Virus record (IMG/VR): IMGVR_UViG_3300034104_005687
Location: 248,001-312,000 of that record
DNA length: 64,000 nucleotides
Reading direction: 5' to 3' (one strand)
The number at the start of each line of letters is the position of its first letter. Positions within the stretch are counted from its first letter, which is position 1. Of this stretch, positions 1 through 64,000 are shown in pieces. The notes beneath the pieces are model-generated. The model saw only the letters and a list, made by a program, of their open reading frames with translations, was not told the origin of the DNA and did not search any database. The translations under genes and the position numbers were made by a program.

Positions 1-1629
1 TGGTATTATAGTGTCACAGAAAAATCAGCATTCTTAGGTTACGATCAATCTGCTGGTAAAATGGTTATTGCGTCTAATGTAGCTATCAGCAGCGACGTTG
101 TCAGCTATGCTAATTTTGGAACCACTGTGGTTGGTAATTTAGAGGTTGGATCTTTGCAACCAGGTGGCACCGGTGGGGAAATAAGTGTATTTGGCAACGT
201 CACTGGTTACAATCTCAACACAGGCAACATAGTCAGTGCTGTGGGCAACGTGGTTGGTGGCAACATTACCACTGCAGGAATTGCCAACATTGCCACAGCA
301 GAAATTGTCACACTTGTCAACATCAAAGCCACAACTGCTGCCACAACAACCACCTCAGGCGCATTAAGAGTAGCTGGAGGCGCCGGTGTTGTTGGCAACG
401 TGTATGCTGGTAATTTTTACACTGGTGGCATAGTAAGTGCAACAGGCAATATCGACGGCGGAAATATCAACGCCGCCAGCGGAGTATATGCTGCTGGTAT
501 AGTCAGTGCTGTGGGCAACATAATTGCTGCGACATTTATTACTGGTGGTTCTTTGGAGGCAACAGGCAATATTGTGGGAGGCAACATCAGTACCACAGGC
601 ATTGCTAATATTGCTACACTGGAAATTACCACACTGGCCAACATCAAAAATGCTGCCGCAGCAACTTCGACCACATCGGGTAGTTTAAGAACTGCAGGCG
701 GTGCTGGCATAGGTGGTAACGTGTTTGCCGGAGGACTGATCAGTGCTGTAGGCAACATTGACGGTGCAAATATCAACACCGCAGGACTGGTCAGTGCTGT
801 GGGCAGTGTTGTAGGTGGCAACATTGTCACAGGTGGCACAGTGAGTGCTACTGGAAATATCACTGGCAACTGGTTGTTGGGCACTAATATTTCTACTGGA
901 GGAGTGATTACTGCAACTGGCAACATTAGTGGTGGCAACATCAATACCGGTGGTGTTGTAAGTGCTACAGGAACTATTACAGGTGGCAACATTGCCACAG
1001 GTGGCACAGCAAGTGCAACTGGTACTATCACAGGTGGCAACATTGCCACAGGTGGCACAGTAAGTGCAACTGGTACTATCACAGGTGGCAACATTGCCAC
1101 AGGTGGCACAGTAAGTGCTACAGGAACTATTACAGGTGGCAACATTGCCACAGGTGGCACAGCAAGTGCAACTGGCAACATTGGTGGTGGCAACATCAAC
1201 ACTGCCGGACTTGTGAGTGCAACTGGTAACATCACAGGTGGCAACATCAACACTGCCGGACTTGTGAGTGCAACTGGTGCAGTAATAGGAGCCAGTTTAT
1301 CTACTGCAGGCACAGCAAGTGCCGCAGGCAATGTCATTGGTGGCAACGTCAACACTGCAGGAGTTGTGAGTGCCGCAGGCAATGTCATTGGTGGCAACGT
1401 CAACGGTGGTGCCAATGTGTTTGCTACCATTCATACAGGAACAACAGTCAGTGTAACTGGTGCTGTGCAAAGCGCCAACGTTGCTGCAGGTAACGTACAA
1501 GCAACGTCAAGACTGATCATACCTACTGCCGCAAGCGATCCTGCTAGCCCAGTAGCTGGACAATTGTATTACAGCACTTCGCTTGGTGGGCTAAGACTGT
1601 GGACTGGATCTGCATGGGACAGCGTATAA
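1..1629 (+). CDS. Tail fibre-like Gly/Thr/Asn-rich repeat protein (5' end lies outside the window)
   Basis: Frame is open from position 1 (WYYSVTEKS...). 17-aa repeats (SATGTITGGNIATGGTV). C-terminal 'PVAGQLYYSTSLGGLRLWTGSAW' motif typical of phage fibre proteins. Confidence 0.75.
   Translation, partial: WYYSVTEKSAFLGYDQSAGKMVIASNVAISSDVVSYANFGTTVVGNLEVGSLQPGGTGGEISVFGNVTGYNLNTGNIVSAVGNVVGGNITTAGIANIATAEIVTLVNIKATTAATTTTSGALRVAGGAGVVGNVYAGNFYTGGIVSATGNIDGGNINAASGVYAAGIVSAVGNIIAATFITGGSLEATGNIVGGNISTTGIANIATLEITTLANIKNAAAATSTTSGSLRTAGGAGIGGNVFAGGLISAVGNIDGANINTAGLVSAVGSVVGGNIVTGGTVSATGNITGNWLLGTNISTGGVITATGNISGGNINTGGVVSATGTITGGNIATGGTASATGTITGGNIATGGTVSATGTITGGNIATGGTVSATGTITGGNIATGGTASATGNIGGGNINTAGLVSATGNITGGNINTAGLVSATGAVIGASLSTAGTASAAGNVIGGNVNTAGVVSAAGNVIGGNVNGGANVFATIHTGTTVSVTGAVQSANVAAGNVQATSRLIIPTAASDPASPVAGQLYYSTSLGGLRLWTGSAWDSV
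960..1175 (+). repeat. 51-bp tandem coding repeat (four near-identical copies, A-B-B-A pattern)
   Basis: Units start at about 960, 1011, 1062 and 1113 and share the core ACAGGTGGCAACATTGCCACAGGTGGCACAG. More degenerate units continue to about 1410. Confidence 0.9.
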
Positions 1630-1630
1630 T

Positions 1631-4600
1631 ATGACAAGACCAATTTGGATAACCCCAACAGGTAGTTTGGGAGTCATTCCCGAAGGAGTGTTTTATCAGC
1701 AGCCCTTGCTGGCCGCCGCAGAGCCGTTGCCTATGCGACCAATTTGTACGGCCACTGCTGCTGGCACAAACTTGGTGACCTGCGACAGCACAGCAGGGGT
1801 GTATGCAGGCCTGGAGGTTACATTTGTAGGCACAACATTTGGCGGATTGTCAGAAAACACACGCTATTTTGTGCTGCAGGTCACAAACTCCACACAGTTT
1901 AGTCTTACTACCAGCGAGATTGGCACTGTGCCTGTGGCACTGACTGCAGGTACAGGCAACATGATCGCAGTATTTGCGCCACACGTATTTTACAGGCTGA
2001 TTGCAGGAACATTACCAACTGGGCTACAGTTAGCAGACAACGGCAATGTGGCAGGCGTTCCCAAAGCAGTTGCAAGTTTGCAGGGTATTCCCATAGACGT
2101 TGCCGAAGACATCACCAACAAATTTGCTGTGCGTGCCTATATCACCACGCAGGCCGGAGTAGTCACAGGCATTTCAGACCGAACATTTACGCTGACTATC
2201 ACTGGCAATGACGTACCAGAGTTTACTACTCCTGCTGGAGCATTTGCCACAGTGTCCACAGCACAGTTCACAGCATCAATATCAGGCACAACTCTCAGTG
2301 TGTCTGGGGAACCACCGGTAGTAGGCATTATTCGTCCAGGTATGAGTCTCAAAGGCAACGGGGTATACCCAGGAACAGTGATTAGATCTTTTATCACTGG
2401 CAGCGGCGGCACAGGTACCTATGAAGTAAACATATCTCAAATACGCAGTTCTGTCAGCATGGTTGGCTCAGTGGGCACATACTACGATGGCGACTATGTA
2501 GAAATTCCAATTCAATATACCAGCACTGATCCAGGAGAAGTTGTGACGGTGACCTTGATTGCTGGGCAACTTCCTTTGGGCCTGACCATAGATGCTGCAG
2601 GAGTGATCAAAGGATTTATTCGTCCTGCTCCCAACGAAGATGAACCAGTGGGCTACGACGAGACTCCTTCAGGCACTGTTCCTTATGACTTTGTGAGCTC
2701 GGCTATCAGCAAAAACTATCAGTTCACACTAGAAGTCAGCGATGGCAAAACCAGCAGTATAAGAACATTCACAATCTTTGTGTACAATCGAGAAGATCTC
2801 ACTGCTGACGATACCTATATCACTGCTGACACTACATTTGTCACTGCCGATCAGACTCCTGAACGATTCCCGTTCTTGCTGAATTTTGAACCCAGCAGTC
2901 TTGGCCGTGTGCGCAGCGACAACAACTTTGCTTATAGATTTATCGGGCAAGACTATGACATCGAACCTGTGCGTTATGCGTTCAGTGTAAATCAAGGATT
3001 TGGATCTCCACCGGGATTGACTCTGGACCCTGCGTCGGGCTGGTATTATGGATTCATCCCTGATCAAGGGGTTACCGAAATTGAATACAGTTTCAATATA
3101 ACTGTGTATCAGGCCACTTATTCTGGAACTCCCATTACCTGTACTGCTACCACCAGTGGAACCAATGTAATTACATGCAACAGTACATTGCAGTTGGCGG
3201 TAGGACAACCTATTGTATTTACTGGCACGGGATTTGGTGGGATCACTGCGTCTGCTACCACAATATACTATGTGGCAGAAGTATTTGGTGCTCTTGGGTC
3301 AACTCAATTTAAAGTATCTACTAGTCCAGTATCTACCACACCGGTGGTGTTGACCACAGCAGCAGGTACTATGCAGGCCAATCTTGTGGTTGCATCACCG
3401 CCATACCCATTCTCTATCACCATTGCCGGCGATATTGACAGCGAAGTTTCGTGGCTATCTCCGGAGTTTCTGGGCGATATTGAAAACGGAGACACCAGTA
3501 TTTTCCGAATACAAGCAGTCAACTCAGGCGGCCGCACACTGAGTTATCGATTAAAAGACGGAGCATTCAACGAGTTGCCGCAGGGATTGAAGCTGTTGCC
3601 TTCGGGAGAAATTGCTGGAAGAGTCACATTCAACACTTTTGCCATTGACCTAGGATCAACCACATTTGATTCAACACAGAGTTCAGTCACTGAAGTTGAT
3701 CCTACCACATTTGATTTAACGTTTATATTTACAGTCAACGCCTATGCCGAAGATTCTGAACAGCCTTTGTATGAACTCAGCGAAATGATTGTGTTGGACG
3801 GAGGCACAGGATTTTCGAGCCCGCCACAGATTCAATTTGCAGCACCACTGGGCGCCAGCGCAGAAGTTGCTGTGGTGGAAGCAGAAGTTGCTGCTGGCGC
3901 AATCACTGCAATCAATGTAGTAGAGCCAGGAGCTGGATACACAACCACTAACCCTGCGTTTAGTATCACAGGTGCAGGGTCAGGACAGGATCTACAAGTA
4001 GTAATGCAACAGACTGGTGTCAAAGACATTATTTCTGTGTTCAAAACATTTACTATTCGTGTAATCAGAGCATACAACAAACCTTATCAAAACTTGTTTG
4101 TGTTGGCCATGCCACCGCAGAACGATCGAGTACTGCTGAATCAGCTGCTGACCGATCAAAACATTTTTATTCCTGACGCAATTTACAGACCCGATGATCC
4201 AAACTTTGGACTCAGTACACAGGTCAAATATCAGCATGCGTTTGGGCTAGCACCAGAAACGTTTGAAACTTATGTGTTGAGCCTGTACGAAAATCACTAC
4301 TGGAAAAATCTTGTGTTGGGCGAAATTGGTACTGCACAAGCCATTGATCCCGACACTGGGCTAGTGGCATACGAAGTTGTGTACAGCAAAGTTGTGGACA
4401 ACTTGGTAAATGCACAAGGGCAAAGTGTCAGCAAACTGGTGAGTTTGCCGTATCCCATCATTGACCCCAACGACGGTAGCACAGTGATTGGCACTGTGTA
4501 TCCCAACAGTTTGATCAACATGCGTGATCAGGTAATTGATGTTGTGGGACAAATTTCTACCAAACTGCCATTGTGGATGACCAGTAAACAAGTCAACGGT

Positions 4601-6025
4601 CGTGTGCTGGGATTCACTCCGGCTTGGGTAATATGTTATACCAATCCTGGGGAGTCTTCTCGTATTGCCTACTACATCAACAGTCAATTTGGCCAACAAC
4701 TAAACAACATTGACTTCAAAGTTGACAGATATGTGTTGGATTCTACACTGAGCAAAAACTGGGATCCAGTCGCACAAGACTGGACTCCTGACCCTAGTCA
4801 AACAACATTTGATCGTGTGGATACCTTGGGGTATGCTGACCTAGGCATTGTGAATGCTTGTACTGAGCTAGCGTTTGCTGACATCAACTACCAACCTATT
4901 AGCTACATAAACTCCCTAGGCGGCCTCGACGGTCCTACTTGGGTGGCCAAGGCCGGCCAAACTCCTCCTGTTGGTACCACAGTGATCATTCAAAACGGCA
5001 GCAAAATTATATTTGTCAAACAAGAAGCATTCATTGGTCCTTCGGGCAGTGTGTTTGATACTGCTGACGATGCGTTTACCAACTATGCAACACCGTTCGA
5101 CAACGGTGGGTTTGACTCAGGATCAGGTCTAGCCGATCCTGGCACATTTGACTATGGTCCTATTATCAGCGACGGGTACAGTCAAACCTGTACAGCAACC
5201 AGTGCCGCTGCCGACGCTATCAGATGCAACAGCACTGTGGGCATGACAGTAGGGGACAAAGTATGGTTTACTGGCACCACATTCGGCGGTGTACAGTCCA
5301 CTAACAACGGCAGTATACAGTTGTACTATGTGACTGATGTCACAGATGTGGTGTGCACCAATACCACATCTGGCACCAACTTGATTACCACAACAGGTGT
5401 AGCCAACATCAACACTTTGCTGGCAGTAGGTAATCAAGTATGGTTTACTGGCACCACATTTGGCAACGTAAATGATCTAACAGCCGATGGTTCGCCACGT
5501 GCCTACTTTGTGGTAGATATTCCAAATACCACACAGTTTGCCATCAGTGACAGTGCAGGCGGTTCGCCTATAACATTGAGCACTGCGTCGGGCAGTATGA
5601 CTATGTATGTTGGCCAATTCCAGATTAGCCAAGCACCCAGCGGAACACCGGAAACGTTTTCCAATGCGTCAGGCACTATGTTTGCCAACTATGGCAACGA
5701 CAGAATGGCAATCTACACTGTGAGCATTGATGCAGAAGAAATTATCACACTGATACTGGACGAACAAACCATATCTGATGATTATGTGAGCTCAAGCCAA
5801 GGACAAAAATACGCTGCCAATACTTTGTTGTACAGACCAGCTTCTCCCCAACAAGATCTTGTGCTGATAAACTGGCAACCATTGATAACTGCCACAACAA
5901 TTATCACAGGCGAAACCTTGTTTGATGGTGGTAGTGTGGCCTGGGTGGATCCAGTTGATATGTACAATGCCACAGATGAGTTGGATAAATATCTTGTATT
6001 CCCCAAAACCAATATTTTGGTTTAA
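1631..6025 (+). CDS. Large virion structural protein with putative Ig (He_PIG-like) repeats; probable baseplate/tail component
   Basis: 1464 aa. Repeated 'GxLPxGLxLxxxGxIxG' Ig-like motifs and repeated 'CTATxxGTNxxTC' beta modules. Lies in a structural gene cluster. Confidence 0.7.
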   Translation: MTRPIWITPTGSLGVIPEGVFYQQPLLAAAEPLPMRPICTATAAGTNLVTCDSTAGVYAGLEVTFVGTTFGGLSENTRYFVLQVTNSTQFSLTTSEIGTVPVALTAGTGNMIAVFAPHVFYRLIAGTLPTGLQLADNGNVAGVPKAVASLQGIPIDVAEDITNKFAVRAYITTQAGVVTGISDRTFTLTITGNDVPEFTTPAGAFATVSTAQFTASISGTTLSVSGEPPVVGIIRPGMSLKGNGVYPGTVIRSFITGSGGTGTYEVNISQIRSSVSMVGSVGTYYDGDYVEIPIQYTSTDPGEVVTVTLIAGQLPLGLTIDAAGVIKGFIRPAPNEDEPVGYDETPSGTVPYDFVSSAISKNYQFTLEVSDGKTSSIRTFTIFVYNREDLTADDTYITADTTFVTADQTPERFPFLLNFEPSSLGRVRSDNNFAYRFIGQDYDIEPVRYAFSVNQGFGSPPGLTLDPASGWYYGFIPDQGVTEIEYSFNITVYQATYSGTPITCTATTSGTNVITCNSTLQLAVGQPIVFTGTGFGGITASATTIYYVAEVFGALGSTQFKVSTSPVSTTPVVLTTAAGTMQANLVVASPPYPFSITIAGDIDSEVSWLSPEFLGDIENGDTSIFRIQAVNSGGRTLSYRLKDGAFNELPQGLKLLPSGEIAGRVTFNTFAIDLGSTTFDSTQSSVTEVDPTTFDLTFIFTVNAYAEDSEQPLYELSEMIVLDGGTGFSSPPQIQFAAPLGASAEVAVVEAEVAAGAITAINVVEPGAGYTTTNPAFSITGAGSGQDLQVVMQQTGVKDIISVFKTFTIRVIRAYNKPYQNLFVLAMPPQNDRVLLNQLLTDQNIFIPDAIYRPDDPNFGLSTQVKYQHAFGLAPETFETYVLSLYENHYWKNLVLGEIGTAQAIDPDTGLVAYEVVYSKVVDNLVNAQGQSVSKLVSLPYPIIDPNDGSTVIGTVYPNSLINMRDQVIDVVGQISTKLPLWMTSKQVNGRVLGFTPAWVICYTNPGESSRIAYYINSQFGQQLNNIDFKVDRYVLDSTLSKNWDPVAQDWTPDPSQTTFDRVDTLGYADLGIVNACTELAFADINYQPISYINSLGGLDGPTWVAKAGQTPPVGTTVIIQNGSKIIFVKQEAFIGPSGSVFDTADDAFTNYATPFDNGGFDSGSGLADPGTFDYGPIISDGYSQTCTATSAAADAIRCNSTVGMTVGDKVWFTGTTFGGVQSTNNGSIQLYYVTDVTDVVCTNTTSGTNLITTTGVANINTLLAVGNQVWFTGTTFGNVNDLTADGSPRAYFVVDIPNTTQFAISDSAGGSPITLSTASGSMTMYVGQFQISQAPSGTPETFSNASGTMFANYGNDRMAIYTVSIDAEEIITLILDEQTISDDYVSSSQGQKYAANTLLYRPASPQQDLVLINWQPLITATTIITGETLFDGGSVAWVDPVDMYNATDELDKYLVFPKTNILV

Positions 6026-6037
6026 ACTAGGATAAAA

Positions 6038-6931
6038 ATGACCAGTCTTATTAACCCAAACAACATTGATACTTCTTACCCTGTGGCTGGCCAAGACAAC
6101 AGCACACAGGGTTTTCGTACCAATTTTACCAATATCAAACAGAATTTTCAATATGCCGAGGATGAAATCAACACATTGCAAACCAATGGTGTGGTCAACA
6201 ATGCCGCAAACAATTTCAACAACAACCTGATTTACGCAGCAAGAATGCAGGACATTGCATTTACCAAAATCACTGATTCTTCGGCTGCCGGAGCTATTAT
6301 TCTGAATTTTGCTACTGGGCAATACTATTCCCTGGTCACTGATGGTATAGTTAGCCTTACTTTCAGTAACTGGCCTGCAGCCGGTGAAAGTGCTGTGGGA
6401 TACATGAGACTGCAAGTTCAGGTCACCAACGTTGCACACACTGTGACCATTGCCGCCAACAATTCTGAAGGCGGTGCTGCATTGATCAATGCTACAGAAG
6501 TAACAGGTTATGCTGCGACCAATGCTTACACAGGCACAATTACATTTCCTGCAACAGGATACTATGATTTTGAATTTTCGTGCTACGATGGCGGCACTGA
6601 AATCATGGTAAATCAATTGGATCATGCTGCACTGAATGCCAGCAGCGAAGATGTTGCTGCATCAGCAGCAGTGAGTCGTGCTGTCAGCGACAGCTATTTC
6701 AGTACCGCAGCAGCAGAAACTGCCACACTGGCTGCCGGTGTGCCTGGTCAAGTCAAAGTACTAGCCATGTTTGCTGACGGTGGTGATATGGTTATTACAG
6801 TTACCAACGCCGGCTGGAAAACATCGGGCACAGGCACAATCACATTTGATACCATTGGTGATGCTTGCACACTCAAATACATCAACTCAAAATGGTTCTG
6901 CATTGGCAACAACGGTTGTGTATTCGCATAA
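6038..6931 (+). CDS. Virion structural protein (paralogue of next gene)
   Basis: 297 aa. N-terminus 'INPNNID..YPVAGQDN..QGFR.NFTNIK.NF..AEDEIN.LQT' is shared with 6947..8464. Confidence 0.65.
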   Translation: MTSLINPNNIDTSYPVAGQDNSTQGFRTNFTNIKQNFQYAEDEINTLQTNGVVNNAANNFNNNLIYAARMQDIAFTKITDSSAAGAIILNFATGQYYSLVTDGIVSLTFSNWPAAGESAVGYMRLQVQVTNVAHTVTIAANNSEGGAALINATEVTGYAATNAYTGTITFPATGYYDFEFSCYDGGTEIMVNQLDHAALNASSEDVAASAAVSRAVSDSYFSTAAAETATLAAGVPGQVKVLAMFADGGDMVITVTNAGWKTSGTGTITFDTIGDACTLKYINSKWFCIGNNGCVFA

Positions 6932-6946
6932 GGTCAAGGACAAACA

Positions 6947-8464
6947 ATGTCAAGTAACATCAATCCCAACAACATCGACGGTGCATATCCAGTTGCCGGC
7001 CAAGACAACAACTCACAAGGATTTCGCGACAACTTTACCAACATCAAAGTAAACTTTCAATCTGCCGAAGACGAAATCAACGACCTACAAACCAAGTCGT
7101 TGTTGAAGGCAGCACTGGTAGGCGGCATTCTTGACAACAACATGAATGACAACTTGATCTATGCTGCCACCATTAGAGATTTTGCTGCTCCGCGTGTTAC
7201 ATTGAGCCCCACAGGTAGCCCATTGACTGCCACAGTAAACTATGCAGCCGGACACTATCAAACACTGACTACCAGTGCATCTACCACTGTGGAATTTTCA
7301 AACTTTCCGTCATTGAATGGTTTGATTTCAAATTATGGTTATGTAAAAATTCAATTCAATATCACTGACATATCTCACACCATAACAGTCAAAGCCCCAA
7401 CTACAGGACAACTATTGGGCACAGCAGGCATTCAAGGCTATGTTGCCACCAATGCCTACACTGGCGTTATTTCGTTTGGTGCCACGGGCCTGTATGAATT
7501 TGCATTTGGCAGCTACGATGCAGGCGTCACTATCACTGTGTTTGATCTGAACCGAGCTCTCACAAACTTTGTTTCTGCTGATATTCAAACTGATGATGTC
7601 ACTGCCACTGGATTTGTGAGTGCAGCGGGCAACGTTACGGGCGGTAACTTGATCACTGGTGGTAGAGTTACTTCTACCGGCAATATTGTTGGTGGCAACA
7701 TCACCACTGCAGGCACTGTGAGTGCTACTGGCAACATTGTTGGTGGCAATTTGAATAGCACAGGAACAGTCAGTACGTCAGGCAACGTTGCTGGAGTCAA
7801 CATAAACGGATTTTTGAGACCCACTACTGGCACCAACCTTAATGCACCCATTAGAATGACTGCCGGAACCGTGTTGGCCACACCAGCAGCTGGCGCAATC
7901 GAATACGACGGGGATGCAATGTACAGTTCAGTTGCTGCAAGTCAGCGCGGAGTATTACCCAGCGAGTCGTTTATTGCTCAGAGCTCTAATTATGTCGCAG
8001 CAAATTCGGCATCTGCTCAACAGGTGTTTGATGCCACTGCCTCGGGTACAATCACTGTGGCAGGGTCAACTGCCTACATGTTTGAAGCAGTGTATTATAT
8101 CTCTCGGGCAGCTGGTACTACCAGTCATACATTGGCCACACTGTTTGGCGGTACAGCAACTTTTACCAGTATCACATATCTGGCAGAAACCACTTCTACC
8201 ACAGGCAACGTACTGGGTGCAGTGAGTCGAATATATGGCACAGGTGCCACAGCATTGACAGTGACCGCTGCATCTACTTCGGCTACCGAAAACATCACTG
8301 TGATACTAAAAGGCATGATTCGTACCAACGCTGGCGGAACAATGATCCCGCAGATTCAATACAGCGCGGCACCTGGTGGCGTTCCCACTGTTGTACGAAA
8401 CAGCTATTTCCGGTTGACACCTGTGGGCAACAGTTCTGTGGTGTCAGTGGGCAACTGGAGTTGA
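6947..8464 (+). CDS. Virion structural/tail-fibre protein
   Basis: 505 aa. Same N-terminal module as the previous gene, plus GNIVGGN repeats like the first ORF. Confidence 0.65.
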   Translation: MSSNINPNNIDGAYPVAGQDNNSQGFRDNFTNIKVNFQSAEDEINDLQTKSLLKAALVGGILDNNMNDNLIYAATIRDFAAPRVTLSPTGSPLTATVNYAAGHYQTLTTSASTTVEFSNFPSLNGLISNYGYVKIQFNITDISHTITVKAPTTGQLLGTAGIQGYVATNAYTGVISFGATGLYEFAFGSYDAGVTITVFDLNRALTNFVSADIQTDDVTATGFVSAAGNVTGGNLITGGRVTSTGNIVGGNITTAGTVSATGNIVGGNLNSTGTVSTSGNVAGVNINGFLRPTTGTNLNAPIRMTAGTVLATPAAGAIEYDGDAMYSSVAASQRGVLPSESFIAQSSNYVAANSASAQQVFDATASGTITVAGSTAYMFEAVYYISRAAGTTSHTLATLFGGTATFTSITYLAETTSTTGNVLGAVSRIYGTGATALTVTAASTSATENITVILKGMIRTNAGGTMIPQIQYSAAPGGVPTVVRNSYFRLTPVGNSSVVSVGNWS

Positions 8465-8473
8465 TCTTATTGG

Positions 8474-8502
8474 TTGACTGCGTGTCAACTCCATAATACA
8501 AT
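8474..8502 (+). promoter_or_regulatory. Sigma70-type promoter with an inverted repeat over the -35 box
   Basis: TTGACT-17 nt-TACAAT just upstream of ATG 8509. GTTGAC-tgcgt-GTCAAC palindrome overlaps the -35 box. Confidence 0.7.
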
Positions 8503-8508
8503 ACAGTT

Positions 8509-8748
8509 ATGGAACATCCACTAATTGGCAACATTTCTGACTTGACTCTGGAAGAATTGGGCAGCAAGGTCAGTGAATTACAAAAAAAATTATCTATAGT
8601 ACAGCGGTCTGGCAATGGCCATTTGGCCAATCAGATCAGAATGGCGTTAGAATCATACTACAACGTTTATCAAGCTCGACTACAAGAAAGCTATCAGAAA
8701 GATCAACCCAGCAACGTCAATTTTGACAACAAAATCAATATTCAATGA
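8509..8748 (+). CDS. Hypothetical protein (coiled-coil, 79 aa)
   Basis: ORF directly downstream of a promoter and coupled (ATGA) to the next gene. Confidence 0.7.
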   Translation: MEHPLIGNISDLTLEELGSKVSELQKKLSIVQRSGNGHLANQIRMALESYYNVYQARLQESYQKDQPSNVNFDNKINIQ

Positions 8749-9350
8749 ACGTTAGACTACAATACAACCTAGAGTTTGCCGGTGCAGTGCACATTGACGG
8801 CCATTTGCAGCTGAATCAATATCAAGTCAATCTCGACTTGCAAACATGTACTCGTGACCGAGAGGCCATCAACATTGCCATGGATCGACTGCGATTTTTT
8901 GTAAATGTGGAATTGGCCAATGCAGTATATGTAAATCAGAGCGAGCACGATCTTGCTGAAATACTGCAGATGATTGGCACAAATGTAGTCACACTGCCCG
9001 ATGAACCAGTAGACCAGATTGTTGGATTGATGCTGTACTGCAAACTCAACGCAATCATGGAAGGTGTAATGACAGTGACTGCACTGAGCATCTGTTCGGC
9101 GTTGGGCGACGACGTTTGGTACGAGCACACCGAAGAAGATGCCGTGGGACCATTTTTTGACCCTGGCTGGTGGAATCTTGCAACCACAGTACACAACAAT
9201 TTGGACACAGTGGATCGCAGCGACAAAGTGGTAAAAGTGGTACCAGATTGCTGGTCCGAATATGATTTGAGTTGGCCGGATCAGGTTGACAAAGATCAGG
9301 AAAAAGCGCATACTGTGGTATACGCAAAATTTCCCAAGCATGAGAACTGA
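8745..9350 (+). CDS. Hypothetical protein (201 aa)
   Basis: ORF overlapping both neighbours in an operon; no recognisable motif. Confidence 0.7.
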   Translation: MNVRLQYNLEFAGAVHIDGHLQLNQYQVNLDLQTCTRDREAINIAMDRLRFFVNVELANAVYVNQSEHDLAEILQMIGTNVVTLPDEPVDQIVGLMLYCKLNAIMEGVMTVTALSICSALGDDVWYEHTEEDAVGPFFDPGWWNLATTVHNNLDTVDRSDKVVKVVPDCWSEYDLSWPDQVDKDQEKAHTVVYAKFPKHEN

Positions 9351-9858
9351 CAAATTTGGACAATTGATTTTTAACGAGCACGATGTTGTTCACTTGTATA
9401 TGCAAGGACATGACCCATTGGTTCTGAATCATTTGTTGGTAGACAATACCATTGACCTAGAAACTGCTGCACACATTTTGGACAATGTGCCTGCATTTAT
9501 CCGGTACGATGAACTGGTGCAACAACAGTCGCTCGAAGAGTGGGATCATCGTTGTCAAGCCAACTGGTACATGCCACAAAGCTACAAAGATTTAGACATT
9601 GCCAAGTATGTGTTAGAGCTATGTGAGTCGGACACTGAACTACAGAGATGTGGGCATGAACTCATGCTGTTTCAAGAACGCAACCTGTTTGATCTATTGC
9701 GATATCTCAAATATCTAGTGGATGTAATGACTGAGAATCAACTGATTTGGGGTGTGGGCCGAGGCAGCAGTGTTGCCAGCTTTGTGCTGTACAAACTGAA
9801 AGTTCACCGAATCAACAGCATGTACTACGAATTAGATCCTGCTGAATTTTTACGTTAA
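9340..9858 (+). CDS. Truncated DNA polymerase III alpha (DnaE)-like protein
   Basis: 'WGVGRGSSVASFVLYKLKVHRINSMYYELDPAEFLR' matches the DnaE motif GxGRGSxxxSLVxYxLxIT.IDP...L.FERFL. The protein stops before the catalytic PDxD. ATG 9340 is the likely start. Confidence 0.75.
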   Translation: MRTDKFGQLIFNEHDVVHLYMQGHDPLVLNHLLVDNTIDLETAAHILDNVPAFIRYDELVQQQSLEEWDHRCQANWYMPQSYKDLDIAKYVLELCESDTELQRCGHELMLFQERNLFDLLRYLKYLVDVMTENQLIWGVGRGSSVASFVLYKLKVHRINSMYYELDPAEFLR

Positions 9859-9880
9859 ATATAATTTTAAGGAGACTATT

Positions 9881-10084
9881 ATGACTCAAAAGACTTATCG
9901 AACAGCCCAGGGCAAAACAGTTGACATGGGCCGCTTGGTTCTTCAGAACGAACGAACTCGTGCTGTAGGCAACATGAAGGTCAACGCTCGTGGTGATGCC
10001 GTAGACGACATGAATCGTCCCATCAGCAGCAAAACACAACAAGTGAACCGCCAGTACAACAATCAAACCACACCCAAAAAATGA
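9881..10084 (+). CDS. Hypothetical protein (67 aa)
   Basis: AAGGAG RBS; TAAATA late-promoter-like motif upstream. Confidence 0.7.
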   Translation: MTQKTYRTAQGKTVDMGRLVLQNERTRAVGNMKVNARGDAVDDMNRPISSKTQQVNRQYNNQTTPKK

Positions 10085-10482
10085 TCAAAGCAGCCTTTTC
10101 AGCACATCGAATTGATCAATCACAACTAAAGCCCTTGCGGGACGCTGTGATTGTGAGTGAAATGAACTTTGACGAACGCCTCTCAAATGGCGGTATTATT
10201 TTGGTCAAAGACAATGGCAAAAGCTCGGGCATTCGGCCGCGATGGGGCCGGGTATATGCTGTGGGCCCGGATCAGAAAGACATCCGAGTAGGCACATGGA
10301 TCTGTGTTGAACACGGACGTTGGACTCGCGGCATTGACATTGAAGATGAAAACGGCAAACAAACTCTACGCAGAGTTGACCCCAAAGACATCATGCTAGA
10401 ATCAGATGAAGAGCCACAGGATACCACGTTCTCAGATGCCATTCACATTGAAGCCAAACCATCACACATGCAACATAACTAA
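10081..10482 (+). CDS. groES: Co-chaperonin GroES (Cpn10)-like protein
   Basis: 'LKPLRDAVIV...SNGGIIL...WGRVYAVGP...IRVG' matches the Cpn10 pattern. Confidence 0.8.
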   Translation: MIKAAFSAHRIDQSQLKPLRDAVIVSEMNFDERLSNGGIILVKDNGKSSGIRPRWGRVYAVGPDQKDIRVGTWICVEHGRWTRGIDIEDENGKQTLRRVDPKDIMLESDEEPQDTTFSDAIHIEAKPSHMQHN

Positions 10483-10715
10483 TGATTAAAAACTGGGATG
10501 TAGAGCAAGTTATTTCTTCTTGCCAAAAAATGTATTACGGTGCCAATGACCCGTATGTAACTGGTTGGAACAACTGGCCTTGCAAACAAGACTTATATCG
10601 TGTAAAATTTGCTGTGGACGAGATGCTAAAGAAAACCAATACGTTCGCCGGTGAACAAGAGTGGTTAGAAGAACACAACAAAGAAAAAGTTTGGAAGGCT
10701 TTAAATGAAGTGTGA
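10482..10715 (+). CDS. Hypothetical protein (77 aa)
   Basis: Translationally coupled ORF. Confidence 0.6.
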   Translation: MIKNWDVEQVISSCQKMYYGANDPYVTGWNNWPCKQDLYRVKFAVDEMLKKTNTFAGEQEWLEEHNKEKVWKALNEV

Positions 10716-10851
10716 CACCTGTAGAAAACCCGTCTCTCTTGACTGCGATTGGCGCCAAGGCCGTTGTCCGCATCGCCCGCCAATGTTTACGAGTTATCAC
10801 TATAGATTTCTCAATCTAGCAAATTGGATCAAAGGATTATTTAGAAAATGA
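10705..10851 (+). CDS. Small Cys-rich hypothetical protein (48 aa; not in the ORF track)
   Basis: MKCDTCRKPVSLDCDWRQGRCPHRPP...; fills the gap and overlaps the next gene by ATGA. Confidence 0.55.
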   Translation: MKCDTCRKPVSLDCDWRQGRCPHRPPMFTSYHYRFLNLANWIKGLFRK

Positions 10852-11039
10852 GCAAAGGCACAAGACCTCGTCCTGCTGTGATTTCCCAACAAGAAATTGC
10901 TGCCAGGCATGAAGAAATTTTTGGTAAAAAAGAACCCAAACCCCGATGGGTGCCCCCACCACTTCCCGACGATATGCAAAACGTTGAATCGTCATTTGAA
11001 AAACAACTTGGTAAAAACATTCCACAAGGAAGAACATGA
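10848..11039 (+). CDS. Hypothetical protein (63 aa)
   Basis: Coupled ORF (ATGA overlap on both sides). Confidence 0.6.
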   Translation: MSKGTRPRPAVISQQEIAARHEEIFGKKEPKPRWVPPPLPDDMQNVESSFEKQLGKNIPQGRT

Positions 11040-11959
11040 AAAAACTTTGGGTAGAGCAGTATAGGCCAAACACAGTGGATGGATATGTGTTTGTGGATGA
11101 TAGTCAACGTGACCAGGTACAAAGCTGGATCAACAGCAAGTCTATACCACACTTGATGTTGAGCGGATCAGCAGGCACAGGCAAAACCACACTGGCCAAG
11201 CTGTTGATTCACGAACTAGGTGTGCAGGACTACGACGTAATGTATGCCAATGGATCCAAAGAAGCTCGCAAAGTAGAATGGGTAGACAAACTGATCAGCT
11301 TCTGTCAAACCATGCCATTTGGTGATTTCAAGGTTGTGCTGATCGACGAGGCCGACTACATGAACAAAGATTCAGTTCAGCCTGCGCTGCGTAACCTAAT
11401 GGAAGACTATTCTGAAACTGTGCGTTTTGTTCTTACCTGTAATTATCCGCACAAAATTATTCCGCCTATTCACAGTCGGTGCCAAGGATTTCATATTGTA
11501 AAAACAGATCAAACAGAGTTTACAGCCCGTGTTGCTACAGTATTGGTAACAGAAGGGGTAGACTTTGACTTGGATGTGCTGGACAGCTATGTCAAGGCCA
11601 CATATCCTGATTTGCGCAAATGCCTAAACTTGGTGCAGCTCAACAGTCAATCTGGACAGCTGAATCCTCCAGGTGCATCAGATCGTTCTGCCCGAGACTG
11701 GAAGCTGGAATGTGTGGACCTGTTCAAGAAAGGTCGACTGCGTGAAGCTCGCACCATGATTTGTCAGAATTCTACTCCCGAAGAAGCTGAAGATATCTTT
11801 CGCTGGATGTACGACAATTTGAATCTGTGGGGAAATACTCCAGAACGGCAAGATCAGGCCATTGTGATTATTCGTAACGGACTCGTCAATCACAACTCGG
11901 TAGCAGATGTAGAAATCAACTTGAGTGCTACATTAATTGAATTGGCGCAAATACAATAA
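11036..11959 (+). CDS. Sliding-clamp loader AAA+ subunit (T4 gp44/RFC-like)
   Basis: 'LWVEQYRP', Walker A GSAGTGKT, Walker B 'LIDEAD', 'LTCNY', SRC motif and 'PDLRK'. Confidence 0.92.
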   Translation: MKKLWVEQYRPNTVDGYVFVDDSQRDQVQSWINSKSIPHLMLSGSAGTGKTTLAKLLIHELGVQDYDVMYANGSKEARKVEWVDKLISFCQTMPFGDFKVVLIDEADYMNKDSVQPALRNLMEDYSETVRFVLTCNYPHKIIPPIHSRCQGFHIVKTDQTEFTARVATVLVTEGVDFDLDVLDSYVKATYPDLRKCLNLVQLNSQSGQLNPPGASDRSARDWKLECVDLFKKGRLREARTMICQNSTPEEAEDIFRWMYDNLNLWGNTPERQDQAIVIIRNGLVNHNSVADVEINLSATLIELAQIQ

Positions 11960-12583
11960 TGCCAGGATCTCAGCAATAGCACGATGAGAACGCACCCCAA
12001 ACGTATATCGGGCGCCTGGAATAGAATAATCTAAATGAAATTTATTGACTATTGAAATTTTGTCAATAACAGACTTTGGTAAGTCATAGTCTTGGTCATC
12101 CCAATACAACAGCATGGTACGGCGATCAGCAGTCAATTCTAAAACCTGATCAAAATAATCCAAGAATCGTTTGCGAGAAAACTTAGAGCAATTATCTGTT
12201 GTAACTATATTGTCTTTGTTGCGATAACGATCAAGATTATTGATTTGAACAATAAAAATATCATCGGTGCTGCGTTGACTCAAAATTTTTAAATTTGCAA
12301 GATGATCGTGGTTTTCATGAAAGTAACAACCAATCCCAAAGTTGTTACAGGGCAAGCCTAATTTCTGAGACAACAGGTATCCAAATGTTTGGTGTTCATC
12401 AAGTCCGATGCCAAACGCAATGCTATTGCCAACAACGTTTATGCTAGTATCGGCACTGTATTTGTTTCTAAAACCTAACTCGTTGAAGCAATAGGTCACT
12501 GTATTGGTTTGATCATATCCAAAACATTTTACTGTTGAATTGGCCAAATTTTTCATGTGTGGCGGGACAAACCATTTTTCCAA
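11933..12583 (-). CDS. SGNH-like hypothetical protein (AT-rich, opposite strand)
   Basis: 'FNELGFR...VVGNSIAFGIGL...TF..LL.......NFGIG' pattern resembles 24463..25320. The start may be 12556. Confidence 0.5.
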   Translation of the reverse strand: MEKWFVPPHMKNLANSTVKCFGYDQTNTVTYCFNELGFRNKYSADTSINVVGNSIAFGIGLDEHQTFGYLLSQKLGLPCNNFGIGCYFHENHDHLANLKILSQRSTDDIFIVQINNLDRYRNKDNIVTTDNCSKFSRKRFLDYFDQVLELTADRRTMLLYWDDQDYDLPKSVIDKISIVNKFHLDYSIPGARYTFGVRSHRAIAEILALLYLRQFN

Positions 12584-13287
12584 TTTAAAATTTCCTTAAG
12601 AATTTGCGTTTTTTTTGCATAGTCAACACTGGGAATAGACACCAGCTCAGTGCAAAAGTCTCTCTGATTTGCTTGTTGATATTGAGCGTATATTGGCTGC
12701 CAAATTTCCCATCTTTTGTGATCAATACTGAGTTGTAGATATTTGAATATAACAGGCAATTTTTGATCCAGCAGCTGGAACAGATCAACATAATTGATCT
12801 TGCACACTGCTGGTATTGTTGCTGGTATTTCATAATATTGCATAAAAGATTTATGACATTCCAACAGAGTTTCTTGTACTAACTGAGCATCGTAATTTTT
12901 ACCAATTGATTCAATTGCAGCAATATAAGGATTTAGAGATTTTGGTATAGTTATCATTGCCCTTGCCATTAAGATTTTGCTATAATCAGTTGTGTCAAAA
13001 ATAATTTTTTTTCCTGGGAGAGTCAATAAGTATTCGAAGTCGTCCTGACTTCCCGGAACAGCATAGATTATACTGTGCTCTGTTGCGTGATCAAAACGTA
13101 TTTTTAAATCTTGTATGCGTAAATGATCTTTGATATAGCTGTGTGCAACAGATCCCATCAATGGATTTGTTCTGATTTTGTGTTTGACTCCATCCAGCGT
13201 TTGATAAAAAGTATCGCCGCGAAGAAATGAAATAGACCAATTCAAAAATGTAAACCCGCACCCACCAGGACCAATTGTTAACAACAT
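12553..13287 (-). CDS. Hypothetical protein, possible P-loop/sulfotransferase-fold
   Basis: 244 aa; N-terminal 'GPGGCGFTFL' loop; AT-rich. Confidence 0.45.
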   Translation of the reverse strand: MLLTIGPGGCGFTFLNWSISFLRGDTFYQTLDGVKHKIRTNPLMGSVAHSYIKDHLRIQDLKIRFDHATEHSIIYAVPGSQDDFEYLLTLPGKKIIFDTTDYSKILMARAMITIPKSLNPYIAAIESIGKNYDAQLVQETLLECHKSFMQYYEIPATIPAVCKINYVDLFQLLDQKLPVIFKYLQLSIDHKRWEIWQPIYAQYQQANQRDFCTELVSIPSVDYAKKTQILKEILNWKNGLSRHT

Positions 13288-13296
13288 AAAGAAACT

Positions 13297-13590
13297 ATGA
13301 GATATCTACTACTTACCTATGTAACCAGACCCAATGGGAAAATTGACGAACAAATGGAGATTAGCCGTCGTGTAAAACAGCGAGATCTTCAAATGTCCAA
13401 TGTAATTCTTGACTTTAAAGAGTTAAAGGTAGTGAAGTGTAGCATGAGCGGCACTGTGATTCCCAGGGATTGGGACCGAATTGTCAGCTACTACCATCAA
13501 CACTATGCATCGACTATAGAACGATTGCTGAAAGAAAACGGCTACGAAATTGTAAAACCTGATCAACAACCGGCAGAAGAATCCAAATGA
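13297..13590 (+). CDS. Hypothetical protein (97 aa)
   Basis: ORF coupled to the next gene. Confidence 0.65.
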   Translation: MRYLLLTYVTRPNGKIDEQMEISRRVKQRDLQMSNVILDFKELKVVKCSMSGTVIPRDWDRIVSYYHQHYASTIERLLKENGYEIVKPDQQPAEESK

Positions 13591-14177
13591 AAGATAGAGT
13601 AATTTTGGTAGATGCAGACGGTGTACTTCTTAACTGGGAATACGCTTTTGCAATCTGGATGGAACAACACGGATTTAAAACAGTGCCCGGCAGTCAATTC
13701 GACTACAGCATGGGCACACGGTATGCAATTGATGCCGATCAATCCAAGCGATTGATCAAGATGTTCAACGAATCAGCTGCTATTGGATTTTTGCCTGCAC
13801 TCAGAGATGCAGTATACTATGTCAAACGTCTGCACGAAGAACACGGATTTGTGTTTCACTGCATTACCAGTTTGAGCTTGGATCCCAATGCAGGCAAGCT
13901 GCGCGAAATGAATCTAAACAAACTGTTTGGATCAACTGCATTTGAACGTGTGGTGTGTTTGGACACTGGTGCTGACAAAAATGCAGCTCTTGAACCATAT
14001 CGTGATTCGGGACTTTGGTGGGTAGAAGACAAGCCTGAAAATGCCGATGTTGGCCACAACATGGGATTGAAAAGTATACTAATGGAACACGGGCACAACA
14101 TGAAACATGAGTGCCCGTATCCTGTGGTCAAAAATTGGCGAGAAATTTACTCAATAATTGCTCCTCAATCTGAATAA
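13587..14177 (+). CDS. HAD-superfamily phosphatase / 5'(3')-nucleotidase-like (T4 gp30.2-like)
   Basis: Motif I 'LVDADGVLLNW', 'ITS' and motif IV 'WVEDKPEN'. Confidence 0.8.
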   Translation: MKDRVILVDADGVLLNWEYAFAIWMEQHGFKTVPGSQFDYSMGTRYAIDADQSKRLIKMFNESAAIGFLPALRDAVYYVKRLHEEHGFVFHCITSLSLDPNAGKLREMNLNKLFGSTAFERVVCLDTGADKNAALEPYRDSGLWWVEDKPENADVGHNMGLKSILMEHGHNMKHECPYPVVKNWREIYSIIAPQSE

Positions 14178-14899
14178 AGTTTCAAGACATCGCCGATGAT
14201 TTTGTGACGCTGCACATCTCGACTTTCCAGTTCACACACTGCAATTCCTCGAACAGGATGATCTTGCAATCGTTCACACAGATCCAATAGTCCGTTGTCA
14301 CCCGAGGCTCGGTCAGCTTGTTCAACATCACCTGTGATCACAATACGTGAGTTTGTGCCGATACGTGTCATCAGCATCTTGGCCTGTGCTGGGGTCGCGT
14401 TTTGCATTTCGTCTGCGATGATCCACGAGTGTTTGAATGTCCTGCCGCGCATGTAGGCCAGTGGCGCAATTTCAATGACTTGATCTTCAATCATGGCCAC
14501 AATATCTTGTGGTCTATAGTGTTCACGCAATACGTCCAGCAAAGGACGAGTCCATGGTTCCATTTTGGCCACTAGGTTGCCAGGGAGGAATCCGTGTTGT
14601 TCCCCTTCAACTCCCACTGCTGGGCGTGTCATAATGATTCGTTCGCAATCTCCTTCTTTCAGTGCTTTGATAGCAGCTAACATAGCTAGGTAAGTTTTTC
14701 CTGTACCTGCTGGACCTACTGTGACCACAATGTGTTGTGCTGCATCTTGCAGCGCCAGCACCAGTTGTTCTTGGTTTCGTGTTCGAGGGACCAGATCAAT
14801 GCGTCTAGACTGTGGTCTAGGTGCTTGATCAAAACTGATGGTGTTTTCATGGTGTGGCATACGTTTTGCTTGTGCCTTTGCGGCGCGGTTTCTGCTCAA
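14165..14899 (-). CDS. phoH: PhoH-family ATPase
   Basis: 'GPAGTGKTYLA', 'TRPAV', 'GFLPG', 'AYMRGRTF', 'DEMQN', 'TRIG', 'GDVEQ', 'VQRH'. TTG start at 14899 follows an AGGAG RBS. Confidence 0.95.
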   Translation of the reverse strand: MSRNRAAKAQAKRMPHHENTISFDQAPRPQSRRIDLVPRTRNQEQLVLALQDAAQHIVVTVGPAGTGKTYLAMLAAIKALKEGDCERIIMTRPAVGVEGEQHGFLPGNLVAKMEPWTRPLLDVLREHYRPQDIVAMIEDQVIEIAPLAYMRGRTFKHSWIIADEMQNATPAQAKMLMTRIGTNSRIVITGDVEQADRASGDNGLLDLCERLQDHPVRGIAVCELESRDVQRHKIIGDVLKLYSD

Positions 14900-15080
14900 A
14901 GTGTTTACTCCTGGTTGTGCCCTTGTTTGGGCAAGAATATTTACGGTCACAAAAAAATCAAGATATGTGGATACATTATGCTGTGTTTTTACCATAAGTA
15001 TTTCTCTATGGCAGACGTTTTGAACGGACTGTGTGCAGCAGATACCGTATCATAAATATTTCAATAAACGCACACTGACC

Positions 15081-17216
15081 ATGACTACATCATCTCCTGC
15101 ACCTGTTCCTGTACCGTCACCGTCACCCACTCCGTTGGTAGAAAGCTTTGCACCAAGACCAGTGCGTCCTGCACAGGATCCTGGTGTACCAGTAACCACC
15201 CCAACAGTGGTCCCGGCCAGTGAACGTAAAAGAGCTCCACCACCTGTGACGCCTGGCGCCGGAATAGGCACAAGCGTGACATCCATAAACAGTGTGCCGC
15301 CATTGGCAGATATCACAACTGATGCTGCCGATATTACTCCTGCTTCTACAACCGGCAATACTGTAATACCAACTATAACAAGACCAGGCGGCAATGTAGG
15401 AGCCATACAGTTCAACAACGGCAATGCATTTGGAGGCAATGCTAATTTGACCTTTGCTCAGGGCGGGTTATGGGTCGGAGGCGTGTCAAGTTCAGCAAAT
15501 GCTAGTGGTATAATCACTACCAAAAATGATTTTCGTGCAGGTACTTGGAGTCCTATTAGATCTAGTGCCGAGAACCCTGCGTTTAGTCGACTTCGTTTTG
15601 TTGCAAATGCACCCAACGCAAATACTAGTTTTTATGGGTTCAACAGCGATTATCAAGTAATTCAACAGCAATGCACAGTTGTAACCAATGAAAATGTAAC
15701 TACAACAGCCATGGTATTAATGGAAGGAATCGCATATAATGAGGAGTACGCATCGGTACAACCGGGTACTATTTTTGGCATAAGTGTTAACAATGGGTTT
15801 GGTGACCCCATAAGCACCGGTAATGAATACGGCTGGCAAAGACTTATGCAACTTGATAATTGGGGAACACTTAGTGTCGGCGGCAATATCTCAATAAAAC
15901 CTAATTTTAACTATATTTATAATAATGAGAATCCAAATGAGCCCGGTAGGTTTGGTATTGTATTTGCAGATGGCTCATATCAATGGCATGCACCTATTAT
16001 ACAAAAAGACAGTGCCAATGTTGTGGCAAATGCAAGTATAGTTAATTTTGTAGGCCCTGGTGTCACAGTAACCAATGCAAACGGCATTGCCAATATCAGT
16101 ATCTCTAGCGGAAACATTGTATCAGGCATTGCTGTACAAGAAGAAGGCTCTAACGTAGTTGCCACAGCAAATACCATTAACTTTGTGGGTGCAGGTGTCA
16201 CTGCCAGCAATGTAGGCGGAGTTGCCACCATCACAATTCCAGGAGGCAATGGCTCAGGTATTGTTGTGCAAGAAGAAAGCTCAAATGTTCTGTCTAGTGC
16301 TAGCACACTTAACTTTGTGGGTGCAGGTGTAACAGCAAGTAATGTAGGCGGTGTTGCAACTATTACAGTTCCAGGCAGCAGCGGCATCAGCGGCGTCAAC
16401 ATTCTGTATAATGCCAGCGTTGTAACTGCCAATGCTACCACTATCAACTTCTTTGGACCTTTGGCCAATGTAACCAATGTAGGCGTTGGTAATGCCACAG
16501 ATGTTGGTATTGGATTGACTGTTCAAGATGAAAGCACAGTTGTTACAGGAAATGCAGCCATTGGCACACTTAACTTTCTTGGCGCAGGTGTTACTGTAAC
16601 TGCTGGTCCAACTGGTGTTGCAAACATCACAATTCCCAGTGGCGGTGGCACACCTGGTTCACCAAACGCATCAATTCAATTCAACGATGGGGGCAGTTTT
16701 GCCGGCAACACATATTTTACCTTTAACAAAACCAACGGAAACGTGGATATGGCATTGGGTAATCTCACAGTTTCTAACGGTAATATCACTGGCTACACCA
16801 ATGGCATCCCGCTGGGCTACAAGTACCTGCCTGGAAATTCAGTAACTGGCAATCGTGACATATCTTCATCTGACATAGGAGGCTACATTGTTAAATGGGG
16901 CAATAGCGATATAACACTAACAACTCCTGGTTTTCCTGGCGATAGCAATCTTCCAGTTGGAACAAAGATTGAAATTTTCAATGCAAATCCAACTGGCAAT
17001 GCCAACATTGTGGCTGGCAGTGGTGGTGGTACCAGTACAGTGCTTGTGGGTCCACGTCCCAATGCTGAAGGTATTTTGAGCTACGTGCAAGTTGGTCCTT
17101 ATGAACAAGTGACCATGGTTAAATTAGGAGCATCTGCCAGCAACGTATACACTGGCAACAGTGTGGTTTGGTTCTGCTACGGAAGTGCTTATCCACTGGG
17201 AGTGGCGTACCCTTGA
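15081..17216 (+). CDS. Tail fibre / receptor-binding-like protein with Pro-rich N-terminus
   Basis: About five repeats of 'VQEEGSNV...TINFVGAGVTASNVGGVATITIP' and two 'IQFNxG..F.G' motifs. CATAAATA upstream; ATG 15081 is the likely start. Confidence 0.7.
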   Translation: MTTSSPAPVPVPSPSPTPLVESFAPRPVRPAQDPGVPVTTPTVVPASERKRAPPPVTPGAGIGTSVTSINSVPPLADITTDAADITPASTTGNTVIPTITRPGGNVGAIQFNNGNAFGGNANLTFAQGGLWVGGVSSSANASGIITTKNDFRAGTWSPIRSSAENPAFSRLRFVANAPNANTSFYGFNSDYQVIQQQCTVVTNENVTTTAMVLMEGIAYNEEYASVQPGTIFGISVNNGFGDPISTGNEYGWQRLMQLDNWGTLSVGGNISIKPNFNYIYNNENPNEPGRFGIVFADGSYQWHAPIIQKDSANVVANASIVNFVGPGVTVTNANGIANISISSGNIVSGIAVQEEGSNVVATANTINFVGAGVTASNVGGVATITIPGGNGSGIVVQEESSNVLSSASTLNFVGAGVTASNVGGVATITVPGSSGISGVNILYNASVVTANATTINFFGPLANVTNVGVGNATDVGIGLTVQDESTVVTGNAAIGTLNFLGAGVTVTAGPTGVANITIPSGGGTPGSPNASIQFNDGGSFAGNTYFTFNKTNGNVDMALGNLTVSNGNITGYTNGIPLGYKYLPGNSVTGNRDISSSDIGGYIVKWGNSDITLTTPGFPGDSNLPVGTKIEIFNANPTGNANIVAGSGGGTSTVLVGPRPNAEGILSYVQVGPYEQVTMVKLGASASNVYTGNSVVWFCYGSAYPLGVAYP

Positions 17217-17267
17217 TATTAGCAAGAACTATATTACACGCCGACTAAATATTTTGATAAACACACT

Positions 17268-18029
17268 ATGACTATTTCGTCTCCTGCCCCAATTCCTGCC
17301 CCATTGCCGCCAGTCACTCCGTTGGTAGAGACTTATGCACCAGCACCAGTGCCTGTGCCCCCGCCCACAGTGACCCCGCCAGAAGTATTCAGGCCAGGCC
17401 CCCAACCAGCACCACCGCCTGAACCCGATTATCCTGAACTCAATGCTGAACCCGTGGCACCGCCTGATCCTCAATTGATCCTGGCCCGAGGCAGTGTTCC
17501 TTATGCTGTAGCAGTGTTGGACGAAGGTGATTTGGTTACTCCCAAAGTAACTCAGATGAATTTTATCGGTGCGTCGATCACAGCGTCAGCTGATGGCAGC
17601 CGAGCATCCATACAGGTCAGTCCACAAACTGTGTCCACAGTCAGTGCAGGTACAGGCATACAGGTTGTTGCAGTTCAGGAAAGTAATGGTACCAATTATC
17701 AAGTTATCAATACTTTTACAGAAGTTGTAATAGATCTTGGCACTGTATCAGGTACATTTACTCCCAACAGAAACAACGGCACCATACAAAAACTAACACT
17801 AACTGGCAACATTGTGCTAAACGCACCCAGCAATATGTCAGCTGGGCAAAGCTTGACATTGATTATCAAGCAAGACGGATCAGGAAATCGAGGGTTTACT
17901 CCTGCAAACACATATTTGTTTGCCAGCGGATATCAAACATTGAGTCCCGAAGCCAACGTCACTGATATGCTAAACATGTTCTCTGATGGAACATTTGTCT
18001 ACGCCACTTTGACCAATGGATACGTCTAA
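17268..18029 (+). CDS. Fibre-related structural protein with Pro-rich N-terminus
   Basis: N-terminus is paralogous to the previous gene. C-terminal 'LTLTGNIVL.AP.N..AGQSLTLIIKQDGSG.R' phage fibre module. Confidence 0.65.
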   Translation: MTISSPAPIPAPLPPVTPLVETYAPAPVPVPPPTVTPPEVFRPGPQPAPPPEPDYPELNAEPVAPPDPQLILARGSVPYAVAVLDEGDLVTPKVTQMNFIGASITASADGSRASIQVSPQTVSTVSAGTGIQVVAVQESNGTNYQVINTFTEVVIDLGTVSGTFTPNRNNGTIQKLTLTGNIVLNAPSNMSAGQSLTLIIKQDGSGNRGFTPANTYLFASGYQTLSPEANVTDMLNMFSDGTFVYATLTNGYV

Positions 18030-18655
18030 TGCCAACAGGTGCGTCAAGACTGGGATTTTGGTGGGTAACTCCGTTTGCGCCGCCACCTCCGCCTCCTGAA
18101 CCTCCAGTAGATCCGCAACCCATTGATTTTGATGCCGACTACATTGTAATCGAATACACATTTACCAACGGTAGAGATCTTGACACCAGGTCTAGGGTCA
18201 ATATTCCTACTTTGCCTCCGCCCACCGGCGGCGGGCCATATATTGGATGGGGACAAGGTATTTCACAGGGCAGTTATGTCAGCGGTACTGTTTTGACCTG
18301 GGGCGGGGACAACACAGGCCAAGGTGTTGAAGCCACACTGCTAGATTTGAGAGTAATCAAGAGTCAATTCCCATCTGCTACCAATGTAGAAGTTGAATGT
18401 AGATGTATGTGGTTTGGTGCAGTGGGCAATTTGCCTGTGTATCTAACACTGCTTATGTATCAAGGCGGCACAATGGTAAGAAGCGGATTTACCTGGACCA
18501 ACCCCACTGCCACTGCTGCACAAACTGTGTACAGCACAGGCAAGGTAATAACTGCATATTCAAGAACTCCAAGCAACAACGGCGAACTTTTGGGCAGCAT
18601 TGTTTACAATGTAACCGATGGGGAAGGTGCCATAACCATTGTGCCCATCCCATAA
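18029..18655 (+). CDS. Hypothetical structural protein (208 aa)
   Basis: Coupled ORF; Pro-rich linker followed by a beta-rich domain ('DLDTR', 'WGGDNTGQGVE'). Confidence 0.6.
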   Translation: MPTGASRLGFWWVTPFAPPPPPPEPPVDPQPIDFDADYIVIEYTFTNGRDLDTRSRVNIPTLPPPTGGGPYIGWGQGISQGSYVSGTVLTWGGDNTGQGVEATLLDLRVIKSQFPSATNVEVECRCMWFGAVGNLPVYLTLLMYQGGTMVRSGFTWTNPTATAAQTVYSTGKVITAYSRTPSNNGELLGSIVYNVTDGEGAITIVPIP

Positions 18656-18693
18656 TTAGGACAAGTTAGCAGCAGCAACTCATAAATAATCAC

Positions 18694-19269
18694 ATGGACA
18701 AAGAGATTTTCAAGAACCACGAAGACTACTGGCAAGTAGCAGACAACATTCGCGACATCTACATGAGCGACGGCAGTCTCACTACCTTGCTGGATTTTGA
18801 GCGTGTGTTGGACGAAATGGACATGTATGCTTTCAAAAACTGGGCCATAGGAGAACTGATTCAGGGTCCTGTGATCTCAAAATACCGAGTGGCCTGCACG
18901 TTTATGTGGCCCTACAAGCTAATGCCGGACCCGCGTGCAGCACGCAGATTGCTGCCGTTTGACTGCGAAGTCAACTACAAAAAGCAAAAGATCAAGATAC
19001 CAATTCGCATCACTGACCCCAGCGATTATCGCCCGGGCACAGCCAAAGCACGACTCATTGAAAAACCTGTGTGGCTGGTAGAAATTGTGATGCCCAAGGC
19101 TCTCATGAGCGACATTCGTACAGGCAGCATTGAAATGGAAGACCAGGACATTGACCTGGAAGATCTAGATTCAGCCTACGAGGAAGATCTAGACAAAGAA
19201 GAATATCAAAACGACAATCAGGCGCAAGATGCACAGCAACAACTCAACCAACCCGCACCCGCTGTTTGA
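18694..19269 (+). CDS. Hypothetical protein (191 aa, acidic tail)
   Basis: CATAAATA motif 13 nt upstream; clean ORF. Confidence 0.7.
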   Translation: MDKEIFKNHEDYWQVADNIRDIYMSDGSLTTLLDFERVLDEMDMYAFKNWAIGELIQGPVISKYRVACTFMWPYKLMPDPRAARRLLPFDCEVNYKKQKIKIPIRITDPSDYRPGTAKARLIEKPVWLVEIVMPKALMSDIRTGSIEMEDQDIDLEDLDSAYEEDLDKEEYQNDNQAQDAQQQLNQPAPAV

Positions 19270-19786
19270 AGGCCTTGAATACAAGGATCTAGACGGCATC
19301 ATGAAGTCCACTGTTCATGTGGACGAGTTTGCCTCCAAAATGGGCGACGACGCTGACATCATTGTGCTGAGCTTTTTTGTACGCGACAAAGCTGCTGCTC
19401 GTGATCTAATGTCGTGGTTTGAAAAAGGCTATGAATTTGTGTTGGACGCAGACGTAAGCCCTGGAGAAATCAAACCTGGACGCTACTTGGTATATTTGGA
19501 AATACGTCGTCGCAGTGCTGCAGGACGCCATATTCAGTCATTGCTGGATGATCTGTCTACCTTGACTGAGTTTGAGCCCAAGGACTGGAGATTCACCTAC
19601 GATGATCAACAGTATGATTGGAGCGAAGACAAGTTTGAGCAGGTAGTGCCCTTAACTCCTGATGCATATCGTCGTGAACACGAATCTGAACTCAACGAGT
19701 GGCGCACTGCTGCAGGCTTGCCCGCTAAACGAATTCACGAAGTCAAACCCGACATACGTAGTTTACAGAACGCTGCTGGAATTTAA
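19229..19786 (+). CDS. Hypothetical protein (185 aa)
   Basis: Overlaps the previous ORF; clean reading frame. Confidence 0.7.
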   Translation: MHSNNSTNPHPLFEGLEYKDLDGIMKSTVHVDEFASKMGDDADIIVLSFFVRDKAAARDLMSWFEKGYEFVLDADVSPGEIKPGRYLVYLEIRRRSAAGRHIQSLLDDLSTLTEFEPKDWRFTYDDQQYDWSEDKFEQVVPLTPDAYRREHESELNEWRTAAGLPAKRIHEVKPDIRSLQNAAGI

Positions 19787-19816
19787 AACTGCAATTCACA
19801 GCTTCATACATAGTGT

Positions 19817-20470
19817 ATGATAGTAAAAAGTTTCGGTTGCAGCTTTGTATGGGGGTCTGAACTATCAGATATCAACCTTAAAAATAAAAAGTTCAGTTCA
19901 TTGACATGGCCTGCTCTGATTGCAAACAAAAAACAAGCCCAATATCAGTGTCACGCTCGCCCTGGTGCTGGAAATTTCTTTATATTACAAAGTCTGCTGA
20001 ATCAGTTACAAGATCCCGACGATCTATACATTGTGAACTGGACGTTTCACGGACGGTATGATTATGTGTTTGCACACGGTGAAAAAACTACAACATCGTG
20101 GCATTCAATCACACCTTGGGACATGCACGATCGTGCAAAATTTTATTATCAAAATTTTCACAGCGAACTTGTTGACAAGTTGCAAAATTTGATCTGGATA
20201 TCGTCAGCTGTTGCAGCGTTGACTGAGGTCAATGCAAAATTTTGCATGACCTATATGGACAACTTGTTGTTTGACAGTCGATGGAACTGTACTCCGGCAA
20301 TGATCAAATTACAAGAAACGGTTAGACCTCATCTACATCAATTTGAAGGACAGAACTTTGTTGATTGGAGTCAAAAGAATCAATATCCCATAGGATCTGT
20401 GGGCAATCATCCCTTGGAGCAAGCACATGCAGCAGCGGCTGAATACCTGATAAATCAACGTTTGGTATAA
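19817..20470 (+). CDS. SGNH-hydrolase-like protein
   Basis: 'FGCSFVWG...TWPALIA...ARPGAGN' plus C-terminal 'HP..AH'. Confidence 0.55.
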   Translation: MIVKSFGCSFVWGSELSDINLKNKKFSSLTWPALIANKKQAQYQCHARPGAGNFFILQSLLNQLQDPDDLYIVNWTFHGRYDYVFAHGEKTTTSWHSITPWDMHDRAKFYYQNFHSELVDKLQNLIWISSAVAALTEVNAKFCMTYMDNLLFDSRWNCTPAMIKLQETVRPHLHQFEGQNFVDWSQKNQYPIGSVGNHPLEQAHAAAAEYLINQRLV

Positions 20471-21189
20471 ACAAAATACAACCTACCTAGTTCGGTAGGT
20501 TCTTTTTTGAACGTATCTAAAGTCAAGTTGTAGCGTTCAGCAAACTGATTTACAATTTCAAATGTCCAAGGAAAAATATCCACATAGGGACCAGTCTTGT
20601 GCGGGATACCTGGATTGGCTCGCAAAAAGAATTTACCACCAGGCTTCAACAAGTTCACACAGTGTGCAAATCTTTCTTCAATTTCATCTTGTGAGTTAAA
20701 GTTGATACTGCCCAGTGCAATAATCACATCATGTGATTCTGGCTTTACTTTGTAGTCTAGAATATCTACTTCATAATCAGCTGCATCATTGTAAGGATCA
20801 ATACCAACAATATTGTGTATGCGATCTTTAAACGGGTGATAGCCACAGCCCACATCCAGAACTTTTTCAGGATTTAGTTTGTTTACTTCTTCCACTAGTG
20901 CCCATCCTGAGTGATCATATTCACCAGTTCTGGGACGCCAGATTTCACTGAAGAAACGATGTGTGTAACGCTCGCTTAGATCTGCTACAATTTCTTTTAT
21001 TGTGCCACGATATTCACATGGCAAAAACAACTCAGCATCCACAGCATCTTTGAATTTGCTGTAGCGAGCCGGCGTCCACGGCAGTGATTGCACGTTGGTA
21101 TCAGCATCAAAAGAAATATTTGCATACTTGGGTAAATTAAATGCAAGTTGCAAATTTTTTGTAATTAGGTTAAAAATTTTGGTGTTCAT
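20455..21189 (-). CDS. Class I SAM-dependent methyltransferase with a small N-terminal extra domain
   Basis: 'VLDVGCG', 'GIDP' and 'LLKPGG' motifs. Confidence 0.8.
   Translation of the reverse strand: MNTKIFNLITKNLQLAFNLPKYANISFDADTNVQSLPWTPARYSKFKDAVDAELFLPCEYRGTIKEIVADLSERYTHRFFSEIWRPRTGEYDHSGWALVEEVNKLNPEKVLDVGCGYHPFKDRIHNIVGIDPYNDAADYEVDILDYKVKPESHDVIIALGSINFNSQDEIEERFAHCVNLLKPGGKFFLRANPGIPHKTGPYVDIFPWTFEIVNQFAERYNLTLDTFKKEPTELGRLYFVYTKR
20480..20508 (+). terminator. Rho-independent terminator
   Basis: AACCTACC-tagttc-GGTAGGTT hairpin followed by CTTTTTT, just after the stop at 20470. Confidence 0.65.
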
Positions 21190-21243
21190 AGGAAATTTTG
21201 ATATATAAGTTAGATTTTCAATTACTATTTAAGGAGACTTACG

Positions 21244-22203
21244 ATGATCAAGAAATTTCTACTTGCCTTGTTGCTGGTGCCTGCTTTGGCCACTGCTTGG
21301 CAACCCACAAAACCAGTTACTGTGGTATTCCCCAATGGCCCCGGGGCCGGAAACGAAATATCATTTCGTATTGTAGCAGACATTGTGGAACGGAAAACTG
21401 GAGCCAAATTCAATTCTGAATATCGCCCAGGAGCTGACGGCAACATTGCTATCAATCACTTTGTGACAACTCCCCGCGATGGACACACCATTAGTGTGCC
21501 TGCTTGCCAATCAAATTGGGTCACACCTGAAATCTGGTATCCCAACATGATCAAGTACAGCCCAATGGATCTGGAACCCATTGCCAACATTGCTCGCTCA
21601 CCCCTAGCATTTTGGGCACATCCGTCAAGCAAGATCAACACTCCGGAAGAGTTTGTTGCAGCCATTCGTAATAAGCAACGAATGACTGTGGCTATTGGCG
21701 GTGGCGGGCACAAGCTGGCAGTGGAATATCTTGTGGACAAGGTCAGTGTGGCTGGCAGTGATAACTTACAAACTGCTATGTACAAAGGTCCAGCACAGGC
21801 CCTGTTGGATGTCATGGGCGGGCACGTGGAATTTGGCGTAACTCCCGTGGCAGTGGGATATCCTCATGTACAAGCAGGCAAACTCAAGTTCATTGGCATT
21901 GCTGATACACGCCCACTGCCAGGGTTGGAGCACATTCCTTTGATGAGCAAAGCAGCGCCAGGACTCAGCATACACGGCTGTTGGAACATGGTATTGCCAC
22001 CAGGTACACCCCTTGAAATCCAAGCATGGTATCGTGATCAGTTTGTGCCTGCAATTCGCAGTGCAGACGCTGCTGTGAAGTTTCGTGAAAACATGATGTA
22101 CATTACGCCAGAAGAACACAGTGCCGCAGGTGTTAGAGTCAGCATGGCACGTTTGCAGCAGACATGGCAACCCATTGCTCGCAGAATTGATCCCAACAAA
22201 TGA
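21244..22203 (+). CDS. Bug/TctC-family periplasmic solute-binding protein (tripartite tricarboxylate transporter receptor)
   Basis: Signal peptide, 'WQPTKPVTVVFPNGPGAG', 'RPGADGNIA', 'PRDGHT', 'YKGPAQALLDVMGGHV', 'GKLKFIG', 'PPGTP'. AAGGAG RBS. Confidence 0.88.
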   Translation: MIKKFLLALLLVPALATAWQPTKPVTVVFPNGPGAGNEISFRIVADIVERKTGAKFNSEYRPGADGNIAINHFVTTPRDGHTISVPACQSNWVTPEIWYPNMIKYSPMDLEPIANIARSPLAFWAHPSSKINTPEEFVAAIRNKQRMTVAIGGGGHKLAVEYLVDKVSVAGSDNLQTAMYKGPAQALLDVMGGHVEFGVTPVAVGYPHVQAGKLKFIGIADTRPLPGLEHIPLMSKAAPGLSIHGCWNMVLPPGTPLEIQAWYRDQFVPAIRSADAAVKFRENMMYITPEEHSAAGVRVSMARLQQTWQPIARRIDPNK

Positions 22204-22829
22204 AATATATCTTTGTAGCCGGTGCTCCGGGCTCTAAATGGAGCAGCGTGGTCAAAAACATCTATTACTCACCCAGTATCGATCAAAGTGACTACCGAGA
22301 CGAGTGGACCTATTATCACGATGCGTCTGGCCAGCGCGAACTCATGCATTTGGGTGCATACTGGGATCCAGGCATGGCATGCGACCTGCCCGCGGATCTC
22401 ACTACACTTACACAACAACAACTGGAGGAAAAATTCAATGAACCATTCAACCAGGATTCTGCAGGAATCCGAATCATCAAAAGCCATATCTTCTCGTATG
22501 AACAAAATATCAGATACCTGCGTCAGCAGTTCGTAGATTGTGCCATTGTGCTGGTTCATCGCAGCGATGATGCTTGCCTGGGTTGGTGGGTAAAGTGCGG
22601 ACACTTTGACATCACTTACCCCAGTTATGCAGGTTACTATCAAAACTTAAAAAATATGGCCAGCATAATTAAACAGCAAAATACAGGTATACGTCAGGCC
22701 TGGACTCACTACACAGGTTCTGAACCACAGACCAATAGACTGCTGGCTACTGAGCTGGGTATTGAAACGCCACCATTGGAATACATACAAGACTACCACA
22801 TGAGCAACATCAAGGTAAAAGTAATATGA
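22200..22829 (+). CDS. Hypothetical protein, possible P-loop/sulfotransferase-fold
   Basis: 'IFVAGAPGSKWSS', 'IIKSH', 'IVLVHR' pattern. Confidence 0.45.
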   Translation: MKYIFVAGAPGSKWSSVVKNIYYSPSIDQSDYRDEWTYYHDASGQRELMHLGAYWDPGMACDLPADLTTLTQQQLEEKFNEPFNQDSAGIRIIKSHIFSYEQNIRYLRQQFVDCAIVLVHRSDDACLGWWVKCGHFDITYPSYAGYYQNLKNMASIIKQQNTGIRQAWTHYTGSEPQTNRLLATELGIETPPLEYIQDYHMSNIKVKVI

Positions 22830-23476
22830 CACAAAGCAACTGGGAAATAACAAGACAACGCAGTCAATATCATTTTGACAACAGCCGAATGGACCCACGT
22901 TGGGACACTGTACAACAGCTGGGACACATTGCGCCCTGTTGGCATGCGGAATTATCTGAAGCTATCGCAGCATCAACACCAGTGACTTGGCGCACTCGTG
23001 GTCGAGACAACGATCCACTGAAACGTGCATCAGAGGAATACGATCAAGAAGATTATGATCTAGAACAGCAGGGCTATGGTCGAGATCACATTGTTACAGA
23101 CTTGAACTACAACCTGGCACCTGTGTTTCAGCACATTGCTGATCAGTTTGCCTTGGACAAAAGCATGGCTCGCATACACGTACAACGCCCAGGACAGACC
23201 TGGAACCTACACTTAGACAAGCTGGAAAAATGGATGCCAGCAGATCCCAGTCAGGTAGTACGATACTTTGTGCAACTCACAGACTGGCAACCTGGACATT
23301 TTTGGAGTTATGGCAATTACAACTGGTCAGGTTGGCGTGCTGGAGATGTTTCAACTTTTGACTGGGTCAATGTGCCCCATGCAACAGCCAATGCAGGACA
23401 TGTGCCCAGAGCAACACTGCAGATCACCGGAATTAAAACCGCTGCCACAGACACTTTCTTAAATAGTATACTATGA
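22826..23476 (+). CDS. Cupin/2OG-Fe(II) oxygenase-like protein
   Basis: HxD 'LHLD', distal 'PHATANAG' and 'RATLQITG'. Confidence 0.65.
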   Translation: MTQSNWEITRQRSQYHFDNSRMDPRWDTVQQLGHIAPCWHAELSEAIAASTPVTWRTRGRDNDPLKRASEEYDQEDYDLEQQGYGRDHIVTDLNYNLAPVFQHIADQFALDKSMARIHVQRPGQTWNLHLDKLEKWMPADPSQVVRYFVQLTDWQPGHFWSYGNYNWSGWRAGDVSTFDWVNVPHATANAGHVPRATLQITGIKTAATDTFLNSIL

Positions 23477-24270
23477 AACAACCTCAACGTATTCTTATCA
23501 TGGGCCTGCCCGGTGCAGGCAAAACATATCTAGCTCAACAACTAAAGCAACAGCTTGAAAGTCACGGATCTACTGTAGGCTGGCTCAACGCCGACGAAGT
23601 TCGACGTCATTACAACGACTGGGATTTCAGTCGTGAAGGGCGTATACGTCAAAGCCTGCGTATGCGTGATCTTGCTGATGAAAGCAACACAGACTATGTA
23701 ATTGTGGACTTTGTGGCCCCACTGCCCGAAATGCGTCACAACTTCAAAGCTGATTGGTGTATCTGGATGGATACCATTGATGCAGGACGCTACGAAGACA
23801 CCAACAAGATGTTTGTGGAACCTGATGTTTACGATTTCCGTATTACAGAACAGGCAGCAGAAAAATGGTCAGAGTTTGTGGCCGAGCACATCCAGGACAA
23901 TCGTCGCAGACCTGTGTTTGACTGGCAGCGAGAAACAGTTCAAATGCTGGGACGTTGGCAACCATGGCATACAGGCCATCGTGCACTGTTTGAACGTGCT
24001 ATTGCCAAAACAGGGCAAGTTGTGATTCAAATCCGTGACTGCCAAGGCTGGCAAGGGTCAAACCCATTTGCTATAGAACAGGTCAAAAGTTACATACGCA
24101 GAGATCTAGATCCTTTGTATCAGGGACAATACGAAATACAAGTTGTGCCCAATATTGTGAACATTACCTATGGGCGAGATGTTGGTTACAAAATTGAACA
24201 AGAAGTATTTGATGATGCTACTCATTCAATAAGTGCTACTAAAATACGCCGGAGCATGGGGCTTGAATGA
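23473..24270 (+). CDS. cysC: Adenylylsulfate (APS) kinase fused to an HxGH nucleotidyltransferase domain
   Basis: N-terminal 'MGLPGAGKT', 'LNADEVR', 'DFSREGR', 'DFVAP'. C-terminal 'GRWQPWHTGH' and 'ISATKIR'. Confidence 0.8.
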   Translation: MKQPQRILIMGLPGAGKTYLAQQLKQQLESHGSTVGWLNADEVRRHYNDWDFSREGRIRQSLRMRDLADESNTDYVIVDFVAPLPEMRHNFKADWCIWMDTIDAGRYEDTNKMFVEPDVYDFRITEQAAEKWSEFVAEHIQDNRRRPVFDWQRETVQMLGRWQPWHTGHRALFERAIAKTGQVVIQIRDCQGWQGSNPFAIEQVKSYIRRDLDPLYQGQYEIQVVPNIVNITYGRDVGYKIEQEVFDDATHSISATKIRRSMGLE

Positions 24271-24466
24271 TACTACTGCTAGAAGTTTAGTAAAAACCGT
24301 GACATGGAGAGTCACTGGATCGACTGCTACATTTCTGATTGCGTATGCAATGACTGGCAACTTTGCTGTTGCTGGCGTGATAGGGGTGACTCAAATGATA
24401 TCTAACACCATTCTGTACTATATTCACGAGCGGGCATGGAATCGCATTACATGGGGAGTAAAATGA
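24263..24466 (+). CDS. DUF2061-like small membrane protein
   Basis: 'RSLVKTVTWR...YYIHERAW..I.WG'; TTG start after GGAG. Confidence 0.75.
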   Translation: MNDTTARSLVKTVTWRVTGSTATFLIAYAMTGNFAVAGVIGVTQMISNTILYYIHERAWNRITWGVK

Positions 24467-25320
24467 TATTGCCTAGCTTGGTGTTGCCAAGTCGCATAAA
24501 TCAGCACTGGCAATTTTCAGGAATGGATCATATTGACCAGTGCTTTGACAAGAATCATTTTTTGTCATATCCTTACAGTATAACTTACAAGTACAACAGT
24601 CGTGGGTTCCGTGATCAAGAATGGCCCGACACCATGCAAGAATTGCGCAACGCAATATGGTGTATTGGTGACAGCTTCACTGTCGGTCTGGGGTCGCCGC
24701 TGGAACACACCTGGGCATTTCGACTGTCACAGATTGCCAATCGTCGTATCATAAATGTTTCAATGGACGGTGCCAGCAATGAATGGATTGCAAGAACTGC
24801 AAAAAACATTGTTCAAGTTGTTGATCCTGCACAACTTGTAATAATGTGGAGTTACACTCATCGTCGGGAAAGCATCAAAACGTCATTGAGTGATGAATTT
24901 CGAAGAATATATAGCAGTAACTGCACTGACCACGAAGACTGGGAGAATTTCGTAGACTGTAAAAAAAGAGTTGATTTGATTGCAAACTCGGTGCAATTTG
25001 CAGTACCTTGTTTTCGTCATGAACCACCGTTGATTCATCAGAGTTGGTGGGAATCAATACGTGGCACTAACTGGCCAGCAAACCCTCCGACTACACCCCA
25101 AGAATTAAATTCATTGCCAGACTGGATATTGCATGAACTAAAAAATTTGCATGGAAGATTAGACGAATACAGAGATATTGTGACAAGACAACAGTTGTAT
25201 TCTCCACTTCCTGCTACAGTTATACAAGTTGAATCTCAAGATCTTGCTCGAGACGGTCATCATTTTGATTTGATTACAGCTGATTGGGTGGCAACTCAGG
25301 CAACGAGCCGGTTGAATTAA
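24463..25320 (+). CDS. SGNH-hydrolase-like protein
   Basis: 'YNSRGFRD', 'IGDSFTVG', 'NVSMDGASN', C-terminal 'DGHH'. Confidence 0.6.
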   Translation: MILPSLVLPSRINQHWQFSGMDHIDQCFDKNHFLSYPYSITYKYNSRGFRDQEWPDTMQELRNAIWCIGDSFTVGLGSPLEHTWAFRLSQIANRRIINVSMDGASNEWIARTAKNIVQVVDPAQLVIMWSYTHRRESIKTSLSDEFRRIYSSNCTDHEDWENFVDCKKRVDLIANSVQFAVPCFRHEPPLIHQSWWESIRGTNWPANPPTTPQELNSLPDWILHELKNLHGRLDEYRDIVTRQQLYSPLPATVIQVESQDLARDGHHFDLITADWVATQATSRLN

Positions 25321-26518
25321 AGATAGAATTCCAAAATTCTGACTCTGTATGTGTTTTTTCTAACAAGTATTGATCAGTAACTGGTGACGCTGTTTCTGGG
25401 TTGGCCTGAGCCCAGTCGTTGTATATCTCGATCAACTGTTCAAAATTTCTTATTGTTTTTTGTTTTTCAGACAGTGTTTGTTTTTTGATTGGAGGCCCAC
25501 TTATCATTATACCCAACTCAATCATTTGATTTATGGTTTGTTGTGCCTGATCATATCCGTGTTTGAATTGAACCAATGCTTGCTGCTGCGGATGACTCAT
25601 CAGAGACACTACTCCTTCGTGACGTATTAGATTTTGTGCCCATTGCTGCTGTAACTCCGTTGGTAAATTAGCAATATCCTCTACAGAGTGCACTGCCGGC
25701 CAATGCTCAGGAGCGTGCTGTTGGTAATGTTTTACAACGTCAGTTTGTTCCAGTAGTAATTTGTTCAAATCGCTGGGTTTTTCCAGGGGCAAATGATTTA
25801 GATCGCTGCGAGCATAGTGCATCTTGTTCCAGTCATTGAAACTTATGCCAAAATTCTGATTCCATGTTACGCGATTAGATTGAGAGGAAAACACCGGTAG
25901 GTCAAGTATGTATTGTTCTAGTCTAGGAATATCTTTTTCGTAGTTGAAATACGAAGCAATGTCAAAATGTTGCTCGCTCCAGTCAACATACAGTTTGTAT
26001 GCATCCAACTGTCGCTCAAATACCACAGGATCCAGAGTCACTCCCGATTTGTATATTTCGTAAAATGCGTTGATTTTTTCATAGGCAGTGTATACATTTA
26101 GTTTTTTGGTAATTGTGTTCAATGTCATGCTGAGAGCGTGCTCAAACACATTGGCACGCCTACAAGCAATCACATAAAAGTTTTCATTGAGATAGTGATA
26201 AAAAGGAACTTGTTGTTCCATGGTGTCACCACGTCGACGAATATGATAATGTGCCAAGCGTGACGTTTTGTAGTGATCTACACCGTCCAACAACTCTGTT
26301 ACTTGTTGCAGTGTTTGATGATATCCCCAGTCTTTTACTGTTTTTTTGCTGACAATTTCTCGACCAAATTCAGGGCTGTAGTACTTGGCCAGTCCGTTGG
26401 TGAGTTCGTGCATGTTGATAACAGGGCGACCAAAGTCATGAAACTGCATGTAAATGGTCAGCATGCGTTGCAACAAGGTGCTGCCCACAGCATCAGGAGT
26501 GAGAATTAGAACGTTCAT
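25274..26518 (-). CDS. Sulfotransferase-like protein
   Basis: 5'-PSB-like 'TPDAVGSTLL' and 3'-PB-like 'RRANVFEHALS', as in Stf0-type sulfotransferases. Confidence 0.55.
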   Translation of the reverse strand: MNVLILTPDAVGSTLLQRMLTIYMQFHDFGRPVINMHELTNGLAKYYSPEFGREIVSKKTVKDWGYHQTLQQVTELLDGVDHYKTSRLAHYHIRRRGDTMEQQVPFYHYLNENFYVIACRRANVFEHALSMTLNTITKKLNVYTAYEKINAFYEIYKSGVTLDPVVFERQLDAYKLYVDWSEQHFDIASYFNYEKDIPRLEQYILDLPVFSSQSNRVTWNQNFGISFNDWNKMHYARSDLNHLPLEKPSDLNKLLLEQTDVVKHYQQHAPEHWPAVHSVEDIANLPTELQQQWAQNLIRHEGVVSLMSHPQQQALVQFKHGYDQAQQTINQMIELGIMISGPPIKKQTLSEKQKTIRNFEQLIEIYNDWAQANPETASPVTDQYLLEKTHTESEFWNSIFNSTGSLPELPPNQL

Positions 26519-26545
26519 GCAGGTACTTATGGACTAAATATCTAC

Positions 26546-27034
26546 ATGTGGATATTACAACTTCTTCCTGACGCAGTTATTCTTTGGTTCTGTAACATCC
26601 TGTTGTTGGTTGGCGTTGTGCTGACTGTAGCAGGGTTTTTCATTCATAGATTACCTTTCTTGTATCAATATCAGTTGCCCTTCAAAGTCATAGGCATTGC
26701 ACTGTTGACCCTGGGCGTGTACTTTCGCGGAGGCTATGCTGTAGAACACGAGTGGCGTCAACGTGTGGCAGAACTAGAAGCACAACTCAAAGTAGCACAA
26801 CAACAAAGTGCTCAAGTCAACACTGTGATTCAAGACCGTGTGATCACAAAAACACAAGTTATCAAAGAAAAAGCCGACACTCTGGTGCAGTTTGTGGATC
26901 GTGAAATTTTCAAAGATCGTGAAGTTGTACGAGAAGTAAACAACTGTCCTGTACCGCAAGAAGCCATTGATGTGCACAACGAAGCTGCACGAATGAATCG
27001 AGTGATTGAACAGCAAAGAAAGAGCACAAAATGA
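26546..27034 (+). CDS. Rz-like inner-membrane spanin
   Basis: N-terminal TM helices, coiled coil and a C-terminal Cys; adjacent to a lipoprotein gene. Confidence 0.7.
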   Translation: MWILQLLPDAVILWFCNILLLVGVVLTVAGFFIHRLPFLYQYQLPFKVIGIALLTLGVYFRGGYAVEHEWRQRVAELEAQLKVAQQQSAQVNTVIQDRVITKTQVIKEKADTLVQFVDREIFKDREVVREVNNCPVPQEAIDVHNEAARMNRVIEQQRKSTK

Positions 27035-27297
27035 AATTGTTGGTTCTAACTGCTGCGTTGGCGCTGTCAGCATGCTCCACTCCTGTGCCAGTGAAACAAC
27101 CATTTCCTGTGGCTCCTGCTGCACTGCTGGAACGCTGTCCTGACTTGCTGGTCATTGATGACGGCAAAAACAGCATGCGAGACATGCTGAAAGTTGTGAT
27201 ACAAAACTATGCACTGTATTATCAGTGTGCAGAAAAGACTCACGGCTGGCAAGACTGGTACGGTGAGCAAAAAAGAATACATGAGAGCGTGCGATGA
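27031..27297 (+). CDS. Rz1-like outer-membrane lipoprotein spanin
   Basis: Lipobox 'LSAC', Pro-rich segment and two further Cys. Confidence 0.75.
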   Translation: MKLLVLTAALALSACSTPVPVKQPFPVAPAALLERCPDLLVIDDGKNSMRDMLKVVIQNYALYYQCAEKTHGWQDWYGEQKRIHESVR

Positions 27298-27641
27298 GAT
27301 ACAGAGAAATACTGGAATCTTGTTGGAAGGGCTATCAGCGTGTGCCAGGCACAGCTGAATACTCACCAGGCAGTTGTGAAAAGATCAGTGAAACAGATCT
27401 TGAAGAAGACCTGCGTAAATGGTTCAAACAAAAGTGGGTGAGATTTGGACCTGACGGCAAGATCCGTGGAGACTGTGCTAGAGGTTCAGAAAAGGAAGGC
27501 AAACCCAAGTGTTTGCCACAGGCCAAGGCACATGCCCTGGGCAAGAAGGGTCGTGCGTCAGCAGCGGCTCGCAAACGTCGTCAAGACCCTGACGCCAATC
27601 GCAGAGGAGCGGCCATCAACGTGGCCACAAAGAAAAAATGA
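27294..27641 (+). CDS. Basic hypothetical protein, putative internal head protein
   Basis: 'MRYREILE' leader followed by two Cys-containing modules, the second Lys/Arg-rich. Confidence 0.55.
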   Translation: MRYREILESCWKGYQRVPGTAEYSPGSCEKISETDLEEDLRKWFKQKWVRFGPDGKIRGDCARGSEKEGKPKCLPQAKAHALGKKGRASAAARKRRQDPDANRRGAAINVATKKK

Positions 27642-28648
27642 AAATCAATCAATTTGTAAACGAATCCCACATGACCTGTCCCGAGTGCGGCGGCCCTGCT
27701 TTCAGTGATCTGCTGTTGGCAGAAAAGAAAGACGCTTGCTATCACAAGGTCAAAGCAAGTGCCAAGGTATGGCCGTCAGCGTATGCGTCTGGACGACTGG
27801 TGCAGTGCCGCAAAAAAGGTGCTGCCAACTATGGCAACAAATCTGAAGGTGTGGCCGAAGATGCTGTGGCAGACTTTGTGGCTCGCGGCGGCCAGATACA
27901 AAAAGGAAAACTACACAAACCACGTAAGGGTGAAACTTGGCAAGGATCATCACATATTGGCGCAGCGGGTGGACAAGGTACAAAAGGTACAGTGTCAGGT
28001 CGAGCTGCAAACACCAACCCAAAGGGTGGTAAACCAGTGGTCAGTGCCGAAGGTTACAATCCTGAATACGATGACGAAGCAGGCATGGCTGACAACAATC
28101 TCGAAACGCTAGAACGTGCAGTCAAAGGCATTGATGACCTAATTCAAGCCGGTGACAACTTGCCAGAATGGTGCCAAGAAAAGATTGCTGTGGCAAAAAG
28201 CATGTTGGTAAGTGTATGGGACTACATGTATTCAGAAGAAGCCAGTGACGAAGTAGATCCTGAAGTCGATGAGATGTTTGAAGCCATGGATCAGTTAGCA
28301 GAAGAGCTGGCTGCCAAGCACAAGGTCAATGTAGACACTGTGTGGGAAAGTTTTGAACAGCTGGATGATCGCATTCTGTACGAAACTGCTGCATGGCGAC
28401 GCAAAGAAGGCAAAAGCAAAACAGGCGGACTCAATGCCAAGGGTGTGGCCAGCTATCGTCGTGAGAACCCAGGATCAAAACTGCAAACTGCTGTGACCAC
28501 AAAGCCAAGCAAACTGAAGCCTGGATCAAAGGCTGCCAAACGCAGAAAGAGCTTCTGCGCCAGAATGTCGGGCGTAAAAGGCCCAATGAAAAAGCCCAAC
28601 GGCAAACCAACTCGCAAAGCACTAGCACTGCGCAAGTGGAACTGCTGA
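27638..28648 (+). CDS. Modular basic/acidic hypothetical protein, putative internal head protein
   Basis: 'MKINQFVNE' leader; modules separated by LAE/VAE/SAE/LYE motifs. Confidence 0.55.
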   Translation: MKINQFVNESHMTCPECGGPAFSDLLLAEKKDACYHKVKASAKVWPSAYASGRLVQCRKKGAANYGNKSEGVAEDAVADFVARGGQIQKGKLHKPRKGETWQGSSHIGAAGGQGTKGTVSGRAANTNPKGGKPVVSAEGYNPEYDDEAGMADNNLETLERAVKGIDDLIQAGDNLPEWCQEKIAVAKSMLVSVWDYMYSEEASDEVDPEVDEMFEAMDQLAEELAAKHKVNVDTVWESFEQLDDRILYETAAWRRKEGKSKTGGLNAKGVASYRRENPGSKLQTAVTTKPSKLKPGSKAAKRRKSFCARMSGVKGPMKKPNGKPTRKALALRKWNC

Positions 28649-28667
28649 CCATACAAGGAGCCAAGTT

Positions 28668-29285
28668 ATGAGCATACTCACACTACAGCAACTACGACAA
28701 CTGGTACCAAGTGCACCCCACATCGAAGATTGGCACGAAGCCCTGGACCAGCTGCTGGACGACTACGGAATCAACACACCACAACGTGTGGCACACTTCA
28801 TAGCACAATGCGCCCATGAATCAGGAAATTTTAGATTTATTCGTGAGAACTTGAACTACAGTGCCAAAGGCCTGATGAGCACGTTTAAAAAGTATTTCCC
28901 CACAGAAGCACTGGCCACACAGTATCAACGTCAACCTGAACGCATTGCCAATCGAGTGTATGCTAGCCGTATGGGCAATGGCGACGAAGCTTCCGGAGAC
29001 GGATGGCGTTATTGCGGTCGCGGCCTGATCCAACTCACAGGCAAAGACAACTACACATTCTTTGCCGGTAGTCTTGGAATCCCTGTGGAAGAAGCTGCTG
29101 AATACTTGGCCACGTTTGAAGGTGCTGCACAAAGTGCCTGTTTTTTCTGGGAACAAAACAATCTCAATCGTTTTGCTGATGCCAACGACGTCAAAGGTCT
29201 GACTCGTGCCATCAACGGTGGACAGATCGGCCTAGAAGACCGTATCAAACACACCAACCATGCCTTGCATGTCATGGGAGTTTAA
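28668..29285 (+). CDS. Endolysin, glycoside hydrolase family 19
   Basis: 'AHFIAQCAHESG', 'ENLNYS', 'GRGLIQLTGKDNY', 'TRAINGG..GLEDR'. AAGGAG RBS. Confidence 0.92.
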   Translation: MSILTLQQLRQLVPSAPHIEDWHEALDQLLDDYGINTPQRVAHFIAQCAHESGNFRFIRENLNYSAKGLMSTFKKYFPTEALATQYQRQPERIANRVYASRMGNGDEASGDGWRYCGRGLIQLTGKDNYTFFAGSLGIPVEEAAEYLATFEGAAQSACFFWEQNNLNRFADANDVKGLTRAINGGQIGLEDRIKHTNHALHVMGV

Positions 29286-30161
29286 ATGCCAATCATATTT
29301 GAATCCGGTGTATCGATCAGTGCAGGCATAACCATTACAGATGGTACTGGAGAGACCCAAGGGCAGTTATTCTCTACACCTGGCACATTTAGTTGGACTG
29401 CTCCCGAAGGAGTAACCAGCGTGTGTGCTGTTGCCATTGGCGGAGGTGCTGGCGGGTATAGATTTACTGGCGGGCTAAAACGAGGCGCTGGTGGTGGCGG
29501 TGGCGGATTGGGTTGGAAAAACAATATTCCAGTTACGCCAGGGCAAAGTTATACAGTAGTAGTAGGCGCTGGCGGCACTGGAACATCTGGAGCCGATCTT
29601 CCCCTAGCCACTGATGGCACTGAAAGTTATTTCATTAGTGATAGCACAGTTAGAGGCCTTCCTGGTTATCGTACCGGCCTTGGTGGTAGAGAATCTCAAG
29701 GAGGGGGATATATAGGCGATGGCGGCGGCAATGGCGGTAACAGCGGTGGCGATGCTAGCAATGAAGTAGGTGGTGGTGGCGGAGCCGGTGGATATAGTGG
29801 AAACGGCGGTTTAGGAAGCTCGTTTGGAAACAACGGTGCTGCAGGCGCCGGTGGTGGCGGTGGAGCCGGTGGCTCTTATAGAACACCATTCGCTGGTGGT
29901 GACTTTGGACTTGCCGGCGGAGGGGTTGGTGTATTTGGTGAAGGATCAAGTGGAGCAGGAGGTCTTGGCTACAACAACGGTTCTACCACCGACTCAACAG
30001 GTCAAGGTGGTTCAGGCGGAACCGCAGGTAGTTCTGGTCAAGGGGCCGGCGGACTCTATGGTGGCGGTGGCGGATCAGCAAATGCGGGCGGTGGCGGAGC
30101 AGTAAGAATTATTTGGGGCTCAGGCCGTGCGTTTCCATCAACCAATACAGGTAGGTTATAA
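29286..30161 (+). CDS. Glycine-rich virion accessory protein
   Basis: 'TPGTFSWTAPEGVTSVCAVAIGGG', 'VTPGQSYTVVVGAGG', 'GAVRIIWG': glycine-rich domain common in phage fibres. Confidence 0.7.
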   Translation: MPIIFESGVSISAGITITDGTGETQGQLFSTPGTFSWTAPEGVTSVCAVAIGGGAGGYRFTGGLKRGAGGGGGGLGWKNNIPVTPGQSYTVVVGAGGTGTSGADLPLATDGTESYFISDSTVRGLPGYRTGLGGRESQGGGYIGDGGGNGGNSGGDASNEVGGGGGAGGYSGNGGLGSSFGNNGAAGAGGGGGAGGSYRTPFAGGDFGLAGGGVGVFGEGSSGAGGLGYNNGSTTDSTGQGGSGGTAGSSGQGAGGLYGGGGGSANAGGGGAVRIIWGSGRAFPSTNTGRL

Positions 30162-30260
30162 TGGCTGCCGAAGCAACATCTACATTGGCTGGTGCAACCA
30201 GTGTGTTTACCAATACAGCAACACCAATTCTGTAAGATTAAATAAACAAAAGAGCAAACA

Positions 30261-30977
30261 ATGCCAATAGTAATCGGACCAGGAATTGAAGTAGGACCCG
30301 GAGTTGTCATGGGCGGCGGGTTTGTGCCGTCAGCTACCCTGGTGTACGATTTGGATGCAGCCAACTACTCAGCTGTGCCTGTTAACGGCAGCACAGTGGC
30401 TGGCACCGGCAGTTTTGGCATCACAGTGGCCAATGCCGGTGCCAGTATCTCTTGGCAGTCAGACAATGGCGGCGTGTTTAGAAAAAGCAATGCCACTGGC
30501 ACTGATGTCATGTATGGCGGCCCTAACTATGTCACTGGACAAAGTTACACAGTGTTTATGGCCTACAAACGCATAGCTACATCGTCTGGAAGACTGCTTA
30601 ACACTCAAAGTGAAGCGACCAAAGACTGGCTAATGGGACTCTACAACGGCAATCCTGATACATTCTATCCCAACTACGCAGTAAACTTGCCTGCATCTGG
30701 CGCTGACCTTGTGTGGCACTTTGGGTGGGCAACCTGGAACACCAGCACAAATCTAGGACAACTATACACTGCAACAAGTTCACAGCCAGTGGGAACATCA
30801 TACGCTGTAACCAATGCTGGAGGAGGCGGTTTTAACCAACTCAGAATGTTTAGTCGTTCTGCCGGCAGTGAAGTGCAAACGGCTGACATAGGTTTTGTCA
30901 AGGTATACAATGGAGTACTCACATTGTCAGATGTACAAGGCTTGTACACACAATATAAATCAAGATTTGGATATTAA
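30261..30977 (+). CDS. LamG/concanavalin-A-like lectin domain protein
   Basis: 'LVYDLDAAN..S', 'IGFVKVYNGVLT..DV..LY...KSRFG'. Confidence 0.7.
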   Translation: MPIVIGPGIEVGPGVVMGGGFVPSATLVYDLDAANYSAVPVNGSTVAGTGSFGITVANAGASISWQSDNGGVFRKSNATGTDVMYGGPNYVTGQSYTVFMAYKRIATSSGRLLNTQSEATKDWLMGLYNGNPDTFYPNYAVNLPASGADLVWHFGWATWNTSTNLGQLYTATSSQPVGTSYAVTNAGGGGFNQLRMFSRSAGSEVQTADIGFVKVYNGVLTLSDVQGLYTQYKSRFGY

Positions 30978-31050
30978 AACATAACAATCATATTATGATC
31001 AGTAATCGCAACAGATACGAAATCTAATAAATATTTCAAAGGAGCCAACA

Positions 31051-31605
31051 GTGAGCAAAAAAGAACTACCCCCAAGCAAAATATCCAAAGCAGAAGAAGA
31101 CTGGATGACCAAGAAATGGCGACCCATGATGGCCATCATGTACATGACTGCCTGCTTGTTTGACTTTGTGTTTTTTCCAATAATGTTCACAGCCGTTCAA
31201 TTCTGGGAAACTGCTGTACAAAACGATGCGTTCCGTCAATGGGCACCTATCACATTGCAAGGTGGCGGCCTGTTCCACGTGGCCATGGGTGCTGTGCTGG
31301 GCGTGAGTGCATGGAGTCGAGGCCAAGAAAAAATGGCCGGTGTGTCTGGAGGAAACAATGCAACACCACAACTATCCAACCCTGCAACCGGGGCTGCAAC
31401 ATTTGGCGTATCTGCGCCAGCAACAAACTCCTGGGGTTCGCAACCCATGGGCGGCGGAAGCAGCTTTGGAAGCGCACCTCAATCAGCAGCGTATACTCCC
31501 GCACCCAGCTGGGGTCAGACTCCTGTTGCAACCGCGGCACCAGTAAACACTGGATGGGGCGGCAAAAAGGCTCCACCTGAGCCAGAATATCCAGTAATTG
31601 GTTAA
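31051..31605 (+). CDS. Holin-like membrane protein (3TM holin family-like)
   Basis: 'WRPMMAIMYM...FDFVFFPI', 'GAVLGVSAWSRGQEK'; near the endolysin. Confidence 0.65.
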   Translation: MSKKELPPSKISKAEEDWMTKKWRPMMAIMYMTACLFDFVFFPIMFTAVQFWETAVQNDAFRQWAPITLQGGGLFHVAMGAVLGVSAWSRGQEKMAGVSGGNNATPQLSNPATGAATFGVSAPATNSWGSQPMGGGSSFGSAPQSAAYTPAPSWGQTPVATAAPVNTGWGGKKAPPEPEYPVIG

Positions 31606-31618
31606 AAAGGAAACAGCA

Positions 31619-31840
31619 ATGAAATCATTAATTTTAGCAGTAGCATTGGCTCTAGGTACTTCGCTGGCGTATGCTGAAGAGCCCAAAAAAGAAACTAAAA
31701 AAGTTTGTGTAGACGTCAAAGACAAAGAAGGCAAACCTGTCAAAGACGCCAAAGGCAATGTCAAGCAAAATTGCAAAGAAGTCAAGCAACACAAAAAACT
31801 TGAAAACGCAACTGCGGTACCGGACGGCAACAAAAAATGA
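31619..31840 (+). CDS. Small secreted Lys-rich protein
   Basis: Signal peptide 'MKSLILAVALALGTSLAYA' and a Cys pair; AAGGA RBS. Confidence 0.7.
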   Translation: MKSLILAVALALGTSLAYAEEPKKETKKVCVDVKDKEGKPVKDAKGNVKQNCKEVKQHKKLENATAVPDGNKK

Positions 31841-31926
31841 TAGGTATTGTACTCTGGGTCAGTTCTGTTTTGGTTGTGGCCATTGCAGTTTGGTGGACCA
31901 CAGACTATCTATTTCGTCGACGTTGA
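31837..31926 (+). CDS. Single-TM micropeptide (29 aa; not in the ORF track)
   Basis: MIGIVLWVSSVLVVAIAVWWTTDYLFRRR; ATGA-coupled to the upstream gene. Confidence 0.5.
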   Translation: MIGIVLWVSSVLVVAIAVWWTTDYLFRRR

Positions 31927-31927
31927 T

Positions 31928-31957
31928 TTGACAAAGGCAGCACCAACCCAGTATAAT
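31928..31957 (+). promoter_or_regulatory. Consensus sigma70 promoter upstream of dnaJ-clpA
   Basis: TTGACA-18 nt-TATAAT. Confidence 0.75.
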
Positions 31958-31980
31958 TAACATATACTGGGTTTCTTTTA

Positions 31981-32757
31981 ATGACAGATCACTACGCCAC
32001 ATTGGGTGTTTCCAAAACTGCCACCGCTGACGAGATCAAACGAGCATTTCGCAAGCTGGCCAGTCAGCACCACCCTGACAAAGGTGGCGATACCGCAGCA
32101 TTTCAAAAAATACAGGCTGCATATGACACACTGGGCGACGCAGCCAAACGAGCTGCCTACGACAACCCCCCAGCACAACACAACTTTTCAAACTTTGGCG
32201 GTGCACAGTTCAATGACATATTTGGTCAGATGTTTGGCGGCGGTGGGTTTCCAGGGTTTAATCAAACACGTCGCAATCATGTGCGTGTGACGCTGTGGAT
32301 AACACTGCATGATGTTGCCACCGGAGGTGCCAGAACAGTGAGTCTAGACACAGCACAAGGTGCCAGTGCTGTGGAGATCAACATTCCTGTGGGCATTGAA
32401 GACAACGACAATGTACAGTATGCAGGCATAGGACCTGGTGGCACTGACTTGGTCGTGACCTTCAAGATTCGCCCAGATTCTCAATGGCAGCGTCAGGGTC
32501 AAAATCTCATTCAAGAACAGCGTGTGAATGTGTGGGATTTAATCACTGGCGGGTCTGTTCAAATCACTGACATTTTGAACAACCAATTGCAGATTACCAT
32601 TCCGGTGGGTACACAACCGGGCACTATGTTGCGTGTGCGAGGACGTGGTCTTCCCAACTCGCAAGGGCAAACCGGAGACATGTTTGTGAGAGTACATGCA
32701 GTATTGCCCCCCAAAATTGCTCCAGAAATACTGGAAGCAATCCAAAAGTATCGCTAA
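31981..32757 (+). CDS. dnaJ: DnaJ/CbpA-type co-chaperone (J domain + G/F region + C-terminal domain, no Zn finger)
   Basis: 'DHYATLGV', HPD motif, 'AYDTLGD..KR..YD', C-terminal 'GRGLP...GDMFV'. Confidence 0.9.
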   Translation: MTDHYATLGVSKTATADEIKRAFRKLASQHHPDKGGDTAAFQKIQAAYDTLGDAAKRAAYDNPPAQHNFSNFGGAQFNDIFGQMFGGGGFPGFNQTRRNHVRVTLWITLHDVATGGARTVSLDTAQGASAVEINIPVGIEDNDNVQYAGIGPGGTDLVVTFKIRPDSQWQRQGQNLIQEQRVNVWDLITGGSVQITDILNNQLQITIPVGTQPGTMLRVRGRGLPNSQGQTGDMFVRVHAVLPPKIAPEILEAIQKYR

Positions 32758-32802
32758 TTTATTTGCGATGTGTTACAATAACAGTTAGGTTAACTTTTTA
32801 CT

Positions 32803-35073
32803 ATGTCCATGACAAACAACTCCGAAATTGAAAGCATTGTTGAACAAGCCGTTGAAATTGCTCGCGACAAAAAACATGAATTTGTTATCACCGAGCACTT
32901 GCTGTTGGCCATGATACGGTATCAGCCGTTTCGCAAACTACTGGACAAATTTGGCACAGACACTGAGCACATGGAGGTCGAGGTTGACACATATCTTGGT
33001 GGTCTGACCAACATTGTGACTTCAGCAGAAAACATCCAGCCCAGAAAAACACAGGCTCTGGAACGCATTTTCAATCGAGCCAATGTGCAGGCCATGTTTA
33101 CTGGCCGACGCACACTGACCACTGGCGACTTGTATCTCAGCATCATGAGTGAGAGCAACAGTCATGCACATTATTTCTTGCTGAAATACGGTGTGAAGAA
33201 AACAGAATTCATTGACTTCTGGCAGAAAAACTACACTGCTGCCGAAGGCAAACTCAGCAATACACAAGCCACAGAAATCCTGGAAGAGTACTGCATAAAC
33301 CTCAGTGCCAAGGCCAAAGCCAATCAGCTGGAGCCCATGATTGGCAGAAGCAAAGAAGTACAGGAAATGATCACTGTGCTGGCTCGCAAGTTCAAGGCCA
33401 ACGTGCTGATGGTGGGCGATCCTGGTGTGGGCAAGACTGCTATTGTGGAAGGCTTGGCCCAGGAAATTGTGGCTGGTCGAGTGCCTGCGTTTATCAAGGA
33501 TCATGAAGTATGGGGCTTGGAAATTGGTTCACTGTTGGCCGGATCTAAGTATCGCGGTGACTTTGAAGAAAAACTCAAGTCTGTGATTGCTGCACTGGAA
33601 AGCAGAAAGAACTGTATTTTGTTTGTGGACGAAGCACACACCATGAAAGGTGCAGGAGCCAGTTCCAACAGCAGCCTGGACTTTGCCAACATGCTGAAGC
33701 CTGCTATCACCAAAGGCAGCTTGAAAGTGGTGGCTTCAACTACCTGGGAAGAATACTATGAAAGCTTTGAAAAAGACCGTGCTCTTATGCGACGTTTCTA
33801 TCGCTTGTCGATTGATGAACCGGATACTCTCACTACCGAACAAATTCTCATTGGTTTGTCGCCCCGGCTCGAACAGTTTCACAATGTTCTCATTGATACC
33901 GAAGCCATTACGGGCGCAGTGGAGTTGGCCAACCGATACATCCATGATCGCAAAAACCCAGACAAGTCGATTGATCTCATTGATGCAGCATGTGCTCGGG
34001 AACGTGTCAAAGACGCAGGTACAGTTACAATTACAAAATCCATGATTGAACAACAGCTGAGTCGTGTGGCTGGTGTGCCTGTGGACAAACTGCAAAATGA
34101 ACGCAGTGCCAAAATTGTGGAACTGGAAGGCAATATCAAACAACGACTATATGGGCAAAATTCAGCTGTGGACACTGTGTTGGAACGTGTGTACATCAGC
34201 TTTGCCGGCATCGGCAATGAGAGCAAGCCCATGAGCAGTTTCTTGTTCCTGGGACCCACAGGCACAGGCAAAACAGAATTGGCCAAAGCATTGTCCAACA
34301 ATCTAGACATGCACTTGTTGCGATACGACATGAGTGAGTATCAGGAACGTCACTCAGTAAGCAGTTTGATTGGTGCGCCACCAGGATATGTGGGCTTTGA
34401 AGATGGCAACATCGGCGGCGGCAAACTGATCTCAGACATCAGCAAGCATCCGTTCAGCATTATCTTGTTTGACGAGATTGAAAAAGCTCACCCCGATGTC
34501 ACCAATATCTTGTTGCAGATGCTGGACGAAGGACACATCACTGGCAGCAACGGCAAAAAAGTCAGTTGCAAAAACACCATCATCATCATGACATCCAACC
34601 TGGGTGCACGTGACAGTGAAACCAATGCCATTGGCTTTGGTTCACAAGAAAAAACAGGCGAAGACGAACGAGCCATGAAAGAGTTTTTCAAGCCCGAGCT
34701 GCGAAATCGTATTGATGCTGTGTGCAAGTTTGTGAAACTGGACACACTGGCCATCAAGAAGATTGTGGTAAAGTTTGTGGATGAACTCAAAGCCAGCTTG
34801 GCACCCAAGAACATCAGACTGAATCTTAGCGAAGCAGTGATTGATTACTTGGCAGTCAAAGGATACGACAGCAAGATGGGCGCTCGACCATTGAGTCGCA
34901 AAATTGACGAAATCATTCGTGTGCCGTTGAGCAAGAAGATCTTGTTTGAACGTTTGAGCGACTGCACAGTCAACGTGGATATTCAAAACGACACAGCAGT
35001 GTTTGATGTAGAAGTTGCAGTTCAATCAGGAGTAAATCATGACGGTATCATTGTTGTCAACACTGAAAACTGA
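32803..35073 (+). CDS. clpA: ATP-dependent Clp protease ATP-binding subunit ClpA
   Basis: Clp N-domain 'HEFVITEHLLLA', two AAA+ modules (GDPGVGKT; GPTGTGKT), 'GAPPGYVGF', IGF loop; 756 aa with no ClpB M-domain. Confidence 0.92.
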   Translation: MSMTNNSEIESIVEQAVEIARDKKHEFVITEHLLLAMIRYQPFRKLLDKFGTDTEHMEVEVDTYLGGLTNIVTSAENIQPRKTQALERIFNRANVQAMFTGRRTLTTGDLYLSIMSESNSHAHYFLLKYGVKKTEFIDFWQKNYTAAEGKLSNTQATEILEEYCINLSAKAKANQLEPMIGRSKEVQEMITVLARKFKANVLMVGDPGVGKTAIVEGLAQEIVAGRVPAFIKDHEVWGLEIGSLLAGSKYRGDFEEKLKSVIAALESRKNCILFVDEAHTMKGAGASSNSSLDFANMLKPAITKGSLKVVASTTWEEYYESFEKDRALMRRFYRLSIDEPDTLTTEQILIGLSPRLEQFHNVLIDTEAITGAVELANRYIHDRKNPDKSIDLIDAACARERVKDAGTVTITKSMIEQQLSRVAGVPVDKLQNERSAKIVELEGNIKQRLYGQNSAVDTVLERVYISFAGIGNESKPMSSFLFLGPTGTGKTELAKALSNNLDMHLLRYDMSEYQERHSVSSLIGAPPGYVGFEDGNIGGGKLISDISKHPFSIILFDEIEKAHPDVTNILLQMLDEGHITGSNGKKVSCKNTIIIMTSNLGARDSETNAIGFGSQEKTGEDERAMKEFFKPELRNRIDAVCKFVKLDTLAIKKIVVKFVDELKASLAPKNIRLNLSEAVIDYLAVKGYDSKMGARPLSRKIDEIIRVPLSKKILFERLSDCTVNVDIQNDTAVFDVEVAVQSGVNHDGIIVVNTEN

Positions 35074-35710
35074 AAGTCGAGACCGACTGTATTTTGATCA
35101 GTGGCAGTATGCGTTTTCTTTTTGGTTGAAAGAAGCGCACACACTCAGACATAGATCTGTTGCTGCACTAGATCACTATGTTGGTGACAGAATGTCATGG
35201 GCACACTGGGAAGAACGGTACACAGCAAAAGTAGTTTCCGATCTAAGAATCGTTCTGGATTTTGTCAACCATATTGCACAGCCGTTCAAGCTGACTGTGA
35301 GCGGGCACTGGGCTTCGATCTATACCAACGATCCTGACATTGCTGACGATTTAATTGCGCAGTGTCCTTTTACCAAACAACACCGGATCAAACAGGCTGT
35401 GGTAGATCGGCCTCGTGACACTGTGTTGCTGTTGGAGCCCACACATCAGTTTCGCAGTTACTTTAAGAGTCAGAAATTTCCTGGGGCCAAAATATCTGCT
35501 TTACAAGATTTTTTTACAGCGCAAGGCAACGATATAAAACCCAGTATTGCCATGCAACAGTTCTTGAAAGGTACTCGGCACGGCAATCACTGGATTCCAG
35601 ATCACTACTATGTGGACTACAATGACCCAGTGTATGCTACCATGTTGGCATTGATCATGCCCAGAGCTTTCAGAAAGACTGTGCCCATTGTTCAGCGTAT
35701 AAATACTTGA
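35039..35710 (+). CDS. Hypothetical protein (223 aa)
   Basis: Clean ORF overlapping the end of clpA. Confidence 0.65.
   Translation: MTVSLLSTLKTESRDRLYFDQWQYAFSFWLKEAHTLRHRSVAALDHYVGDRMSWAHWEERYTAKVVSDLRIVLDFVNHIAQPFKLTVSGHWASIYTNDPDIADDLIAQCPFTKQHRIKQAVVDRPRDTVLLLEPTHQFRSYFKSQKFPGAKISALQDFFTAQGNDIKPSIAMQQFLKGTRHGNHWIPDHYYVDYNDPVYATMLALIMPRAFRKTVPIVQRINT
35698..35705 (+). promoter_or_regulatory. T4-type late promoter (TATAAATA)
   Basis: Exact T4 late consensus 7 nt before ATG 35713. Confidence 0.65.
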
Positions 35711-35712
35711 CT

Positions 35713-35880
35713 ATGGCAAAAATTATCGAAGACGTACTCGTCATTAAATTCAGCAAAATTGTGCGTGAAAACGACACAGACCCAGATCCAGCTATTACCA
35801 ATGAGCACATTACTGCCATGGTAGAAGTTGCACAGGAACTGGTGGGCAGTGCAGTGATTGTGGAAGTTGAACGAGCATAA
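35713..35880 (+). CDS. Hypothetical protein (55 aa; not in the ORF track)
   Basis: MAKIIEDVLVIKFSKIVREND...VEVERA; TAATG-coupled to the next gene. Confidence 0.65.
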   Translation: MAKIIEDVLVIKFSKIVRENDTDPDPAITNEHITAMVEVAQELVGSAVIVEVERA

Positions 35881-36242
35881 TGATCACCACCAAAACCATG
35901 CTGGGCACCACAGTGTATGGCACACCGTCGGGCAACTACGACGGCAGCAGTCAAGACTGGGCTGGCGATGCTGTCGAAGCTGCCAACTACTATCAAGGTC
36001 GCGGTGGTTTGCAAACTGTGTTGATCAATGTAACTAGCGTGGTAGCCGAAATCATCATCGAAGCCACCCTAGACTCTGTGGCTCAAACTGCCACATGGTT
36101 TGAAACTTATTCCATTGGTGATTCAAGTTCGGCTGTGACTGGTTATTATTCGGTCAATATTCCTGGAAACTTTGCCTGGATTCGGGCCCGTGTAGTGGGC
36201 TTTGACGGCGGTACTATTAACTCTGTAACTATTTCATACTGA
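35880..36242 (+). CDS. Hypothetical beta-rich (probably structural) protein
   Basis: 120 aa; coupled ORF under a late promoter. Confidence 0.65.
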   Translation: MITTKTMLGTTVYGTPSGNYDGSSQDWAGDAVEAANYYQGRGGLQTVLINVTSVVAEIIIEATLDSVAQTATWFETYSIGDSSSAVTGYYSVNIPGNFAWIRARVVGFDGGTINSVTISY

Positions 36243-36679
36243 TGACTACTTCAAAATTAAAATTCGATATTGTTCCCACCAATCCTGATGCTCCCGTAGG
36301 CGTAGAGGTTTGGGCTGATCAGCAATGCATACTGAATCAAGATCAGTGTACTGAATCTCATGCAGTGGACCACGATTTTGATGACACAGTTGAACAACTG
36401 CATGTTGTGAAAATTGTGATAAAAAACAAAACAGCCGAACACACTCAAATTGATGACAACGGCACAATTGTGAGTGACAGCATGTTGGAAATCAACAACT
36501 TCAGCATTGACGGAATTGACATAGATCAAGTGGTGCGCGAACAAGCTGTGTACCGACATGATTTCAACGGTACTGAGACCGAAATCACTGAACAGTTCTA
36601 CAACACTGTGGGCTGCAACGGAACTGTGAGCTTGAAGTTTTCTACCCCTGTTTACCTTTGGTTGCTGGAACACATGTAA
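36242..36679 (+). CDS. Hypothetical protein (145 aa)
   Basis: Coupled ORF. Confidence 0.65.
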   Translation: MTTSKLKFDIVPTNPDAPVGVEVWADQQCILNQDQCTESHAVDHDFDDTVEQLHVVKIVIKNKTAEHTQIDDNGTIVSDSMLEINNFSIDGIDIDQVVREQAVYRHDFNGTETEITEQFYNTVGCNGTVSLKFSTPVYLWLLEHM

Positions 36680-36692
36680 ACTAAATACCAGC

Positions 36693-38162
36693 ATGACCAC
36701 AATTGTAATCATGCCTGGCGGCTTTCACCCATTTCATGCAGGACATGCTGCATTGTATCAAAGTGCGCAACAAACTTTTCCCGATGCTGAAGTGTATGTT
36801 GCTGCCACCAACGATACCAGTTCACGACCTTTTCCGTTTGCTGTAAAAGAAAAGCTGGCTCGATTAGCCGGAGTCGATACAGGTCATTTTGTACAAGTCA
36901 AATCACCGTTTAGAGCAGAAGAAATTACCGCCAAGTTTGATCCACAAAAAGATGTGTTGATCTTTGTACGCAGTGAAAAAGACGCAGCACAACCGCCACA
37001 ACCTGGTGGTGTCAAAAAAGACGGGTCGCCTAGCTACTTGCAGCCTTTGTTGGGTGCTCGAAAGCTAGAACCATTTGCAAAACATGCCTACATGGCATAC
37101 TTGCCCACTGTGGAGTTTGGTCCTGGCATGACGTCGGCCACTGAGATTCGTAGTGCATGGCCCCGGCTAAACGAAAAACGCAAAACAGCTCTTGTGATGA
37201 GCCTGTACCCTAAAACGCAAACGAACCCTAAGTTGGCACAAACTGTGGTCAAACTGTTGGACACAGCATTAGGTGTAGTAGATGAGAGTGCGCTGGATAA
37301 CCTTCCACGCCCAAACAAACGTAATCAATTCAAGAGTCTACACAAACAAAGAAAACAACGTGGACTAGACGAGCAAGGTGTGGCGGAAGGCGTTCCTCAA
37401 CCTGGTAAATCATCTGGCAAACCTATATCCTGGATTGATCCTACCAAAGTTGTAACAGAATATCTAACGCTAGATGAGATATTCAAGTCAGTATCAGGCA
37501 TACCATACTATAACAATGTTGTAACAGATAGAGATAATAAAGACTTTACTTGGGGAGTAACTAAAAGAGTAATTCAATATGCAAAAGAATTAGTCATACG
37601 ACCCGATGCCTATAAAAACTGGCCTCCTATAATAGTTTTAGATGGCAAATTACAAGACGGGGCACATCGCATATCCACTATATACTTGATGCAACAAAGA
37701 GTTCAGCCAAATAACCCAATTTGGAAAAACGCTAAACTAAAAGTAGAATTTGGTACATCAGATAATGTAAAGCAAGGTGTGGCGGAAGGCAACGATGATA
37801 TCTGGGGACCGCAAGGAAACTTTGCTGGAGATATCAAAATAGATGTTGGCACAGCAAGCATGAAAAAAATACAAGCTGGTGATACTGTAAAGTATTTTGG
37901 AGAAACAGCACAAGTAATTGAACTAGATCCAGACAAAAACTATGCTCGAATCTCAGCCAATGGCAAGACTCTGAATGTGCGTTTATCTGACTTAAAACAG
38001 TTAGGTCGAGGTGTAGGCGAAAACCAAGGTTGGGCTGCTACCTTTACCAACGAAGACGACTACATAGAAGAAAAGTGGAGCAGCAAGTACAAAAACAGCA
38101 TCAACTGTGCTGCACCACGAGGATTCAGTCAACGTGCTCACTGTGCTGGCCGCAAAAAATAA
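36693..38162 (+). CDS. Modular protein: HxGH nucleotidyltransferase + ParB/Srx-like cassette + SH3-like module + basic Cys tail
   Basis: 'PGGFHPFHAGH' and 'SATEIR'; 'PPIIVLDGKLQDGAHRI' lies between two QGVAEG repeats. Confidence 0.7.
   Translation: MTTIVIMPGGFHPFHAGHAALYQSAQQTFPDAEVYVAATNDTSSRPFPFAVKEKLARLAGVDTGHFVQVKSPFRAEEITAKFDPQKDVLIFVRSEKDAAQPPQPGGVKKDGSPSYLQPLLGARKLEPFAKHAYMAYLPTVEFGPGMTSATEIRSAWPRLNEKRKTALVMSLYPKTQTNPKLAQTVVKLLDTALGVVDESALDNLPRPNKRNQFKSLHKQRKQRGLDEQGVAEGVPQPGKSSGKPISWIDPTKVVTEYLTLDEIFKSVSGIPYYNNVVTDRDNKDFTWGVTKRVIQYAKELVIRPDAYKNWPPIIVLDGKLQDGAHRISTIYLMQQRVQPNNPIWKNAKLKVEFGTSDNVKQGVAEGNDDIWGPQGNFAGDIKIDVGTASMKKIQAGDTVKYFGETAQVIELDPDKNYARISANGKTLNVRLSDLKQLGRGVGENQGWAATFTNEDDYIEEKWSSKYKNSINCAAPRGFSQRAHCAGRKK
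37372..37390 (+). repeat. 19-bp repeat AGCAAGGTGTGGCGGAAGG, copy 1
   Basis: Exact match to the copies at 37771, 45990 and 46344. Confidence 0.95.
37771..37789 (+). repeat. 19-bp repeat AGCAAGGTGTGGCGGAAGG, copy 2
   Basis: 399 bp (133 codons) after copy 1. Confidence 0.95.
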
Positions 38163-38245
38163 TTGATTTTTGTTTCAAAACCACTAGAAAAATTTTGTCA
38201 GGCCGTGTATAATCTGTAAATATTAGCACATTTTACGGAGATACC

Positions 38246-39148
38246 ATGGCAGACATTCAACCCACAACCACCCCACCTAGCAACACTGATCCCGCTCAAG
38301 TACAGATTCAAGTTGATCTAGATTACTTGCGCACTACTCGTGTTCATATCTGCATGCCATGCTACGGCGGCATGATGACTGAACAAACATTCATGAGCTT
38401 TATCAAATGGGGCAATACTTGTCGCCAATTGGGCATTGACTGGACTGTGGAAACCATGACCAATGAAAGCTTAATCAGTCGTGCACGAAACACACTCACA
38501 GCCAAGTTCTTGAACACACCCGAAAGCACTCACTTGATGTTTATCGACGCAGACATTGGCTGGGAACCCTGGCACCTGTTGGTCATGATCAATGCTCGCA
38601 AAGACGTGATCGGCGGCTTGTACCCCATGAAGAGTTTGCCTGTGAAATGGTGCGTCAACGGCATCCCGGGCAAAGAAGAAGGCACACCCGAACAACCACA
38701 CTTGGTAGAAGTCAGCAAAACTGGCACAGGTTTCTTGTTGATCAAGCGCGATGTGTTTGAAAAGCTGAATCAGCACCCTGCTACTCGTCCGTTCAACAAC
38801 GACATTGGCTTGCCCGAAGAACTCAATCCTTACATGAAAACCTACTTTGACACAGCAGTGCGTGAAAATCGTTACTACTCCGAAGACTGGACATTCTGTG
38901 AAAACTGGCGTGATCTAGGCGGGGAAGTGTACGTGGACAAACGTGTGCTGTTGCGTCACGTGGGCACCTATGTGTTTGACGGTCAAACACAAGACAAACT
39001 GTATCAGGACCTTGCTGCTCTGGTCAAAGGTCCCACACATCAGATTCCTAGCCAGTTGCCGCCTGCGGCTACAGAGGCTGCACCTGCTGCAGAGCCTGAA
39101 GTGTTTGCATCTAGCCAAACCCCCGAAACAACTTCTACAGCTCCGTAA
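38246..39148 (+). CDS. GT-A fold (GT2-like) glycosyltransferase
   Basis: 'ESLISRARN', DxD 'FIDADIGW', 'GTGFLLIKRDVF', 'SEDWTFC'. Confidence 0.7.
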   Translation: MADIQPTTTPPSNTDPAQVQIQVDLDYLRTTRVHICMPCYGGMMTEQTFMSFIKWGNTCRQLGIDWTVETMTNESLISRARNTLTAKFLNTPESTHLMFIDADIGWEPWHLLVMINARKDVIGGLYPMKSLPVKWCVNGIPGKEEGTPEQPHLVEVSKTGTGFLLIKRDVFEKLNQHPATRPFNNDIGLPEELNPYMKTYFDTAVRENRYYSEDWTFCENWRDLGGEVYVDKRVLLRHVGTYVFDGQTQDKLYQDLAALVKGPTHQIPSQLPPAATEAAPAAEPEVFASSQTPETTSTAP

Positions 39149-39162
39149 CGGTAAATACACTC

Positions 39163-42100
39163 ATGAACCTCCATGAGTTAGATTCCTACAACCTTGCAGA
39201 TGCAGTAAAATTCCACAATCGCCTTAACCCGCGGTTGTGGGACAAAACTGAACATCTGTTGCCCGAAGTACACAACAAACTGCTGGAAATAGCAGCCGAT
39301 TTTCAAGAATTTTTGGGTGTGCCTGATCTAGACGTAGTGGATGTCACAGTGTCAGGATCCAATGCAGCCTACAGTTATACCCCACACAGTGACATTGACC
39401 TGCATCTTGTGGTGCAAATGCCAGAGCAAAACAGCGAAGTATTTCAAGAACTTTTCAACGCCAAAAAATATCAGTACAACGATGAACACGACATACGCAT
39501 AGGGGGTGCTGATGTTGAACTCTATGTTCAACCTGCGGATCAAAAACATCATAGTCTAGGAATCTACAGTGTCAAAAACAATGACTGGGTCCAGGTACCA
39601 CGCAGACGCAAAATAGAACTAGACGACCAGTGCGTGGCTCATAAAACTGAAGATCTGGCAGCCAGGATTGATCAAGCTGTGGCATCCGGCAGCGAAGAAA
39701 CCATGCAGCGTTTGTGGGACAAAATTAAGACCATGCGTCAGACTGGGCTAGAGCAAGCCGGCGAGTTTGGCTGCGATAACTTGGTATTCAAAATGCTGCG
39801 TCGTTCTGGACACATCGAACGTTTAACGCAAGCCAAGACACAGGCTCATGATCGTGAGCTCAGTCTCACAGAAAAGAAAAAACGCAAGAAGGCCAAAAAG
39901 AAATTTACCTATGGTGCGTTTGGTGGCTGGTTCTATCCAGGCTACAACTTTGGCGCAGGCGAAACCGGTGATGCTGGTGGCGGAGACGGCGGTGGAGAAA
40001 GTGTACGCGAAGTTGATTCAGGCATTGCACAAGGCAGCGCCATTGGTGACGCTGGTGCACAAAGCACATGGGACGGGGTAAGTCCTGACACTGACGAATA
40101 TCTCAGTGAAGAAGCCGAAGCCGAAAGCATTGTGCGTGATTTCATTAGAGACACTGCTCGCCGACTGAACATTCAGAAACTACCGCGTGTGCGACTACAC
40201 AATGATGACAGCTGGAGCGAAAATGCCGGCAGCTTTGGCAGATACGTACCTGAAACACACGAACTACATGTGAACATGGCCGATCGCCACATCATGGACA
40301 TATTGCGTACCACTGCACACGAATTGGCACATTGTAGACAGCACGAACTGTCGCCGTTGCCTGCTGATGCTGGCAACACTGGCAGTCGTTGGGAAAATCA
40401 AGCACATGCCACAGCTGGTGTGATCATGCGTGATTATGCTGATGCACATCCAGAAATGTTTGACAAATCTGCTGTAACTGAAAGCTCAGGTTACATTCCC
40501 ACTGACGCAGAAAAGAACGATCCACGCTTTGTGATGGCCTTGAGTCCAGATGTTCGTCCAGGCGCAACAGGCAAGAATGCCAACAAGATGGCGTTGAGGA
40601 CCAATGCACAAGGTCAGCCACAATTGGCCAAGACCAATGGCCTAGTAGAAAGCCTGCGTCGAGAGTTTGCTCTCCTAGAGGATGAATTTCTAGGCGAAAT
40701 CAAAATGACCAGCAAGAATCTGCGAGCTGAAGCCGCCAAGACTGGTGCTATAGCTGGCATGGAATTTGAAATGATTGTGCCCAACACTGAAGGCAACGAT
40801 GACGGTGACTTGGAACCCGACTATGACGCAGACCAACGCTGCCGTAGCATAGATGATGCTGTGGAGTTTTTCTATGACGGCGACTACAATGGCCGTAGAG
40901 ATGTTGAAAACCTACGTGCAAGAATGAACAACGATTTCCAGGAATGGCGTGATGATAAAATTGGCAATGATTGGGATACGGATGGGGATGATTATGTGCG
41001 TGAGTGGGTTGCCAACAATGTAGACGAATCAGAATGGAACAACAATGAAGATGATCCTGAAGCTTCGCGTGAAGAAAAATTAGACAACTTTGCTGCTAAT
41101 GTTTACAATGATCCCGGCAGTAATTACCATCAACAAGCATTTGATGAGTTCCGAGAAGAAAATCAAGACTCATATGACGAAAGTGACTGGTTAGACGCTG
41201 AAGACCTAGATCGCATGAGCGGTGTTGAAAACGCCTATGATATTTCTTGGCCGCACTGGACCAGCGGTGGCGGCGGTGGCGAAGCCAGTATTGAAGATGT
41301 AGCACAAGAGTTTGAAAATGCCATAGGCCGTGACGTTCGAGCCAGTGGCAGCTATCATTCAGGACGAGTACAAAGACCCAGCCCTACACAACAACACTAT
41401 GTGGTCGAGCCCGATGGCAGTTTGGAGCCGGATGATACCAATGATCAAGGCCTGGAGTTTGTAAGTCCGCCCCTGCCCATTGACGATATACTAAGTGACT
41501 TGAACAAAGTCAAGGCCTGGGCCAAAGAATATGGCTGCTATACCAACGACTCAACAGGCTTGCACATCAACATCTCAGTGCCCAACTACAGCAGAGAAAA
41601 CTTGGACTTTGTAAAGTTAGCATTGTTAATGGGCGACGAGTATATCCTGGACTTGTTTGGTCGTGTTGGCAATACCTACGCTAAGTCAGCCATGAAGCTG
41701 GTCAAGGAAAAAGTACGTGAAAATCCAGATGCAGCAAAACAGTTGCTGGACAAGATGAAGGGTAACTTGGATGCACTTGCTACCAAGGCCATCCACTCAG
41801 GTATTACCAGCAAGTACACCAGCATCAACACCAAGGACGGACACATTGAATTCCGCTCACCTGGTGGTGACTGGCTGGATGACAACTTTGACAAGATTGA
41901 AAACACCCTGTTACGATTCACAGTGGCCATGAGTGCGGCACTGAATCCGGATGCTTATCGTCAAGAGTATCAAAAGAAACTTTACAAATTGTTGACTGCG
42001 GACCAAAAGGATTCAGACACAATCAAGTATTTTGCACAATATGCTGCTGGTGAGCTACCCAAGGCTGCCTTGCGTAGTTTTGTTAAGCAAGCACAACTAG

Positions 42101-43389
42101 AGCGCAAGGTAAAACGCGGCGAAACAATCAATCAAAAAATGTGGTGGAGCGTTACCAATCCCCCGCAAAGTTCTGCCGGTATAGAAGTTGTTGCTACCTC
42201 TAAAGAAGAAGCCATTGCCCAAGCCCTGGGACCAGATGGCTATCCTGGCTGGGCCAACACACGACAATCAGTTGTGGCCAAGCCTTTGCGTCCATTTGAA
42301 GACACCAGTTTGGACAAACCTTTTGTATGGAAAGTTCAAGGCACTGATTCTCCATATCAAAGACAAGGTATAGAAGTTGTTGCTTTTAGTGAGCTCGAAG
42401 CAATGCAAAAAGCCAGACGACGATGGAATTTAAACATAGGTACAACCCCAGAACAAGAATTCTTTAGAACCAACCGTTGGATTGCTACCACTGTTCGTCC
42501 TGCTGAAGAACCTGAACAAGATCAAGACAGTGCAACAACTGGCAACTGGGGAGCTTATGTAACGGTGCTTGATCGGTTTGCAGAATTCAACGACCAAGGT
42601 ACCACCCGTACTAGGAGATTCAGAGACCAGGCAGCAGCTGAGTCCTGGATACAGAATTATAATATAAGGTACCCTAGAAATGATCTTGAATTGACTGCTC
42701 GAGAGCTTGAACCTTCTGAACAAGCGCCGCAGTCTGGCCGTGCTGCCACAAGCCCAACAGGACAGTGGAAAATGGTTGATGGTTTAAATCGTGAAGTATA
42801 TCGTTTCCGTCCTGCAGAGAATACTAGAGCCAAAGCCAATGAGTTAGCCTCACTATGGGCACGGGAAAACAACTTTGATGGCAATTATCAAGTTGAACCT
42901 GCGGAAGATACTGCACAAACAGATACGAACCCACTAACACCAACAGGCTCTGGACCCTGGGAAGTAGCCAGCAGAAGCAACAATCAAGTTTATTACAACC
43001 CACCAAGCAGTAATCCTATTGAAGCAGAGTCACAATCAAGAACGTGGTTAAGACAAAACGATCACAACGAATCAGACTTTGAAGTACGAACTCGAGAAGG
43101 TGTTGGTGGCACAGACACAGCACAAGGTGGTATCATTGATATTGAACCAGATATATCACAATACAATGCACCACAAACACTGACCCGCCCTGGGCAAGAT
43201 CAGCAGGTGTTTACAGGCCAATGGAAAGTAACACTCGATGGCGAAGAGATTCATCGCTTTGGCGGCATTGGTAACAATCAAATGGATGCAAATCGTGTTG
43301 GCCGTGAATGGGCACGTAATCAAATACGTCAAGGATTATTATATCCTGCGGGCGATATCGAAGTCTTTCCAGTAATGGGAAATGCCTAA
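39163..43389 (+). CDS. Polyvalent protein: Pol-beta-type nucleotidyltransferase + HExxH metallopeptidase-like + amidoligase (COOH-NH2 ligase)-like + C-terminal repeats
   Basis: 'GSNAAY....SDIDLH'; 'AHELAH...E..A'; 'GMEFE', 'EPDGSL', 'GLEFVSP', 'TGLHIN', 'KYTSIN', 'IEFR'. Confidence 0.75.
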   Translation: MNLHELDSYNLADAVKFHNRLNPRLWDKTEHLLPEVHNKLLEIAADFQEFLGVPDLDVVDVTVSGSNAAYSYTPHSDIDLHLVVQMPEQNSEVFQELFNAKKYQYNDEHDIRIGGADVELYVQPADQKHHSLGIYSVKNNDWVQVPRRRKIELDDQCVAHKTEDLAARIDQAVASGSEETMQRLWDKIKTMRQTGLEQAGEFGCDNLVFKMLRRSGHIERLTQAKTQAHDRELSLTEKKKRKKAKKKFTYGAFGGWFYPGYNFGAGETGDAGGGDGGGESVREVDSGIAQGSAIGDAGAQSTWDGVSPDTDEYLSEEAEAESIVRDFIRDTARRLNIQKLPRVRLHNDDSWSENAGSFGRYVPETHELHVNMADRHIMDILRTTAHELAHCRQHELSPLPADAGNTGSRWENQAHATAGVIMRDYADAHPEMFDKSAVTESSGYIPTDAEKNDPRFVMALSPDVRPGATGKNANKMALRTNAQGQPQLAKTNGLVESLRREFALLEDEFLGEIKMTSKNLRAEAAKTGAIAGMEFEMIVPNTEGNDDGDLEPDYDADQRCRSIDDAVEFFYDGDYNGRRDVENLRARMNNDFQEWRDDKIGNDWDTDGDDYVREWVANNVDESEWNNNEDDPEASREEKLDNFAANVYNDPGSNYHQQAFDEFREENQDSYDESDWLDAEDLDRMSGVENAYDISWPHWTSGGGGGEASIEDVAQEFENAIGRDVRASGSYHSGRVQRPSPTQQHYVVEPDGSLEPDDTNDQGLEFVSPPLPIDDILSDLNKVKAWAKEYGCYTNDSTGLHINISVPNYSRENLDFVKLALLMGDEYILDLFGRVGNTYAKSAMKLVKEKVRENPDAAKQLLDKMKGNLDALATKAIHSGITSKYTSINTKDGHIEFRSPGGDWLDDNFDKIENTLLRFTVAMSAALNPDAYRQEYQKKLYKLLTADQKDSDTIKYFAQYAAGELPKAALRSFVKQAQLERKVKRGETINQKMWWSVTNPPQSSAGIEVVATSKEEAIAQALGPDGYPGWANTRQSVVAKPLRPFEDTSLDKPFVWKVQGTDSPYQRQGIEVVAFSELEAMQKARRRWNLNIGTTPEQEFFRTNRWIATTVRPAEEPEQDQDSATTGNWGAYVTVLDRFAEFNDQGTTRTRRFRDQAAAESWIQNYNIRYPRNDLELTARELEPSEQAPQSGRAATSPTGQWKMVDGLNREVYRFRPAENTRAKANELASLWARENNFDGNYQVEPAEDTAQTDTNPLTPTGSGPWEVASRSNNQVYYNPPSSNPIEAESQSRTWLRQNDHNESDFEVRTREGVGGTDTAQGGIIDIEPDISQYNAPQTLTRPGQDQQVFTGQWKVTLDGEEIHRFGGIGNNQMDANRVGREWARNQIRQGLLYPAGDIEVFPVMGNA

Positions 43390-43931
43390 TGCGAGCTAAT
43401 GAGTTTGTTGTTGAAGCACACGTTCCACCTATACGTGATCAGATTCGTGCTGACGTGAAAAAGAATGGTCCTGGTGAATATTTTGTGCGTGTAACTGCTG
43501 TAGACCAACTGGGATTTAGTGCCAGGCAAAAGTTTGGTCGATCGCCCGACATGGATGATCCCAACTTTGATGTAGACTACATTGGTGCAGGCCGAGGACG
43601 TCCTGCACTTTGGTTCTACCCAGTTAACGAATATCTCAAAAACAAAGACTTGTACGCAACAGAAAATCCTTATGTTTGGCTAGTTAAACTAAAAGACACA
43701 GCTTGGCTACAACCTGCTCGTCGTGGTGATTCAGGTGTGGCTAATCCGCCGCAGGGTAAACAACGTGTGGGTATTATGCGTATGAGTAATCCTCCGGCTG
43801 CTATATTCTTCCAGCCAGGATTTGATGTTGTAGGACGTTACTATGACTATGCAGGACAACACAAGCGTCACGGCGAAGTCAAGGGTCGTCCTGATCCTAG
43901 CTGGTTTGATCGTGTTAGAGGTCAATCATGA
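43389..43931 (+). CDS. Hypothetical protein with MRAxEF leader (putative internal head protein)
   Basis: Starts MRANEFVVE. Confidence 0.65.
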   Translation: MRANEFVVEAHVPPIRDQIRADVKKNGPGEYFVRVTAVDQLGFSARQKFGRSPDMDDPNFDVDYIGAGRGRPALWFYPVNEYLKNKDLYATENPYVWLVKLKDTAWLQPARRGDSGVANPPQGKQRVGIMRMSNPPAAIFFQPGFDVVGRYYDYAGQHKRHGEVKGRPDPSWFDRVRGQS

Positions 43932-44410
43932 GAGCACAAGAGTTTGTAGGCGAAAAAGTTTCTCCAGAAACTGCACAAGACGGTTTTCTTGATCAGCAGC
44001 TGGTCAACAACGGAGAATGGACAATCAAAGCCACGGGCGATACACGACGCTATGGTGACACAGTTGCCAATGTGTTGCATGTAAAGGTGTTTGATACCAA
44101 CACCAATGAAGAACTGGCCTGGGTCGATTTTCTTGTAAAAACTCGTAGAGAAGATGGAGAGCGATACATGGAGTCAGCATACACTTATGTAAATCCTCGA
44201 TACCGCGGCAAGGGACTGGCCAAGTTAATGTATCAGTATGCCAATAGCTTGGGCAACGACATTCAACCAAGTCAAATGCAAACTGACATGGGCAAAGGTA
44301 TGTGGAAAGGACTCAACAAGGCTGTGAAACAACCTCCTTTGCTGCCTACTGTGTCTGTGCCCGAGAAACCGCCCAGTGTGTGGCAGCGTTTGCGAAAGGC
44401 CGTGGTATGA
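43928..44410 (+). CDS. GNAT-family acetyltransferase with MRAxEF leader
   Basis: Acetyl-CoA motif A 'YVNPRYRGKGLAKLMY' and 'QTDMGKGMW'; starts MRAQEFVGE. Confidence 0.8.
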   Translation: MRAQEFVGEKVSPETAQDGFLDQQLVNNGEWTIKATGDTRRYGDTVANVLHVKVFDTNTNEELAWVDFLVKTRREDGERYMESAYTYVNPRYRGKGLAKLMYQYANSLGNDIQPSQMQTDMGKGMWKGLNKAVKQPPLLPTVSVPEKPPSVWQRLRKAVV

Positions 44411-44955
44411 GAGCAAATGAATTTACACAACCACGGGCTGCTGGCTGTATAATAGTAGCTGAGGACACAGGTCGTTGGTGTTTACAGCAACGCAGTGACA
44501 CAGTGAGTGATCCTGGCCTGTGGTCAACCTGGGGTGGCGGCTGTGAACTAGGAGAAACACTGGAACAATGTGTGCGTAGAGAGCTGGCAGAAGAAGGTGG
44601 ATATGTAGGCCCACTCCAGTTGGAACCACTCAGCAGCAACAGTCAGTATGCCACCTTTATTGGTCGTGTGCCACATGAATTTGAACCCAAAATCAATCGT
44701 GAATCAAAAGACTGGTGCTGGTGTGAGTCAGATCAACTGCCTGAACCCATGCATCCAGGACTTGCACAAGCGTTGAGTGAAAACTTTGCTGACGGCAAAG
44801 TAAAAGGAAAAAGCAGACCTGGGCGTGTAAAACGTGCAGGTGCCAGCTGCAATGGAAGTGTAACAGATCTAAGAGCAAGAGCCAAACGTGCATCAGGAGA
44901 AAGAGCCCGTATGTACCACTGGTGTGCCAACATGAAATCAGGACGTAAAAAATAA
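44407..44955 (+). CDS. Nudix hydrolase with MRAxEF leader and a basic C-terminal module
   Basis: Nudix box 'GGCELGETLEQCVRRELAEEGG'; ATG 44407 is coupled to the previous stop. Confidence 0.85.
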   Translation: MRANEFTQPRAAGCIIVAEDTGRWCLQQRSDTVSDPGLWSTWGGGCELGETLEQCVRRELAEEGGYVGPLQLEPLSSNSQYATFIGRVPHEFEPKINRESKDWCWCESDQLPEPMHPGLAQALSENFADGKVKGKSRPGRVKRAGASCNGSVTDLRARAKRASGERARMYHWCANMKSGRKK

Positions 44956-44999
44956 GAGGCGGTCTCCTGTAACTTAAACTTATTTCAAAAACAAACAGC

Positions 45000-45445
45000 A
45001 CAAGGTTGGCGGGCCGAATATAATACCGCTGGTGAATCCGCTCTGATGTGTGGCGGTAGCCAATTCTGTCCGCTGTTAACAGGCTTCTGTTCTCTACCCC
45101 TGTGCCGCAGGGATGCCCAGAGAAAACGTCTGCCCTGTGGCAGTAGCGTTAGAACAGTCGTACGGGTTGAGCGTAGCGCAAGCTAGCTTATTGTCAGATA
45201 CTGTCATAGATCCAATTGACACCGAGGGATCTTTAAAAGTCGTAGCAGGTAGGGTAAGGTACAGAGCCCAGAACAGTAGACAACACAAATACCTGCTGTC
45301 ATAAGTGTGGCTGAGCAACTCAGCGAATGTCTTGGCGCCCTGTTTCAGGGTGTCGTATGGCGTCACAATCTAGCGAAATATCTCTTGTGTATTTGTATAA
45401 ACAAAGCGAGCTGACAAGCGAAGCTTAGGATTGCGTAGCAATCCG
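45000..45445 (+). ncRNA. Unidentified, highly structured non-coding element (candidate large ncRNA and/or ssDNA structure)
   Basis: Core of the longest gap in the window (44956-45466), with at least nine readable stems, some with G-U pairs and GCAA loops. Confidence 0.6.
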
Positions 45446-45466
45446 ATCAGACTAAATACAAATACT

Positions 45467-46597
45467 ATGCTATTCAACGAACTCTTTAACTCTAGCCCTG
45501 AACCCCTTGCTGAGGGTGTATTGGATAACCCTGGGCAAGAACACAGCCCGGTTGCGTCTGCTATTATTCGTCGTATCTTGCTACAGCGTACAGACTTATT
45601 GAGCAAGTACGGTCCTGAGCGAGTGGGTGCAGCAGTTGACGATGTTGCTGACTTTGTGGGTGACACGGACGAAATTGGCAGTAGCGATGTATCCGGTTGG
45701 GTTCGCCAAGTTGAACAGATGTTGGGCAACATGACAGAAGCTGGATACAAGCGTGATGCGTATCAAAGAGATTACGACAATAGTGTTGCAGGCATGAGCA
45801 AACGTGACTCTTACGCCTACAGTCAAGACGGTGGTGGCAACGATGAACGCCACGATCTAGATCCCACTGAGTGGTACATTGTCAAAGATGGCAAAATGTT
45901 CAAAGCAACTGTGTATCCTACCCAAGTACAGTCAGCAATGTCACAGGGCTTTAGTCCCAGCAGAGAAGAAGCCAAAGCCAGAGCTGACCAGCAAGGTGTG
46001 GCGGAAGGCTCAGATTTTTTTGCAGGTAGCAAATTTGCCGACGAAGATGGCAATACATTTAGTGTAGAAAAAATAATAGCCTTTGCCAAAAAAAATCCAA
46101 AATATTTTCATAAAGATTTTCCATTATCAAAAATAAAACATGATCTTTCATGGTGGCAAGGAAATAAAGAAAGAATGATGAATGCTGATACAAGTTTTCC
46201 ACTGTTAGTAATTCAAAATGATGATGGACATCTTGGTGTTGCTGATGGGCTTAATCGCATGAAAAAAGCAGTTGATGTTGAGAAGAAAACAACTATTGAT
46301 GTTTATCTAGTTCCAAAAAAAGATATTATGAAGTTCTCTGAAAAGCAAGGTGTGGCGGAAGGTGATATCGGTCAGTTAGAAAAAGATATTGCTGCTGCAC
46401 CAGTTGAGCCTATTGCCAACATGGAAGGCTCCAACGAAAAGATTGGCAATATGGATGCTGATGCGTTTGATTCTGCCATGGCACGCCTTAAAAAGCTAGC
46501 AGGTGCAGGGCCAATGAAAACTGTGTGGGATCCTACCAAACGTGTTTACCGCAACATGCCCACAGCAGTTCAACCTCCTCAACAGCCCAAAAAATGA
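45467..46597 (+). CDS. Modular putative internal head protein with a ParB-like cassette
   Basis: CTAAATA upstream; 'MLFNELF...LAE'; 'FPLLVIQNDDGHLGVADGLNRMKKA' lies between two QGVAEG repeats. Confidence 0.65.
   Translation: MLFNELFNSSPEPLAEGVLDNPGQEHSPVASAIIRRILLQRTDLLSKYGPERVGAAVDDVADFVGDTDEIGSSDVSGWVRQVEQMLGNMTEAGYKRDAYQRDYDNSVAGMSKRDSYAYSQDGGGNDERHDLDPTEWYIVKDGKMFKATVYPTQVQSAMSQGFSPSREEAKARADQQGVAEGSDFFAGSKFADEDGNTFSVEKIIAFAKKNPKYFHKDFPLSKIKHDLSWWQGNKERMMNADTSFPLLVIQNDDGHLGVADGLNRMKKAVDVEKKTTIDVYLVPKKDIMKFSEKQGVAEGDIGQLEKDIAAAPVEPIANMEGSNEKIGNMDADAFDSAMARLKKLAGAGPMKTVWDPTKRVYRNMPTAVQPPQQPKK
45990..46008 (+). repeat. 19-bp repeat AGCAAGGTGTGGCGGAAGG, copy 3
   Basis: Exact match. Confidence 0.95.
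46344..46362 (+). repeat. 19-bp repeat AGCAAGGTGTGGCGGAAGG, copy 4
   Basis: 354 bp (118 codons) after copy 3. Confidence 0.95.
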
Positions 46598-46860
46598 GAG
46601 CCAGCGAGTTCATTGGCACCGTTGCCAAACGTAATGCTCGCGTAGGCTCCAGACATCAACGTGGGCACACTCCGCTGCCCAGATATCGTTACAGCAATGA
46701 TCAAAAATTGGATGAACTCAGTTTCCTGGGTTCTGAATGCACCAAGGACTGTTCAGGACATCGTGCTGGCTACGACTGGTACAAGAAACGTGGCTATGAA
46801 CCAGCCAGCTGGAGCAACAGCTTCAACCGTGGTGCTGCCTTGGCTGCTGCTGGCAAATAA
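46594..46860 (+). CDS. Small protein with MRAxEF leader
   Basis: Starts MRASEF; 'CTKDCSGHRAGYDW' module follows LDE. Confidence 0.65.
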   Translation: MRASEFIGTVAKRNARVGSRHQRGHTPLPRYRYSNDQKLDELSFLGSECTKDCSGHRAGYDWYKKRGYEPASWSNSFNRGAALAAAGK

Positions 46861-46893
46861 CAACTCACAATCACAGCTAGCATACATACGTGC

Positions 46894-47733
46894 ATGATTG
46901 ATATTTGCACTGTTGTATTCCAACAAGAAATTCCTGTGCTGAAATTACAGGCTCAAAGCATAGATTTGTACTGCCACGACATTGGCGTAAACTGCATTTA
47001 TGTTGTGGTCAACGATCACGACTCAGTTGTGCAACTGATTGATCCTGCATGGTGGGGCAGTATGAGCCATTTGGTTCGAGTCATACCCAGATCTGTGTTT
47101 TCAACTGACTTTGTGGACAATGGATGGGTCAGTCAGCAAGTACTCAAACTACTGGTGCCCGCCATGAGCTACAATCAGTGTACCATGGTATTGGATGCCA
47201 AAACTGTATTTGTTCAACCTGTGACATTGTCACAACTGTTTGATTCCACAGGCAAGATTGCCACAGGAACCCTGGAGCTGTATCCAGTGTTTGATGCTGC
47301 TAGACAAATTGTCAATGCCACATACAACATTGACCTACAGCATCAAATTGGACCCGGCGGCGTGCCGTTTGTGTTCAACAACAACACAGTGAGAATGATG
47401 ATTGCAGATACCACTGCACTGACTCAGCAGAACTTCCCTGAATGGTTTCAATCGCAAGGCATGCTCACAGAGTTTGTGCTGTATTCTGGTTATGTGCAAT
47501 ACCGACATGGTTCATTGACCAGTTTGTACACTACAGATCAACCATCAATACGGCCGGTAAACATGTGTCACAGTGAGGTTGCATTAGCGGATCGTATACT
47601 AGATCATATGCAGCAGGCCACCACAGTGAGCATACACCGAAACGCCTGGCCGCAGCTCACTGTGAGTCAGCAACAACAGTATCGTGATTTGCTGATCGAC
47701 AAAGGAATTACTCAAGCATGGGCACTAAAATAA
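46894..47733 (+). CDS. Glycosyltransferase-related (DUF6492-like) protein
   Basis: 'GWVSQQVLKL', 'VLDAK', 'TEFVLY'; same pattern as 50098..51114. Confidence 0.55.
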   Translation: MIDICTVVFQQEIPVLKLQAQSIDLYCHDIGVNCIYVVVNDHDSVVQLIDPAWWGSMSHLVRVIPRSVFSTDFVDNGWVSQQVLKLLVPAMSYNQCTMVLDAKTVFVQPVTLSQLFDSTGKIATGTLELYPVFDAARQIVNATYNIDLQHQIGPGGVPFVFNNNTVRMMIADTTALTQQNFPEWFQSQGMLTEFVLYSGYVQYRHGSLTSLYTTDQPSIRPVNMCHSEVALADRILDHMQQATTVSIHRNAWPQLTVSQQQQYRDLLIDKGITQAWALK

Positions 47734-48242
47734 ACGCACTGTGCATGGTTGCACACCCTGATGACTGTGTGATTTTTGCCTATAGTTATATTCACAATCA
47801 TCCAGAAATGAATTGGACCATTGGATACCTGACCTATACTGAACAAGACCCACGAGGTGCAGAGCTTGCTGCTTTTTGGCGCCGCCGAGGTATTGATACT
47901 GTGTTCTTGGGATTTGAAGATCATTGGCACGACAATGAACAAAAACAATTCACTAGATGGACAGAGGAACGTGCCGAACGAGCCTGTTGGGAGTTGGCAA
48001 AGAATTTTGATCTGGTGTTGACACATGATGAATTTGGCGACTACGGACACATACATCATGTGTTGGTACACAATTCAGTGCAATGGCATCCGCGTCTGGT
48101 CACATTTGCGCCACCAGGCCAAGGTACCACATACACTGTGCCTGCAGGTACATACAACCTCAATGAGTTGCCCATGCACGGTGAAATTGTGCAAGGCTTT
48201 CATCACAGTGAACACCGCAACAGTTACAAGGAAACAAAATGA
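47718..48242 (+). CDS. PIG-L/LmbE-family deacetylase
   Basis: 'VAHPDD' and 'THDEFGDYGHIHH'. Confidence 0.8.
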   Translation: MGTKINALCMVAHPDDCVIFAYSYIHNHPEMNWTIGYLTYTEQDPRGAELAAFWRRRGIDTVFLGFEDHWHDNEQKQFTRWTEERAERACWELAKNFDLVLTHDEFGDYGHIHHVLVHNSVQWHPRLVTFAPPGQGTTYTVPAGTYNLNELPMHGEIVQGFHHSEHRNSYKETK

Positions 48243-49051
48243 AATTAATGGTAGCAGGATGTAGTTATTCAGCAGTGAGTCAGCGCATGCCTGGCACCAG
48301 CTGGAGTGAGTTGCTGGCTCAACAACTAGGCTGGGACCTGACGAATCTAGCACGACAGGGTTGCAGCAACGGGGGCATACGTGTGCAGATTGATGAAATA
48401 CTGAGGCAACGTCCTGACTTTGCTGTGATCACTCCCACGTTCTGGGACAGAATGGAAATACCAGCTTCGGCAGCACCATTTGATTGGAAAAAAAGCACAG
48501 GTGGATGGAATCCAGAAATACAGCGTCACTTGCAAGATCGCACATTAAAAAATGGCTATAATCGTGACGATGGCATCAACAACGTCAACTACGGCAACAA
48601 CAACTACAACATGATCTGCGAGACTATCTACACCTTAGCAGAAAACTTTGATCATCCTTATCGTTCAGGGCTGATCAGCAAAACATCTCAGACTGCTGTA
48701 CGACACTACATAGATGGTATATATGATTCAGAATGGAAACGGCAACAAGACGAATGGATTGTTAAGTCGGGCATTTTTGAACTGCATCATGCTGGCATTG
48801 ACTTTTTGTTTGTGCCTGTGTTGTTGTGGCCCTTTGATCCTGCGTTGGGGGCAACTCAATGGCGCAAATCAATCAGTACTGCTGTGCCTGACCGCAACGT
48901 GATGTTTGACGAACGAGAATCAATATTGCCGTTGTGTGGCAACAATCCGTTTGAAGGAGAAGATCCTGGTTACCATTCGGGTGCCCGGGGCCAACAACTC
49001 ATTGCTGACAACTACTATCGCAGAATCACACAAGATTTTGGATTAGCGTAA
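48239..49051 (+). CDS. SGNH-hydrolase-like protein
   Basis: 'AGCSYS...SWSELLA...NLARQGCSN', C-terminal 'YH....Q..IA'. Confidence 0.55.
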   Translation: MKLMVAGCSYSAVSQRMPGTSWSELLAQQLGWDLTNLARQGCSNGGIRVQIDEILRQRPDFAVITPTFWDRMEIPASAAPFDWKKSTGGWNPEIQRHLQDRTLKNGYNRDDGINNVNYGNNNYNMICETIYTLAENFDHPYRSGLISKTSQTAVRHYIDGIYDSEWKRQQDEWIVKSGIFELHHAGIDFLFVPVLLWPFDPALGATQWRKSISTAVPDRNVMFDERESILPLCGNNPFEGEDPGYHSGARGQQLIADNYYRRITQDFGLA

Positions 49052-50101
49052 ATGTGGCTCAATCATGCGCTGCATTTCGGAGTATTTTTCTTGACGAAAC
49101 TCATATAGCCTGTGATGATTGTGGTCCAGGATGGATCGAGCTTGCAGTAGTATTTTCTGATGGTCTTGTTGACTCAACCATTTTACTTGCTCAAATGCAG
49201 CTTGCCAACGATCAATGTCACGTTCAATGCTGTCATAGCTTTCGTCCAGTATGGAATCAAAAGTCTTGAATCCAAAGGATCGAAGTTTTTTCAACCAGTG
49301 TGCTACGCCAAAGTGCACAAACAGTCTACGAGCATGTAGGCATTTGCCAATCTTTTCTGCCATGAGATAGCAGTCTCCAGATCCCAGTGTTTCTACCAAG
49401 ATGCTGTAGTATGTGCGATTGTATATTTCCCAGGGTTCGATGCTGCTGATAGAGTTGTCAAGATGTTCTCTTACCTCCCATGCAGGATCTAGATTTGGAC
49501 TCACATAAGGCCACACAATTTTTTGATCAGGAAATTGTTGTTGTACTTTGTCAGTGGTTTCGGTGATGTTGCCACCTACAAAAATGTCTCGGTAGGTAGC
49601 AATACTGTGATTCAGCAGTCCTGATTTTTCAAGACTCAGCATCACATAGTCTCGATGTTCTCTGCGTGTGCCACACAAACAGTCAAACAAATAAGGACGT
49701 GACAGTGGAAAATCATCACGTGGTGGGTTCCACTGTAGGAAAGTAAAACTCCACCATGGACGATACACTGTACGATGAGTCAAAGTTTCAGAAGCATACA
49801 GTCCTGCTACACTCAACAGCCAGTTGTTGGCATCGGTGGTATCAATCCAGTTGATCAACTCTGTCTGCGATCTAAACTCAATATCAGTAAACAACACCAG
49901 GTCAAACTGACTCAATTGTAGATTTTCAAATTCTGGTTTGTAAGAAAATTCTGTGGGTCGATTAAAGTACACTGGCAATACTGCAATCTTGGTAGGCTGT
50001 GCCAGTGCAGTGGCTAGATCCACTATCTGTGGATAATCAAAACCCCAATCTATGGCTTGGTAGCCCGGGCTATAAATTTTGAGTTGCGAGAAATCTGTCA
50101 T
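49043..50101 (-). CDS. Hypothetical protein, possibly glycosyltransferase-like (GT-B)
   Basis: 352 aa; 'SILVET...AEKIGK...F.TF..ILDESYD' pattern; lies in a glycan gene cluster. Confidence 0.45.
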   Translation of the reverse strand: MTDFSQLKIYSPGYQAIDWGFDYPQIVDLATALAQPTKIAVLPVYFNRPTEFSYKPEFENLQLSQFDLVLFTDIEFRSQTELINWIDTTDANNWLLSVAGLYASETLTHRTVYRPWWSFTFLQWNPPRDDFPLSRPYLFDCLCGTRREHRDYVMLSLEKSGLLNHSIATYRDIFVGGNITETTDKVQQQFPDQKIVWPYVSPNLDPAWEVREHLDNSISSIEPWEIYNRTYYSILVETLGSGDCYLMAEKIGKCLHARRLFVHFGVAHWLKKLRSFGFKTFDSILDESYDSIERDIDRWQAAFEQVKWLSQQDHQKILLQARSILDHNHHRLYEFRQEKYSEMQRMIEPHLR

Positions 50102-51114
50102 GGTTTCCAGGCCTTGTAAGTGTTACCAAACTTTTGAGTTAGGTGTTGGTCGTCTGCAGCACTGCGTCCTAACCAATGTTGATCAGGCTGTCCAGGGCAT
50201 ATTTCTTCCATAATTGAAGTCTTGATCACACCCGTAGCTTCAGAAAGCCTTTGCCGTATCTGATCCATCCACTGATCAAAGTTCTCAATTTCTTTTTTAT
50301 CCCAATCAAATCGCACACTGCGGTTAAGATCGGGCACAGCATCACAGATTGCTGTGTGATAGTCAGGATCAAACCCGCCAATCTTGGTCATATCATCATA
50401 CATGTACCTGTGCTGTGGCTCTGTAGAGATCTCTCTGCGACTCATGGTCCAGTTGCCCAGTAATTCGTACTCAGACAACCAGCGTATGAGTTCACCTTTG
50501 CCCCAGGGTGGCACAGTGGCTTCTCCTGGACAGTTGTCCACAATGGCGTCTAACCATTTGATGTGATGACGTTGTTCCAGGAACAGTCGTAGATCAGTGA
50601 TGTCTTGTTTGAGTACAGGCACATATTCAGAAATAAAGCAGTGAGGTGTTTGTCTTTCAATTCCCAAAGCGTTTTTGATAGTTTCGTAGTAACCCCAGCT
50701 GTGTCGTTGATTTTCCAGTACCATGTAATTCAACTTGCCGTTCTTGAACGGTTCATAATCGCGAATCAAGATACAGTCAGGGTCGTTCATGACCATGAGA
50801 TCATAATCTAGGTAATCCAAAAAAGCCATCTTGATGGCCTGTTGTCGCAGCCACCAACCCCGATAGTCATCTTCAAACACCCAGTTGTTGACTTCGGGAT
50901 ACAGTCTGTAGATTTCTGAGTCGGGCGCATAATCAAAGTTAGTGGTATCAATGCCGTATTTTTCAAATACGGGCCATAGTTCTTCTTTGGGCACAGGACT
51001 GGCAATACAGGTTCTGTCTACACCAATCAGGTGCCGGCTAAACTCTGATTGCAACGCCATCACAGCGTGCGGCACACGATAACGTGCAAGGTATACAATT
51101 TTTGCTGATGTCAT
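50098..51114 (-). CDS. Glycosyltransferase-related (DUF6492-like) protein
   Basis: 'GWWLRQQAIKM', 'NDPD', 'SEYELLG'. Confidence 0.55.
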   Translation of the reverse strand: MTSAKIVYLARYRVPHAVMALQSEFSRHLIGVDRTCIASPVPKEELWPVFEKYGIDTTNFDYAPDSEIYRLYPEVNNWVFEDDYRGWWLRQQAIKMAFLDYLDYDLMVMNDPDCILIRDYEPFKNGKLNYMVLENQRHSWGYYETIKNALGIERQTPHCFISEYVPVLKQDITDLRLFLEQRHHIKWLDAIVDNCPGEATVPPWGKGELIRWLSEYELLGNWTMSRREISTEPQHRYMYDDMTKIGGFDPDYHTAICDAVPDLNRSVRFDWDKKEIENFDQWMDQIRQRLSEATGVIKTSIMEEICPGQPDQHWLGRSAADDQHLTQKFGNTYKAWKP

Positions 51115-51710
51115 AATATTTCTTTGAATTGATCACGATGCCACAACGACATGTTGTTGGCATCACAGTCTGTGACCTGATCCAGCGGGACAGGAAAGTT
51201 CCAGGGTGGCAACTGCCAGTTGACACCAGATGATGGAAAATGTTCTGCAGAGTATTCAATATCAACGTTTTGACCAATGTATGTTTGGTGTGTGATAAGA
51301 ATCCAAGGAACACTGCTGTTGTACCAGTTGAGCCATAATTGACGACAATCATGATTGTTGAGATGTATAGCAACATCTCTCACAAACAGCAAATCAACTT
51401 TGGGTATGGGATCTGTGGTCACATCGTGTAACACAACATCAAGCTCAGGATGGCGATGCCAAGCATCTGCAACCATGGCCAAACTGATATCGCCCCCTTG
51501 GTACTGCACAAACTGTCCCACTCTCTTCATCCAATTGCAGTCGTTACACCCAGCATCAAAAATACTGGATATATTATGTTTCTTAAAAAGTTCAATAATG
51601 TTGTCACGTAAGCGTTGTGTACCGGGCACACTACTGGCCCCTGTTAAATTGCCAGCAGTATGAGTTGGTGAATACAACTTTGAAAATATTTTTTGTAAGG
51701 TTAGATTCAT
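51111..51710 (-). CDS. Class I SAM-dependent methyltransferase
   Basis: 'IFDAGCND.NW', 'GGDIS', 'DLLFVRDVAIHL'. Confidence 0.75.
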   Translation of the reverse strand: MNLTLQKIFSKLYSPTHTAGNLTGASSVPGTQRLRDNIIELFKKHNISSIFDAGCNDCNWMKRVGQFVQYQGGDISLAMVADAWHRHPELDVVLHDVTTDPIPKVDLLFVRDVAIHLNNHDCRQLWLNWYNSSVPWILITHQTYIGQNVDIEYSAEHFPSSGVNWQLPPWNFPVPLDQVTDCDANNMSLWHRDQFKEIL

Positions 51711-52759
51711 ATCTTGTTGCAGGTTTTAACGCACTGGTATGTTCTACCTTGTGCTATGCTATTTAATTGCCATGTTTGTTCCACACGATCAAACCATTCA
51801 AGACATTGAGTCAATGGATATTCCAGTGCGTTGTTTTGATGTATCAGCGTGGCCAGTTCTTGATTACCAGGATGATTCATTTGTCCCGGATAGAATCCCA
51901 AAAAGCAACAAGGGTACACAGATCCGTTGGCGGCCACATAGATTTCTCGGTTGCGTTTGTGAATACACTGTATGTCAAGATCGGGCGTGTCCTTGGCTTC
52001 TTTGACAGTTTTGGAATCGTACCAAGTAACATGATTTTCTAACAAGGGTTTGATATCTCTAGGAGTCCCGTTGAATCCAGGATCGTTACCAATTTGATGA
52101 CTAAACTCTCCAGTGCGTGTAAATGCAGGGCCGTTGTCTCTGCCGTCGTATATGTTTTCAAACTTGGCAAACCCAAGCTGTTGTGCCATGTTTCTACAGG
52201 CCTGTTCTTGATGACGATTATGTTCAAATGGAACAAATCTCCATACTGCACGACCGCCTGCTTGGATAAAGGCAGAGGCATGTTCAATGATTCTATGCCA
52301 GTCAGTGTCTTGACGATATAAAGAATGAGTATCTGCTAGTCCGTCAATTGCCCAACCAATTTCTACTCCTGACATAGCCAATCGAGCCCACCATTCAGAG
52401 TTGCGCACACTGCCATTGGTATTGATTGCCACAGGCACGCCGTGGTCAACTAGATACTTGACTATTTCTGCGCCGTCTCGCGCTGATCCAAAATCCCCAA
52501 GATTACCGTTGAAAGAAAATCCGTGCGAGAATCCATATGACACAGGAACACGCCCGTTGACAGGAGGATCAGGCTGCATGATACTGGCCAATATTTCAGG
52601 AGTAAAAATTTGTTGAAATTGAACTAAGTTGAGTTCACACACAGGATAACCTGAATTAAAATCCATGCCTCTATAGTTGCGCATGCACATAGGACAACGA
52701 GCATTGCATCTTGTGGTTAACTCAACGTGGACTCTACGTATCTGATTTAGTTTTAACAT
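51707..52759 (-). CDS. Radical SAM protein with SPASM/twitch-like C-terminus
   Basis: CxxxCxxC 'CNARCPMC', 'NTNGS', 'IYVAANGSVYPCC', terminal 'CVKTC'. Confidence 0.88.
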   Translation of the reverse strand: MLKLNQIRRVHVELTTRCNARCPMCMRNYRGMDFNSGYPVCELNLVQFQQIFTPEILASIMQPDPPVNGRVPVSYGFSHGFSFNGNLGDFGSARDGAEIVKYLVDHGVPVAINTNGSVRNSEWWARLAMSGVEIGWAIDGLADTHSLYRQDTDWHRIIEHASAFIQAGGRAVWRFVPFEHNRHQEQACRNMAQQLGFAKFENIYDGRDNGPAFTRTGEFSHQIGNDPGFNGTPRDIKPLLENHVTWYDSKTVKEAKDTPDLDIQCIHKRNREIYVAANGSVYPCCFLGFYPGQMNHPGNQELATLIHQNNALEYPLTQCLEWFDRVEQTWQLNSIAQGRTYQCVKTCNKI

Positions 52760-52766
52760 TGTAGAA

Positions 52767-52794
52767 TATTTATAGGCGTAGTTTTTGATAAATA
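52767..52794. promoter_or_regulatory. Divergent pair of late-type promoters
   Basis: TATAAATA on the - strand (52767-52774) before the radical SAM gene; GATAAATA on the + strand (52787-52794) before ATG 52800. Confidence 0.6.
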
Positions 52795-52799
52795 TTCTT

Positions 52800-53096
52800 A
52801 TGAAAAGTCAGTTTGTCAAATTGGTGTTCGATGTATACTGTCGTTGGAGTGACACTCCTCCACGATATCGTTGCTATGTTGAAGACGAGTTGTTTGCTGA
52901 ACGAACATGGACATGGCAAGGTGTTCATCTTGAAGAAGCATTTCAGATACAGGCACCGCCGGGTCGATACAAAATAAGATATGAGTTGTTGGATACTGAA
53001 AAAGCAGAACTGCGTCTGCGCAACGGCAGAGTAGAAGTGGGATCAGCTGTGTTGCACAAAGGTGATGTGTTGGAGATAATCAATGAAAATGCGTGA
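52800..53096 (+). CDS. Hypothetical protein (98 aa)
   Basis: ORF after a late-type promoter. Confidence 0.6.
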   Translation: MKSQFVKLVFDVYCRWSDTPPRYRCYVEDELFAERTWTWQGVHLEEAFQIQAPPGRYKIRYELLDTEKAELRLRNGRVEVGSAVLHKGDVLEIINENA

Positions 53097-53280
53097 AATT
53101 ATGGAAACGGCCAGTGGTGGTGCCAGTGCAGGTGTTACATCAGCTGGCAGTATGGCTCCGGCTATAGGCAACATGGGCATGTTGTCAAGAACAGGCTCAG
53201 GCCTACTGACAGGTAAATATACATCAGAGCCGACGCCTAACACGCCGGCCAAATACAAAAGGAAAAAACGTGCTAGTTGA
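53083..53280 (+). CDS. Small putative head peptide (MKMREIME leader, basic tail)
   Basis: Leader resembles the other CTS-like leaders; Gly/Ser/Ala-rich with a Lys/Arg tail. Confidence 0.55.
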   Translation: MKMREIMETASGGASAGVTSAGSMAPAIGNMGMLSRTGSGLLTGKYTSEPTPNTPAKYKRKKRAS

Positions 53281-53713
53281 TGATTTAAAAACACTGTTGG
53301 CCACCCAATATGCTTATGTGCTCAAGGCACAGTTGTTTCATTGGAACGTTGAAGGCCCAGACTTTGCCCAACTACACAAATTTTTTGGCAAGATATACGA
53401 AGAAGTGTACGAAAATTCTATAGATCAAACCGCAGAATTTATTCGCATACTTGACGACTACACCCCAGGCAGCTTTGAACGTTTTGCTGAACTCAGTTTG
53501 ATTCCTGGTCAAACCAAAATCCCGCGTGCTCGACTCATGATTGAAGAACTGTTCAATGACTCAGAGCAATTGATTGCATTGTTGAATCAGTGTTTTGATG
53601 TGTCTGAAGCCGAAGATCAACAAGGCATTTGTGATTTCCTTGCTGGTCGTATTGATGCCATGGGCAAGCACCGTTGGATGCTGAGAAGTTTCTTGAAAGA
53701 CCAACGAGCATGA
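53270..53713 (+). CDS. dps: Dps / ferritin-like DNA-protecting protein
   Basis: 'HWNVEGPDFAQLHKFF..IYEE....D..AE' ferroxidase motif and 'KHRWML'. Confidence 0.9.
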   Translation: MLVDDLKTLLATQYAYVLKAQLFHWNVEGPDFAQLHKFFGKIYEEVYENSIDQTAEFIRILDDYTPGSFERFAELSLIPGQTKIPRARLMIEELFNDSEQLIALLNQCFDVSEAEDQQGICDFLAGRIDAMGKHRWMLRSFLKDQRA

Positions 53714-54459
53714 CCGTAGATATTCGCACCATATTGCAACGCATTACAGCCATTGAAGAAGGTGCAACCACACCAGCTGTGGTCAAGCACGGGCTAAATC
53801 CTCAACAGAAGTCAGTGCCGCAGTTGCCTGCATTGTTCAAGCCTAGATCTATCAAAGCATTGGGTGCAAAGACTGATCCGCAGCATCCCATGAAAGGGTA
53901 TGCTGTGGGTGCAGATGAAAGTGCAGAGTCCAAGAAGTCTGCCTTGGAAGAAGCCATGGCCCAGGTAGAAGAAGACATGCTGAGCAAAGTCAAAGCTGAT
54001 CTCAACAGCTACCTAGACAGATTAGAAAACAAATTGGCCGGTGATGATGGCCAGCGCGACAAAGGCACACCTGACTTGGATCGTCTAGAAAAGAAAACTC
54101 GCATCGACCGAGACCTAATAGACAAGGCTGTGAATGCTATTGAAAAAGGCCAGGCTGAAAGCGACCAAGCAGTTGCAGAAGATCCCACACAACAAGACTC
54201 TATGTCTGCGGCGCCACCTGTGCCTGTTGAAGATCCTGTGTTGCCTGAATCAGCAGGTCCTGTGTTCACAGTGGAAATGAGTGACGGATCATGTTTAGAA
54301 TGTTGGGGCGACGAAGGACGCGGTTTTGAAGTACGCAGACAAGGTCGTTCTATGCCTAGTCGTTTCCCCAAAGTTGATCATGCTAAGATGGCCATGGACC
54401 TGTTTAGGAATCAGTGGGAACGACAAGACCGTGGGCAGGATTACATAGAGGAACACTGA
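53710..54459 (+). CDS. Hypothetical modular acidic protein (putative head protein)
   Basis: 'IRTILQRITAIEE', with LEE/VAE/LPE-delimited segments. Confidence 0.55.
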   Translation: MTVDIRTILQRITAIEEGATTPAVVKHGLNPQQKSVPQLPALFKPRSIKALGAKTDPQHPMKGYAVGADESAESKKSALEEAMAQVEEDMLSKVKADLNSYLDRLENKLAGDDGQRDKGTPDLDRLEKKTRIDRDLIDKAVNAIEKGQAESDQAVAEDPTQQDSMSAAPPVPVEDPVLPESAGPVFTVEMSDGSCLECWGDEGRGFEVRRQGRSMPSRFPKVDHAKMAMDLFRNQWERQDRGQDYIEEH

Positions 54460-54494
54460 AATACTGCCGATGAAATATCAGTAGCAAACAAGAA

Positions 54495-54580
54495 CACCCT
54501 TAGGACCGCACTTGTTGCGAGGGCGCCCGGCTGCTGGGCGTGGTAATCCGATTCGCTACCGGAACCCACTAAGTGAGCAA
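54495..54580 (+). ncRNA. Candidate small structured RNA motif
   Basis: Intergenic and GC-rich; three adjacent stems plus a possible pseudoknot. Confidence 0.5.
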
Positions 54581-54597
54581 ATACCCTCAACAGAGGC

Positions 54598-54626
54598 TTG
54601 ACTTCGGCCGCTGTTTCATTTATACT
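54598..54626 (+). promoter_or_regulatory. Sigma70-type promoter for the replication genes
   Basis: TTGACT-17 nt-TATACT. Confidence 0.7.
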
Positions 54627-54649
54627 AGTGTTTTAAACAGGAGTATTGT

Positions 54650-54910
54650 ATGGAACAAAAAACATTCAACGGTGAACAAAAGATCAAACTGATTCAAATC
54701 ATCAACGAAGGTATGCAGGTCACTCAAGAAATTGAAACTCTAACCGGCGGCCTCAATGACACCATCAAGGCTGTGGCCGAAGAACTGGAAATCAAACCAG
54801 GTGTACTGAAAAAAGCCATCAAGCTGGCACACAAGGCCGAATTTGGCAAAGCCAAACAAGACCACGAACTGCTGGAAACAATTTTAGAAACTGTTGGCAA
54901 GACCTTATAA
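54650..54910 (+). CDS. Small helical dsDNA-binding-like protein (T4 DsbA/GapR-like)
   Basis: 86 aa, coiled-coil, 'IKAVAEELEIKPGVLKKAIKLAHK'; AGGAG RBS. Confidence 0.5.
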   Translation: MEQKTFNGEQKIKLIQIINEGMQVTQEIETLTGGLNDTIKAVAEELEIKPGVLKKAIKLAHKAEFGKAKQDHELLETILETVGKTL

Positions 54911-54956
54911 ATATCTGTTTCAACAGCGAGTCGCTACCGTAAGCAGCATGAATCAC

Positions 54957-54978
54957 GGCCTTCCGGCCATAAACGGAG
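54957..54978 (+). promoter_or_regulatory. Candidate H-type pseudoknot/hairpin sequestering the PolB ribosome-binding site
   Basis: GGC-C-TTCCG-GCC-ATAAA-CGGAG, where TTCCG can pair with the Shine-Dalgarno CGGAG. Confidence 0.45.
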
Positions 54979-54982
54979 AACA

Positions 54983-57649
54983 ATGAGTTATATTGACGCA
55001 CTATTTGATCGTGAGCACGATCGCATTCATGTTGTAGAACGCCGCGATGGCATTCGCAAATATCAAGAGTACCCTGCAAATTACGTTTTTTACTACGACG
55101 ATGCTCGTGGCAAATTTCGCAGTATCTACGGCAATCCAGTTTCAAGATTCAGTTCCAAAAACAACAAAGAATTTCGCAAAGAAGTGCGACAGCACAGCCA
55201 CAAGCAGTTGTATGAAAGCGATATCAACCCAATCTTTCGTTGTCTAGAAGACAACTACAAGGGTCAAGATGGTCCCAAGCTACAAACAGCATTTTTTGAC
55301 ATTGAAGTAGCATTTGACAAAGAGCGTGGGTTTTCACCTACCACAGATCCTTTCAATCCTATCACAGCAATATCAGTGTACCTGGACTGGCTGGATCAAC
55401 TGATTACTATGGCAGTGCCGCCGCGAGGGTTGAGTTGGGAAACTGCACAGGAACTGGTAGCAGAGTTTGACAACACATTTTTGTTTGAACGTGAAGAAGA
55501 CATGATCAAGATGTTTCTTGACATCATCGATGATGCTGATGTGTTGAGTGGTTGGAACTCCGAGGGCTATGATATACCTTACACAGTAAACCGTACCACA
55601 CGGGTGCTCAGCAAGGATGACACTCGCAAGTTTTGCTTGTGGGGACAGTTGCCCAAAAAACGCATGTTTGAACGTTTTGGTGCAGAGAACGAAACATACG
55701 ACTTGATTGGTCGAGTGCATATGGACTATATGCAACTGTATCGCAAGTACACTTACGAAGAACGTCACAGTTATAGCCTAGATGCCATTGCTGAATACGA
55801 ACTAGGCGAACGCAAGACACAGTTCGAAGGCACACTGGATCAGTTGTATAATCAACACTTCAAGAAGTTTATTGAATACAACCGTCAGGACACTGCACTG
55901 ATCGGCAGACTGGACAAGAAGCTGAAGTTCTTGGATCTGGCCAACGTGTTGGCACATGAAAACACTGTGCTGTTGCAGACCACCATGGGTGCTGTGGCAG
56001 TGACTGAGCAAGCTATTATTATCGAAGCCCACGAACGTGGAGTTGTTGTTCCTAACCGCAAAGAAAGACTCGCAGATGAAGACACACAAGCCGCAGGTGC
56101 CTATGTTGCTTACCCCAAAAAAGGCATCCATGAATACATTGGCAGTATTGACATCAACTCGCTCTATCCCTCGGCTATTCGTGCGCTCAACATGGGGCCA
56201 GAAACCATTGTTGGTCAACTCAGACCCACGGCAACTGATAAATTGATTCGTGACAACATGTCTCAAGGGCAAAGCTTTGCTGCTGCCTGGGAAGGCTTGT
56301 TTGCCAGCATAGAGTATACTGCTGTGATGGAACAGAATCGCGGCAGCGAAATCACCATTGACTGGCAAGATGGCACAGAAAGCACACACTCAGGTGCTGA
56401 AATTTGGCACATGATTTTTGATTCTAACCAGCCCTGGATCATGAGCGCCAATGGCACTATTTTCACTTATGAACGTGAAGCAGTGATTCCAGGCCTGCTG
56501 AAACGTTGGTATGCTGAACGCAAACAAATGCAGGCCAAACTCAAAGAGTGCATTGACTCAGGAGACAAAGCTGCCGAAGAGTATTGGGACAAGCGTCAAT
56601 TGGTCAAGAAGATTAACTTGAACAGCTTGTATGGTGCTATTTTGAATCCAGGATGTAGATTCTTTGACAAACGTATTGGACAGAGTACCACACTCACAGG
56701 CCGTAGTATTGCTAAACACATGGATGCGTATGTCAACGAATGTATCACAGGCAAATATGATCATGTGGGCGAGACCATCATCTATGGCGACACAGATTCG
56801 TGTTATTTCTCGGCCTGGCCAGTGTTGCAGAAGTCTGTGGAAGCTGGCGAAATGGAATGGAACAAAGAAATTTGCATTCAGCTGTATGATTCAATTGCTG
56901 ATCAAGTCAACGAAAGCTTTCCTGGATTTATGGAGCAAGCATTTCATTGTCCCAGGGAAATGGGTTCAGTGATCAAGGGCGGTCGAGAAGTTGTGGCATC
57001 AAAAGGACTGTTTATTACCAAAAAGCGATATGCTGTGATGATTGTGGACAAAGAAGGCAAACGTCAAGACATCAATGGCAAGCCGGGCAAGGTCAAAGCC
57101 ATGGGGCTGGATCTAAAACGCAGCGATACTCCCAAAGTGATTCAAGACTTCTTGAGTGATGTATTGCACGATGTGCTAACAGATGCCACACGCGATGCTG
57201 TGGTTGAAAAAATACGCACATTCAAATATGTGTTTTCAGAACGTCCAGCCTGGGAAAAAGGTTCACCCAAGCGTGTCAACAATTTGACCAAGTATGGTGC
57301 TGCCGAGGCTGCGCAAGGCAAAGCCAATATGCCAGGACATGTGCGAGCAGCACTGAACTGGAACACACTGCGTCGCATGAACAGCGACAACTATTCAATG
57401 CAGATTGTGGATGGCATGAAAACCATTGTGTGCAAGTTAAAGTCGAATGCATTGGGCTGGACATCAATTGGTTATCCCACTGACGAGCAGAGACTGCCCG
57501 CCTGGTTCACAGAATTGCCTTTTGATGACGGGCTCATGGAAGCCACTGTGGTTGACGGCAAAGTTGACAACTTGTTGGGTGTGTTGGACTGGGACTTGGC
57601 AGCAGCCACCAACACTGAAAACACATTTACCTCACTGTTTAGCTTCTAA
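54983..57649 (+). CDS. Family B DNA polymerase
   Basis: ExoI 'FFDIEV', ExoII 'GWNSEGYDIPY', ExoIII 'YNRQD'; polymerase motifs 'DINSLYPS', 'KINLNSLYG', 'YGDTDS', 'KKRY'. Confidence 0.97.
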   Translation: MSYIDALFDREHDRIHVVERRDGIRKYQEYPANYVFYYDDARGKFRSIYGNPVSRFSSKNNKEFRKEVRQHSHKQLYESDINPIFRCLEDNYKGQDGPKLQTAFFDIEVAFDKERGFSPTTDPFNPITAISVYLDWLDQLITMAVPPRGLSWETAQELVAEFDNTFLFEREEDMIKMFLDIIDDADVLSGWNSEGYDIPYTVNRTTRVLSKDDTRKFCLWGQLPKKRMFERFGAENETYDLIGRVHMDYMQLYRKYTYEERHSYSLDAIAEYELGERKTQFEGTLDQLYNQHFKKFIEYNRQDTALIGRLDKKLKFLDLANVLAHENTVLLQTTMGAVAVTEQAIIIEAHERGVVVPNRKERLADEDTQAAGAYVAYPKKGIHEYIGSIDINSLYPSAIRALNMGPETIVGQLRPTATDKLIRDNMSQGQSFAAAWEGLFASIEYTAVMEQNRGSEITIDWQDGTESTHSGAEIWHMIFDSNQPWIMSANGTIFTYEREAVIPGLLKRWYAERKQMQAKLKECIDSGDKAAEEYWDKRQLVKKINLNSLYGAILNPGCRFFDKRIGQSTTLTGRSIAKHMDAYVNECITGKYDHVGETIIYGDTDSCYFSAWPVLQKSVEAGEMEWNKEICIQLYDSIADQVNESFPGFMEQAFHCPREMGSVIKGGREVVASKGLFITKKRYAVMIVDKEGKRQDINGKPGKVKAMGLDLKRSDTPKVIQDFLSDVLHDVLTDATRDAVVEKIRTFKYVFSERPAWEKGSPKRVNNLTKYGAAEAAQGKANMPGHVRAALNWNTLRRMNSDNYSMQIVDGMKTIVCKLKSNALGWTSIGYPTDEQRLPAWFTELPFDDGLMEATVVDGKVDNLLGVLDWDLAAATNTENTFTSLFSF

Positions 57650-58590
57650 TGAAACTGAGTGATTTGGTTGCCTATAGAAACTTGTTGGAAGAATATTCCC
57701 TGGCGGATATTCACCAACAGTCTCGCGGTCAGCTCAATGCTGTGATGCATCAAGTGGTCAACCATGGACTACAATTCAAACAGTTCAGCAGGGAACTGGG
57801 GCAGGATGCTGCCGCAATTGATTCAGCATTTGTCAAATTTGGTACCACTATCAACGACATCAAACAACACCTAGATGTGTTGATTGAGCAACAATATCCC
57901 GACATGCTTAGAGAAAGCCTGCGTTGGTTTGAACACGAAAGCATATACGAGGCCACTGACTATGTGCTGAATCGCAAACTGCATCTTGATCCAGCTAGTC
58001 AGGAATTGTTGTTGGGTCGAGTATTGAGATACACTGATTGGCGATTGCCTGGGTTGTGTTTTAGACCTGGATTAGAAAAATGGGTAGAACACTTGGTACC
58101 CTTGGATCCGTTGTATCTGGTAGACCACAACACTGAGTTATTGGCACCAGCAGTGGCAGGGTTTCACGAGCAGTATCAGCGCAGACTGAGATTGTATACC
58201 ATTAATGATTGCAACAACAATCAGGCTATTTTATCACAACTACCCAACAATCAATTTGGTTATGTGTTTGCCTACAACTGGTTCAATTTCAAACCATTGC
58301 AGGTAATCGAGCAGTACCTACGTGAACTGTGGCACAAGGTACGACCTGGCGGTACAGTGTTGATGACATTCAATGACTGCGATTATGCACATGGTGTTGC
58401 ACTAGCCGAACGCAATTTTATGTGCTTTACCCCGGGCACACGCATCATGAAGGCTGCCGAAACAGTGGGGTTTGACACCCTGGATCGACATCGCGGGCTA
58501 GGTGATGTAGCCTGGTTAGAATTCCAAAAGCCCGGAAAAATTTACAGCCTGCGCGGCGGCCAAACATTGGCCAAAATAATTGAGAAATAA
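57649..58590 (+). CDS. Methyltransferase-fold protein
   Basis: C-terminal 'LRELWHKVRPGGTVLMTF'; SAM motif I is degenerate; N-terminal coiled coil. Confidence 0.55.
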   Translation: MKLSDLVAYRNLLEEYSLADIHQQSRGQLNAVMHQVVNHGLQFKQFSRELGQDAAAIDSAFVKFGTTINDIKQHLDVLIEQQYPDMLRESLRWFEHESIYEATDYVLNRKLHLDPASQELLLGRVLRYTDWRLPGLCFRPGLEKWVEHLVPLDPLYLVDHNTELLAPAVAGFHEQYQRRLRLYTINDCNNNQAILSQLPNNQFGYVFAYNWFNFKPLQVIEQYLRELWHKVRPGGTVLMTFNDCDYAHGVALAERNFMCFTPGTRIMKAAETVGFDTLDRHRGLGDVAWLEFQKPGKIYSLRGGQTLAKIIEK

Positions 58591-58601
58591 TATCAATTTA
58601 G

Positions 58602-58630
58602 TTGAAAAATCTAAATATATCCTGTATAAT
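58602..58630 (+). promoter_or_regulatory. Sigma70-type promoter with a nested late-type motif
   Basis: TTGAAA-17 nt-TATAAT, with CTAAATA (58611-58617) inside the spacer. Confidence 0.65.
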
Positions 58631-58647
58631 TGTTTAAAGGAGAAATC

Positions 58648-59370
58648 ATGAGAGACCATTTGTTAGACCTAGTACAACACAGCATTGACCTTGGCTGTAT
58701 CGACATGTTGAAAATTGAGGGCACTGAGACCGAGACCAAAATCATTGGTGTAGGCAATGATCAAAGTGTGGTGATTGATGGTGTATTCCATCATCCAATT
58801 GCTGAGTTTGTGGGATCGTTTGGCATGCCTAATCTGCCCAAACTCAAAACTATTTTGAATCTTGATGAGTACAAACAAGATGCCAACTTGACCATGAGCC
58901 GCAACAACAGCGGTGATCTTGACGGCATTGAATTTGCCAACAAGTCTGGAGACTTTCGCAACACCTATCGATTCATGGTAGCAAATGTTGTGGCCAGCAA
59001 AGTGCCCACACCTAAGTTCCGTGGAGCCAACTGGCACGTTGAATTCCAGCCAGCCGCTGCCAACATTCAACGCCTGAAATGGCAAATGAGTGCCAATGCT
59101 GAAGAACCCAACTTTCAAACCAAAGTTGAAAACGGCGATTTGAAGTTCAGCTTTGGTGCAGCGGCCACACACGCTGGCAACTTTGTGTTTCAATCAGCAG
59201 TGACAGGAACACTCAAACGCAGTTGGAATTATCCTGCCGCACAGATTGCCAGCATTTTAGGCAGCAGTGGCGACAAAACCATGAAACTCAGTGACGATGG
59301 TGCTATGCAGATCACTGTGGATTCAGGACTGGCTGTTTACAACTACATCATCCCTGCTCAGACCAAGTAA
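58648..59370 (+). CDS. Probable DNA sliding clamp (gp45/PCNA-like)
   Basis: 240 aa, alpha/beta pattern ending 'YNYIIPA'; next to PolB, and the clamp loader is in the window; AAGGAG RBS. Confidence 0.6.
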   Translation: MRDHLLDLVQHSIDLGCIDMLKIEGTETETKIIGVGNDQSVVIDGVFHHPIAEFVGSFGMPNLPKLKTILNLDEYKQDANLTMSRNNSGDLDGIEFANKSGDFRNTYRFMVANVVASKVPTPKFRGANWHVEFQPAAANIQRLKWQMSANAEEPNFQTKVENGDLKFSFGAAATHAGNFVFQSAVTGTLKRSWNYPAAQIASILGSSGDKTMKLSDDGAMQITVDSGLAVYNYIIPAQTK

Positions 59371-61004
59371 TGACTGATTCTATTGTTCAAGACAATCTCA
59401 CAGCCAAGCAGTCAGACTATGCTGTGTTTTTACCAGCTATCTCAGGCTTCTATGCTACCTTTGTAGGAAAACAAAGGAACGAGCACTATGTGGATCCTGC
59501 ACGTTTCCCTGCTGGGCTCACAGACATGGAACAGATGAATTGGCTCAACAGCCAAAAAGCCTTGTTTCCGTATCGTTGGAGTCTGTATTCTGGTGGGCAT
59601 GCCAACTTGGACTTGAACAAGCAGGACTGGTCAGAGGACATGGTTCGCAACCGAGAGCCCGGCACGTTCATCCTAGGCGACTCAGGTGGATTTCAAATTG
59701 CCAAAGGCCTGTGGGAAGGCGATTGGAAAGCCAACTCGGGTTGTCCAAAAGCACAAAAGAAACGTGAGTTGATTCTAAACTGGCTAGACACAGTGGCTGA
59801 CTACGGAATGATTCTTGATATTCCAACTTGGGTCATTCACGACAAGAAAGCATCAGAAGCCTGTCAGATTACCACATTGCAAGAAGCCGTGGATGCCACC
59901 AAGTTCAACAACGAATACTTCATGCGTCACCGCAAGGGTGTAAAGAATGGTGGTGCCAAGTTCTTGAACGTGTTGCAGGGAGACAACCACACCAGTGCGG
60001 ATGCATGGTACGAGACCATGAAGGAATATTGTGATCCTGCAAAATATCCAGACACACATTTTGATGGGTGGTCAATGGGTGGTCAGAACATGTGCGATGT
60101 TCATTTGGTGTTGCGACGACTGGTGGCTTTGCGATACGACAACTTGCTGCAACAGGGAGTACATGACTGGATGCACTTCTTGGGCACATCAAAACTAGAG
60201 TGGGCGGTGTTGCTCACTGTTATTCAGAGAGCTGTGAGAAAATATGTCAACCCTGCTTTTACTATCTCTTTTGATTGTGCTAGTCCATTCCTTGCAACGG
60301 CGAACGGGCAAGTCTATTTTGAAAACGTTTTTGAGCACGATTCTAAGTGGTCGTACAGAATGGCGCCGTCGGCAGACGACAAAAAGTACTCAACAGACAC
60401 CCGCAAGTGGTCAGACGGAGTAGTACAAGACGGTGTCTATCCACGTTGGGAAGACTCACCAATCAGCAACATGCTGAAGATGAAAGACATCTGTATCTAC
60501 AAGCCAGGTGTGCCCAAAGCAGGTGTTGTTATCACAGAAGAAAACTTCCGTGATCCAGAAATGTATGATGTATTGCCTGATGTCAACAAGAACAGCAAGT
60601 GGGGTAAGACATCCTGGGACAGTTTCAGTTATGCCTTGCTGATGGGTCACAACGTTTGGATGCATTTGACTGCGGTGCAAGAAGCCAACCGACGCTTTGA
60701 TGCTGGTGAACATCCTGCTATGATGCAACGTTCGGGAGGTGATTACGCCAAGTTTGCGGACATTGTAGAAGCTATCTTTGCAGCACCAGACCGTGACAGT
60801 GCAGAAGCCATAATTGAACACTATGACACATACTGGATGGAGATTGTGGGCACACGCGGATTCAAAGGCAAAAAGACCAAAAACGCACGTACACAGTTCA
60901 ACGCATTGTTCAGTTTGGACGAACCCGAGGTTGCACAATCCAATGACGACAGTGTACAATTAGACAACAACAAACTCGATCAACTAGAGCAGGATCAACA
61001 ATGA
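59370..61004 (+). CDS. tRNA-guanine transglycosylase (TGT)/DpdA-like protein
   Basis: 'DSGGFQ', 'MILDIP', 'VLQG', 'GWSMGG', 'HFLG', 'SFDCAS', 'HN'. Confidence 0.8.
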   Translation: MTDSIVQDNLTAKQSDYAVFLPAISGFYATFVGKQRNEHYVDPARFPAGLTDMEQMNWLNSQKALFPYRWSLYSGGHANLDLNKQDWSEDMVRNREPGTFILGDSGGFQIAKGLWEGDWKANSGCPKAQKKRELILNWLDTVADYGMILDIPTWVIHDKKASEACQITTLQEAVDATKFNNEYFMRHRKGVKNGGAKFLNVLQGDNHTSADAWYETMKEYCDPAKYPDTHFDGWSMGGQNMCDVHLVLRRLVALRYDNLLQQGVHDWMHFLGTSKLEWAVLLTVIQRAVRKYVNPAFTISFDCASPFLATANGQVYFENVFEHDSKWSYRMAPSADDKKYSTDTRKWSDGVVQDGVYPRWEDSPISNMLKMKDICIYKPGVPKAGVVITEENFRDPEMYDVLPDVNKNSKWGKTSWDSFSYALLMGHNVWMHLTAVQEANRRFDAGEHPAMMQRSGGDYAKFADIVEAIFAAPDRDSAEAIIEHYDTYWMEIVGTRGFKGKKTKNARTQFNALFSLDEPEVAQSNDDSVQLDNNKLDQLEQDQQ

Positions 61005-61498
61005 ATCGCAAAGGACACGACCATGTGAATTTTTTCACTGGTACAGAAGTAGAAAAAACTCCTGCATTTGGCAAACAAACACTGTTTGTGGTAGGTGTGC
61101 AAAGTGTCGAAAGTGTTGCACTGAATTTACAAGGCTGCGAACATATCTTTTTTGGAGCCAATCACAGCTTTGATCCCAAAGACAATCTAGAGTGGGCACG
61201 TTGGGAAGGCATGATCGGATACTTTCTTGAGCGTGGTTATTTGTGCAGTTTGGATATTCCCACAAGTGCTGTAGAGCAATTCAATGACTCGGGCTTGTGC
61301 GAATATCGCAACTTTGTGCCACAGATTCGTGTGAGCATTCCGTATATTAAATTGTGGAACTACAACACCATGATCAAGATTGACGACAACGATTTTGACG
61401 CAACCAATCCCGGCGTATGGACGCACAGCTTGCACAGCCTAATGTCAAAGCGAACGTTCACAGACTGGGATCAATACAACAAGGACCAACCTATATGA
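61001..61498 (+). CDS. Hypothetical protein (165 aa)
   Basis: Coupled ORF in the TGT operon. Confidence 0.7.
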   Translation: MNRKGHDHVNFFTGTEVEKTPAFGKQTLFVVGVQSVESVALNLQGCEHIFFGANHSFDPKDNLEWARWEGMIGYFLERGYLCSLDIPTSAVEQFNDSGLCEYRNFVPQIRVSIPYIKLWNYNTMIKIDDNDFDATNPGVWTHSLHSLMSKRTFTDWDQYNKDQPI

Positions 61499-61938
61499 AT
61501 CAACAACAAAGAGAAACAGTAGAACGCATTATGACTGCGGCAGAGCGTAAAATTTGGATCACGTTTCGCAAGGAAGGCATTCACTGCTATCCTGCAGCCG
61601 CAACTGATCCTGCACTGGCCACAGGCGACGAGTATGATGTGAGCTTTCTTGGCACACCACACCGTCACATCTTTCACTTTCGTGTTTGGATCGACGTGAT
61701 TCACAATGATCGAGACATTGAGTTCATCCAGTTCAAACGCTGGTTAGAGAATCTTTACAGAGACAGTATTCTACAGTTGGATTACAAGAGCTGTGAAATG
61801 ATGGCAGATGATCTATATCTACAGATTGCTGCAAAGTATCCAGATCGTGCGGTCTGGATTGAGGTTGCCGAAGATGGTGAAAACGGCGCCCTTATAAAGT
61901 ACGAAACTTACCGCCCTCAACTCAGTGTTAACATTTAA
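61495..61938 (+). CDS. QueD/6-pyruvoyl-tetrahydropterin synthase-like T-fold protein
   Basis: 'GIH', 'HRH', 'SCEMMA' and 'EVAEDGENGA' align with the QueD pattern H...HGH...T.E.lA...ET. Confidence 0.6.
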   Translation: MNQQQRETVERIMTAAERKIWITFRKEGIHCYPAAATDPALATGDEYDVSFLGTPHRHIFHFRVWIDVIHNDRDIEFIQFKRWLENLYRDSILQLDYKSCEMMADDLYLQIAAKYPDRAVWIEVAEDGENGALIKYETYRPQLSVNI

Positions 61939-61947
61939 GGAAGTATC

Positions 61948-62175
61948 ATGGCCAAGCCTACATTCAAACCCAACCAGCGCCTGACTGAGATCTTTGAAGA
62001 TCTCGAAGTGTTCTTGGAATTCTGCCAAGACTACGGGTATCGTTACAACGAGAGCGATCTCTACAACTTCAAAAGCTATGCTTGGCAACAGTTTACCAAG
62101 TACAGCACCGGCAAGAACGCCAAGAACATGTGGTGGGAAGATGCACGCCGCTTTGCAGGATACCGCCCAGCATGA
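61948..62175 (+). CDS. Hypothetical protein (75 aa)
   Basis: AAGGA RBS; coupled to the next gene. Confidence 0.65.
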   Translation: MAKPTFKPNQRLTEIFEDLEVFLEFCQDYGYRYNESDLYNFKSYAWQQFTKYSTGKNAKNMWWEDARRFAGYRPA

Positions 62176-63386
62176 GAAAGCTGTTCTACATGGGCTTGGA
62201 GAGCTACGAAGCCCGTTACACACTACAGCTCACAGAGTGGAACCGGCGTGTTTTTGAACGCCGTGGCTTAGACGTTGTGTATGTACCCGGCAACACCATT
62301 GACAACACACAGGCCATCTCAGTGGGTCAAGTGTTGGATGCACATGGTCGCAGTTACTTTGCCATGAGCCAGATGATGAATTTGGTTCAGATGATGAAGA
62401 ACGGTGATGTCACAGGTGACGATGTGATCTACTTTGAAGACATGTTCCAGCCAGGCTTTGAAAGTCTTGGCTATATCATGAATCAGATTCCACGTGAACA
62501 ATGTCCCAAAATCTATGTGCGTTGTTTGGCACAGGCCATTGACCCTGATGACTTTGTGCATGTATGGGGTATGGCAAAGTGGATGAACTTGTATGAACAA
62601 ATGGTCAATGAAATGGTGGCTTTCTCGGGGGGTGCAGTATTGGCTACCAATGAGGAAATGGTCGCGCACATGCGCATTGCTGGATGGACTGCTCCAATCT
62701 ACAACATTTCTGGTCTTGCATTTGGAAAGGCGGAAGTACTGGAGCGGATCGGTGGACTGGAAAAAATCCAACCGTTTAATCAGCGTTCCCGGAGGGTGGG
62801 TTTCGCAGCAAGGTTTGACCAAGAAAAGCAACCTGGCTTCTTTATGGATCTCATTGAAATGTATGGCGAGCTTACCACGGAGCCATGTGAGTTTGCAATT
62901 TACAGTGGCGGACCTTTGCGATCCAACAATCCAGAGTATGTTGAACGTGCCCGCCGTATGGAGGCAGAAGGCAAACTCCAGATCTATGACAACATAAGCA
63001 AGAACGAATACTATGCTCACCTTAACAATACTCGTGTGCTGTTTAATTGTGCTCTACAAGACTGGGTCTCTAACACAGTTTCCGAGGCTGACACTCTTGG
63101 CTGCAATGTTCTTTATCCTGCCTATCGCAGTTTCCCCGAAACTTTTGCAAACGATCCAAACAGGCTTTATGTCCCTTGGAGTATAGACGATGCCTACCAC
63201 AAAATGCAACTACTCTTACGAGAACCGCATCACAACATGGGACTTATTAGCGATTGGAACAATGCCACTGTGGATCGTGTTGTTGATATCGTTACTGGCA
63301 TGGGTGAGCAGTGGAATCGAGCGGGCAATCGCTATCGTGACCATGCTGCTCACGAAAAATATCAAGTTGTAAAGATTGAATCATGA
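62172..63386 (+). CDS. GT-B fold (GT4-like) glycosyltransferase
   Basis: 'FAARFDQEKQP', 'QDWVSNTVSEADTLGC', 'SFPE'. Confidence 0.75.
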   Translation: MRKLFYMGLESYEARYTLQLTEWNRRVFERRGLDVVYVPGNTIDNTQAISVGQVLDAHGRSYFAMSQMMNLVQMMKNGDVTGDDVIYFEDMFQPGFESLGYIMNQIPREQCPKIYVRCLAQAIDPDDFVHVWGMAKWMNLYEQMVNEMVAFSGGAVLATNEEMVAHMRIAGWTAPIYNISGLAFGKAEVLERIGGLEKIQPFNQRSRRVGFAARFDQEKQPGFFMDLIEMYGELTTEPCEFAIYSGGPLRSNNPEYVERARRMEAEGKLQIYDNISKNEYYAHLNNTRVLFNCALQDWVSNTVSEADTLGCNVLYPAYRSFPETFANDPNRLYVPWSIDDAYHKMQLLLREPHHNMGLISDWNNATVDRVVDIVTGMGEQWNRAGNRYRDHAAHEKYQVVKIES

Positions 63387-64000
63387 ATGTTGTAGTAACA
63401 GGCGCTGCTGGCTATATTGGCGGCCAAGTGGCATTGCAGTTGCAAGATGCAGGCCACTCTGTAACAGGCATTGACCGCAGACCTTTGCCACAACACCTTC
63501 GAGGTATAATGAAGTTTGTGCAAGCAGACTTTGACAGCGACGAGTCCTATAAATTGTTGTTGGATGTGCAGCCCAATGCTATTGTACATTGTGCCGGTAC
63601 TAGCCTGGTTGGGCCCAGCATTAAAAAACCTTCAGATTACTACAACAACAATGTGGCCAAGACCCTGCACCTGCTTAATTTTATAACACAGGCTTTGCCT
63701 CGAACTAGATTTATTTTTAGTTCAAGCGCAGCAGTATACGGTGAACCTATTATGACACCATGTCACGAAGTTGATCCTTTGCAACCTATCAGTCCCTACG
63801 GTCAAAGCAAATTGATGACAGAAATGATCTTGGAGAGCTATCATTGTGCTTATGGGCTGGACTATGTGGCATTCCGCTACTTCAATGCCTGCGGTGCCGA
63901 CAGCCAAGCTAGGCATGGACAAGAGACAGGTGCCACGCACATCATTGCCAGGGTGCTGGAAAGCATTAGAGATCAACAAGATTTTGTGCTCAACGGCATT
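63383..64000 (+). CDS. galE: UDP-glucose 4-epimerase-like NAD-dependent epimerase (runs off the window end; not in the ORF track)
   Basis: 'VVTGAAGYIGG', 'FSSSAAVYG', YxxxK 'PYGQSK', 'RYFNACGA'. Confidence 0.88.
   Translation, partial: MNVVVTGAAGYIGGQVALQLQDAGHSVTGIDRRPLPQHLRGIMKFVQADFDSDESYKLLLDVQPNAIVHCAGTSLVGPSIKKPSDYYNNNVAKTLHLLNFITQALPRTRFIFSSSAAVYGEPIMTPCHEVDPLQPISPYGQSKLMTEMILESYHCAYGLDYVAFRYFNACGADSQARHGQETGATHIIARVLESIRDQQDFVLNGI

What the first reader, a model, noticed from the sequence alone, without database searches (positions are those of the whole stretch)
19817..26518. Phage-encoded sulfation/tailoring gene cluster
Seen: within 6.7 kb lie SGNH-like, methyltransferase, TctC, P-loop/sulfotransferase-like, Fe(II) oxygenase-like, CysC fusion, DUF2061, second SGNH-like and Stf0-like sulfotransferase genes; the five junctions from 21244 to 25320 overlap. 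Inference: a pathway that sulfates, hydroxylates and methylates a glycan or small molecule, for virion decoration, host-surface remodelling or DNA modification.
Basis: partly seen in the sequence, partly recalled or inferred. Interest (0 to 1): 0.62.

Follow-up and report, generated by a model that had tools for sequence, protein, structure and literature searches.

The report
Phage sulfation and tailoring gene module
A 349-kb lake-water jumbo phage carries a conserved block of genes that looks built to make activated sulfate and attach it, after oxidation and methylation, to a target that is still unknown; phage sulfotransferases have no known role.

Summary
All five junctions between 21244 and 25320 overlap.

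Family calls, by strength:
- Firm: TctC (78 bits), DUF2061 (78 bits), and the APS-kinase-like domain of F (42 bits).
- Good, from folds and orthologues: D is a minimal PAPS-type sulfotransferase. Its seven best fold matches are sulfotransferases (Z 9.0-11.1), and 28 of 43 orthologues touch Sulfotransfer_3. I is an Stf0-like sulfotransferase by Foldseek, VIA, Atlas fold and Atlas features.
- Motif-level only: E (invariant HxD...H...R, faint Asp_Arg_Hydrox hits in relatives), H (complete SGNH blocks), A (a paralogue of H), and B (marginal SAM methyltransferase).

Conservation splits in two. B|C-D-E is present in 34-37 of 37 non-redundant loci with full flanks. F, G, A, H and I are accessory. I occurs only where F does. 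The D-E pairing recurs in distant marine contigs. In bacteria, DUF2061 sits beside or is fused to sulfate-activation genes.

So the enzymology of a sulfation and tailoring module is supported. The acceptor and the purpose are not established. Two cautions apply: F homologues occur in phages with no detectable sulfotransferase, and SGNH paralogues are scattered across this genome. I rate it a new variant of a known kind, of moderate interest.

The parts
19817..20470 (+). A: 217-aa SGNH-like paralogue of H. It has G-C-S in place of G-D-S. Accessory gene.
   Evidence: No Pfam hit. Invariant S9, G50, N53 and H198 in 19 orthologues. hhalign against the H family gives 83%, E 8.7e-6. Present in 15 of 37 full-flank loci, 14 of them with F. 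Further paralogues lie elsewhere in the genome.
20455..21189 (-). B: 244-aa class I SAM-dependent methyltransferase, transcribed divergently from C. Core gene.
   Evidence: Methyltransf_11 at 22.4 bits (cut-off 21.2) and Methyltransf_25 at 7.7e-5. Present in 37 of 37 full-flank loci at 62-88% identity. A profile search of PDB sequences found nothing.
21244..22203 (+). C: 319-aa TctC/Bug-type periplasmic solute-binding protein with an N-terminal signal-peptide-like segment and an AAGGAG ribosome-binding site. Core gene.
   Evidence: PF03401 at 9.6e-22, 78 bits. Sequence. Present in 34 of 37 loci. Identity among orthologues spans 34-91%. Some relatives have TctA plus a TctC-like gene at this position instead.
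22200..22829 (+). D: 209-aa minimal PAPS-type sulfotransferase-like protein. Core gene.
   Evidence: AF2 pLDDT 90.5. The top seven VIA matches are sulfotransferases: TPST1 Z 11.1 (rmsd 3.5, 162 aligned) down to 3rnl Z 9.0. Kinases score 8.3 or less. 28 of 43 orthologues hit PF13469, best 1.1e-6; the window copy does not. BFVD orthologue auto-named 'Sulfotransferase family', TM 0.92. Single copy in the genome.
22826..23476 (+). E: 216-aa putative Fe(II)/2-oxoglutarate-type (cupin) oxygenase. Core gene, always next to D.
   Evidence: H129, D131, H185 and R195 are invariant or nearly so in 43 close and 73 distant relatives. 7 of 73 relatives hit PF05118 (best 2e-4) and 4 hit Cupin_2. The nearest named Atlas cluster carries PF05118. 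tblastn 4e-4 to a cyanophage gene annotated '2OG-Fe(II) oxygenase'. Not folded. No Tet_JBP or 2OG-FeII_Oxy_5 match.
23473..24270 (+). F: 265-aa fusion of an APS-kinase-like P-loop domain (about residues 1-125) and a small HxGH / ISxT nucleotidyltransferase domain (about residues 150-265). Accessory gene.
   Evidence: PF01583 at 9.6e-11, 42.4 bits (cut-off 21.1). phrog_10255 'kinase' at 3.4e-48. NCBIfam adenylyl-sulfate kinase and NMN adenylyltransferase hits, both below cut-off. PDB hits to APS kinases at 9e-5 and to the NMNAT 2qjt at 1.3e-3. Motifs invariant in 23 homologues including phage Sano. Present in 21 of 37 loci.
24233..24466 (+). G: DUF2061 small membrane protein. The true start may be the TTG at 24263. 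Accessory gene, found only with F.
   Evidence: PF09834 at 6.1e-22. Present in 5 of 37 loci, all with F. Of 30 bacterial DUF2061 loci, 4 adjoin APS_kinase, 2 ATP-sulfurylase, 2 PAPS_reduct and 2 GTP_EFTU. One is a DUF2061-APS kinase fusion.
24436..25320 (+). H: SGNH/GDSL-type hydrolase-like protein. The true start is probably the ATG at 24463. Accessory gene.
   Evidence: NF047474 at 1.9e-5, 24 bits, far below its cut-off of 300. Invariant G78-D79-S80, G112, N115 and D273-x-x-H276. Present in 7 of 37 loci.
25274..26518 (-). I: 414-aa Stf0-like sulfotransferase with a helical C-terminal extension, convergent with H. Accessory gene, found only where F is present.
   Evidence: AF2 pLDDT 83.6. Foldseek top hit Stf0 1tex, E 9.6e-4, prob 1.00. 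VIA Z 10.7 to Stf0 (rmsd 4.2, 195 aligned); other sulfotransferases align over 200-217 residues, kinases over only about 150. Atlas fold matches to PF13469/PF09037 clusters at TM 0.64-0.71. Atlas features 0.95 to an Stf0 cluster. No Pfam hit in any of 11 orthologues. Present in 10 of 37 loci, all 10 with F.

Best explanation
This is an accessory sulfation and tailoring module of an uncultured jumbo phage from lake water.

Shown:
- The phage encodes two proteins with PAPS-type sulfotransferase folds, D and I.
- It encodes a fusion, F, of an APS-kinase-like domain with a small HxGH nucleotidyltransferase.
- It encodes a DUF2061 membrane protein (G), whose bacterial homologues sit beside or are fused to sulfate-activation enzymes.
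- It encodes a protein (E) with the HxD...H...R signature of Fe(II)/2-oxoglutarate oxygenases, always next to D.
- It encodes a SAM methyltransferase (B), a secreted TctC-type binding protein (C) and two SGNH-like proteins (A, H).

Inferred mechanism:
- F turns APS into PAPS inside the infected cell. The APS comes from the host's ATP sulfurylase or possibly from F's own nucleotidyltransferase half. This frees the phage from the host's PAPS supply.
- E introduces or exposes a hydroxyl group on the acceptor, and D sulfates it.
- I sulfates a second position or a second acceptor.
- B methylates. A and H remove or move acyl groups.
- C captures a carboxylate in the periplasm and hands it to a TctAB permease. 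The permease is the host's here and phage-encoded in some relatives. The carboxylate may be the acceptor, a precursor, or unrelated.

The most likely acceptor class is a host envelope glycan or lipid. An imported small organic acid is second and a protein tyrosine third. This ranking is a guess, not a result.
For: - D: sulfotransferase fold ahead of kinases, and Sulfotransfer_3 hits in 28 of 43 orthologues.
- I: four lines of evidence converge on Stf0-type sulfotransferases.
- F: APS_kinase above Pfam's cut-off, with invariant P-loop, N-x-D-x-x-R, W-D-F-S, D-F-V-A-P, HxGH and I-S-x-T motifs.
- G: bacterial DUF2061 loci are enriched for CysC, Sat and CysDN and include a fusion.
- E: conserved metal and 2OG-type residues across 73 diverse relatives.
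- Synteny: B, C and E accompany D in 37, 34 and 36 of 37 non-redundant full-flank loci. I is present only with F (10 of 10; Fisher p 0.0017, not corrected for phylogeny).
- D-like genes lie directly upstream of, or within 2 kb of, E homologues of only 23-30% identity in marine contigs. An APS-kinase gene accompanies another distant E homologue.
- The phage has no ATP-sulfurylase or PAPS_reduct match, so its kinase is not part of a phage-borne assimilation pathway.
Against: - The window's own D, E and I have no Pfam hit at all.
- The basic residue expected in the 5'-phosphosulfate loop is shifted in D (G-A-P-G-S-K-W) and not conserved in I (A or R at position 10).
- E was never folded.
- F's kinase domain matches only model positions 3-93 of 152 and falls far below NCBIfam's equivalog cut-offs.
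- F's C-terminal half resembles NMN adenylyltransferases more than ATP sulfurylase.
- Full-length F homologues exist in phage Sano and its relatives, and a kinase-only homologue in RsoM2USA. In Sano and RsoM2USA no D-like, I-like or PF13469 match was found.
- About 16 of 37 relatives keep D-E without F nearby.
- Gene overlap and conserved order are normal in phage genomes and do not prove a pathway.
- No RNA run holds the locus.
- No acceptor is identified.
Confidence: 0.55

Rival explanations
1. Sulfur-assimilation helper. F, with G, is a CysC-type auxiliary metabolic gene that boosts the host's sulfate assimilation in sulfur-poor lake water. The sulfotransferase-like genes are unrelated neighbours.
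For: CysC-family and CysH-family genes are reported as common freshwater viral auxiliary genes and are read this way (bioRxiv 10.1101/655167). The phage comes from lake water. F homologues occur without sulfotransferases in Sano-like phages. DUF2061 is linked to assimilation genes in bacteria.
Against: The phage has no PAPS reductase or ATP sulfurylase, so PAPS made by F would help only a host that reduces PAPS. I is found only where F is. Two sulfotransferase folds sit in the same 4 kb.
Confidence: 0.15
2. No pathway. This is a syntenic stretch of independent accessory genes in a phage lineage whose gene order is generally conserved.
For: Neighbouring genes of unknown function (18694-19786, 26546-29285) are conserved in order as well. 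The accessory genes come and go. Relatives insert unrelated genes between the members. SGNH paralogues are dispersed over the genome. Four-base overlaps are common in phages.
Against: The D-E pairing persists in marine contigs where E is only 23-30% identical and the rest of the neighbourhood differs. I co-occurs with F and A co-occurs with F. The F-G adjacency mirrors bacterial fusions.
Confidence: 0.15
3. DNA or nucleotide hypermodification. B methylates a base, E oxidises it in the manner of a TET/JBP enzyme, and D and F activate the hydroxyl with sulfate or phosphate for further substitution.
For: The methyltransferase, oxygenase and P-loop-fold enzyme trio resembles known phage base-hypermodification logic (my own knowledge, not tested here). 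Distant E homologues sit near radical SAM, carbamoyltransferase and FAD enzymes. F homologues in Sano lie in an early-gene region with a MazG-like pyrophosphatase.
Against: No Tet_JBP match anywhere in the genome. B matches small-molecule-type methyltransferase families only. C is a secreted periplasmic binding protein. D matches sulfotransferases better than kinases.
Confidence: 0.07
4. NAD-related salvage. F is a NadR-like kinase plus NMN adenylyltransferase, and C imports a pyridine carboxylate. The sulfotransferases are a separate function.
For: F's C-terminal half hits NMN adenylyltransferase models and a solved NMNAT. Foldseek lists nicotinamide riboside kinases and NadR among distant P-loop matches, but for D, not F. 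Phage NAD salvage is known (my own knowledge).
Against: F's kinase half scores best with APS_kinase (42 bits) and only 17.8 bits with the NadR-type AAA_28 family. The DUF2061 partner points to sulfate activation. The ligand of C is untested.
Confidence: 0.07

Closest known systems
Rhizobial Nod-factor tailoring set (NodH sulfotransferase with NodPQ PAPS supply, NodS methyltransferase, NodL/NodU acyl and carbamoyl transfer); comparison from my own knowledge
   Same: A dedicated activated-sulfate supply is encoded next to a PAPS-type sulfotransferase, together with a methyltransferase and acyl-handling enzymes. A NodH cluster appears among the Atlas fold neighbours of I.
   Different: Here the genes are in a phage. 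There is no ATP sulfurylase or CysN-type GTPase. An oxygenase and a TctC binding protein are present. No glycan-backbone synthesis genes were found in the block, and the acceptor is unknown.
Mycobacterial Stf0 (trehalose 2-sulfotransferase, PDB 1tex) and Sulfotransfer_3 enzymes (TPST, Stf1, Stf9, olefin-synthase sulfotransferase domain)
   Same: These are the best fold matches for I (Z 10.7) and for D (Z 9.0-11.1).
   Different: Sequence identity is 9-16%. The window copies score below every Pfam threshold. The loop lysine or arginine is shifted in D and not conserved in I. D is much smaller (209 aa). I carries an extra helical region of roughly 150-200 residues.
Bifunctional PAPS synthases (ATP sulfurylase plus APS kinase, e.g. 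PDB 2gks and human PAPSS1)
   Same: An APS-kinase-like domain is fused to an HxxH-type nucleotidyltransferase-fold domain. These are the top PDB sequence matches for the kinase half.
   Different: The domain order is kinase first. The transferase half is only about 115 aa, has no PF01747 match and looks more like NMNAT or cytidylyltransferase. The kinase half is truncated relative to the model.
Freshwater and marine phage auxiliary genes annotated CysC, Sulfotransfer_3 or 2OG-Fe(II) oxygenase
   Same: The same families have been noted singly in Lake Biwa viral genomes and in OM43 and cyanophage genomes. A UniProt orthologue of D is already auto-named 'Sulfotransferase family'.
   Different: Those reports list single genes. 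One states that the role of phage sulfotransferases is unclear (PMC10580990). In the papers I searched I found no description of the conserved TctC-sulfotransferase-oxygenase core with a co-varying PAPS-supply set.

Membership tests
PAPS-dependent sulfotransferase superfamily (D) | Sulfotransferase variant of the P-loop fold | tested here: met
   The top seven of 48,161 chains are sulfotransferases, Z 11.1-9.0. The best kinase scores 8.3. The margin is about 1-3 Z units, so the separation is moderate.
PAPS-dependent sulfotransferase superfamily (D) | Match to a curated sulfotransferase HMM above its cut-off | tested here: not met
   The window copy has no hit. 28 of 43 orthologues hit PF13469 (best E 1.1e-6); the two orthologues with a bit score on record reach only 20-21 bits against the cut-off of 27.
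PAPS-dependent sulfotransferase superfamily (D) | 5'-phosphosulfate loop with a catalytic Lys/Arg, and a 3'-phosphate Arg/Ser pair | tested here: inconclusive
   The loop G8-A-P-G-S-K13-W-S-S and R121 are invariant. The lysine is offset from the canonical position and no matching serine could be placed without a structural alignment.
Stf0 sulfotransferase family, PF09037 (I) | HMM match | tested here: not met
   No Pfam family for any of 11 orthologues.
Stf0 sulfotransferase family, PF09037 (I) | Fold and learned-feature similarity to Stf0-type enzymes | tested here: met
   Foldseek 1tex E 9.6e-4, prob 1.00. VIA Z 10.7. Atlas fold TM 0.64-0.71 to PF13469/PF09037 clusters. Atlas features 0.95 with 185 shared.
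Stf0 sulfotransferase family, PF09037 (I) | Conserved G-S-T loop and R...S motif | tested here: inconclusive
   G12-S13-T14 and R121, N123, E126, S130 are invariant. The basic residue before the loop is A or R among orthologues.
Adenylyl-sulfate kinase, CysC (F, N-terminal half) | PF01583 above the gathering score, with an intact P-loop | tested here: met
   42.4 bits against a cut-off of 21.1, but only model positions 3-93 of 152. G-L-P-G-x-G-K is invariant.
Adenylyl-sulfate kinase, CysC (F, N-terminal half) | NCBIfam equivalog or subfamily cut-off | tested here: not met
   45 bits against 127 (NF004041) and 32.7 against 138.7 (TIGR00455).
ATP sulfurylase (F, C-terminal half) | PF01747 match | tested here: not met
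   No match anywhere in the genome, while the control genomes matched. Only the superfamily motifs HxGH and I-S-x-T are seen. PF01467 scores 19.8 bits, below its cut-off of 21.
Fe(II)/2-oxoglutarate oxygenase, cupin (E) | HxD...H metal triad plus a distal Arg | tested here: met
   H129 is invariant. D131, H185 and R195 are conserved in at least 90% of 73 diverse relatives.
Fe(II)/2-oxoglutarate oxygenase, cupin (E) | HMM match or double-stranded beta-helix fold | tested here: inconclusive
   The window copy has no hit. 7 of 73 relatives hit PF05118 (best 2e-4). The AtsK alignment is not significant (E 0.5).
TET/JBP DNA base oxygenases (E) | PF12851 match | tested here: not met
   No match at E up to 1 in the whole phage genome.
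TctC/Bug solute-binding proteins (C) | PF03401 above cut-off and a secretion signal | tested here: met
   78.2 bits against a cut-off of 27. The hydrophobic N-terminus is seen directly. No signal-peptide predictor was run.
SGNH/GDSL hydrolases (H, A) | Blocks I, II, III and V (Ser, Gly, Asn, His) | tested here: inconclusive
   H has all four blocks invariant, but its HMM score is 24 bits against a cut-off of 300. A has G-C-S, G, N and H, and is linked to H only by hhalign at 83%.
DUF2061 (G) | PF09834 above cut-off | tested here: met
   78.2 bits against a cut-off of 23.1.

The most novel reading that the evidence does not exclude
The D-E pair is a widespread hydroxylate-then-sulfate tailoring unit of aquatic phages, with thousands of metagenomic homologues. 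In this lineage it is fed by a self-sufficient miniature PAPS synthase: F's small HxGH domain would act as an ATP sulfurylase of a new type, working with the DUF2061 membrane partner. The module would remodel a host envelope component or a TctC-imported metabolite during infection. This would give the first function for phage sulfotransferases and for DUF2061.
Probability: 0.2. Interest if true: 0.7.

Novelty: new variant of a known kind. Interest (0 to 1): 0.5.

Why it matters
Sulfotransferase, CysC and 2OG-oxygenase genes are listed again and again as phage auxiliary genes in lakes and oceans, with no known role. One paper says so outright (PMC10580990).

This locus offers a compact and testable arrangement: a conserved sulfotransferase-oxygenase pair, a co-varying PAPS-supply gene with a second sulfotransferase, and a secreted binding protein that could reveal the substrate.

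If the inferred pathway is real, it would be a new way for phages to rewrite host surface or metabolite chemistry. It would also attach a function to DUF2061 and to a very large family of hypothetical phage proteins.

Tried and rejected
- Sequence-only searches of PDB chains with D, E, I and B, singly or as profiles, gave nothing significant.
- hhalign of the D family against the I family showed no relationship, so they are not recent paralogues.
- E against the 'cysteine dioxygenase' of phage Sano: not significant.
- blastn of the region against GenBank phages: no match. tblastn of I: no match.
- A pattern search for I in IMG/VR returned only a second record of the same sequence (100% identity). 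Orthologues were then found by tblastn inside loci fetched with D.
- TctC against species genomes gave only a 24% match in a Burkholderiales MAG, so no host call can be made.
- Promoter-like and terminator-like sites were not above shuffled expectation.
- No RNA run holds the locus.
- The extra conserved genes in relatives (about 208, 232 and 191 aa) had no Pfam hit and no profile link to A-I.
- The apparent kinase-like neighbour 'c4' turned out to be PhoH.

Full report
**Where the window lies.** The window is bases 248001-312000 of a 349,369-bp IMG/VR virus record that CheckV rates 97% complete. Its GC content is 45.7%. Flanking genes include a clamp-loader ATPase, PhoH, DnaJ, ClpB, a weak match to an Rz1-like spanin (LysC) family and a 3-TM holin-family match. 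Near-identical sequence is held by 24 lake-water metagenome studies, none of them RNA. No cultured phage in GenBank matches at the DNA level.

**The observation.** The junctions C/D, D/E and E/F each overlap by 4 nt. F/G overlaps by 38 nt, or by 8 nt if G starts at the TTG at 24263, which fits its 67-aa orthologues. G/H overlaps by 31 nt, or by 4 nt if H starts at the ATG at 24463, which fits the N-terminus of its orthologues. A/B and H/I overlap tail to tail. C has a strong ribosome-binding site, and B and C diverge from a 54-bp AT-rich spacer. Promoter-like and terminator-like sites are no more frequent than in shuffled sequence.

**What each gene is.**
- C is a TctC/Bug solute-binding protein (PF03401, 78 bits) with a hydrophobic N-terminal leader.
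- G is DUF2061 (78 bits).
- B is a class I SAM methyltransferase, only just above one Pfam cut-off.
- F has an N-terminal half that passes Pfam's APS_kinase threshold (42 bits, model positions 3-93 of 152). Its C-terminal half of about 115 aa has HxGH and I-S-x-T motifs and scores sub-threshold with cytidylyltransferase and NMN adenylyltransferase models. These motifs are invariant in 23 homologues, including the 40%-identical protein of Xylella phage Sano.
- D has no Pfam hit of its own. Its AlphaFold model is confident (pLDDT 90.5). In an exhaustive comparison with 48,161 chains the seven best matches are all sulfotransferases: TPST-1 Z 11.1, tick TPST 10.5, TPST-2 10.3, olefin-synthase sulfotransferase domain 9.8, Stf1 9.3, Stf9 9.0 and 3rnl 9.0. 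Nucleotide kinases score 8.3 or less. Foldseek alone could not separate these two groups. 28 of 43 orthologues touch Sulfotransfer_3, best E 1.1e-6. Some precomputed database relatives carry PF13469. A 57%-identical UniProt phage protein is auto-named 'Sulfotransferase family'.
- I has no Pfam hit in any orthologue, but four lines of evidence agree on its fold. Foldseek's top hit is Stf0 (E 9.6e-4, prob 1.00). VIA gives Z 10.7 to Stf0, with sulfotransferases aligning over 200-217 residues and kinases over only about 150. Atlas fold neighbours carry PF13469/PF09037. Atlas sequence features score 0.95 to an Stf0 cluster.
- E keeps H129, D131, H185 and R195 across 73 relatives that are only 23-53% identical to it. 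Seven of those touch Asp_Arg_Hydrox and four touch Cupin_2. A cyanophage gene annotated '2OG-Fe(II) oxygenase' matches at 4e-4. There is no Tet_JBP signal. E was not folded.
- H has all four SGNH blocks invariant and a weak GDSL model hit.
- A is a paralogue of H (hhalign 83%) with G-C-S in place of G-D-S.

**Is it a unit?** Using D as bait I fetched 80 IMG/VR loci. Many come from 340-375-kb contigs, and two of those records have terminal repeats. I mapped every window gene onto them. Among 37 non-redundant loci with full flanks the counts are: B 37, E 36, C 34, F 21, A 15, I 10, H 7 and G 5. I and G occur only with F, and A occurs with F in 14 of 15 cases. These counts are not corrected for phylogeny. 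So the conserved core is B|C-D-E, and the rest is a co-varying accessory set.

Relatives insert other genes into the block: a Peptidase_C26/GATase-like gene and conserved unknowns of about 232, 208 and 191 aa. In several relatives TctC is replaced by a TctA permease plus a TctC-like gene. Transport therefore appears to belong to the block.

Conserved order alone proves little in a phage lineage. The stronger argument comes from distant E homologues (23-30% identity) in unrelated-looking contigs:
- In two marine contigs a D-like gene lies directly upstream of the E-like gene.
- In another set a D-like gene lies 1.7 kb downstream of an E-like gene that is itself preceded by a methyltransferase.
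- In a third, an E-like gene is accompanied by a split F (an APS-kinase gene plus a nucleotidyltransferase-like gene).

**The PAPS-supply reading.** The phage has no ATP sulfurylase and no PAPS-reductase-fold protein, so F is not part of a phage-borne assimilation pathway. DUF2061 was the unexplained partner. I sampled 301 genomes of the class that contains a Burkholderiales MAG and found DUF2061 in 32. Of the 30 loci examined, within 1.5 kb of the DUF2061 gene 4 have APS_kinase, 2 ATP-sulfurylase, 2 PAPS_reduct, 2 a CysN-type GTPase and 1 TauE. One gene is a DUF2061-APS kinase fusion, and another is a 521-aa protein ending in DUF2061. The phage's F-G adjacency therefore mirrors a bacterial association with sulfate activation.

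**Cautions.**
- The window's own D, E and I sit below every curated threshold.
- The catalytic basic residue of the phosphosulfate loop is displaced in D and not conserved in I.
- Phage Sano has a full-length F homologue and RsoM2USA a kinase-only one. Neither shows a D-like, I-like or PF13469 match.
- Nearly half of the relatives keep D-E with no F nearby.
- Paralogues of A and H occur at four to five other places in this genome, so their presence in the block is weak evidence.
- A second E paralogue lies outside the window.
- Nothing identifies the acceptor. D's best neighbours are protein tyrosine sulfotransferases. E's faint affinity is to the aspartyl/LpxO-type hydroxylases. Distant E homologues sit among fatty-acid desaturase-type, radical SAM, halogenase, carbamoyltransferase and sugar aminotransferase genes. 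These hints point in different directions.

**Comparison with what is known.** The nearest functional analogue I can name, from my own knowledge, is the rhizobial Nod-factor tailoring set: NodH with NodPQ and NodS. The nearest structural relatives are Stf0 and the Sulfotransfer_3 enzymes. The nearest architectural analogue of F is a bifunctional PAPS synthase. Single CysC, sulfotransferase and 2OG-oxygenase genes have been listed as aquatic phage auxiliary genes, with CysC read as sulfur assimilation and sulfotransferases left unexplained. In the papers I searched I found no description of this module.

**Verdict.** The nine-gene 'pathway' is better described as a conserved core with a co-varying accessory set. 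The target and the purpose remain open.

Noticed in passing
L063:1447-2901 and L063:2898-3965 (also L064-L068, L025, L035): Some relatives carry a full TctA permease (PF01970, 2.6e-84) plus a 355-aa TctC-like gene at the position where the window has TctC. Part of this phage clade therefore brings its own transporter membrane subunit.
   Followed up: partly
Relatives, e.g. L044:4626-5189, L012:1925-2623, L011:12341-12970, L059:9160-9732: Genes that recur inside the module in relatives but are absent from the window: a Peptidase_C26/GATase-like gene (30 loci) and conserved unknowns of about 232 aa (21 loci), 208 aa (41 loci) and 191 aa (18 loci). The 191-aa family resembles part of the window's 1408-aa protein at 39163-43389.
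   Followed up: partly
L119-L121, L122-L123, L124, L126: Distant E-family genes sit in dense tailoring neighbourhoods. These hold four FA_desaturase genes, Asp_Arg_Hydrox, radical SAM, two Trp_halogenase genes, a carbamoyltransferase, a DAO oxidoreductase, a DegT aminotransferase and three tandem E-like genes.
   Followed up: partly
L114:958-1683 and L115:118-1683 (bacterial genomes): In bacteria DUF2061 is fused to an APS kinase (241 aa) and forms the C-terminus of a 521-aa protein. Sulfate-activation genes are frequent neighbours of DUF2061.
   Followed up: yes
L003:5995-6732 (Xylella phage Sano) and 11 other GenBank phage records: The kinase-nucleotidyltransferase fusion F is conserved at 36-40% identity in Sano-like siphophages of Xylella, Xanthomonas and Stenotrophomonas and in phage DLP6. 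No detectable sulfotransferase was found in Sano, the one of these checked. In RsoM2USA and phiRSL1 only the kinase half matches.
   Followed up: partly
G000:C1:66903-67646, 122453-123328, 139857-140657; window 48212-49048 and 11936-12595: SGNH-like paralogues of A and H are dispersed over the phage genome, making a multi-copy family of unknown role.
   Followed up: no
G000:C1:205201-205722 (outside the window): A second E-family oxygenase-like gene (profile E 3e-26). It is also the only place in the genome with a faint Asp_Arg_Hydrox match (19.3 bits).
   Followed up: no
window 31981-35073: The phage encodes its own DnaJ (J domain plus C-terminal domain) and a full-length ClpB-type disaggregase next to each other.
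   Followed up: no
window 20480-20501: A perfect 8-bp hairpin with T-rich tracts on both strands lies 10 nt after the stop of A and inside the last codons of B. It could be a bidirectional terminator, but terminator-like sites are not enriched in the region.
   Followed up: no
window 12001-14000: GC content drops to 0.38 against about 0.46 elsewhere, over two minus-strand ORFs with no family match.
   Followed up: no
L086:11182-12039, L087:8538-9329 and 9320-10099 (Marine virus AG-345-D19): A marine single-cell-derived virus carries three D-like sulfotransferase paralogues, two of them in tandem, with no E-like or F-like gene in the stretches examined.
   Followed up: partly

What the first reader, a model, noticed from the sequence alone, without database searches (positions are those of the whole stretch)
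23473..24270. APS kinase fused to a minimal HxGH nucleotidyltransferase: a possible 265-aa PAPS synthase
Seen: a CysC domain followed by a ~115-aa domain with 'QPWHTGH' and 'ISATKIR'. Established: Sat-type ATP sulfurylases belong to the HxGH superfamily (HxGH and IS.T..R motifs) but are much larger. Inference: a very compact sulfate-activating enzyme supplying PAPS to phage sulfotransferases.
Basis: partly seen in the sequence, partly recalled or inferred. Interest (0 to 1): 0.62.

Follow-up and report, generated by a model that had tools for sequence, protein, structure and literature searches.

The report
Compact candidate PAPS synthase in phage
A 265-residue jumbo-phage protein fuses a shortened APS kinase to a tiny nucleotidyltransferase that probably activates sulfate; the same two parts are also a near-core gene pair in the ocean bacteria SAR11 and SAR86, which have sulfotransferases but mostly lack any known way to make their sulfate donor.

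Summary
Window 23473-24270 (+) encodes a 265-aa protein: a shortened APS-kinase domain (aa 1-147) and a 118-aa HxGH nucleotidyltransferase (NT) domain (aa 148-265) with QPWHTGH and ISATKIR. The NT domain is not Sat-like: no ATP-sulfurylase profile matches, and it descends from NadM/archaeal NMN adenylyltransferases, minus about 27 residues. Independent comparative evidence nevertheless favours the proposed function, sulfate to APS to PAPS. (1) The same mini-NT is fused to canonical CysC in other proteins. (2) In related phages the commonest neighbour is a bona fide sulfotransferase, often overlapping the fusion's start. (3) The two domains form a gene pair in 75/101 sampled SAR11 and 55/61 SAR86 genomes. 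(4) In both lineages the pair is mutually exclusive with CysD+CysNC. (5) A complete SAR86 genome has strong sulfotransferases but no Sat, CysD, AprA or canonical CysC. Housekeeping CoA/NAD roles are excluded because CoaE and CoaD/NadD-sized genes are present. Weak points: no biochemistry; sulfotransferases in this phage itself are detected only weakly; Sano-like phages place a NADAR gene beside it. Confidence is about 0.6. If true, this is an unrecognised third type of sulfate-activating enzyme.

The parts
23473..24270 (+). Gene for the 265-aa kinase-nucleotidyltransferase fusion (P0001). Its ATG overlaps the upstream gene's TGA by 4 nt (ATGA).
   Evidence: family searches
23473..23913 (+). 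Domain 1 (aa 1-147): shortened APS-kinase-type P-loop kinase
   Evidence: Pfam PF01583 42.4 bits, partial; CysC Z 18.6; Foldseek top 50 all APS kinases
23503..23526 (+). Walker A / P-loop GLPGAGKT (aa 11-18); K17 invariant in the family
23587..23595 (+). N-A-D (aa 39-41), counterpart of the CysC D-G-D loop. D41 (44/47) aligns with the proposed catalytic base. Position 39 is N in 29 and D in 15 of 47 members.
   Evidence: alignment to APS kinases; conservation; PMC4373884
23602..23664 (+). Acceptor-site segment (aa 44-64) holding R44 (invariant), F52, R57, Q60, R63. These align with the CysC residues that bind APS, including Phe492 and Arg497 of M. tuberculosis CysC.
23770..23835 (+). Shortened lid region (aa 100-121) with conserved D109, T110, F114, P117. 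It is much shorter than the CysC lid, and the Pfam match ends before it.
   Evidence: comparison with P0213
23914..24267 (+). Domain 2 (aa 148-265): minimal HIGH-superfamily nucleotidyltransferase, the candidate ATP sulfurylase
23950..23979 (+). GRWQPWHTGH (aa 160-169): nucleotide-binding HxGH motif in its NadM/archaeal-NMNAT form (GRFQPFHxGH)
24034..24036 (+). R188 (46/47 in the family) at the end of strand 2, where the aligned NMNATs have Gly (IGS). Candidate anion-binding residue (inferred).
24169..24189 (+). YGRDVGY (aa 233-239). G234, R235 and G238 are invariant. Family-specific motif that replaces about 27 residues of NMNAT; shares G-R-D with the sulfurylase GRDHAG loop (the latter recalled from memory).
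24229..24249 (+). ISATKIR (aa 253-259): C-terminal ISxTxxR nucleotide-phosphate-binding motif; R259 invariant
22200..22829 (+). 209-aa neighbour in the same overlapping-gene operon; probable remote sulfotransferase (candidate PAPS consumer)
   Evidence: Atlas features 0.95-0.98 to viral 'sulfotransferase family' clusters; hhalign to verified phage sulfotransferases: probability 51%, E 1.6e-4. No Pfam, NCBIfam or PDB hit.
25274..26518 (-). 414-aa neighbour, conserved next to the fusion in a related jumbo phage; possible Stf0-like sulfotransferase (weak)
   Evidence: Atlas features 0.94-0.95 to Stf0 sulphotransferase clusters; synteny in L013. Not supported by hhalign or Pfam.
24233..24466 (+). 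DUF2061 small membrane protein gene overlapping the 3' end of the fusion; link to the system unknown
   Evidence: Pfam PF09834 78 bits; present in 14 of 80 related loci

Best explanation
The gene encodes a two-step sulfate-activating enzyme, i.e. a compact PAPS synthase. The C-terminal 118-aa HxGH nucleotidyltransferase adenylylates sulfate (ATP + sulfate -> APS + PPi). The N-terminal shortened APS kinase phosphorylates the 3'-OH of APS to give PAPS, which pulls the unfavourable first step. The phage uses PAPS for sulfotransferases that it or its host encodes, probably to modify envelope glycans. SHOWN: the two folds; conservation of the catalytic and APS-contacting kinase residues; intact HxGH and ISxTxxR motifs; the NT's descent from NadM-type NMNATs with a deletion of about 27 residues; the fusions; the neighbourhoods; the phyletic patterns. 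INFERRED: that sulfate is the acceptor, that R188 and R235 bind it, that the product is PAPS, and what the target of sulfation is.
For: (1) Rosetta-stone fusion. P0213 and its relatives, and locus L042, join an orthologous mini-NT to a canonical full-length CysC (PF01583 212 bits, whole model; LDGDNLR, FISP and FTGI motifs all present). P0189 has the reverse domain order. The NT and kinase are fused or adjacent in 66 of 78 assessable bacterial loci. (2) Kinase. APS kinases are the closest structures by a clear margin. D41, F52, R57 and F114 align with the catalytic base Asp480, the adenine-stacking Phe492/Phe576 and Arg497 of M. tuberculosis CysC. (3) Phage neighbourhoods. In 72 related phage loci the commonest neighbour family (25 loci, 33 genes) passes Pfam Sulfotransfer_3 (68 bits) and Sulfotransfer_1 (44 bits). 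All are on the same strand, nearly all upstream within 4 kb, and in 6-8 loci the stop overlaps the fusion's start. (4) Cellular genomes. The NT is in 75/101 sampled Pelagibacteraceae and 55/61 SAR86 genomes. Strong CysD hits occur only in NT-negative genomes (6 in SAR11, 1 in SAR86), and five of these carry canonical CysNC about 2 kb from CysD. Sat occurs in 3/101 and 0/61. (5) Consumers without a known supplier. 59/101 SAR11 genomes have PF13469 sulfotransferases; 56 of them have the NT, CysD or Sat, and for 48 the NT is the only candidate route. The complete SAR86 chromosome G002 has two sulfotransferases at E 1e-43 to 1e-47 but no Sat, PAPS_reduct, AprA or canonical CysC. (6) The NT lacks about 27 residues that NMNATs have between strand 3 and the GY(E/K)(V/I) segment, and gains invariant R235 and near-invariant R188. 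(7) Kinase-N/sulfurylase-C is the domain order of animal PAPS synthase (1x6v aligns over both domains).
Against: No biochemical data exist for any member. The NT's nearest relatives by sequence and structure are NMN adenylyltransferases and PPAT (Z 10.3-10.5); the best sulfurylase reaches Z 8.8 and others 5.7-6.5, and no sulfurylase profile matches. In this phage no sulfotransferase is detected by Pfam or by an HMM of verified phage sulfotransferases. Sulfotransferase adjacency is confined to one phage clade: 0/16 distant loci and 0/80 bacterial loci. In Sano-like phages the overlapping upstream gene is a NADAR domain, which points towards NAD/ADP-ribose biology. The first Asp of the DGD loop is Asn in this protein, and D87A abolishes the activity of human APS kinase, though 15/47 family members keep Asp. 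The lid is much shorter than in CysC. The same short kinase is fused to a PF00483 nucleotidyltransferase in P0258. 24 of the 75 NT-positive SAR11 genomes show no PF13469 gene. Phyletic patterns are not phylogenetically independent, and the SAR86 replicate rests on a single CysD-positive genome (Fisher p = 0.098).
Confidence: 0.6

Rival explanations
1. The pair makes a PAPS-like donor that is not sulfate-based. The NT couples an NTP to another small anion (for example phosphoramidate or a phosphonate) and the kinase adds the 3'-phosphate. This mirrors Campylobacter Cj1416 (nucleotidyltransferase) plus Cj1415 (kinase; its homology to CysC is recalled from memory), which help make CDP-phosphoramidate 3'-phosphate.
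For: Precedent for the pathway product: PMC11800397. The short kinase is fused to a PF00483/PF12804 nucleotidyltransferase in P0258, next to a CTP_transf_3 gene. The marine fusion P0133 sits in a nonulosonic-acid/polysaccharide cluster with an aminotransferase, a methyltransferase and a pyruvate-kinase-like gene. The chemistry is the same as in the main explanation, so fold and motifs cannot distinguish the two.
Against: The verified neighbours in phages are sulfotransferases. Complementarity is specifically with CysD+CysNC. The NT is fused to a canonical CysC. No glutamine-kinase or amidohydrolase partners were seen beside the pair in SAR11 or SAR86.
Confidence: 0.12
2. It is an NAD-salvage enzyme analogous to NadR. 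The kinase phosphorylates nicotinamide riboside and the NT adenylylates NMN to NAD+, helping the phage counter NAD-depleting defences.
For: The NT's best sequence and structure matches are NadM, archaeal NMNAT and NadR. It carries the GRFQPFHxGH and NPF motifs of that family. A NADAR gene overlaps the fusion in Sano-like phages. Phage NadR/NadM systems are known (PMC9503650).
Against: About 27 NMNAT residues between strand 3 and the GYEV segment are missing; from memory, this segment includes the nicotinamide-binding helix. All NCBIfam NMNAT scores are far below cut-off (27 against 127). The kinase is APS-kinase-type (Z 15-18.6) rather than NRK- or NadR-type (human NRK1 Z 10.5; AAA_28 17.8 bits) and keeps the APS-contacting residues. 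There is no NADAR gene in this phage. SAR11 and SAR86 already carry full-length CoaD/NadD-sized HIGH transferases. This model does not explain the exclusivity with CysD/CysNC or the sulfotransferase linkage.
Confidence: 0.08
3. Only the kinase works in sulfur metabolism (APS to PAPS, with APS supplied by the host's CysDN, Sat or AprAB). The NT domain has a separate or regulatory role, for example binding a nucleotide or adenylylating an unrelated metabolite.
For: SAR11 has AprAB, which can supply APS from sulfite (bioRxiv 10.1101/2024.12.23.630198). Fungal sulfurylases carry a non-catalytic APS-kinase-like regulatory domain (own knowledge). Kinase-only homologs exist in Ralstonia phages.
Against: HxGH, ISxTxxR and the family-specific Arg residues are invariant or nearly so, as expected for a catalyst. 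SAR86 has no AprA, Sat or CysD, so APS has no other known source there. The NT persists alone in some SAR11 genomes, so it has a function of its own.
Confidence: 0.1
4. The pair replaces a housekeeping step, either CoA synthesis (PPAT plus dephospho-CoA kinase) or NAD(P) synthesis.
For: PPAT ties for the best structural match (Z 10.4). JGI names some members phosphopantetheine adenylyltransferase. Dephospho-CoA kinase also phosphorylates an adenosine 3'-OH. The pair is near-core in streamlined genomes.
Against: All five SAR11/SAR86 genomes tested have CoaE, and each has full-length CTP_transf_like genes of CoaD/NadD size. 26/101 SAR11 genomes lack the NT.
Confidence: 0.03

Closest known systems
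Animal bifunctional PAPS synthase (PAPSS1/2) and bacterial/fungal Sat-CysC fusions (e.g. Aquifex aeolicus 2gks)
   Same: One polypeptide combining an APS kinase with a HIGH-superfamily nucleotidyltransferase. The domain order (kinase N-terminal, transferase C-terminal) is that of PAPSS. The kinase fold and APS-site residues are shared.
   Different: 265 aa against about 550-620 aa. The transferase domain is 118 aa, has no PUA-like domain and no PF01747 match, and descends from NMNATs rather than Sat. The kinase lid is truncated, and DGD is NAD in this protein.
CysD-CysN(C) GTP-coupled sulfate adenylyltransferase plus CysC
   Same: Proposed to do the same two-step job. The two systems replace one another across SAR11 and SAR86 genomes.
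   Different: Unrelated folds (PP-loop ATPase plus GTPase). There is no GTPase partner here, so the unfavourable equilibrium would have to be pulled by the kinase and pyrophosphatase alone.
NadM / archaeal NMN adenylyltransferase (MJ0541, M. thermautotrophicus NMNAT, Francisella NadM-Nudix) and NadR
   Same: Closest relatives of the NT domain: GRFQPFHxGH, NPF, GY(E/K)(V/I) and SxTxxR motifs; profile E 6e-12 to 4e-10; Z 10.3-10.5. NadR also joins a HIGH transferase to a P-loop kinase.
   Different: About 27 residues shorter; has the family-specific invariant YGRDVGY motif and R188; scores far below NCBIfam cut-offs. The partner kinase is APS-kinase-type, not RNK-type. There is no Nudix or NadV partner.
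Campylobacter jejuni Cj1416/Cj1415 (cytidine diphosphoramidate synthesis and 3'-phosphorylation)
   Same: The same logic: a nucleotidyltransferase makes a nucleotide-anhydride and a kinase adds a 3'-phosphate, giving a PAPS-like donor (PMC11800397). That Cj1415 is CysC-like is recalled from memory.
   Different: Cj1416 has the other (GT-A-like) nucleotidyltransferase fold. Its partners are a glutamine kinase and an amidohydrolase, not sulfotransferases.
Eukaryotic CoA synthase (PPAT-DPCK fusion)
   Same: A HIGH-family adenylyltransferase fused to a P-loop kinase that phosphorylates the adenosine 3'-OH of the first product. PPAT is a top structural match.
   Different: Different kinase family (CoaE). 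The genomes that carry the pair already have CoaE and CoaD-sized genes.

Membership tests
APS kinase (CysC, PF01583) | P-loop kinase fold of the APS-kinase type | tested here: met
   Z 18.6 (4rfv), 17.9 (2yvu), 16.8 (2gks) against 13-14.6 for the next kinase families; Foldseek top 50 all APS kinases
APS kinase (CysC, PF01583) | Profile membership | tested here: inconclusive
   Pfam 42.4 bits exceeds the 21.1 cut-off, but only model positions 3-93 of 152 match. NCBIfam apsK scores 32.7 against 138.7, and PRK05541 scores 45 against 127, so those are not met.
APS kinase (CysC, PF01583) | LDGD loop: the second Asp is the catalytic base at the APS 3'-OH; the first Asp assists Mg-ATP | tested here: inconclusive
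   The second Asp is conserved (D41, 44/47). The first is Asn here (N 29, D 15 of 47). Residue roles are from PMC4373884 and PMC8528679.
APS kinase (CysC, PF01583) | APS-site residues: two Phe stacking the adenine, and Arg contacting the adenine N1 | tested here: met
   R44 invariant; F52, R57, Q60 and F114 at 90% or more. The alignment to CysC covers the segment up to aa 92. The equivalence of F114 to the lid Phe is inferred by position.
APS kinase (CysC, PF01583) | Full-length lid (about 30 residues, with the Lys and Arg that contact ATP) | tested here: not met
   The lid is much shorter and the Pfam alignment stops before it. Compare the canonical KGLYKKARAG...FTGI of P0213.
APS kinase (CysC, PF01583) | Catalytic activity: APS + ATP -> PAPS | not testable with these tools
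   needs an enzyme assay
Sat-type ATP sulfurylase (PF01747) | Profile membership | tested here: not met
   No PF01747 hit on the domain at E<=10 or in the genome. The family profile finds no sulfurylase in the PDB at E<=10.
Sat-type ATP sulfurylase (PF01747) | Shared HIGH nucleotidyltransferase fold | tested here: met
   T. thermophilus ATP sulfurylase 1v47_B: Z 8.8, 115/118 residues aligned; other sulfurylases Z 5.7-6.5. NMNAT and PPAT score higher.
Sat-type ATP sulfurylase (PF01747) | QxRNPxHxxH and GRDHAG sulfate/APS-binding motifs; N-terminal PUA-like domain (motifs recalled from memory) | tested here: not met
   The sequence reads GRWQPWHTGH and YGRDVGY: only P-x-H..H and G-R-D are shared. 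There is no N-terminal PUA-like domain; the domain is 118 aa.
Sat-type ATP sulfurylase (PF01747) | Activity: ATP + sulfate -> APS + PPi | not testable with these tools
   Supported only indirectly
NadM / archaeal NMN adenylyltransferase | GRFQPFHxGH, NPF and SxTxxR motifs and profile similarity | tested here: met
   (MJ0541 6.4e-12; NadM 4e-10)
NadM / archaeal NMN adenylyltransferase | Curated family cut-offs | tested here: not met
   PRK01153 27.1 bits against 127; TIGR01527 26.4 against 181
NadM / archaeal NMN adenylyltransferase | Complete core including the segment between strand 3 and GYEV (from memory, the nicotinamide-binding helix) | tested here: not met
   The profile alignment breaks at position 81 and resumes at GY(K/E). 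107 residues align across chain residues 1-134 of 1f9a.
HIGH / cytidylyltransferase-like superfamily (PF01467) | HxGH and ISxTxxR motifs on a Rossmann-like fold | tested here: met
   Motifs are invariant in the family; fold matches. Pfam scores 19.8-20.2 against a cut-off of 21 for this protein, while relative P0155 scores 23.3.
PHROG phrog_10255 ('kinase') | Full-length profile match | tested here: met
   3.4e-48; aa 5-263 against profile positions 2-229 of 230

The most novel reading that the evidence does not exclude
The 118-aa domain is a third, unrecognised class of ATP sulfurylase that evolved from NadM-type NMN adenylyltransferases by loss of the nicotinamide-binding segment. Together with the short APS kinase it is the missing sulfate-activation route of SAR11 and SAR86. 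It would supply PAPS to the sulfotransferases of their hypervariable surface-glycan regions and, in SAR11, could also release sulfate and ATP from AprAB-made APS. Phages would carry the fused form as an auxiliary gene to sulfate envelope structures.
Probability: 0.5. Interest if true: 0.9.

Novelty: new variant of a known kind. Interest (0 to 1): 0.8.

Why it matters
Only two kinds of sulfate-activating enzyme are known, Sat and CysDN. A third one of about 120 residues would be the smallest known and a clear case of non-orthologous displacement. It would also address an open gap in marine microbiology. Pelagibacter is reported to lack assimilatory sulfate reduction in all 135 complete genomes surveyed, yet its hypervariable regions carry sulfotransferases (bioRxiv 10.64898/2026.04.03.716430). 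AprAB is a core gene within an 'incomplete' sulfur pathway (bioRxiv 10.1101/2024.12.23.630198). The SAR11 form of the domain has 11,617 member sequences in a single 90%-identity cluster and is annotated only as 'cytidyltransferase'. For phage biology, many 'cysC' auxiliary genes reported in large phages would in fact be complete PAPS synthases paired with sulfotransferases, which points to sulfation of surface glycans during infection. A 265-aa PAPS synthase would also be useful for enzymatic sulfation.

Tried and rejected
- Megablast of 8 kb around the gene against phage records: no match.
- Pfam Sulfotransfer_1, Sulfotransfer_3, Stf0, ATP-sulfurylase and NADAR on the phage genome: none found. 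The Stf0 control found nothing in any genome, so that result is uninformative.
- DUF2061 literature: uninformative.
- The Cj1415 paper (PMC5938747) is not held, so the CysC homology of Cj1415 rests on memory.
- Housekeeping CoA/NAD replacement: rejected.
- PDB sequence searches with the 209-aa and 414-aa neighbours, and with a profile of the 209-aa family: nothing. NCBIfam: nothing.
- hhalign of the 414-aa, 294-aa, 216-aa and 217-aa neighbours against verified phage sulfotransferases: no support.
- HMM of verified phage sulfotransferases on the whole phage genome, and on distant or bacterial loci: no hits.
- Atlas structural search of the NT domain: only the family's own clusters.
- Promoter and terminator scans: chance level. 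No tRNAs in the window.
- Context of the NT-CysC fusion (MFS transporter, glutamate synthase): uninformative.
- Literature search for NMNAT nicotinamide-binding residues: no usable source.
- Test in SAR11 genomes where the kinase is not adjacent: consistent with the hypothesis, since strong sulfotransferases occur only where an intact kinase is found. However, there are only ten genomes and they are incomplete single-cell assemblies.
- Not used: read mapping, complex prediction, alternative genetic codes.
Full report
OBSERVATION. Window 23473-24270 (+) is an open frame of 265 codons with an ATG start. QPWHTGH lies at aa 163-169 and ISATKIR at aa 253-259, read directly from the DNA. The ATG overlaps the stop of the upstream ORF by 4 nt (ATGA). 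The three upstream junctions (22200, 22826, 23473) all overlap by 4 nt, so TctC-like (21244-22203), a 209-aa ORF, a 216-aa ORF and the target look like one operon. A DUF2061 membrane-protein ORF overlaps the 3' end. The window is part of a 349,369-bp IMG/VR phage record estimated 97% complete. The gene is real. One search found more than 7,799 homologs, and an exhaustive search found 2,173 representatives at 50% identity. PHROG phrog_10255 ('kinase') matches full length, and cultured Xylella, Stenotrophomonas and Xanthomonas phages carry full-length copies at 36-40% identity.

THE KINASE DOMAIN (aa 1-147). Pfam APS_kinase scores 42 bits, above its 21-bit cut-off, but matches only the first 93 of 152 model positions. 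All NCBIfam APS-kinase models fall far below their cut-offs. A model with pLDDT 94.8 matches APS kinases first: M. tuberculosis CysC Z 18.6, APE1195 Z 17.9, the Aquifex Sat-CysC Z 16.8. Gluconate kinase, PSTK and Kti12 follow at Z 13-14.6. In M. tuberculosis CysC the second Asp of LDGD (Asp480) sits at the APS 3'-OH, Phe492 and Phe576 sandwich the APS adenine, and Arg497 contacts N1 (PMC4373884). In 47 family members the aligned residues are conserved: D41 (44/47), F52 (46/47), R57 (46/47), R44 (47/47), Q60 and F114. The first Asp is Asn in 29 members and Asp in 15. In human PAPSS1 the D87A change abolishes activity (PMC8528679), so this is a caveat, softened because Asn and Asp interchange within the family. 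The lid is much shorter than in CysC. I conclude this is a divergent, shortened APS-kinase-family enzyme whose acceptor site is built for an APS-like nucleotide.

THE TRANSFERASE DOMAIN (aa 148-265). Alone it gives only a sub-threshold CTP_transf_like hit and no ATP-sulfurylase hit at E<=10. Its best PDB and NCBIfam matches are NadM and archaeal NMN adenylyltransferases. A profile of 44 family domains hits MJ0541 at 6e-12, NadM at 4e-10, the M. thermautotrophicus NMNAT at about 1e-9 and NadR at 1e-3, then PPAT at 0.015. No sulfurylase appears. The homology covers strands 1-3 and resumes at GY(K/E)(I/V)...SxTxIR, so the family lacks about 27 residues that NMNATs have in between. From memory, that segment includes the nicotinamide-binding helix. 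In its place is an invariant YGRDVGY motif, and a near-invariant Arg (R188) replaces the Gly of the NMNAT IGS motif. A domain model (pLDDT 94.4) matches NadM (Z 10.5), PPAT (10.4), MJ0541 (10.3), NadR (9.4) and then the T. thermophilus ATP sulfurylase (Z 8.8, 115/118 residues aligned). Other sulfurylases score 5.7-6.5. The fold is the generic HIGH fold and cannot identify the acceptor. The domain is therefore not a Sat-family member; by ancestry it is an NMNAT offshoot.

WHAT THE FAMILY IS LINKED TO. The two domains occur fused in either order, as separate adjacent genes, and in other combinations. The most telling case is P0213 and its cluster, and locus L042. These join an orthologous mini-transferase to a canonical full-length CysC (212 bits over the whole model, with the LDGDNLR, FISP and KGLYKKARAG...FTGI motifs). 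Among 72 related phage loci (fusion 73-92% identical) the neighbours vary greatly, but the commonest neighbour family (25 loci, 33 genes) passes both Pfam sulfotransferase models (68 and 44 bits). All these genes are co-directional, nearly all lie upstream within 4 kb, and in 6-8 loci the stop overlaps the fusion's start.

CELLULAR GENOMES. The transferase is abundant in Pelagibacteraceae (SAR11) and SAR86 at 50-60% identity to the phage domain. There it is usually a 124-135-aa gene overlapped by a 136-aa short-kinase gene. Of 78 assessable loci, 56 have the kinase adjacent, 10 have it fused and 12 have the NT alone. The NT is present in 75 of 101 sampled Pelagibacteraceae and 55 of 61 SAR86 genomes. 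Its neighbours differ between lineages, so the pair is a self-contained module.

Housekeeping explanations fail. All five genomes tested have CoaE, and each has full-length CTP_transf_like genes of CoaD/NadD size. The only APS-kinase-family gene in four of the five is the short kinase. Sat occurs in 3/101 SAR11 and 0/61 SAR86 genomes. Strong CysD-type hits occur in six SAR11 genomes and one SAR86 genome, and all seven lack the mini-transferase. Five of them carry a canonical CysC inside a 614-649-aa ORF (CysN-CysC) about 2 kb from CysD. So {CysD + CysNC} and {short kinase + mini-transferase} exclude one another in two lineages (Fisher p = 1.8e-4 in SAR11; one case in SAR86, p = 0.098; not corrected for phylogeny).

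Consumers exist. 59 of 101 SAR11 genomes have Sulfotransfer_3 genes. 56 of these have one of the candidate routes, against 3 of the 20 genomes with none (p = 1.8e-5), and for 48 the mini-transferase is the only candidate. The cleanest case is the complete SAR86 chromosome CP097973.1 (G002). It has two sulfotransferases at E 1e-43 to 1e-47 but no Sat, no PAPS_reduct family gene, no AprA and no canonical CysC; it does have the pair. SAR11 has AprA, so there the transferase could also run in reverse on AprAB-made APS. That would fit the SAR11 genomes that keep the transferase without an adjacent kinase. In ten such genomes, strong sulfotransferases were found only where an intact kinase exists elsewhere in the genome; the sample is small and made of incomplete assemblies.

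MECHANISM. The best explanation is a compact PAPS synthase. The transferase adenylylates sulfate, and the fused kinase phosphorylates APS at the 3'-OH, which pulls the unfavourable first step. This is the same logic that has repeatedly fused sulfurylases to APS kinases, and the domain order matches animal PAPSS. The shown and inferred steps are listed under the best explanation. I put confidence at about 0.6.

RIVALS. (a) A PAPS-like but non-sulfate donor, as made by Cj1415-Cj1418 (PMC11800397). Support comes from a fusion of the short kinase to a PF00483 transferase (P0258) and from polysaccharide-cluster contexts. Confidence 0.12. (b) NadR-like NAD salvage. Support comes from the NT's ancestry and from a NADAR gene overlapping the fusion in Sano-like phages. 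Against it are the missing segment, the kinase type and the sulfur-linked distribution. Confidence 0.08. (c) Only the kinase works in sulfur metabolism. The SAR86 pattern and the invariant catalytic motifs argue against this. Confidence 0.1. (d) CoA/NAD housekeeping: essentially excluded.

THIS PHAGE SPECIFICALLY. No bona fide sulfotransferase is detectable in its 349 kb by Pfam or by an HMM of the verified phage sulfotransferases. The 209-aa operon partner resembles viral 'sulfotransferase family' clusters by language-model features (0.95-0.98) and aligns to the verified family with hhalign probability 51% (E 1.6e-4). The 414-aa neighbour resembles Stf0-type clusters by features only. Both are leads, not findings. 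The consumer could also be a host enzyme.

NOVELTY. The public names are 'cytidyltransferase', 'phosphopantetheine adenylyltransferase', 'AAA family ATPase' and 'adenylylsulfate kinase'. Papers on large phages list 'cysC' as an auxiliary gene without mentioning the second domain. Literature searches found no description of this domain as a sulfurylase. The held library is incomplete, so prior work cannot be excluded. The kind of system, sulfate activation by a transferase plus an APS kinase, is known. The enzyme family proposed to perform the first step is new, so I class it as a new variant of a known kind.

LIMITS. Everything functional is inference from comparative genomics. Genome samples include incomplete assemblies. 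Presence/absence statistics ignore shared ancestry. The roles of R188 and R235 were not checked against model coordinates.

Noticed in passing
window 24233-24466 (+): A 77-aa DUF2061 membrane-protein gene (78 bits) overlaps the 3' end of the fusion by 38 nt (8 nt if the TTG at 24263 is the start). A homolog is present in 14 of 80 related phage loci. Its function and any link to sulfate handling are unknown.
   Followed up: partly
window 21244-22203 (+): A phage-encoded TctC/Bug-family periplasmic solute-binding protein (78 bits) is the first gene of the same overlapping-gene operon. It is conserved next to the fusion in a related 347-kb phage (L013).
   Followed up: no
L002:5559-6002 (Xylella phage Sano gp34) and L003 (Bacata gp32): In Sano-like phages a NADAR-domain gene (92 bits) overlaps the start of the kinase-transferase fusion. 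The gene before it (gp33) gives a sub-threshold Sulfotransfer_4 hit (20.7 bits against 22.8). The sulfate model does not explain the NADAR pairing.
   Followed up: partly
P0258 / L012:2133-3302: The same short-kinase family is fused to a PF00483/PF12804 nucleotidyltransferase beside a CTP_transf_3 gene. This may be a one-protein analogue of Campylobacter Cj1416+Cj1415.
   Followed up: partly
L008-L010 (TARA metagenome scaffolds): A marine full-length fusion (P0133) lies in a surface-glycan cluster: a pyruvate-kinase-barrel protein of only 316 aa, an unlabelled 555-aa protein whose stop overlaps the fusion's start, an aminotransferase, a methyltransferase, GFO_IDH_MocA, CTP_transf_3 and an epimerase.
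   Followed up: partly
G036:C1:283943-284289, G031:C8:7199-7546, G172:C6:16287-16696: Apparent pseudogenes in SAR11: the transferase is split into two frames in G036 and carries an in-frame TAA in G031. The short kinase in G172 is broken by several stops.
   Followed up: no
L033:8367-9218 (Pelagibacter sp. HIMB1495): The gene directly downstream of the SAR11 kinase/transferase pair matches HalD/WelO5-type Fe(II)/2-oxoglutarate halogenases (46 bits). It is conserved there in several SAR11 loci.
   Followed up: no
window 24436-25320 (+) and 19817-20470 (+): Two unlabelled ORFs carry SGNH/GDSL-like N-terminal motifs (GDSFTVG; FGCSFVWGSE). The first has a weak NCBIfam GDSL-esterase hit (24 bits). 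A similar family recurs beside the fusion in 7 related loci.
   Followed up: partly
window 27638-28648 (+): A 336-aa protein with a C-terminal DUF6321 domain (79 bits) matches nine PHROG families of unknown function, usually at their C-termini. It looks like a widely shuffled phage module.
   Followed up: no
window 20480-20501: A perfect 8-bp-stem hairpin with T-runs on both strands lies between the convergent genes 19817-20470 (+) and 20455-21189 (-). It looks like a bidirectional terminator.
   Followed up: no
L126:3522-4682 and 13 other related phage loci: RCC1-repeat (beta-propeller) proteins (273 bits) are the second most frequent neighbour family of the fusion in related phages.
   Followed up: no

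Follow-up and report, generated by a model that had tools for sequence, protein, structure and literature searches.

In T-even phages, tail-fibre adhesins undergo recombinational shuffling at short conserved motifs (the gp37 His boxes and gp38 glycine-rich motifs) that separate variable segments, with genetic exchanges occurring within or near the motifs to give in-frame chimeras (PMC3157838, citing Tetart et al. 1996, 1998). T4 also encodes the prohead protease gp21, which cuts after L/I-X-E and removes the 10-residue capsid targeting sequences of a diverse, fast-evolving set of internal proteins, each of which is a single gene with its own leader (PMC9026906), while giant-phage proteases cut after A/S-X-E (PMC5694885). 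Polyvalent proteins of phages and conjugative elements are long polypeptides of two to 15 disparate domains, with an embedded processing peptidase, typically a zincin-like MPTase hub, that are delivered into the host with the DNA and predicted to be processed into units acting early in the host (Iyer et al. 2017, PMC5512222). In bacterial polymorphic toxins, a short conserved motif (CdiA VENN, Rhs PxxxxDPxGL), also conserved in the DNA, marks the single border per protein at which variable C-terminal domains are replaced by recombination with other cassettes, which come with immunity genes. Finally, integrons gain and lose whole promoterless genes at a repeated site, leaving one site behind, and need an adjacent IntI tyrosine recombinase with an attI site, and attC sites, which are imperfect inverted repeats that fold as hairpins.

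Here we describe a 19-20 nt sequence, AGCAAGGTGTGGCGGAAGG(C), that acts as a standard in-frame connector between modules in long accessory polyprotein (‘beads-on-a-string’) genes of a clade of uncultured T4-superfamily jumbo phages, and at which modules are exchanged. As in the T-even adhesins, exchange points coincide with short conserved motifs between variable segments, but the adhesin motifs are structural parts of one protein family in fixed order, whereas here a single nucleotide-identical connector joins at least 189 unrelated module families, in many genes and in any order. In comparison with T4 internal proteins, many cargos are chained behind one N-terminus with internal sites. The literature that was searched does not describe such a connector, and the paper on polyvalent proteins does not use the word ‘linker’. 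Our modular ORFs resemble polyvalent proteins in carrying 1-8 connectors, that is 2-9 modules or more, and in overlapping domain types (nucleotidyltransferase, GNAT, ParB-like, NUDIX-type enzymes), but no MPTase was found in the window genes, no peptidase family was found in gene 1, gene 2 or the 1408-aa ORF, nor among 150 module representatives, and most modules are novel. The bacterial setting, single border per protein, immunity genes and lack of multi-module chains of the polymorphic toxins are not seen here. Discrete units are gained and lost at a repeated site as in integrons, although the site is a structureless coding 19-mer inside ORFs.

The window, i.e. the whole stretch of 64,000 nt analysed (IMGVR_UViG_3300034104_005687:248001-312000), contains four exact copies of the 19-mer, where 0.03 matches are expected with up to 3 mismatches allowed and 0 of 100 shuffles reach four. 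All four copies are read xAG CAA GGT GTG GCG GAA GGn, giving [E/K/Q]QGVAEG, and form two direct-repeat pairs spaced by 399 nt (133 codons) and 354 nt (118 codons) in two genes (Table 1). The enclosed segments have GC contents of 0.354 and 0.310 against 0.459 for the window, placing them in the lowest 1% and at the very lowest of same-size windows, respectively. The first-pass annotation of this locus, which reported the four copies, the two low-GC in-frame segments and several degenerate copies, was therefore right in its observation, and its hand counts of GC (12/60, 18/60 and 34/60) are exact. Of the degenerate copies, EGVAED and GVGEN are confirmed, the latter being a real module border by comparison with orthologues, while the copy at about 46423 (NMEGS) is only a generic hydrophobic-x-Glu site whose homologue in L205 reads MDEG at the same border (related IMG/VR loci are denoted by L and a number).

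Table 1. Coordinates of connectors, modules and related features in the window.
Position	Strand	Feature	Supporting observation
36693-38162	+	Gene 1, a 489-aa modular protein: nucleotidyltransferase-like N-domain, 30-aa spacer, connector, cassette 1, connector, SH3-like module, GVGEN linker, basic tail	Translation; Pfam CTP_transf_like E 1.8e-4 on residues 6-92 and MSSS SH3 E 1.6e-3; orthologues range from 183 to 971 aa and vary after the N-domain
36693-37373	+	N-terminal part of gene 1 (227 aa) with the HxGH nucleotidyltransferase-like domain	281 relatives in IMG/VR; homology ends near residue 193-204, where orthologues carry a hydrophobic-x-Glu linker
37372-37390	+	Connector copy 1 (EQGVAEG), between the N-terminal part of gene 1 and cassette 1	Exact 19-mer, in frame
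37392-37772	+	Cassette 1, 127 aa, function unknown	85-98% identical copies in five other polyprotein contexts (L203-L207), 53-56% copies in L091, L095 and L116; no Pfam match
37771-37789	+	Connector copy 2 (KQGVAEG), between cassette 1 and the SH3-like module	Exact 19-mer, in frame
37791-38009	+	SH3-like module of gene 1	Pfam MSSS E 1.6e-3; partial homologues in other contexts
38010-38024	+	Degenerate linker GVGEN before the tail module	232-aa orthologues read N-domain, then VAEN, then QGWAAT; border conserved
38025-38162	+	Basic C-terminal tail module (QGWAAT ... AHCAGRKK)	Shared by many ORFs in related loci and by T4-like cyanophage proteins
45467-46597	+	Gene 2, a 376-aa modular protein: 16-aa leader ending LAE, module a, MTEA linker, module b, connector, cassette 2, connector, 21-aa piece, NMEG linker, module c	Translation; modules a and b occur in the reverse order, separated by other cassettes, in L007; module c follows other modules in L205
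45990-46008	+	Connector copy 3 (QQGVAEG), between module b and cassette 2	Exact 19-mer; upstream 90 nt 87% identical to L007, downstream sequence unrelated
46010-46345	+	Cassette 2, 112 aa, GC3 0.18, member of phrog_17560 (unknown function)	PHROG E 2e-10; homologues as a stand-alone gene with a 14-aa leader ending ISE (L211), as an N-terminal domain (L212) and inside a giant polyprotein with LEEA/LDEA linkers (L210)
46344-46362	+	Connector copy 4 (KQGVAEG), between cassette 2 and the C-terminal part of gene 2	Exact 19-mer, in frame
27845-27862	+	Decayed connector copy (EGVAED) in ORF 27638-28648, whose C-terminus is DUF6321	In frame; 10 nt, AAGGTGTGGC, shared with the canonical motif
43389-43415	+	MRANEFVVE leader at a gene start	Member of a repeat family; related leaders at 43928 (MRAQEFVGE), 44407 and 46594

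Searching IMG/VR, we found the exact 19-mer in at least 120 contigs of related phages (GC 0.30-0.52). Conservation of frame in relatives had been proposed as a test of the first-pass reading, and all 147 exact copies are read as QGVAEG in long ORFs with unrelated flanks, while 391 of 394 near-copies lie in frame. Most loci were chosen for holding an exact copy, which inflates some counts. Internal modules between connectors are 19-332 aa long, and 247 of them fall into 189 clusters, with 144 of 150 representatives giving no Pfam hit.

Comparison of junctions between contigs shows that homology begins and ends inside the motif. We observed 73 junction pairs that are homologous on one side only, against 14 on both, and 194 against 6 after removing duplicates. 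Identity of about 0.8-0.9 runs up to the motif and falls to 0.26, i.e. random, in the first 6 nt beyond it. Variants at the edges of the motif go with the adjacent flank, so crossovers lie in the invariant core. The presence or absence of a repeat-bounded segment leaving a single repeat copy, named in advance as a check on the cassette reading, was found in two empty-site/filled-site pairs, L123 against L141 (1467 nt) and L099 against L025 (501 nt), each of which leaves exactly one copy. Identical junctions also recur in contigs from different metagenomes, for example L018/L032 and L074/L078.

The first-pass annotation proposed that the repeat is at once a recombination site for in-frame domains and a protease site (VAE|G) freeing each domain in the capsid, like an integron working inside a protein, and this interpretation is partly supported. 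What the data demonstrate is that the connector lies in one codon phase within long ORFs between small, mostly unrelated modules, that modules are exchanged, inserted and deleted at it in frame, and that its nucleotides are more uniform than selection on the peptide can explain; the remainder of our model is inference. In this model, the connector is at the protein level one version of a general hydrophobic-x-Glu processing site (V-A-E|G), cut by the clade's T4 gp21-type prohead protease or another Glu-specific protease, which would release each module as a separate small protein, probably after targeting to the prohead by a short N-terminal leader. At the DNA level, the identical patch would act as portable homology for the phage's general recombination machinery, such that any two copies on the same strand recombine into an in-frame fusion. 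We hold this explanation with moderate confidence. Homologous recombination on the patch is the simplest reading, although 19-20 bp is short for efficient homologous recombination, and generic linkers with free codons are shuffled too, so the 19-mer is not required for a junction. Selection for viable domain borders alone would also place breakpoints in linkers.

An alternative possibility is that a dedicated site-specific system recognises the 20-mer and moves units of a module plus one copy in and out of genes, the agent being a recombinase, a homing-type nuclease or a nucleic-acid-guided enzyme encoded elsewhere in the roughly 350-kb genome. The sharply bounded site of about 20 nt, conserved at the nucleotide level, is the size of a recognition or guide target, it is uniform across GC 0.30-0.52, insertions and deletions leave exactly one copy, copies occur only in accessory regions, and plain recombination does not explain why the site stays uniform. 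However, no integrase, recombinase, transposase or nuclease was found among about 40 window ORFs scanned with Pfam and PHROGs, the scan being confined to the 64 kb of the window. Unlike attC, the 20-mer has no self-structure (–0.7 kcal/mol) and its flanks carry no information, no guide was found and no antisense stretch of 10 nt or more exists in the window, and adjacent copies do not share variants beyond chance (2 observed, 2.0 expected), giving no duplication signature. Seg-like endonuclease genes are not enriched, being present in 3 of 120 motif loci against 12 of 79 head-region loci, and about half of the copies carry one or more mismatches. An integron-like enzyme system is therefore unsupported, and, with only 64 kb of the genome examined, we consider a dedicated system of any of these kinds unlikely.

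The uniformity of the motif extends to its codons. In loci not chosen by the motif, 8 of 15 GVAE use GGTGTGGCGGAA, against 0.8% expected per site from codon usage. Whether synonymous sites of the repeat diverge freely had been named as a point against the first-pass reading, and we find that motif third positions diverge 0.12-0.16, against 0.38-0.39 in the homologous flank. Positions –2/–1 are AG, while –3 is free among A, C and G, giving K, Q or E. Junctions with exact motifs do not have younger flanks than those with decayed motifs (0.78 against 0.81-0.82 identity); simple recent spread therefore does not explain the uniformity, and what maintains it is unresolved. One hypothesis is that the nucleotide identity serves translation or the mRNA, for instance as a pause site at each module border, from rare GTG/GCG codons and a weak Shine-Dalgarno-like AAGGTG, that lets each module fold, with shuffling being just selection for viable domain borders. 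In these phages GCG and GTG make up 10% and 26% of their codon families, the motif sits strictly at module borders and only in the sense frame, and generic linkers are breakpoints too. On the other hand, pairing to the anti-SD is –7.2 kcal/mol, a value that 10% of random window 20-mers reach as well, a pause does not need 19 of 19 identical bases nor the conserved AG of the preceding codon, and most borders use free-codon linkers without these codons, making this hypothesis improbable.

Cleavage after V-A-E and delivery through the capsid are plausible, but the support is indirect; in the absence of protein data, cleavage, packaging and injection into the host with the DNA are all inferred. 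Nearly all gene-1 orthologues have [V/L]-x-E after the N-domain, with free codons, and generic linkers at the same borders follow a [V/L/I/M]-x-E pattern, although P3 is Val in the connector whereas the published T4 motif has Leu or Ile. In ten cases a Tat signal starts 2-8 residues after the linker Glu, at ORF positions 156-715, and the stand-alone homologue of cassette 2 has a leader ending I-S-E where the polyprotein has the connector. A gp21-family protease is encoded in the clade: L009, a motif-bearing contig, has a T4 gp21 homologue (37% identity over 161 aa, E 1e-16) next to scaffold-like and gp23-like genes, and contig 3300023174_003901 carries both this protease and a gene-1 orthologue, though the protease was not shown for the window's own genome. 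In related loci, 65 ORFs begin MRAx[E/D]F, most continuing [I/L/V]xE, and 25 of 81 motif ORFs have a leader-like start, against 71 of 988 other open frames; gene 2 has a 16-aa leader ending LAE, gene 1 has no recognisable leader, and whether these proteins carry a short N-terminal targeting propeptide removed by the protease is left undecided. There is no positional link to head genes, as 600 kb of head-gene neighbourhoods of the clade hold no copy. It is also possible that QGVAEG is only a flexible, uncleaved spacer in permanently multidomain proteins, as many multidomain phage proteins are never processed, with DNA identity reflecting frequent recombination or gene conversion alone. We regard this as improbable, since Tat signals deep inside ORFs could not work without a new N-terminus, the same modules occur as stand-alone genes with short leaders ending hydrophobic-x-Glu, and the Glu and hydrophobic P3 are the conserved features of both generic and canonical linkers.

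The two enclosed segments in the window are not demonstrably homologous to each other (BLASTP E 0.62, hhalign probability 0.8%). A DGAHR motif in cassette 1 hints at a ParB/Srx-like fold, but neither cassette nor its homologues gave a Pfam ParB hit (the best is ParBc_2, E 0.14, for a distant relative), PDB profile searches found nothing and the AF2 model of cassette 1 has a pLDDT of 44, such that only a DG[A/L][H/N]R motif resembles the family. AT-richness, which the first-pass annotation had associated with the enclosed segments, is not a general property of enclosed modules, as the mean GC difference is 0 over 247 modules. Rather, it marks these two cassettes as recent imports from lower-GC relatives, with cassette 1 keeping a GC content of 0.35-0.36 in backgrounds of 0.39-0.48 and the composition of cassette 2 matching low-GC relatives.

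The repeat described in the first-pass annotation is present as stated, and our searches extend it greatly. The 19-mer AGCAAGGTGTGGCGGAAGG occurs exactly four times in the window, always on the same strand, and with up to three mismatches allowed nothing else matches, while shuffled sequence gives 0.03 matches. Each copy is read as xAG-CAA-GGT-GTG-GCG-GAA-GGn, that is [E/K/Q]-Q-G-V-A-E-G, and the copies lie in two genes, in pairs spaced 399 and 354 nt apart, both whole numbers of codons. The three GC counts made by hand in the annotation are exact. The two enclosed segments have GC contents of 0.354 and 0.310 against 0.459 for the window, which places them in the lowest 1% and at the very lowest of same-size windows, respectively. 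Of the three degenerate copies that had been proposed, those at 27845 and 38010 are real, whereas the one near 46423 is only a generic site. Coordinates of these and other features are collected in the table below.

Coordinates of the connector copies, their host genes and neighboring features. Positions are those of the window except in the last two lines, which refer to the related loci L009 and L204.
Feature	Position	Strand	Description
Connector copy	37372	+	exact 19-mer, in gene 1
Connector copy	37771	+	exact 19-mer, in gene 1
Connector copy	45990	+	exact 19-mer, in gene 2
Connector copy	46344	+	exact 19-mer, in gene 2
Gene 1	36693-38162		ORF, 489 aa
Gene 2	45467-46597		ORF, 376 aa
Decayed copy	27845		EGVAED
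Decayed copy	38010		GVGEN
Generic site	near 46423		
MRA[N/Q/S]EF leaders	43389, 43928, 44407, 46594; also 27294, 27638		gene starts
Basic C-terminal tail	38025-38162		..KYKxSINCxxPxGFSQxAHCAGRKK
Related tail	44407-44955 (C-terminus)		..HWCANMKSGRKK, on the NUDIX protein
J-domain protein and ClpB/ClpA-like double AAA+ ATPase	31981-32757 and 32803-35073		ATPase: Pfam AAA_2 E 6e-56
1408-aa ORF	39163-43389		amidoligase domain (Pfam E 1.3e-8); N-terminal phrog_36119 region
Exact 18-nt repeat	42178 and 42367		in the 1408-aa ORF, 189 nt apart
TctC/Bug-family periplasmic solute receptor gene	21244-22203		Pfam E 1e-21
Seg-like GIY-YIG endonuclease gene	L009 3241-3987		also in L033
Copies flanking cassette 1	L204 2482 and 2881		shared variant CAAAGT, QSVAEG

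The window encodes a family-B DNA polymerase whose best cultured relatives, at 42-50% identity, are jumbo myoviruses of the T4 superfamily, namely Sinorhizobium phage Phosso, Agrobacterium phage Atu_ph07 and Escherichia phage 121Q. It also encodes a clamp-loader-like ATPase, a ClpB-like ATPase and a tail-fibre-like protein. The TctC/Bug-family receptor gene, found here in a phage, is a possible hint of a Burkholderiales-type host. Loci from an IMG/VR contig of 349 kb are 100% identical at the protein level to gene 1 and both cassettes of the window. No DNA-level relative exists among 50,697 deposited phage genomes, with no blastn hits in INPHARED, and by tblastn only the N-domain of gene 1 and the 30-aa tail find distant matches.

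The motif is a property of a whole clade. An exact search of IMG/VR found the 19-mer in at least 120 contigs, in which all 147 occurrences are read as QGVAEG within long open frames and the sequences on both sides are unrelated from one copy to the next. A repeat occurring out of frame had been named beforehand as grounds for rejecting the cassette reading; in about 1.09 Mb of these loci we counted 394 sites within three mismatches of the 17-nt core, of which 391 are in frame in ORFs of at least 80 codons. The information profile is a sharply bounded block, with A and G at positions -2/-1, the 17-nt core, C or T after it, and nothing in the flanks. A bacterial origin was rejected, as 596 Gb of bacterial and archaeal genomes contain only 19 hits, nearly all singletons consistent with chance and mostly in high-GC genomes, with one (L230) that looks like a mis-binned phage contig. 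Within genomes of the clade, 600 kb of head-gene neighborhoods, chosen by the gp21-like protease gene, contain no copy, so that there is no positional link to head genes and the motif is confined to accessory regions.

In these loci, 141 ORFs carry one to eight copies, and the segments between copies are 19-332 aa long, with a median of about 67. The 247 internal segments fall into 189 similarity clusters, and 144 of 150 representatives match no Pfam family; these genes are chains of many small, mostly unknown modules. Gene 1 consists of a nucleotidyltransferase-like N-domain, a spacer, a connector, cassette 1, a second connector, an SH3-like module, the GVGEN linker and a basic tail. Gene 2 consists of a 16-aa leader ending LAE, module a, an MTEA linker, module b, a connector, cassette 2, a second connector, a short piece, an NMEG linker and module c. 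In the related locus L007, modules b and a occur in the opposite order, with two other cassettes between them. The 1408-aa ORF of the window is probably another multi-module protein with generic linkers. Whether the two window cassettes are homologous ParB-like domains was examined and not shown; a structure prediction of cassette 1 from 6 sequences gave a pLDDT of 44, for which reason no fold search was run, and a full-length alignment misaligned its fragments and was not folded.

In order to ask whether modules are exchanged at the motif, we compared every pair of motif sites between loci. In 73 pairs the sequences are at least 70% identical over 90 nt on one side and random on the other, while only 14 are similar on both sides; with duplicates removed and decayed copies included, the counts are 194 and 6. 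On the homologous side identity stays at about 0.8-0.9 up to the motif, whereas in the first six bases beyond it identity is 0.26. Variants at the 5' edge of the motif travel with the upstream flank and those at the 3' edge with the downstream flank, and the switch therefore lies inside the invariant core. The first-pass annotation had proposed, as its decisive test, a search for orthologues in which a repeat-bounded segment is precisely present or absent with one copy left behind, and two such cases were found. Locus L123 has one copy where its relative L141 has two copies 1467 nt apart, these being orthologues of gene 1 of the window, and locus L099 has one copy where L025 has two copies 501 nt apart; in both cases the flanks match up to and from the motif. 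Cassette 1 of the window also occurs at 85-98% amino-acid identity in five other polyprotein contexts. Chance and assembly artefacts were rejected as explanations, given the expectation of 0.03 matches in the window and the in-frame position of almost all near-copies, and chimeras are unlikely because identical junctions recur in contigs from different metagenomes and because the homologous flanks are about 20% diverged rather than identical.

The nucleotides, and not only the peptide, are held constant. In 63 loci chosen by homology to the gene 1 N-domain rather than by the motif, 8 of 15 GVAE peptides use GGT-GTG-GCG-GAA, where codon usage predicts 0.8% for any one site, and the rest differ by one or two synonymous changes. 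Loci with the exact 19-mer range from GC 0.30 to 0.52. The codon before the core is nearly always NAG, with N free among A, C and G, such that the residue varies between Lys, Gln and Glu while the two bases are kept. Freely diverging synonymous sites in the repeat, in orthologues that always carry the same insert, had also been named in advance as evidence against the reading; with sites ascertained by peptide only, the free third positions of the motif differ in 12-16% of junction pairs, compared with 38-39% for third positions in the homologous flank. Third positions are still about 2.5 times more variable than first and second positions inside the motif, so the peptide is under selection as well. 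About half of all copies carry at least one mismatch, and exact copies do not have younger flanks than decayed ones. The constraint is real but soft, and we found no explanation for what maintains it. Shine-Dalgarno-like pausing was considered as well and was unremarkable.

Taken together, the interpretation offered in the first-pass annotation is supported in part. In-frame shuffling of cassettes is supported by the sequence comparisons themselves; the reading of VAE|G as a protease site and of the products as delivered through the capsid is inferred, and is plausible with several independent indirect supports; the integron-like enzyme is unsupported but not excluded.

With respect to cleavage, aligning 61 distinct orthologues of gene 1 shows a short linker of the form [V/L]-x-E-x immediately after the conserved N-domain in almost all of them (e.g. 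VAEN, LAEG, LNEF, LDED and VDEN), after which different modules follow. These generic linkers use free codons, while the QGVAEG type keeps its DNA. Hydrophobic-x-Glu is thus the general rule at module borders, and the 19-mer is a special version of it that is conserved at the DNA level. Ten twin-arginine signal peptides start 2-8 residues after the linker Glu, at positions 156-715 of their ORFs; as such signals work at an N-terminus, a new end must be created there. Canonical examples (..[S/D/T]RRGFL[K/R/G]G followed by an Ala/Gly-rich stretch) are embedded deep in polyproteins directly after linkers in loci L037, L068, L088, L101, L103, L127, L141, L160 and L182, implying that some released modules are exported to the periplasm. 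The stand-alone homologue of cassette 2, in locus L211, has a 14-residue leader ending I-S-E where the polyprotein has the connector.

Leaders at gene starts point in the same direction. In the clade, 65 ORFs begin MRAx[E/D]F and most continue [I/L/V]-x-E, and consecutive genes of the window start with MRA[N/Q/S]EF, often continuing [V/I]-x-E, with the start often overlapping the previous stop as ...AAAAAATGA; it is possible that this leader is a capsid-targeting-type propeptide. T4 gp21 has been stated to cut after Glu in L/I-X-E and to remove the 10-residue capsid targeting sequences of internal proteins (PMC9026906), and giant-phage proteases cut after A/S-X-E (PMC5694885). A gp21 homologue is found on the motif-bearing contig L009 (37% identity, E 1e-16), followed by scaffold-like and gp23-like genes. 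None of these observations is evidence at the protein level. Close relatives of this gp21 homologue lie on jumbo contigs, one of which also carries a gene 1 orthologue. The J-domain protein and the ClpB/ClpA-like ATPase lie just upstream of the polyprotein gene block, and a phage chaperone pair next to chained cargo genes may be relevant to unfolding or refolding.

A dedicated recombinase is not supported by our searches. The approximately 40 window ORFs scanned contain no integrase, transposase or nuclease family, the site has no hairpin, and no guide-like antisense copy exists in the window. Adjacent copies do not share variants more than expected by chance, so that a signature of target-site duplication or local gene conversion is absent, although in locus L204 both copies flanking cassette 1 carry the same rare variant, a single case that is unexplained. 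Seg-like endonuclease genes are not enriched near the motif overall. In L009 and L033 such a gene lies between the major capsid gene and a motif-bearing ORF, but the close relative L234 lacks everything after the capsid gene, and this looks like a separate mobile insertion, as with segD after gene 23 in T4. T4-type phages recombine intensely, and exchange at short conserved motifs is documented for their adhesins (PMC3157838); general homologous recombination on the 19-20-nt patch is therefore the simplest mechanism. In this view, because every copy has the same codon phase, any exchange between two copies on one strand is in frame. Generic linkers are breakpoints too, so selection for viable borders contributes, and only 64 kb of a roughly 350-kb genome was examined. 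An unlikely but not excluded alternative is that the 20-mer is the recognition or guide target of a dedicated, still unseen enzyme of these jumbo phages, which copies or moves in-frame protein modules between genes and between co-infecting genomes. This would be a natural standardised-part system for building proteins, in which the connector doubles as the protease site that later separates the parts.

Processed phage polyproteins and motif-mediated shuffling are each known, and exon-shuffling-like evolution of proteins is well known in eukaryotes, whereas in phages module exchange is usually seen between whole genes or within one protein family. What has not been described, in the literature we could search, is their combination in one frame-fixed, nucleotide-identical connector shared by at least 189 unrelated small modules across hundreds of giant-phage contigs, with breakpoints mapped to within a few bases. 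Full-text searches for QGVAEG, for GVAEG together with phage, for the DNA string and for jumbo-phage polyprotein linkers returned nothing relevant, and the paper defining polyvalent proteins does not mention linkers. Such a connector would explain how these phages assemble and re-assort a large arsenal of small accessory proteins. It also gives a simple sequence handle, as searching for the 19-mer finds the arsenal and delimits hundreds of unknown domains, and it makes testable whether giant phages load chained cargo into capsids and cut it apart, and how short a homology patch can drive in-frame exchange. Finally, it offers a natural design rule for linking and releasing protein parts.

The AT-richness of the two window cassettes is not general, as enclosed modules show a mean GC difference of 0.00 over 247 modules. 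Cassette 1 keeps GC 0.35-0.36 and GC3 0.25 in three phage backgrounds of GC 0.39-0.48, at 86-92% nucleotide identity, and cassette 2 (GC3 0.18) resembles its homologues in phages of GC 0.30-0.34; both are best read as recent imports from lower-GC relatives. The basic C-terminal tail, of about 35-45 aa, ends many polyproteins of the clade and also occurs in hypothetical proteins of T4-like cyanophages.
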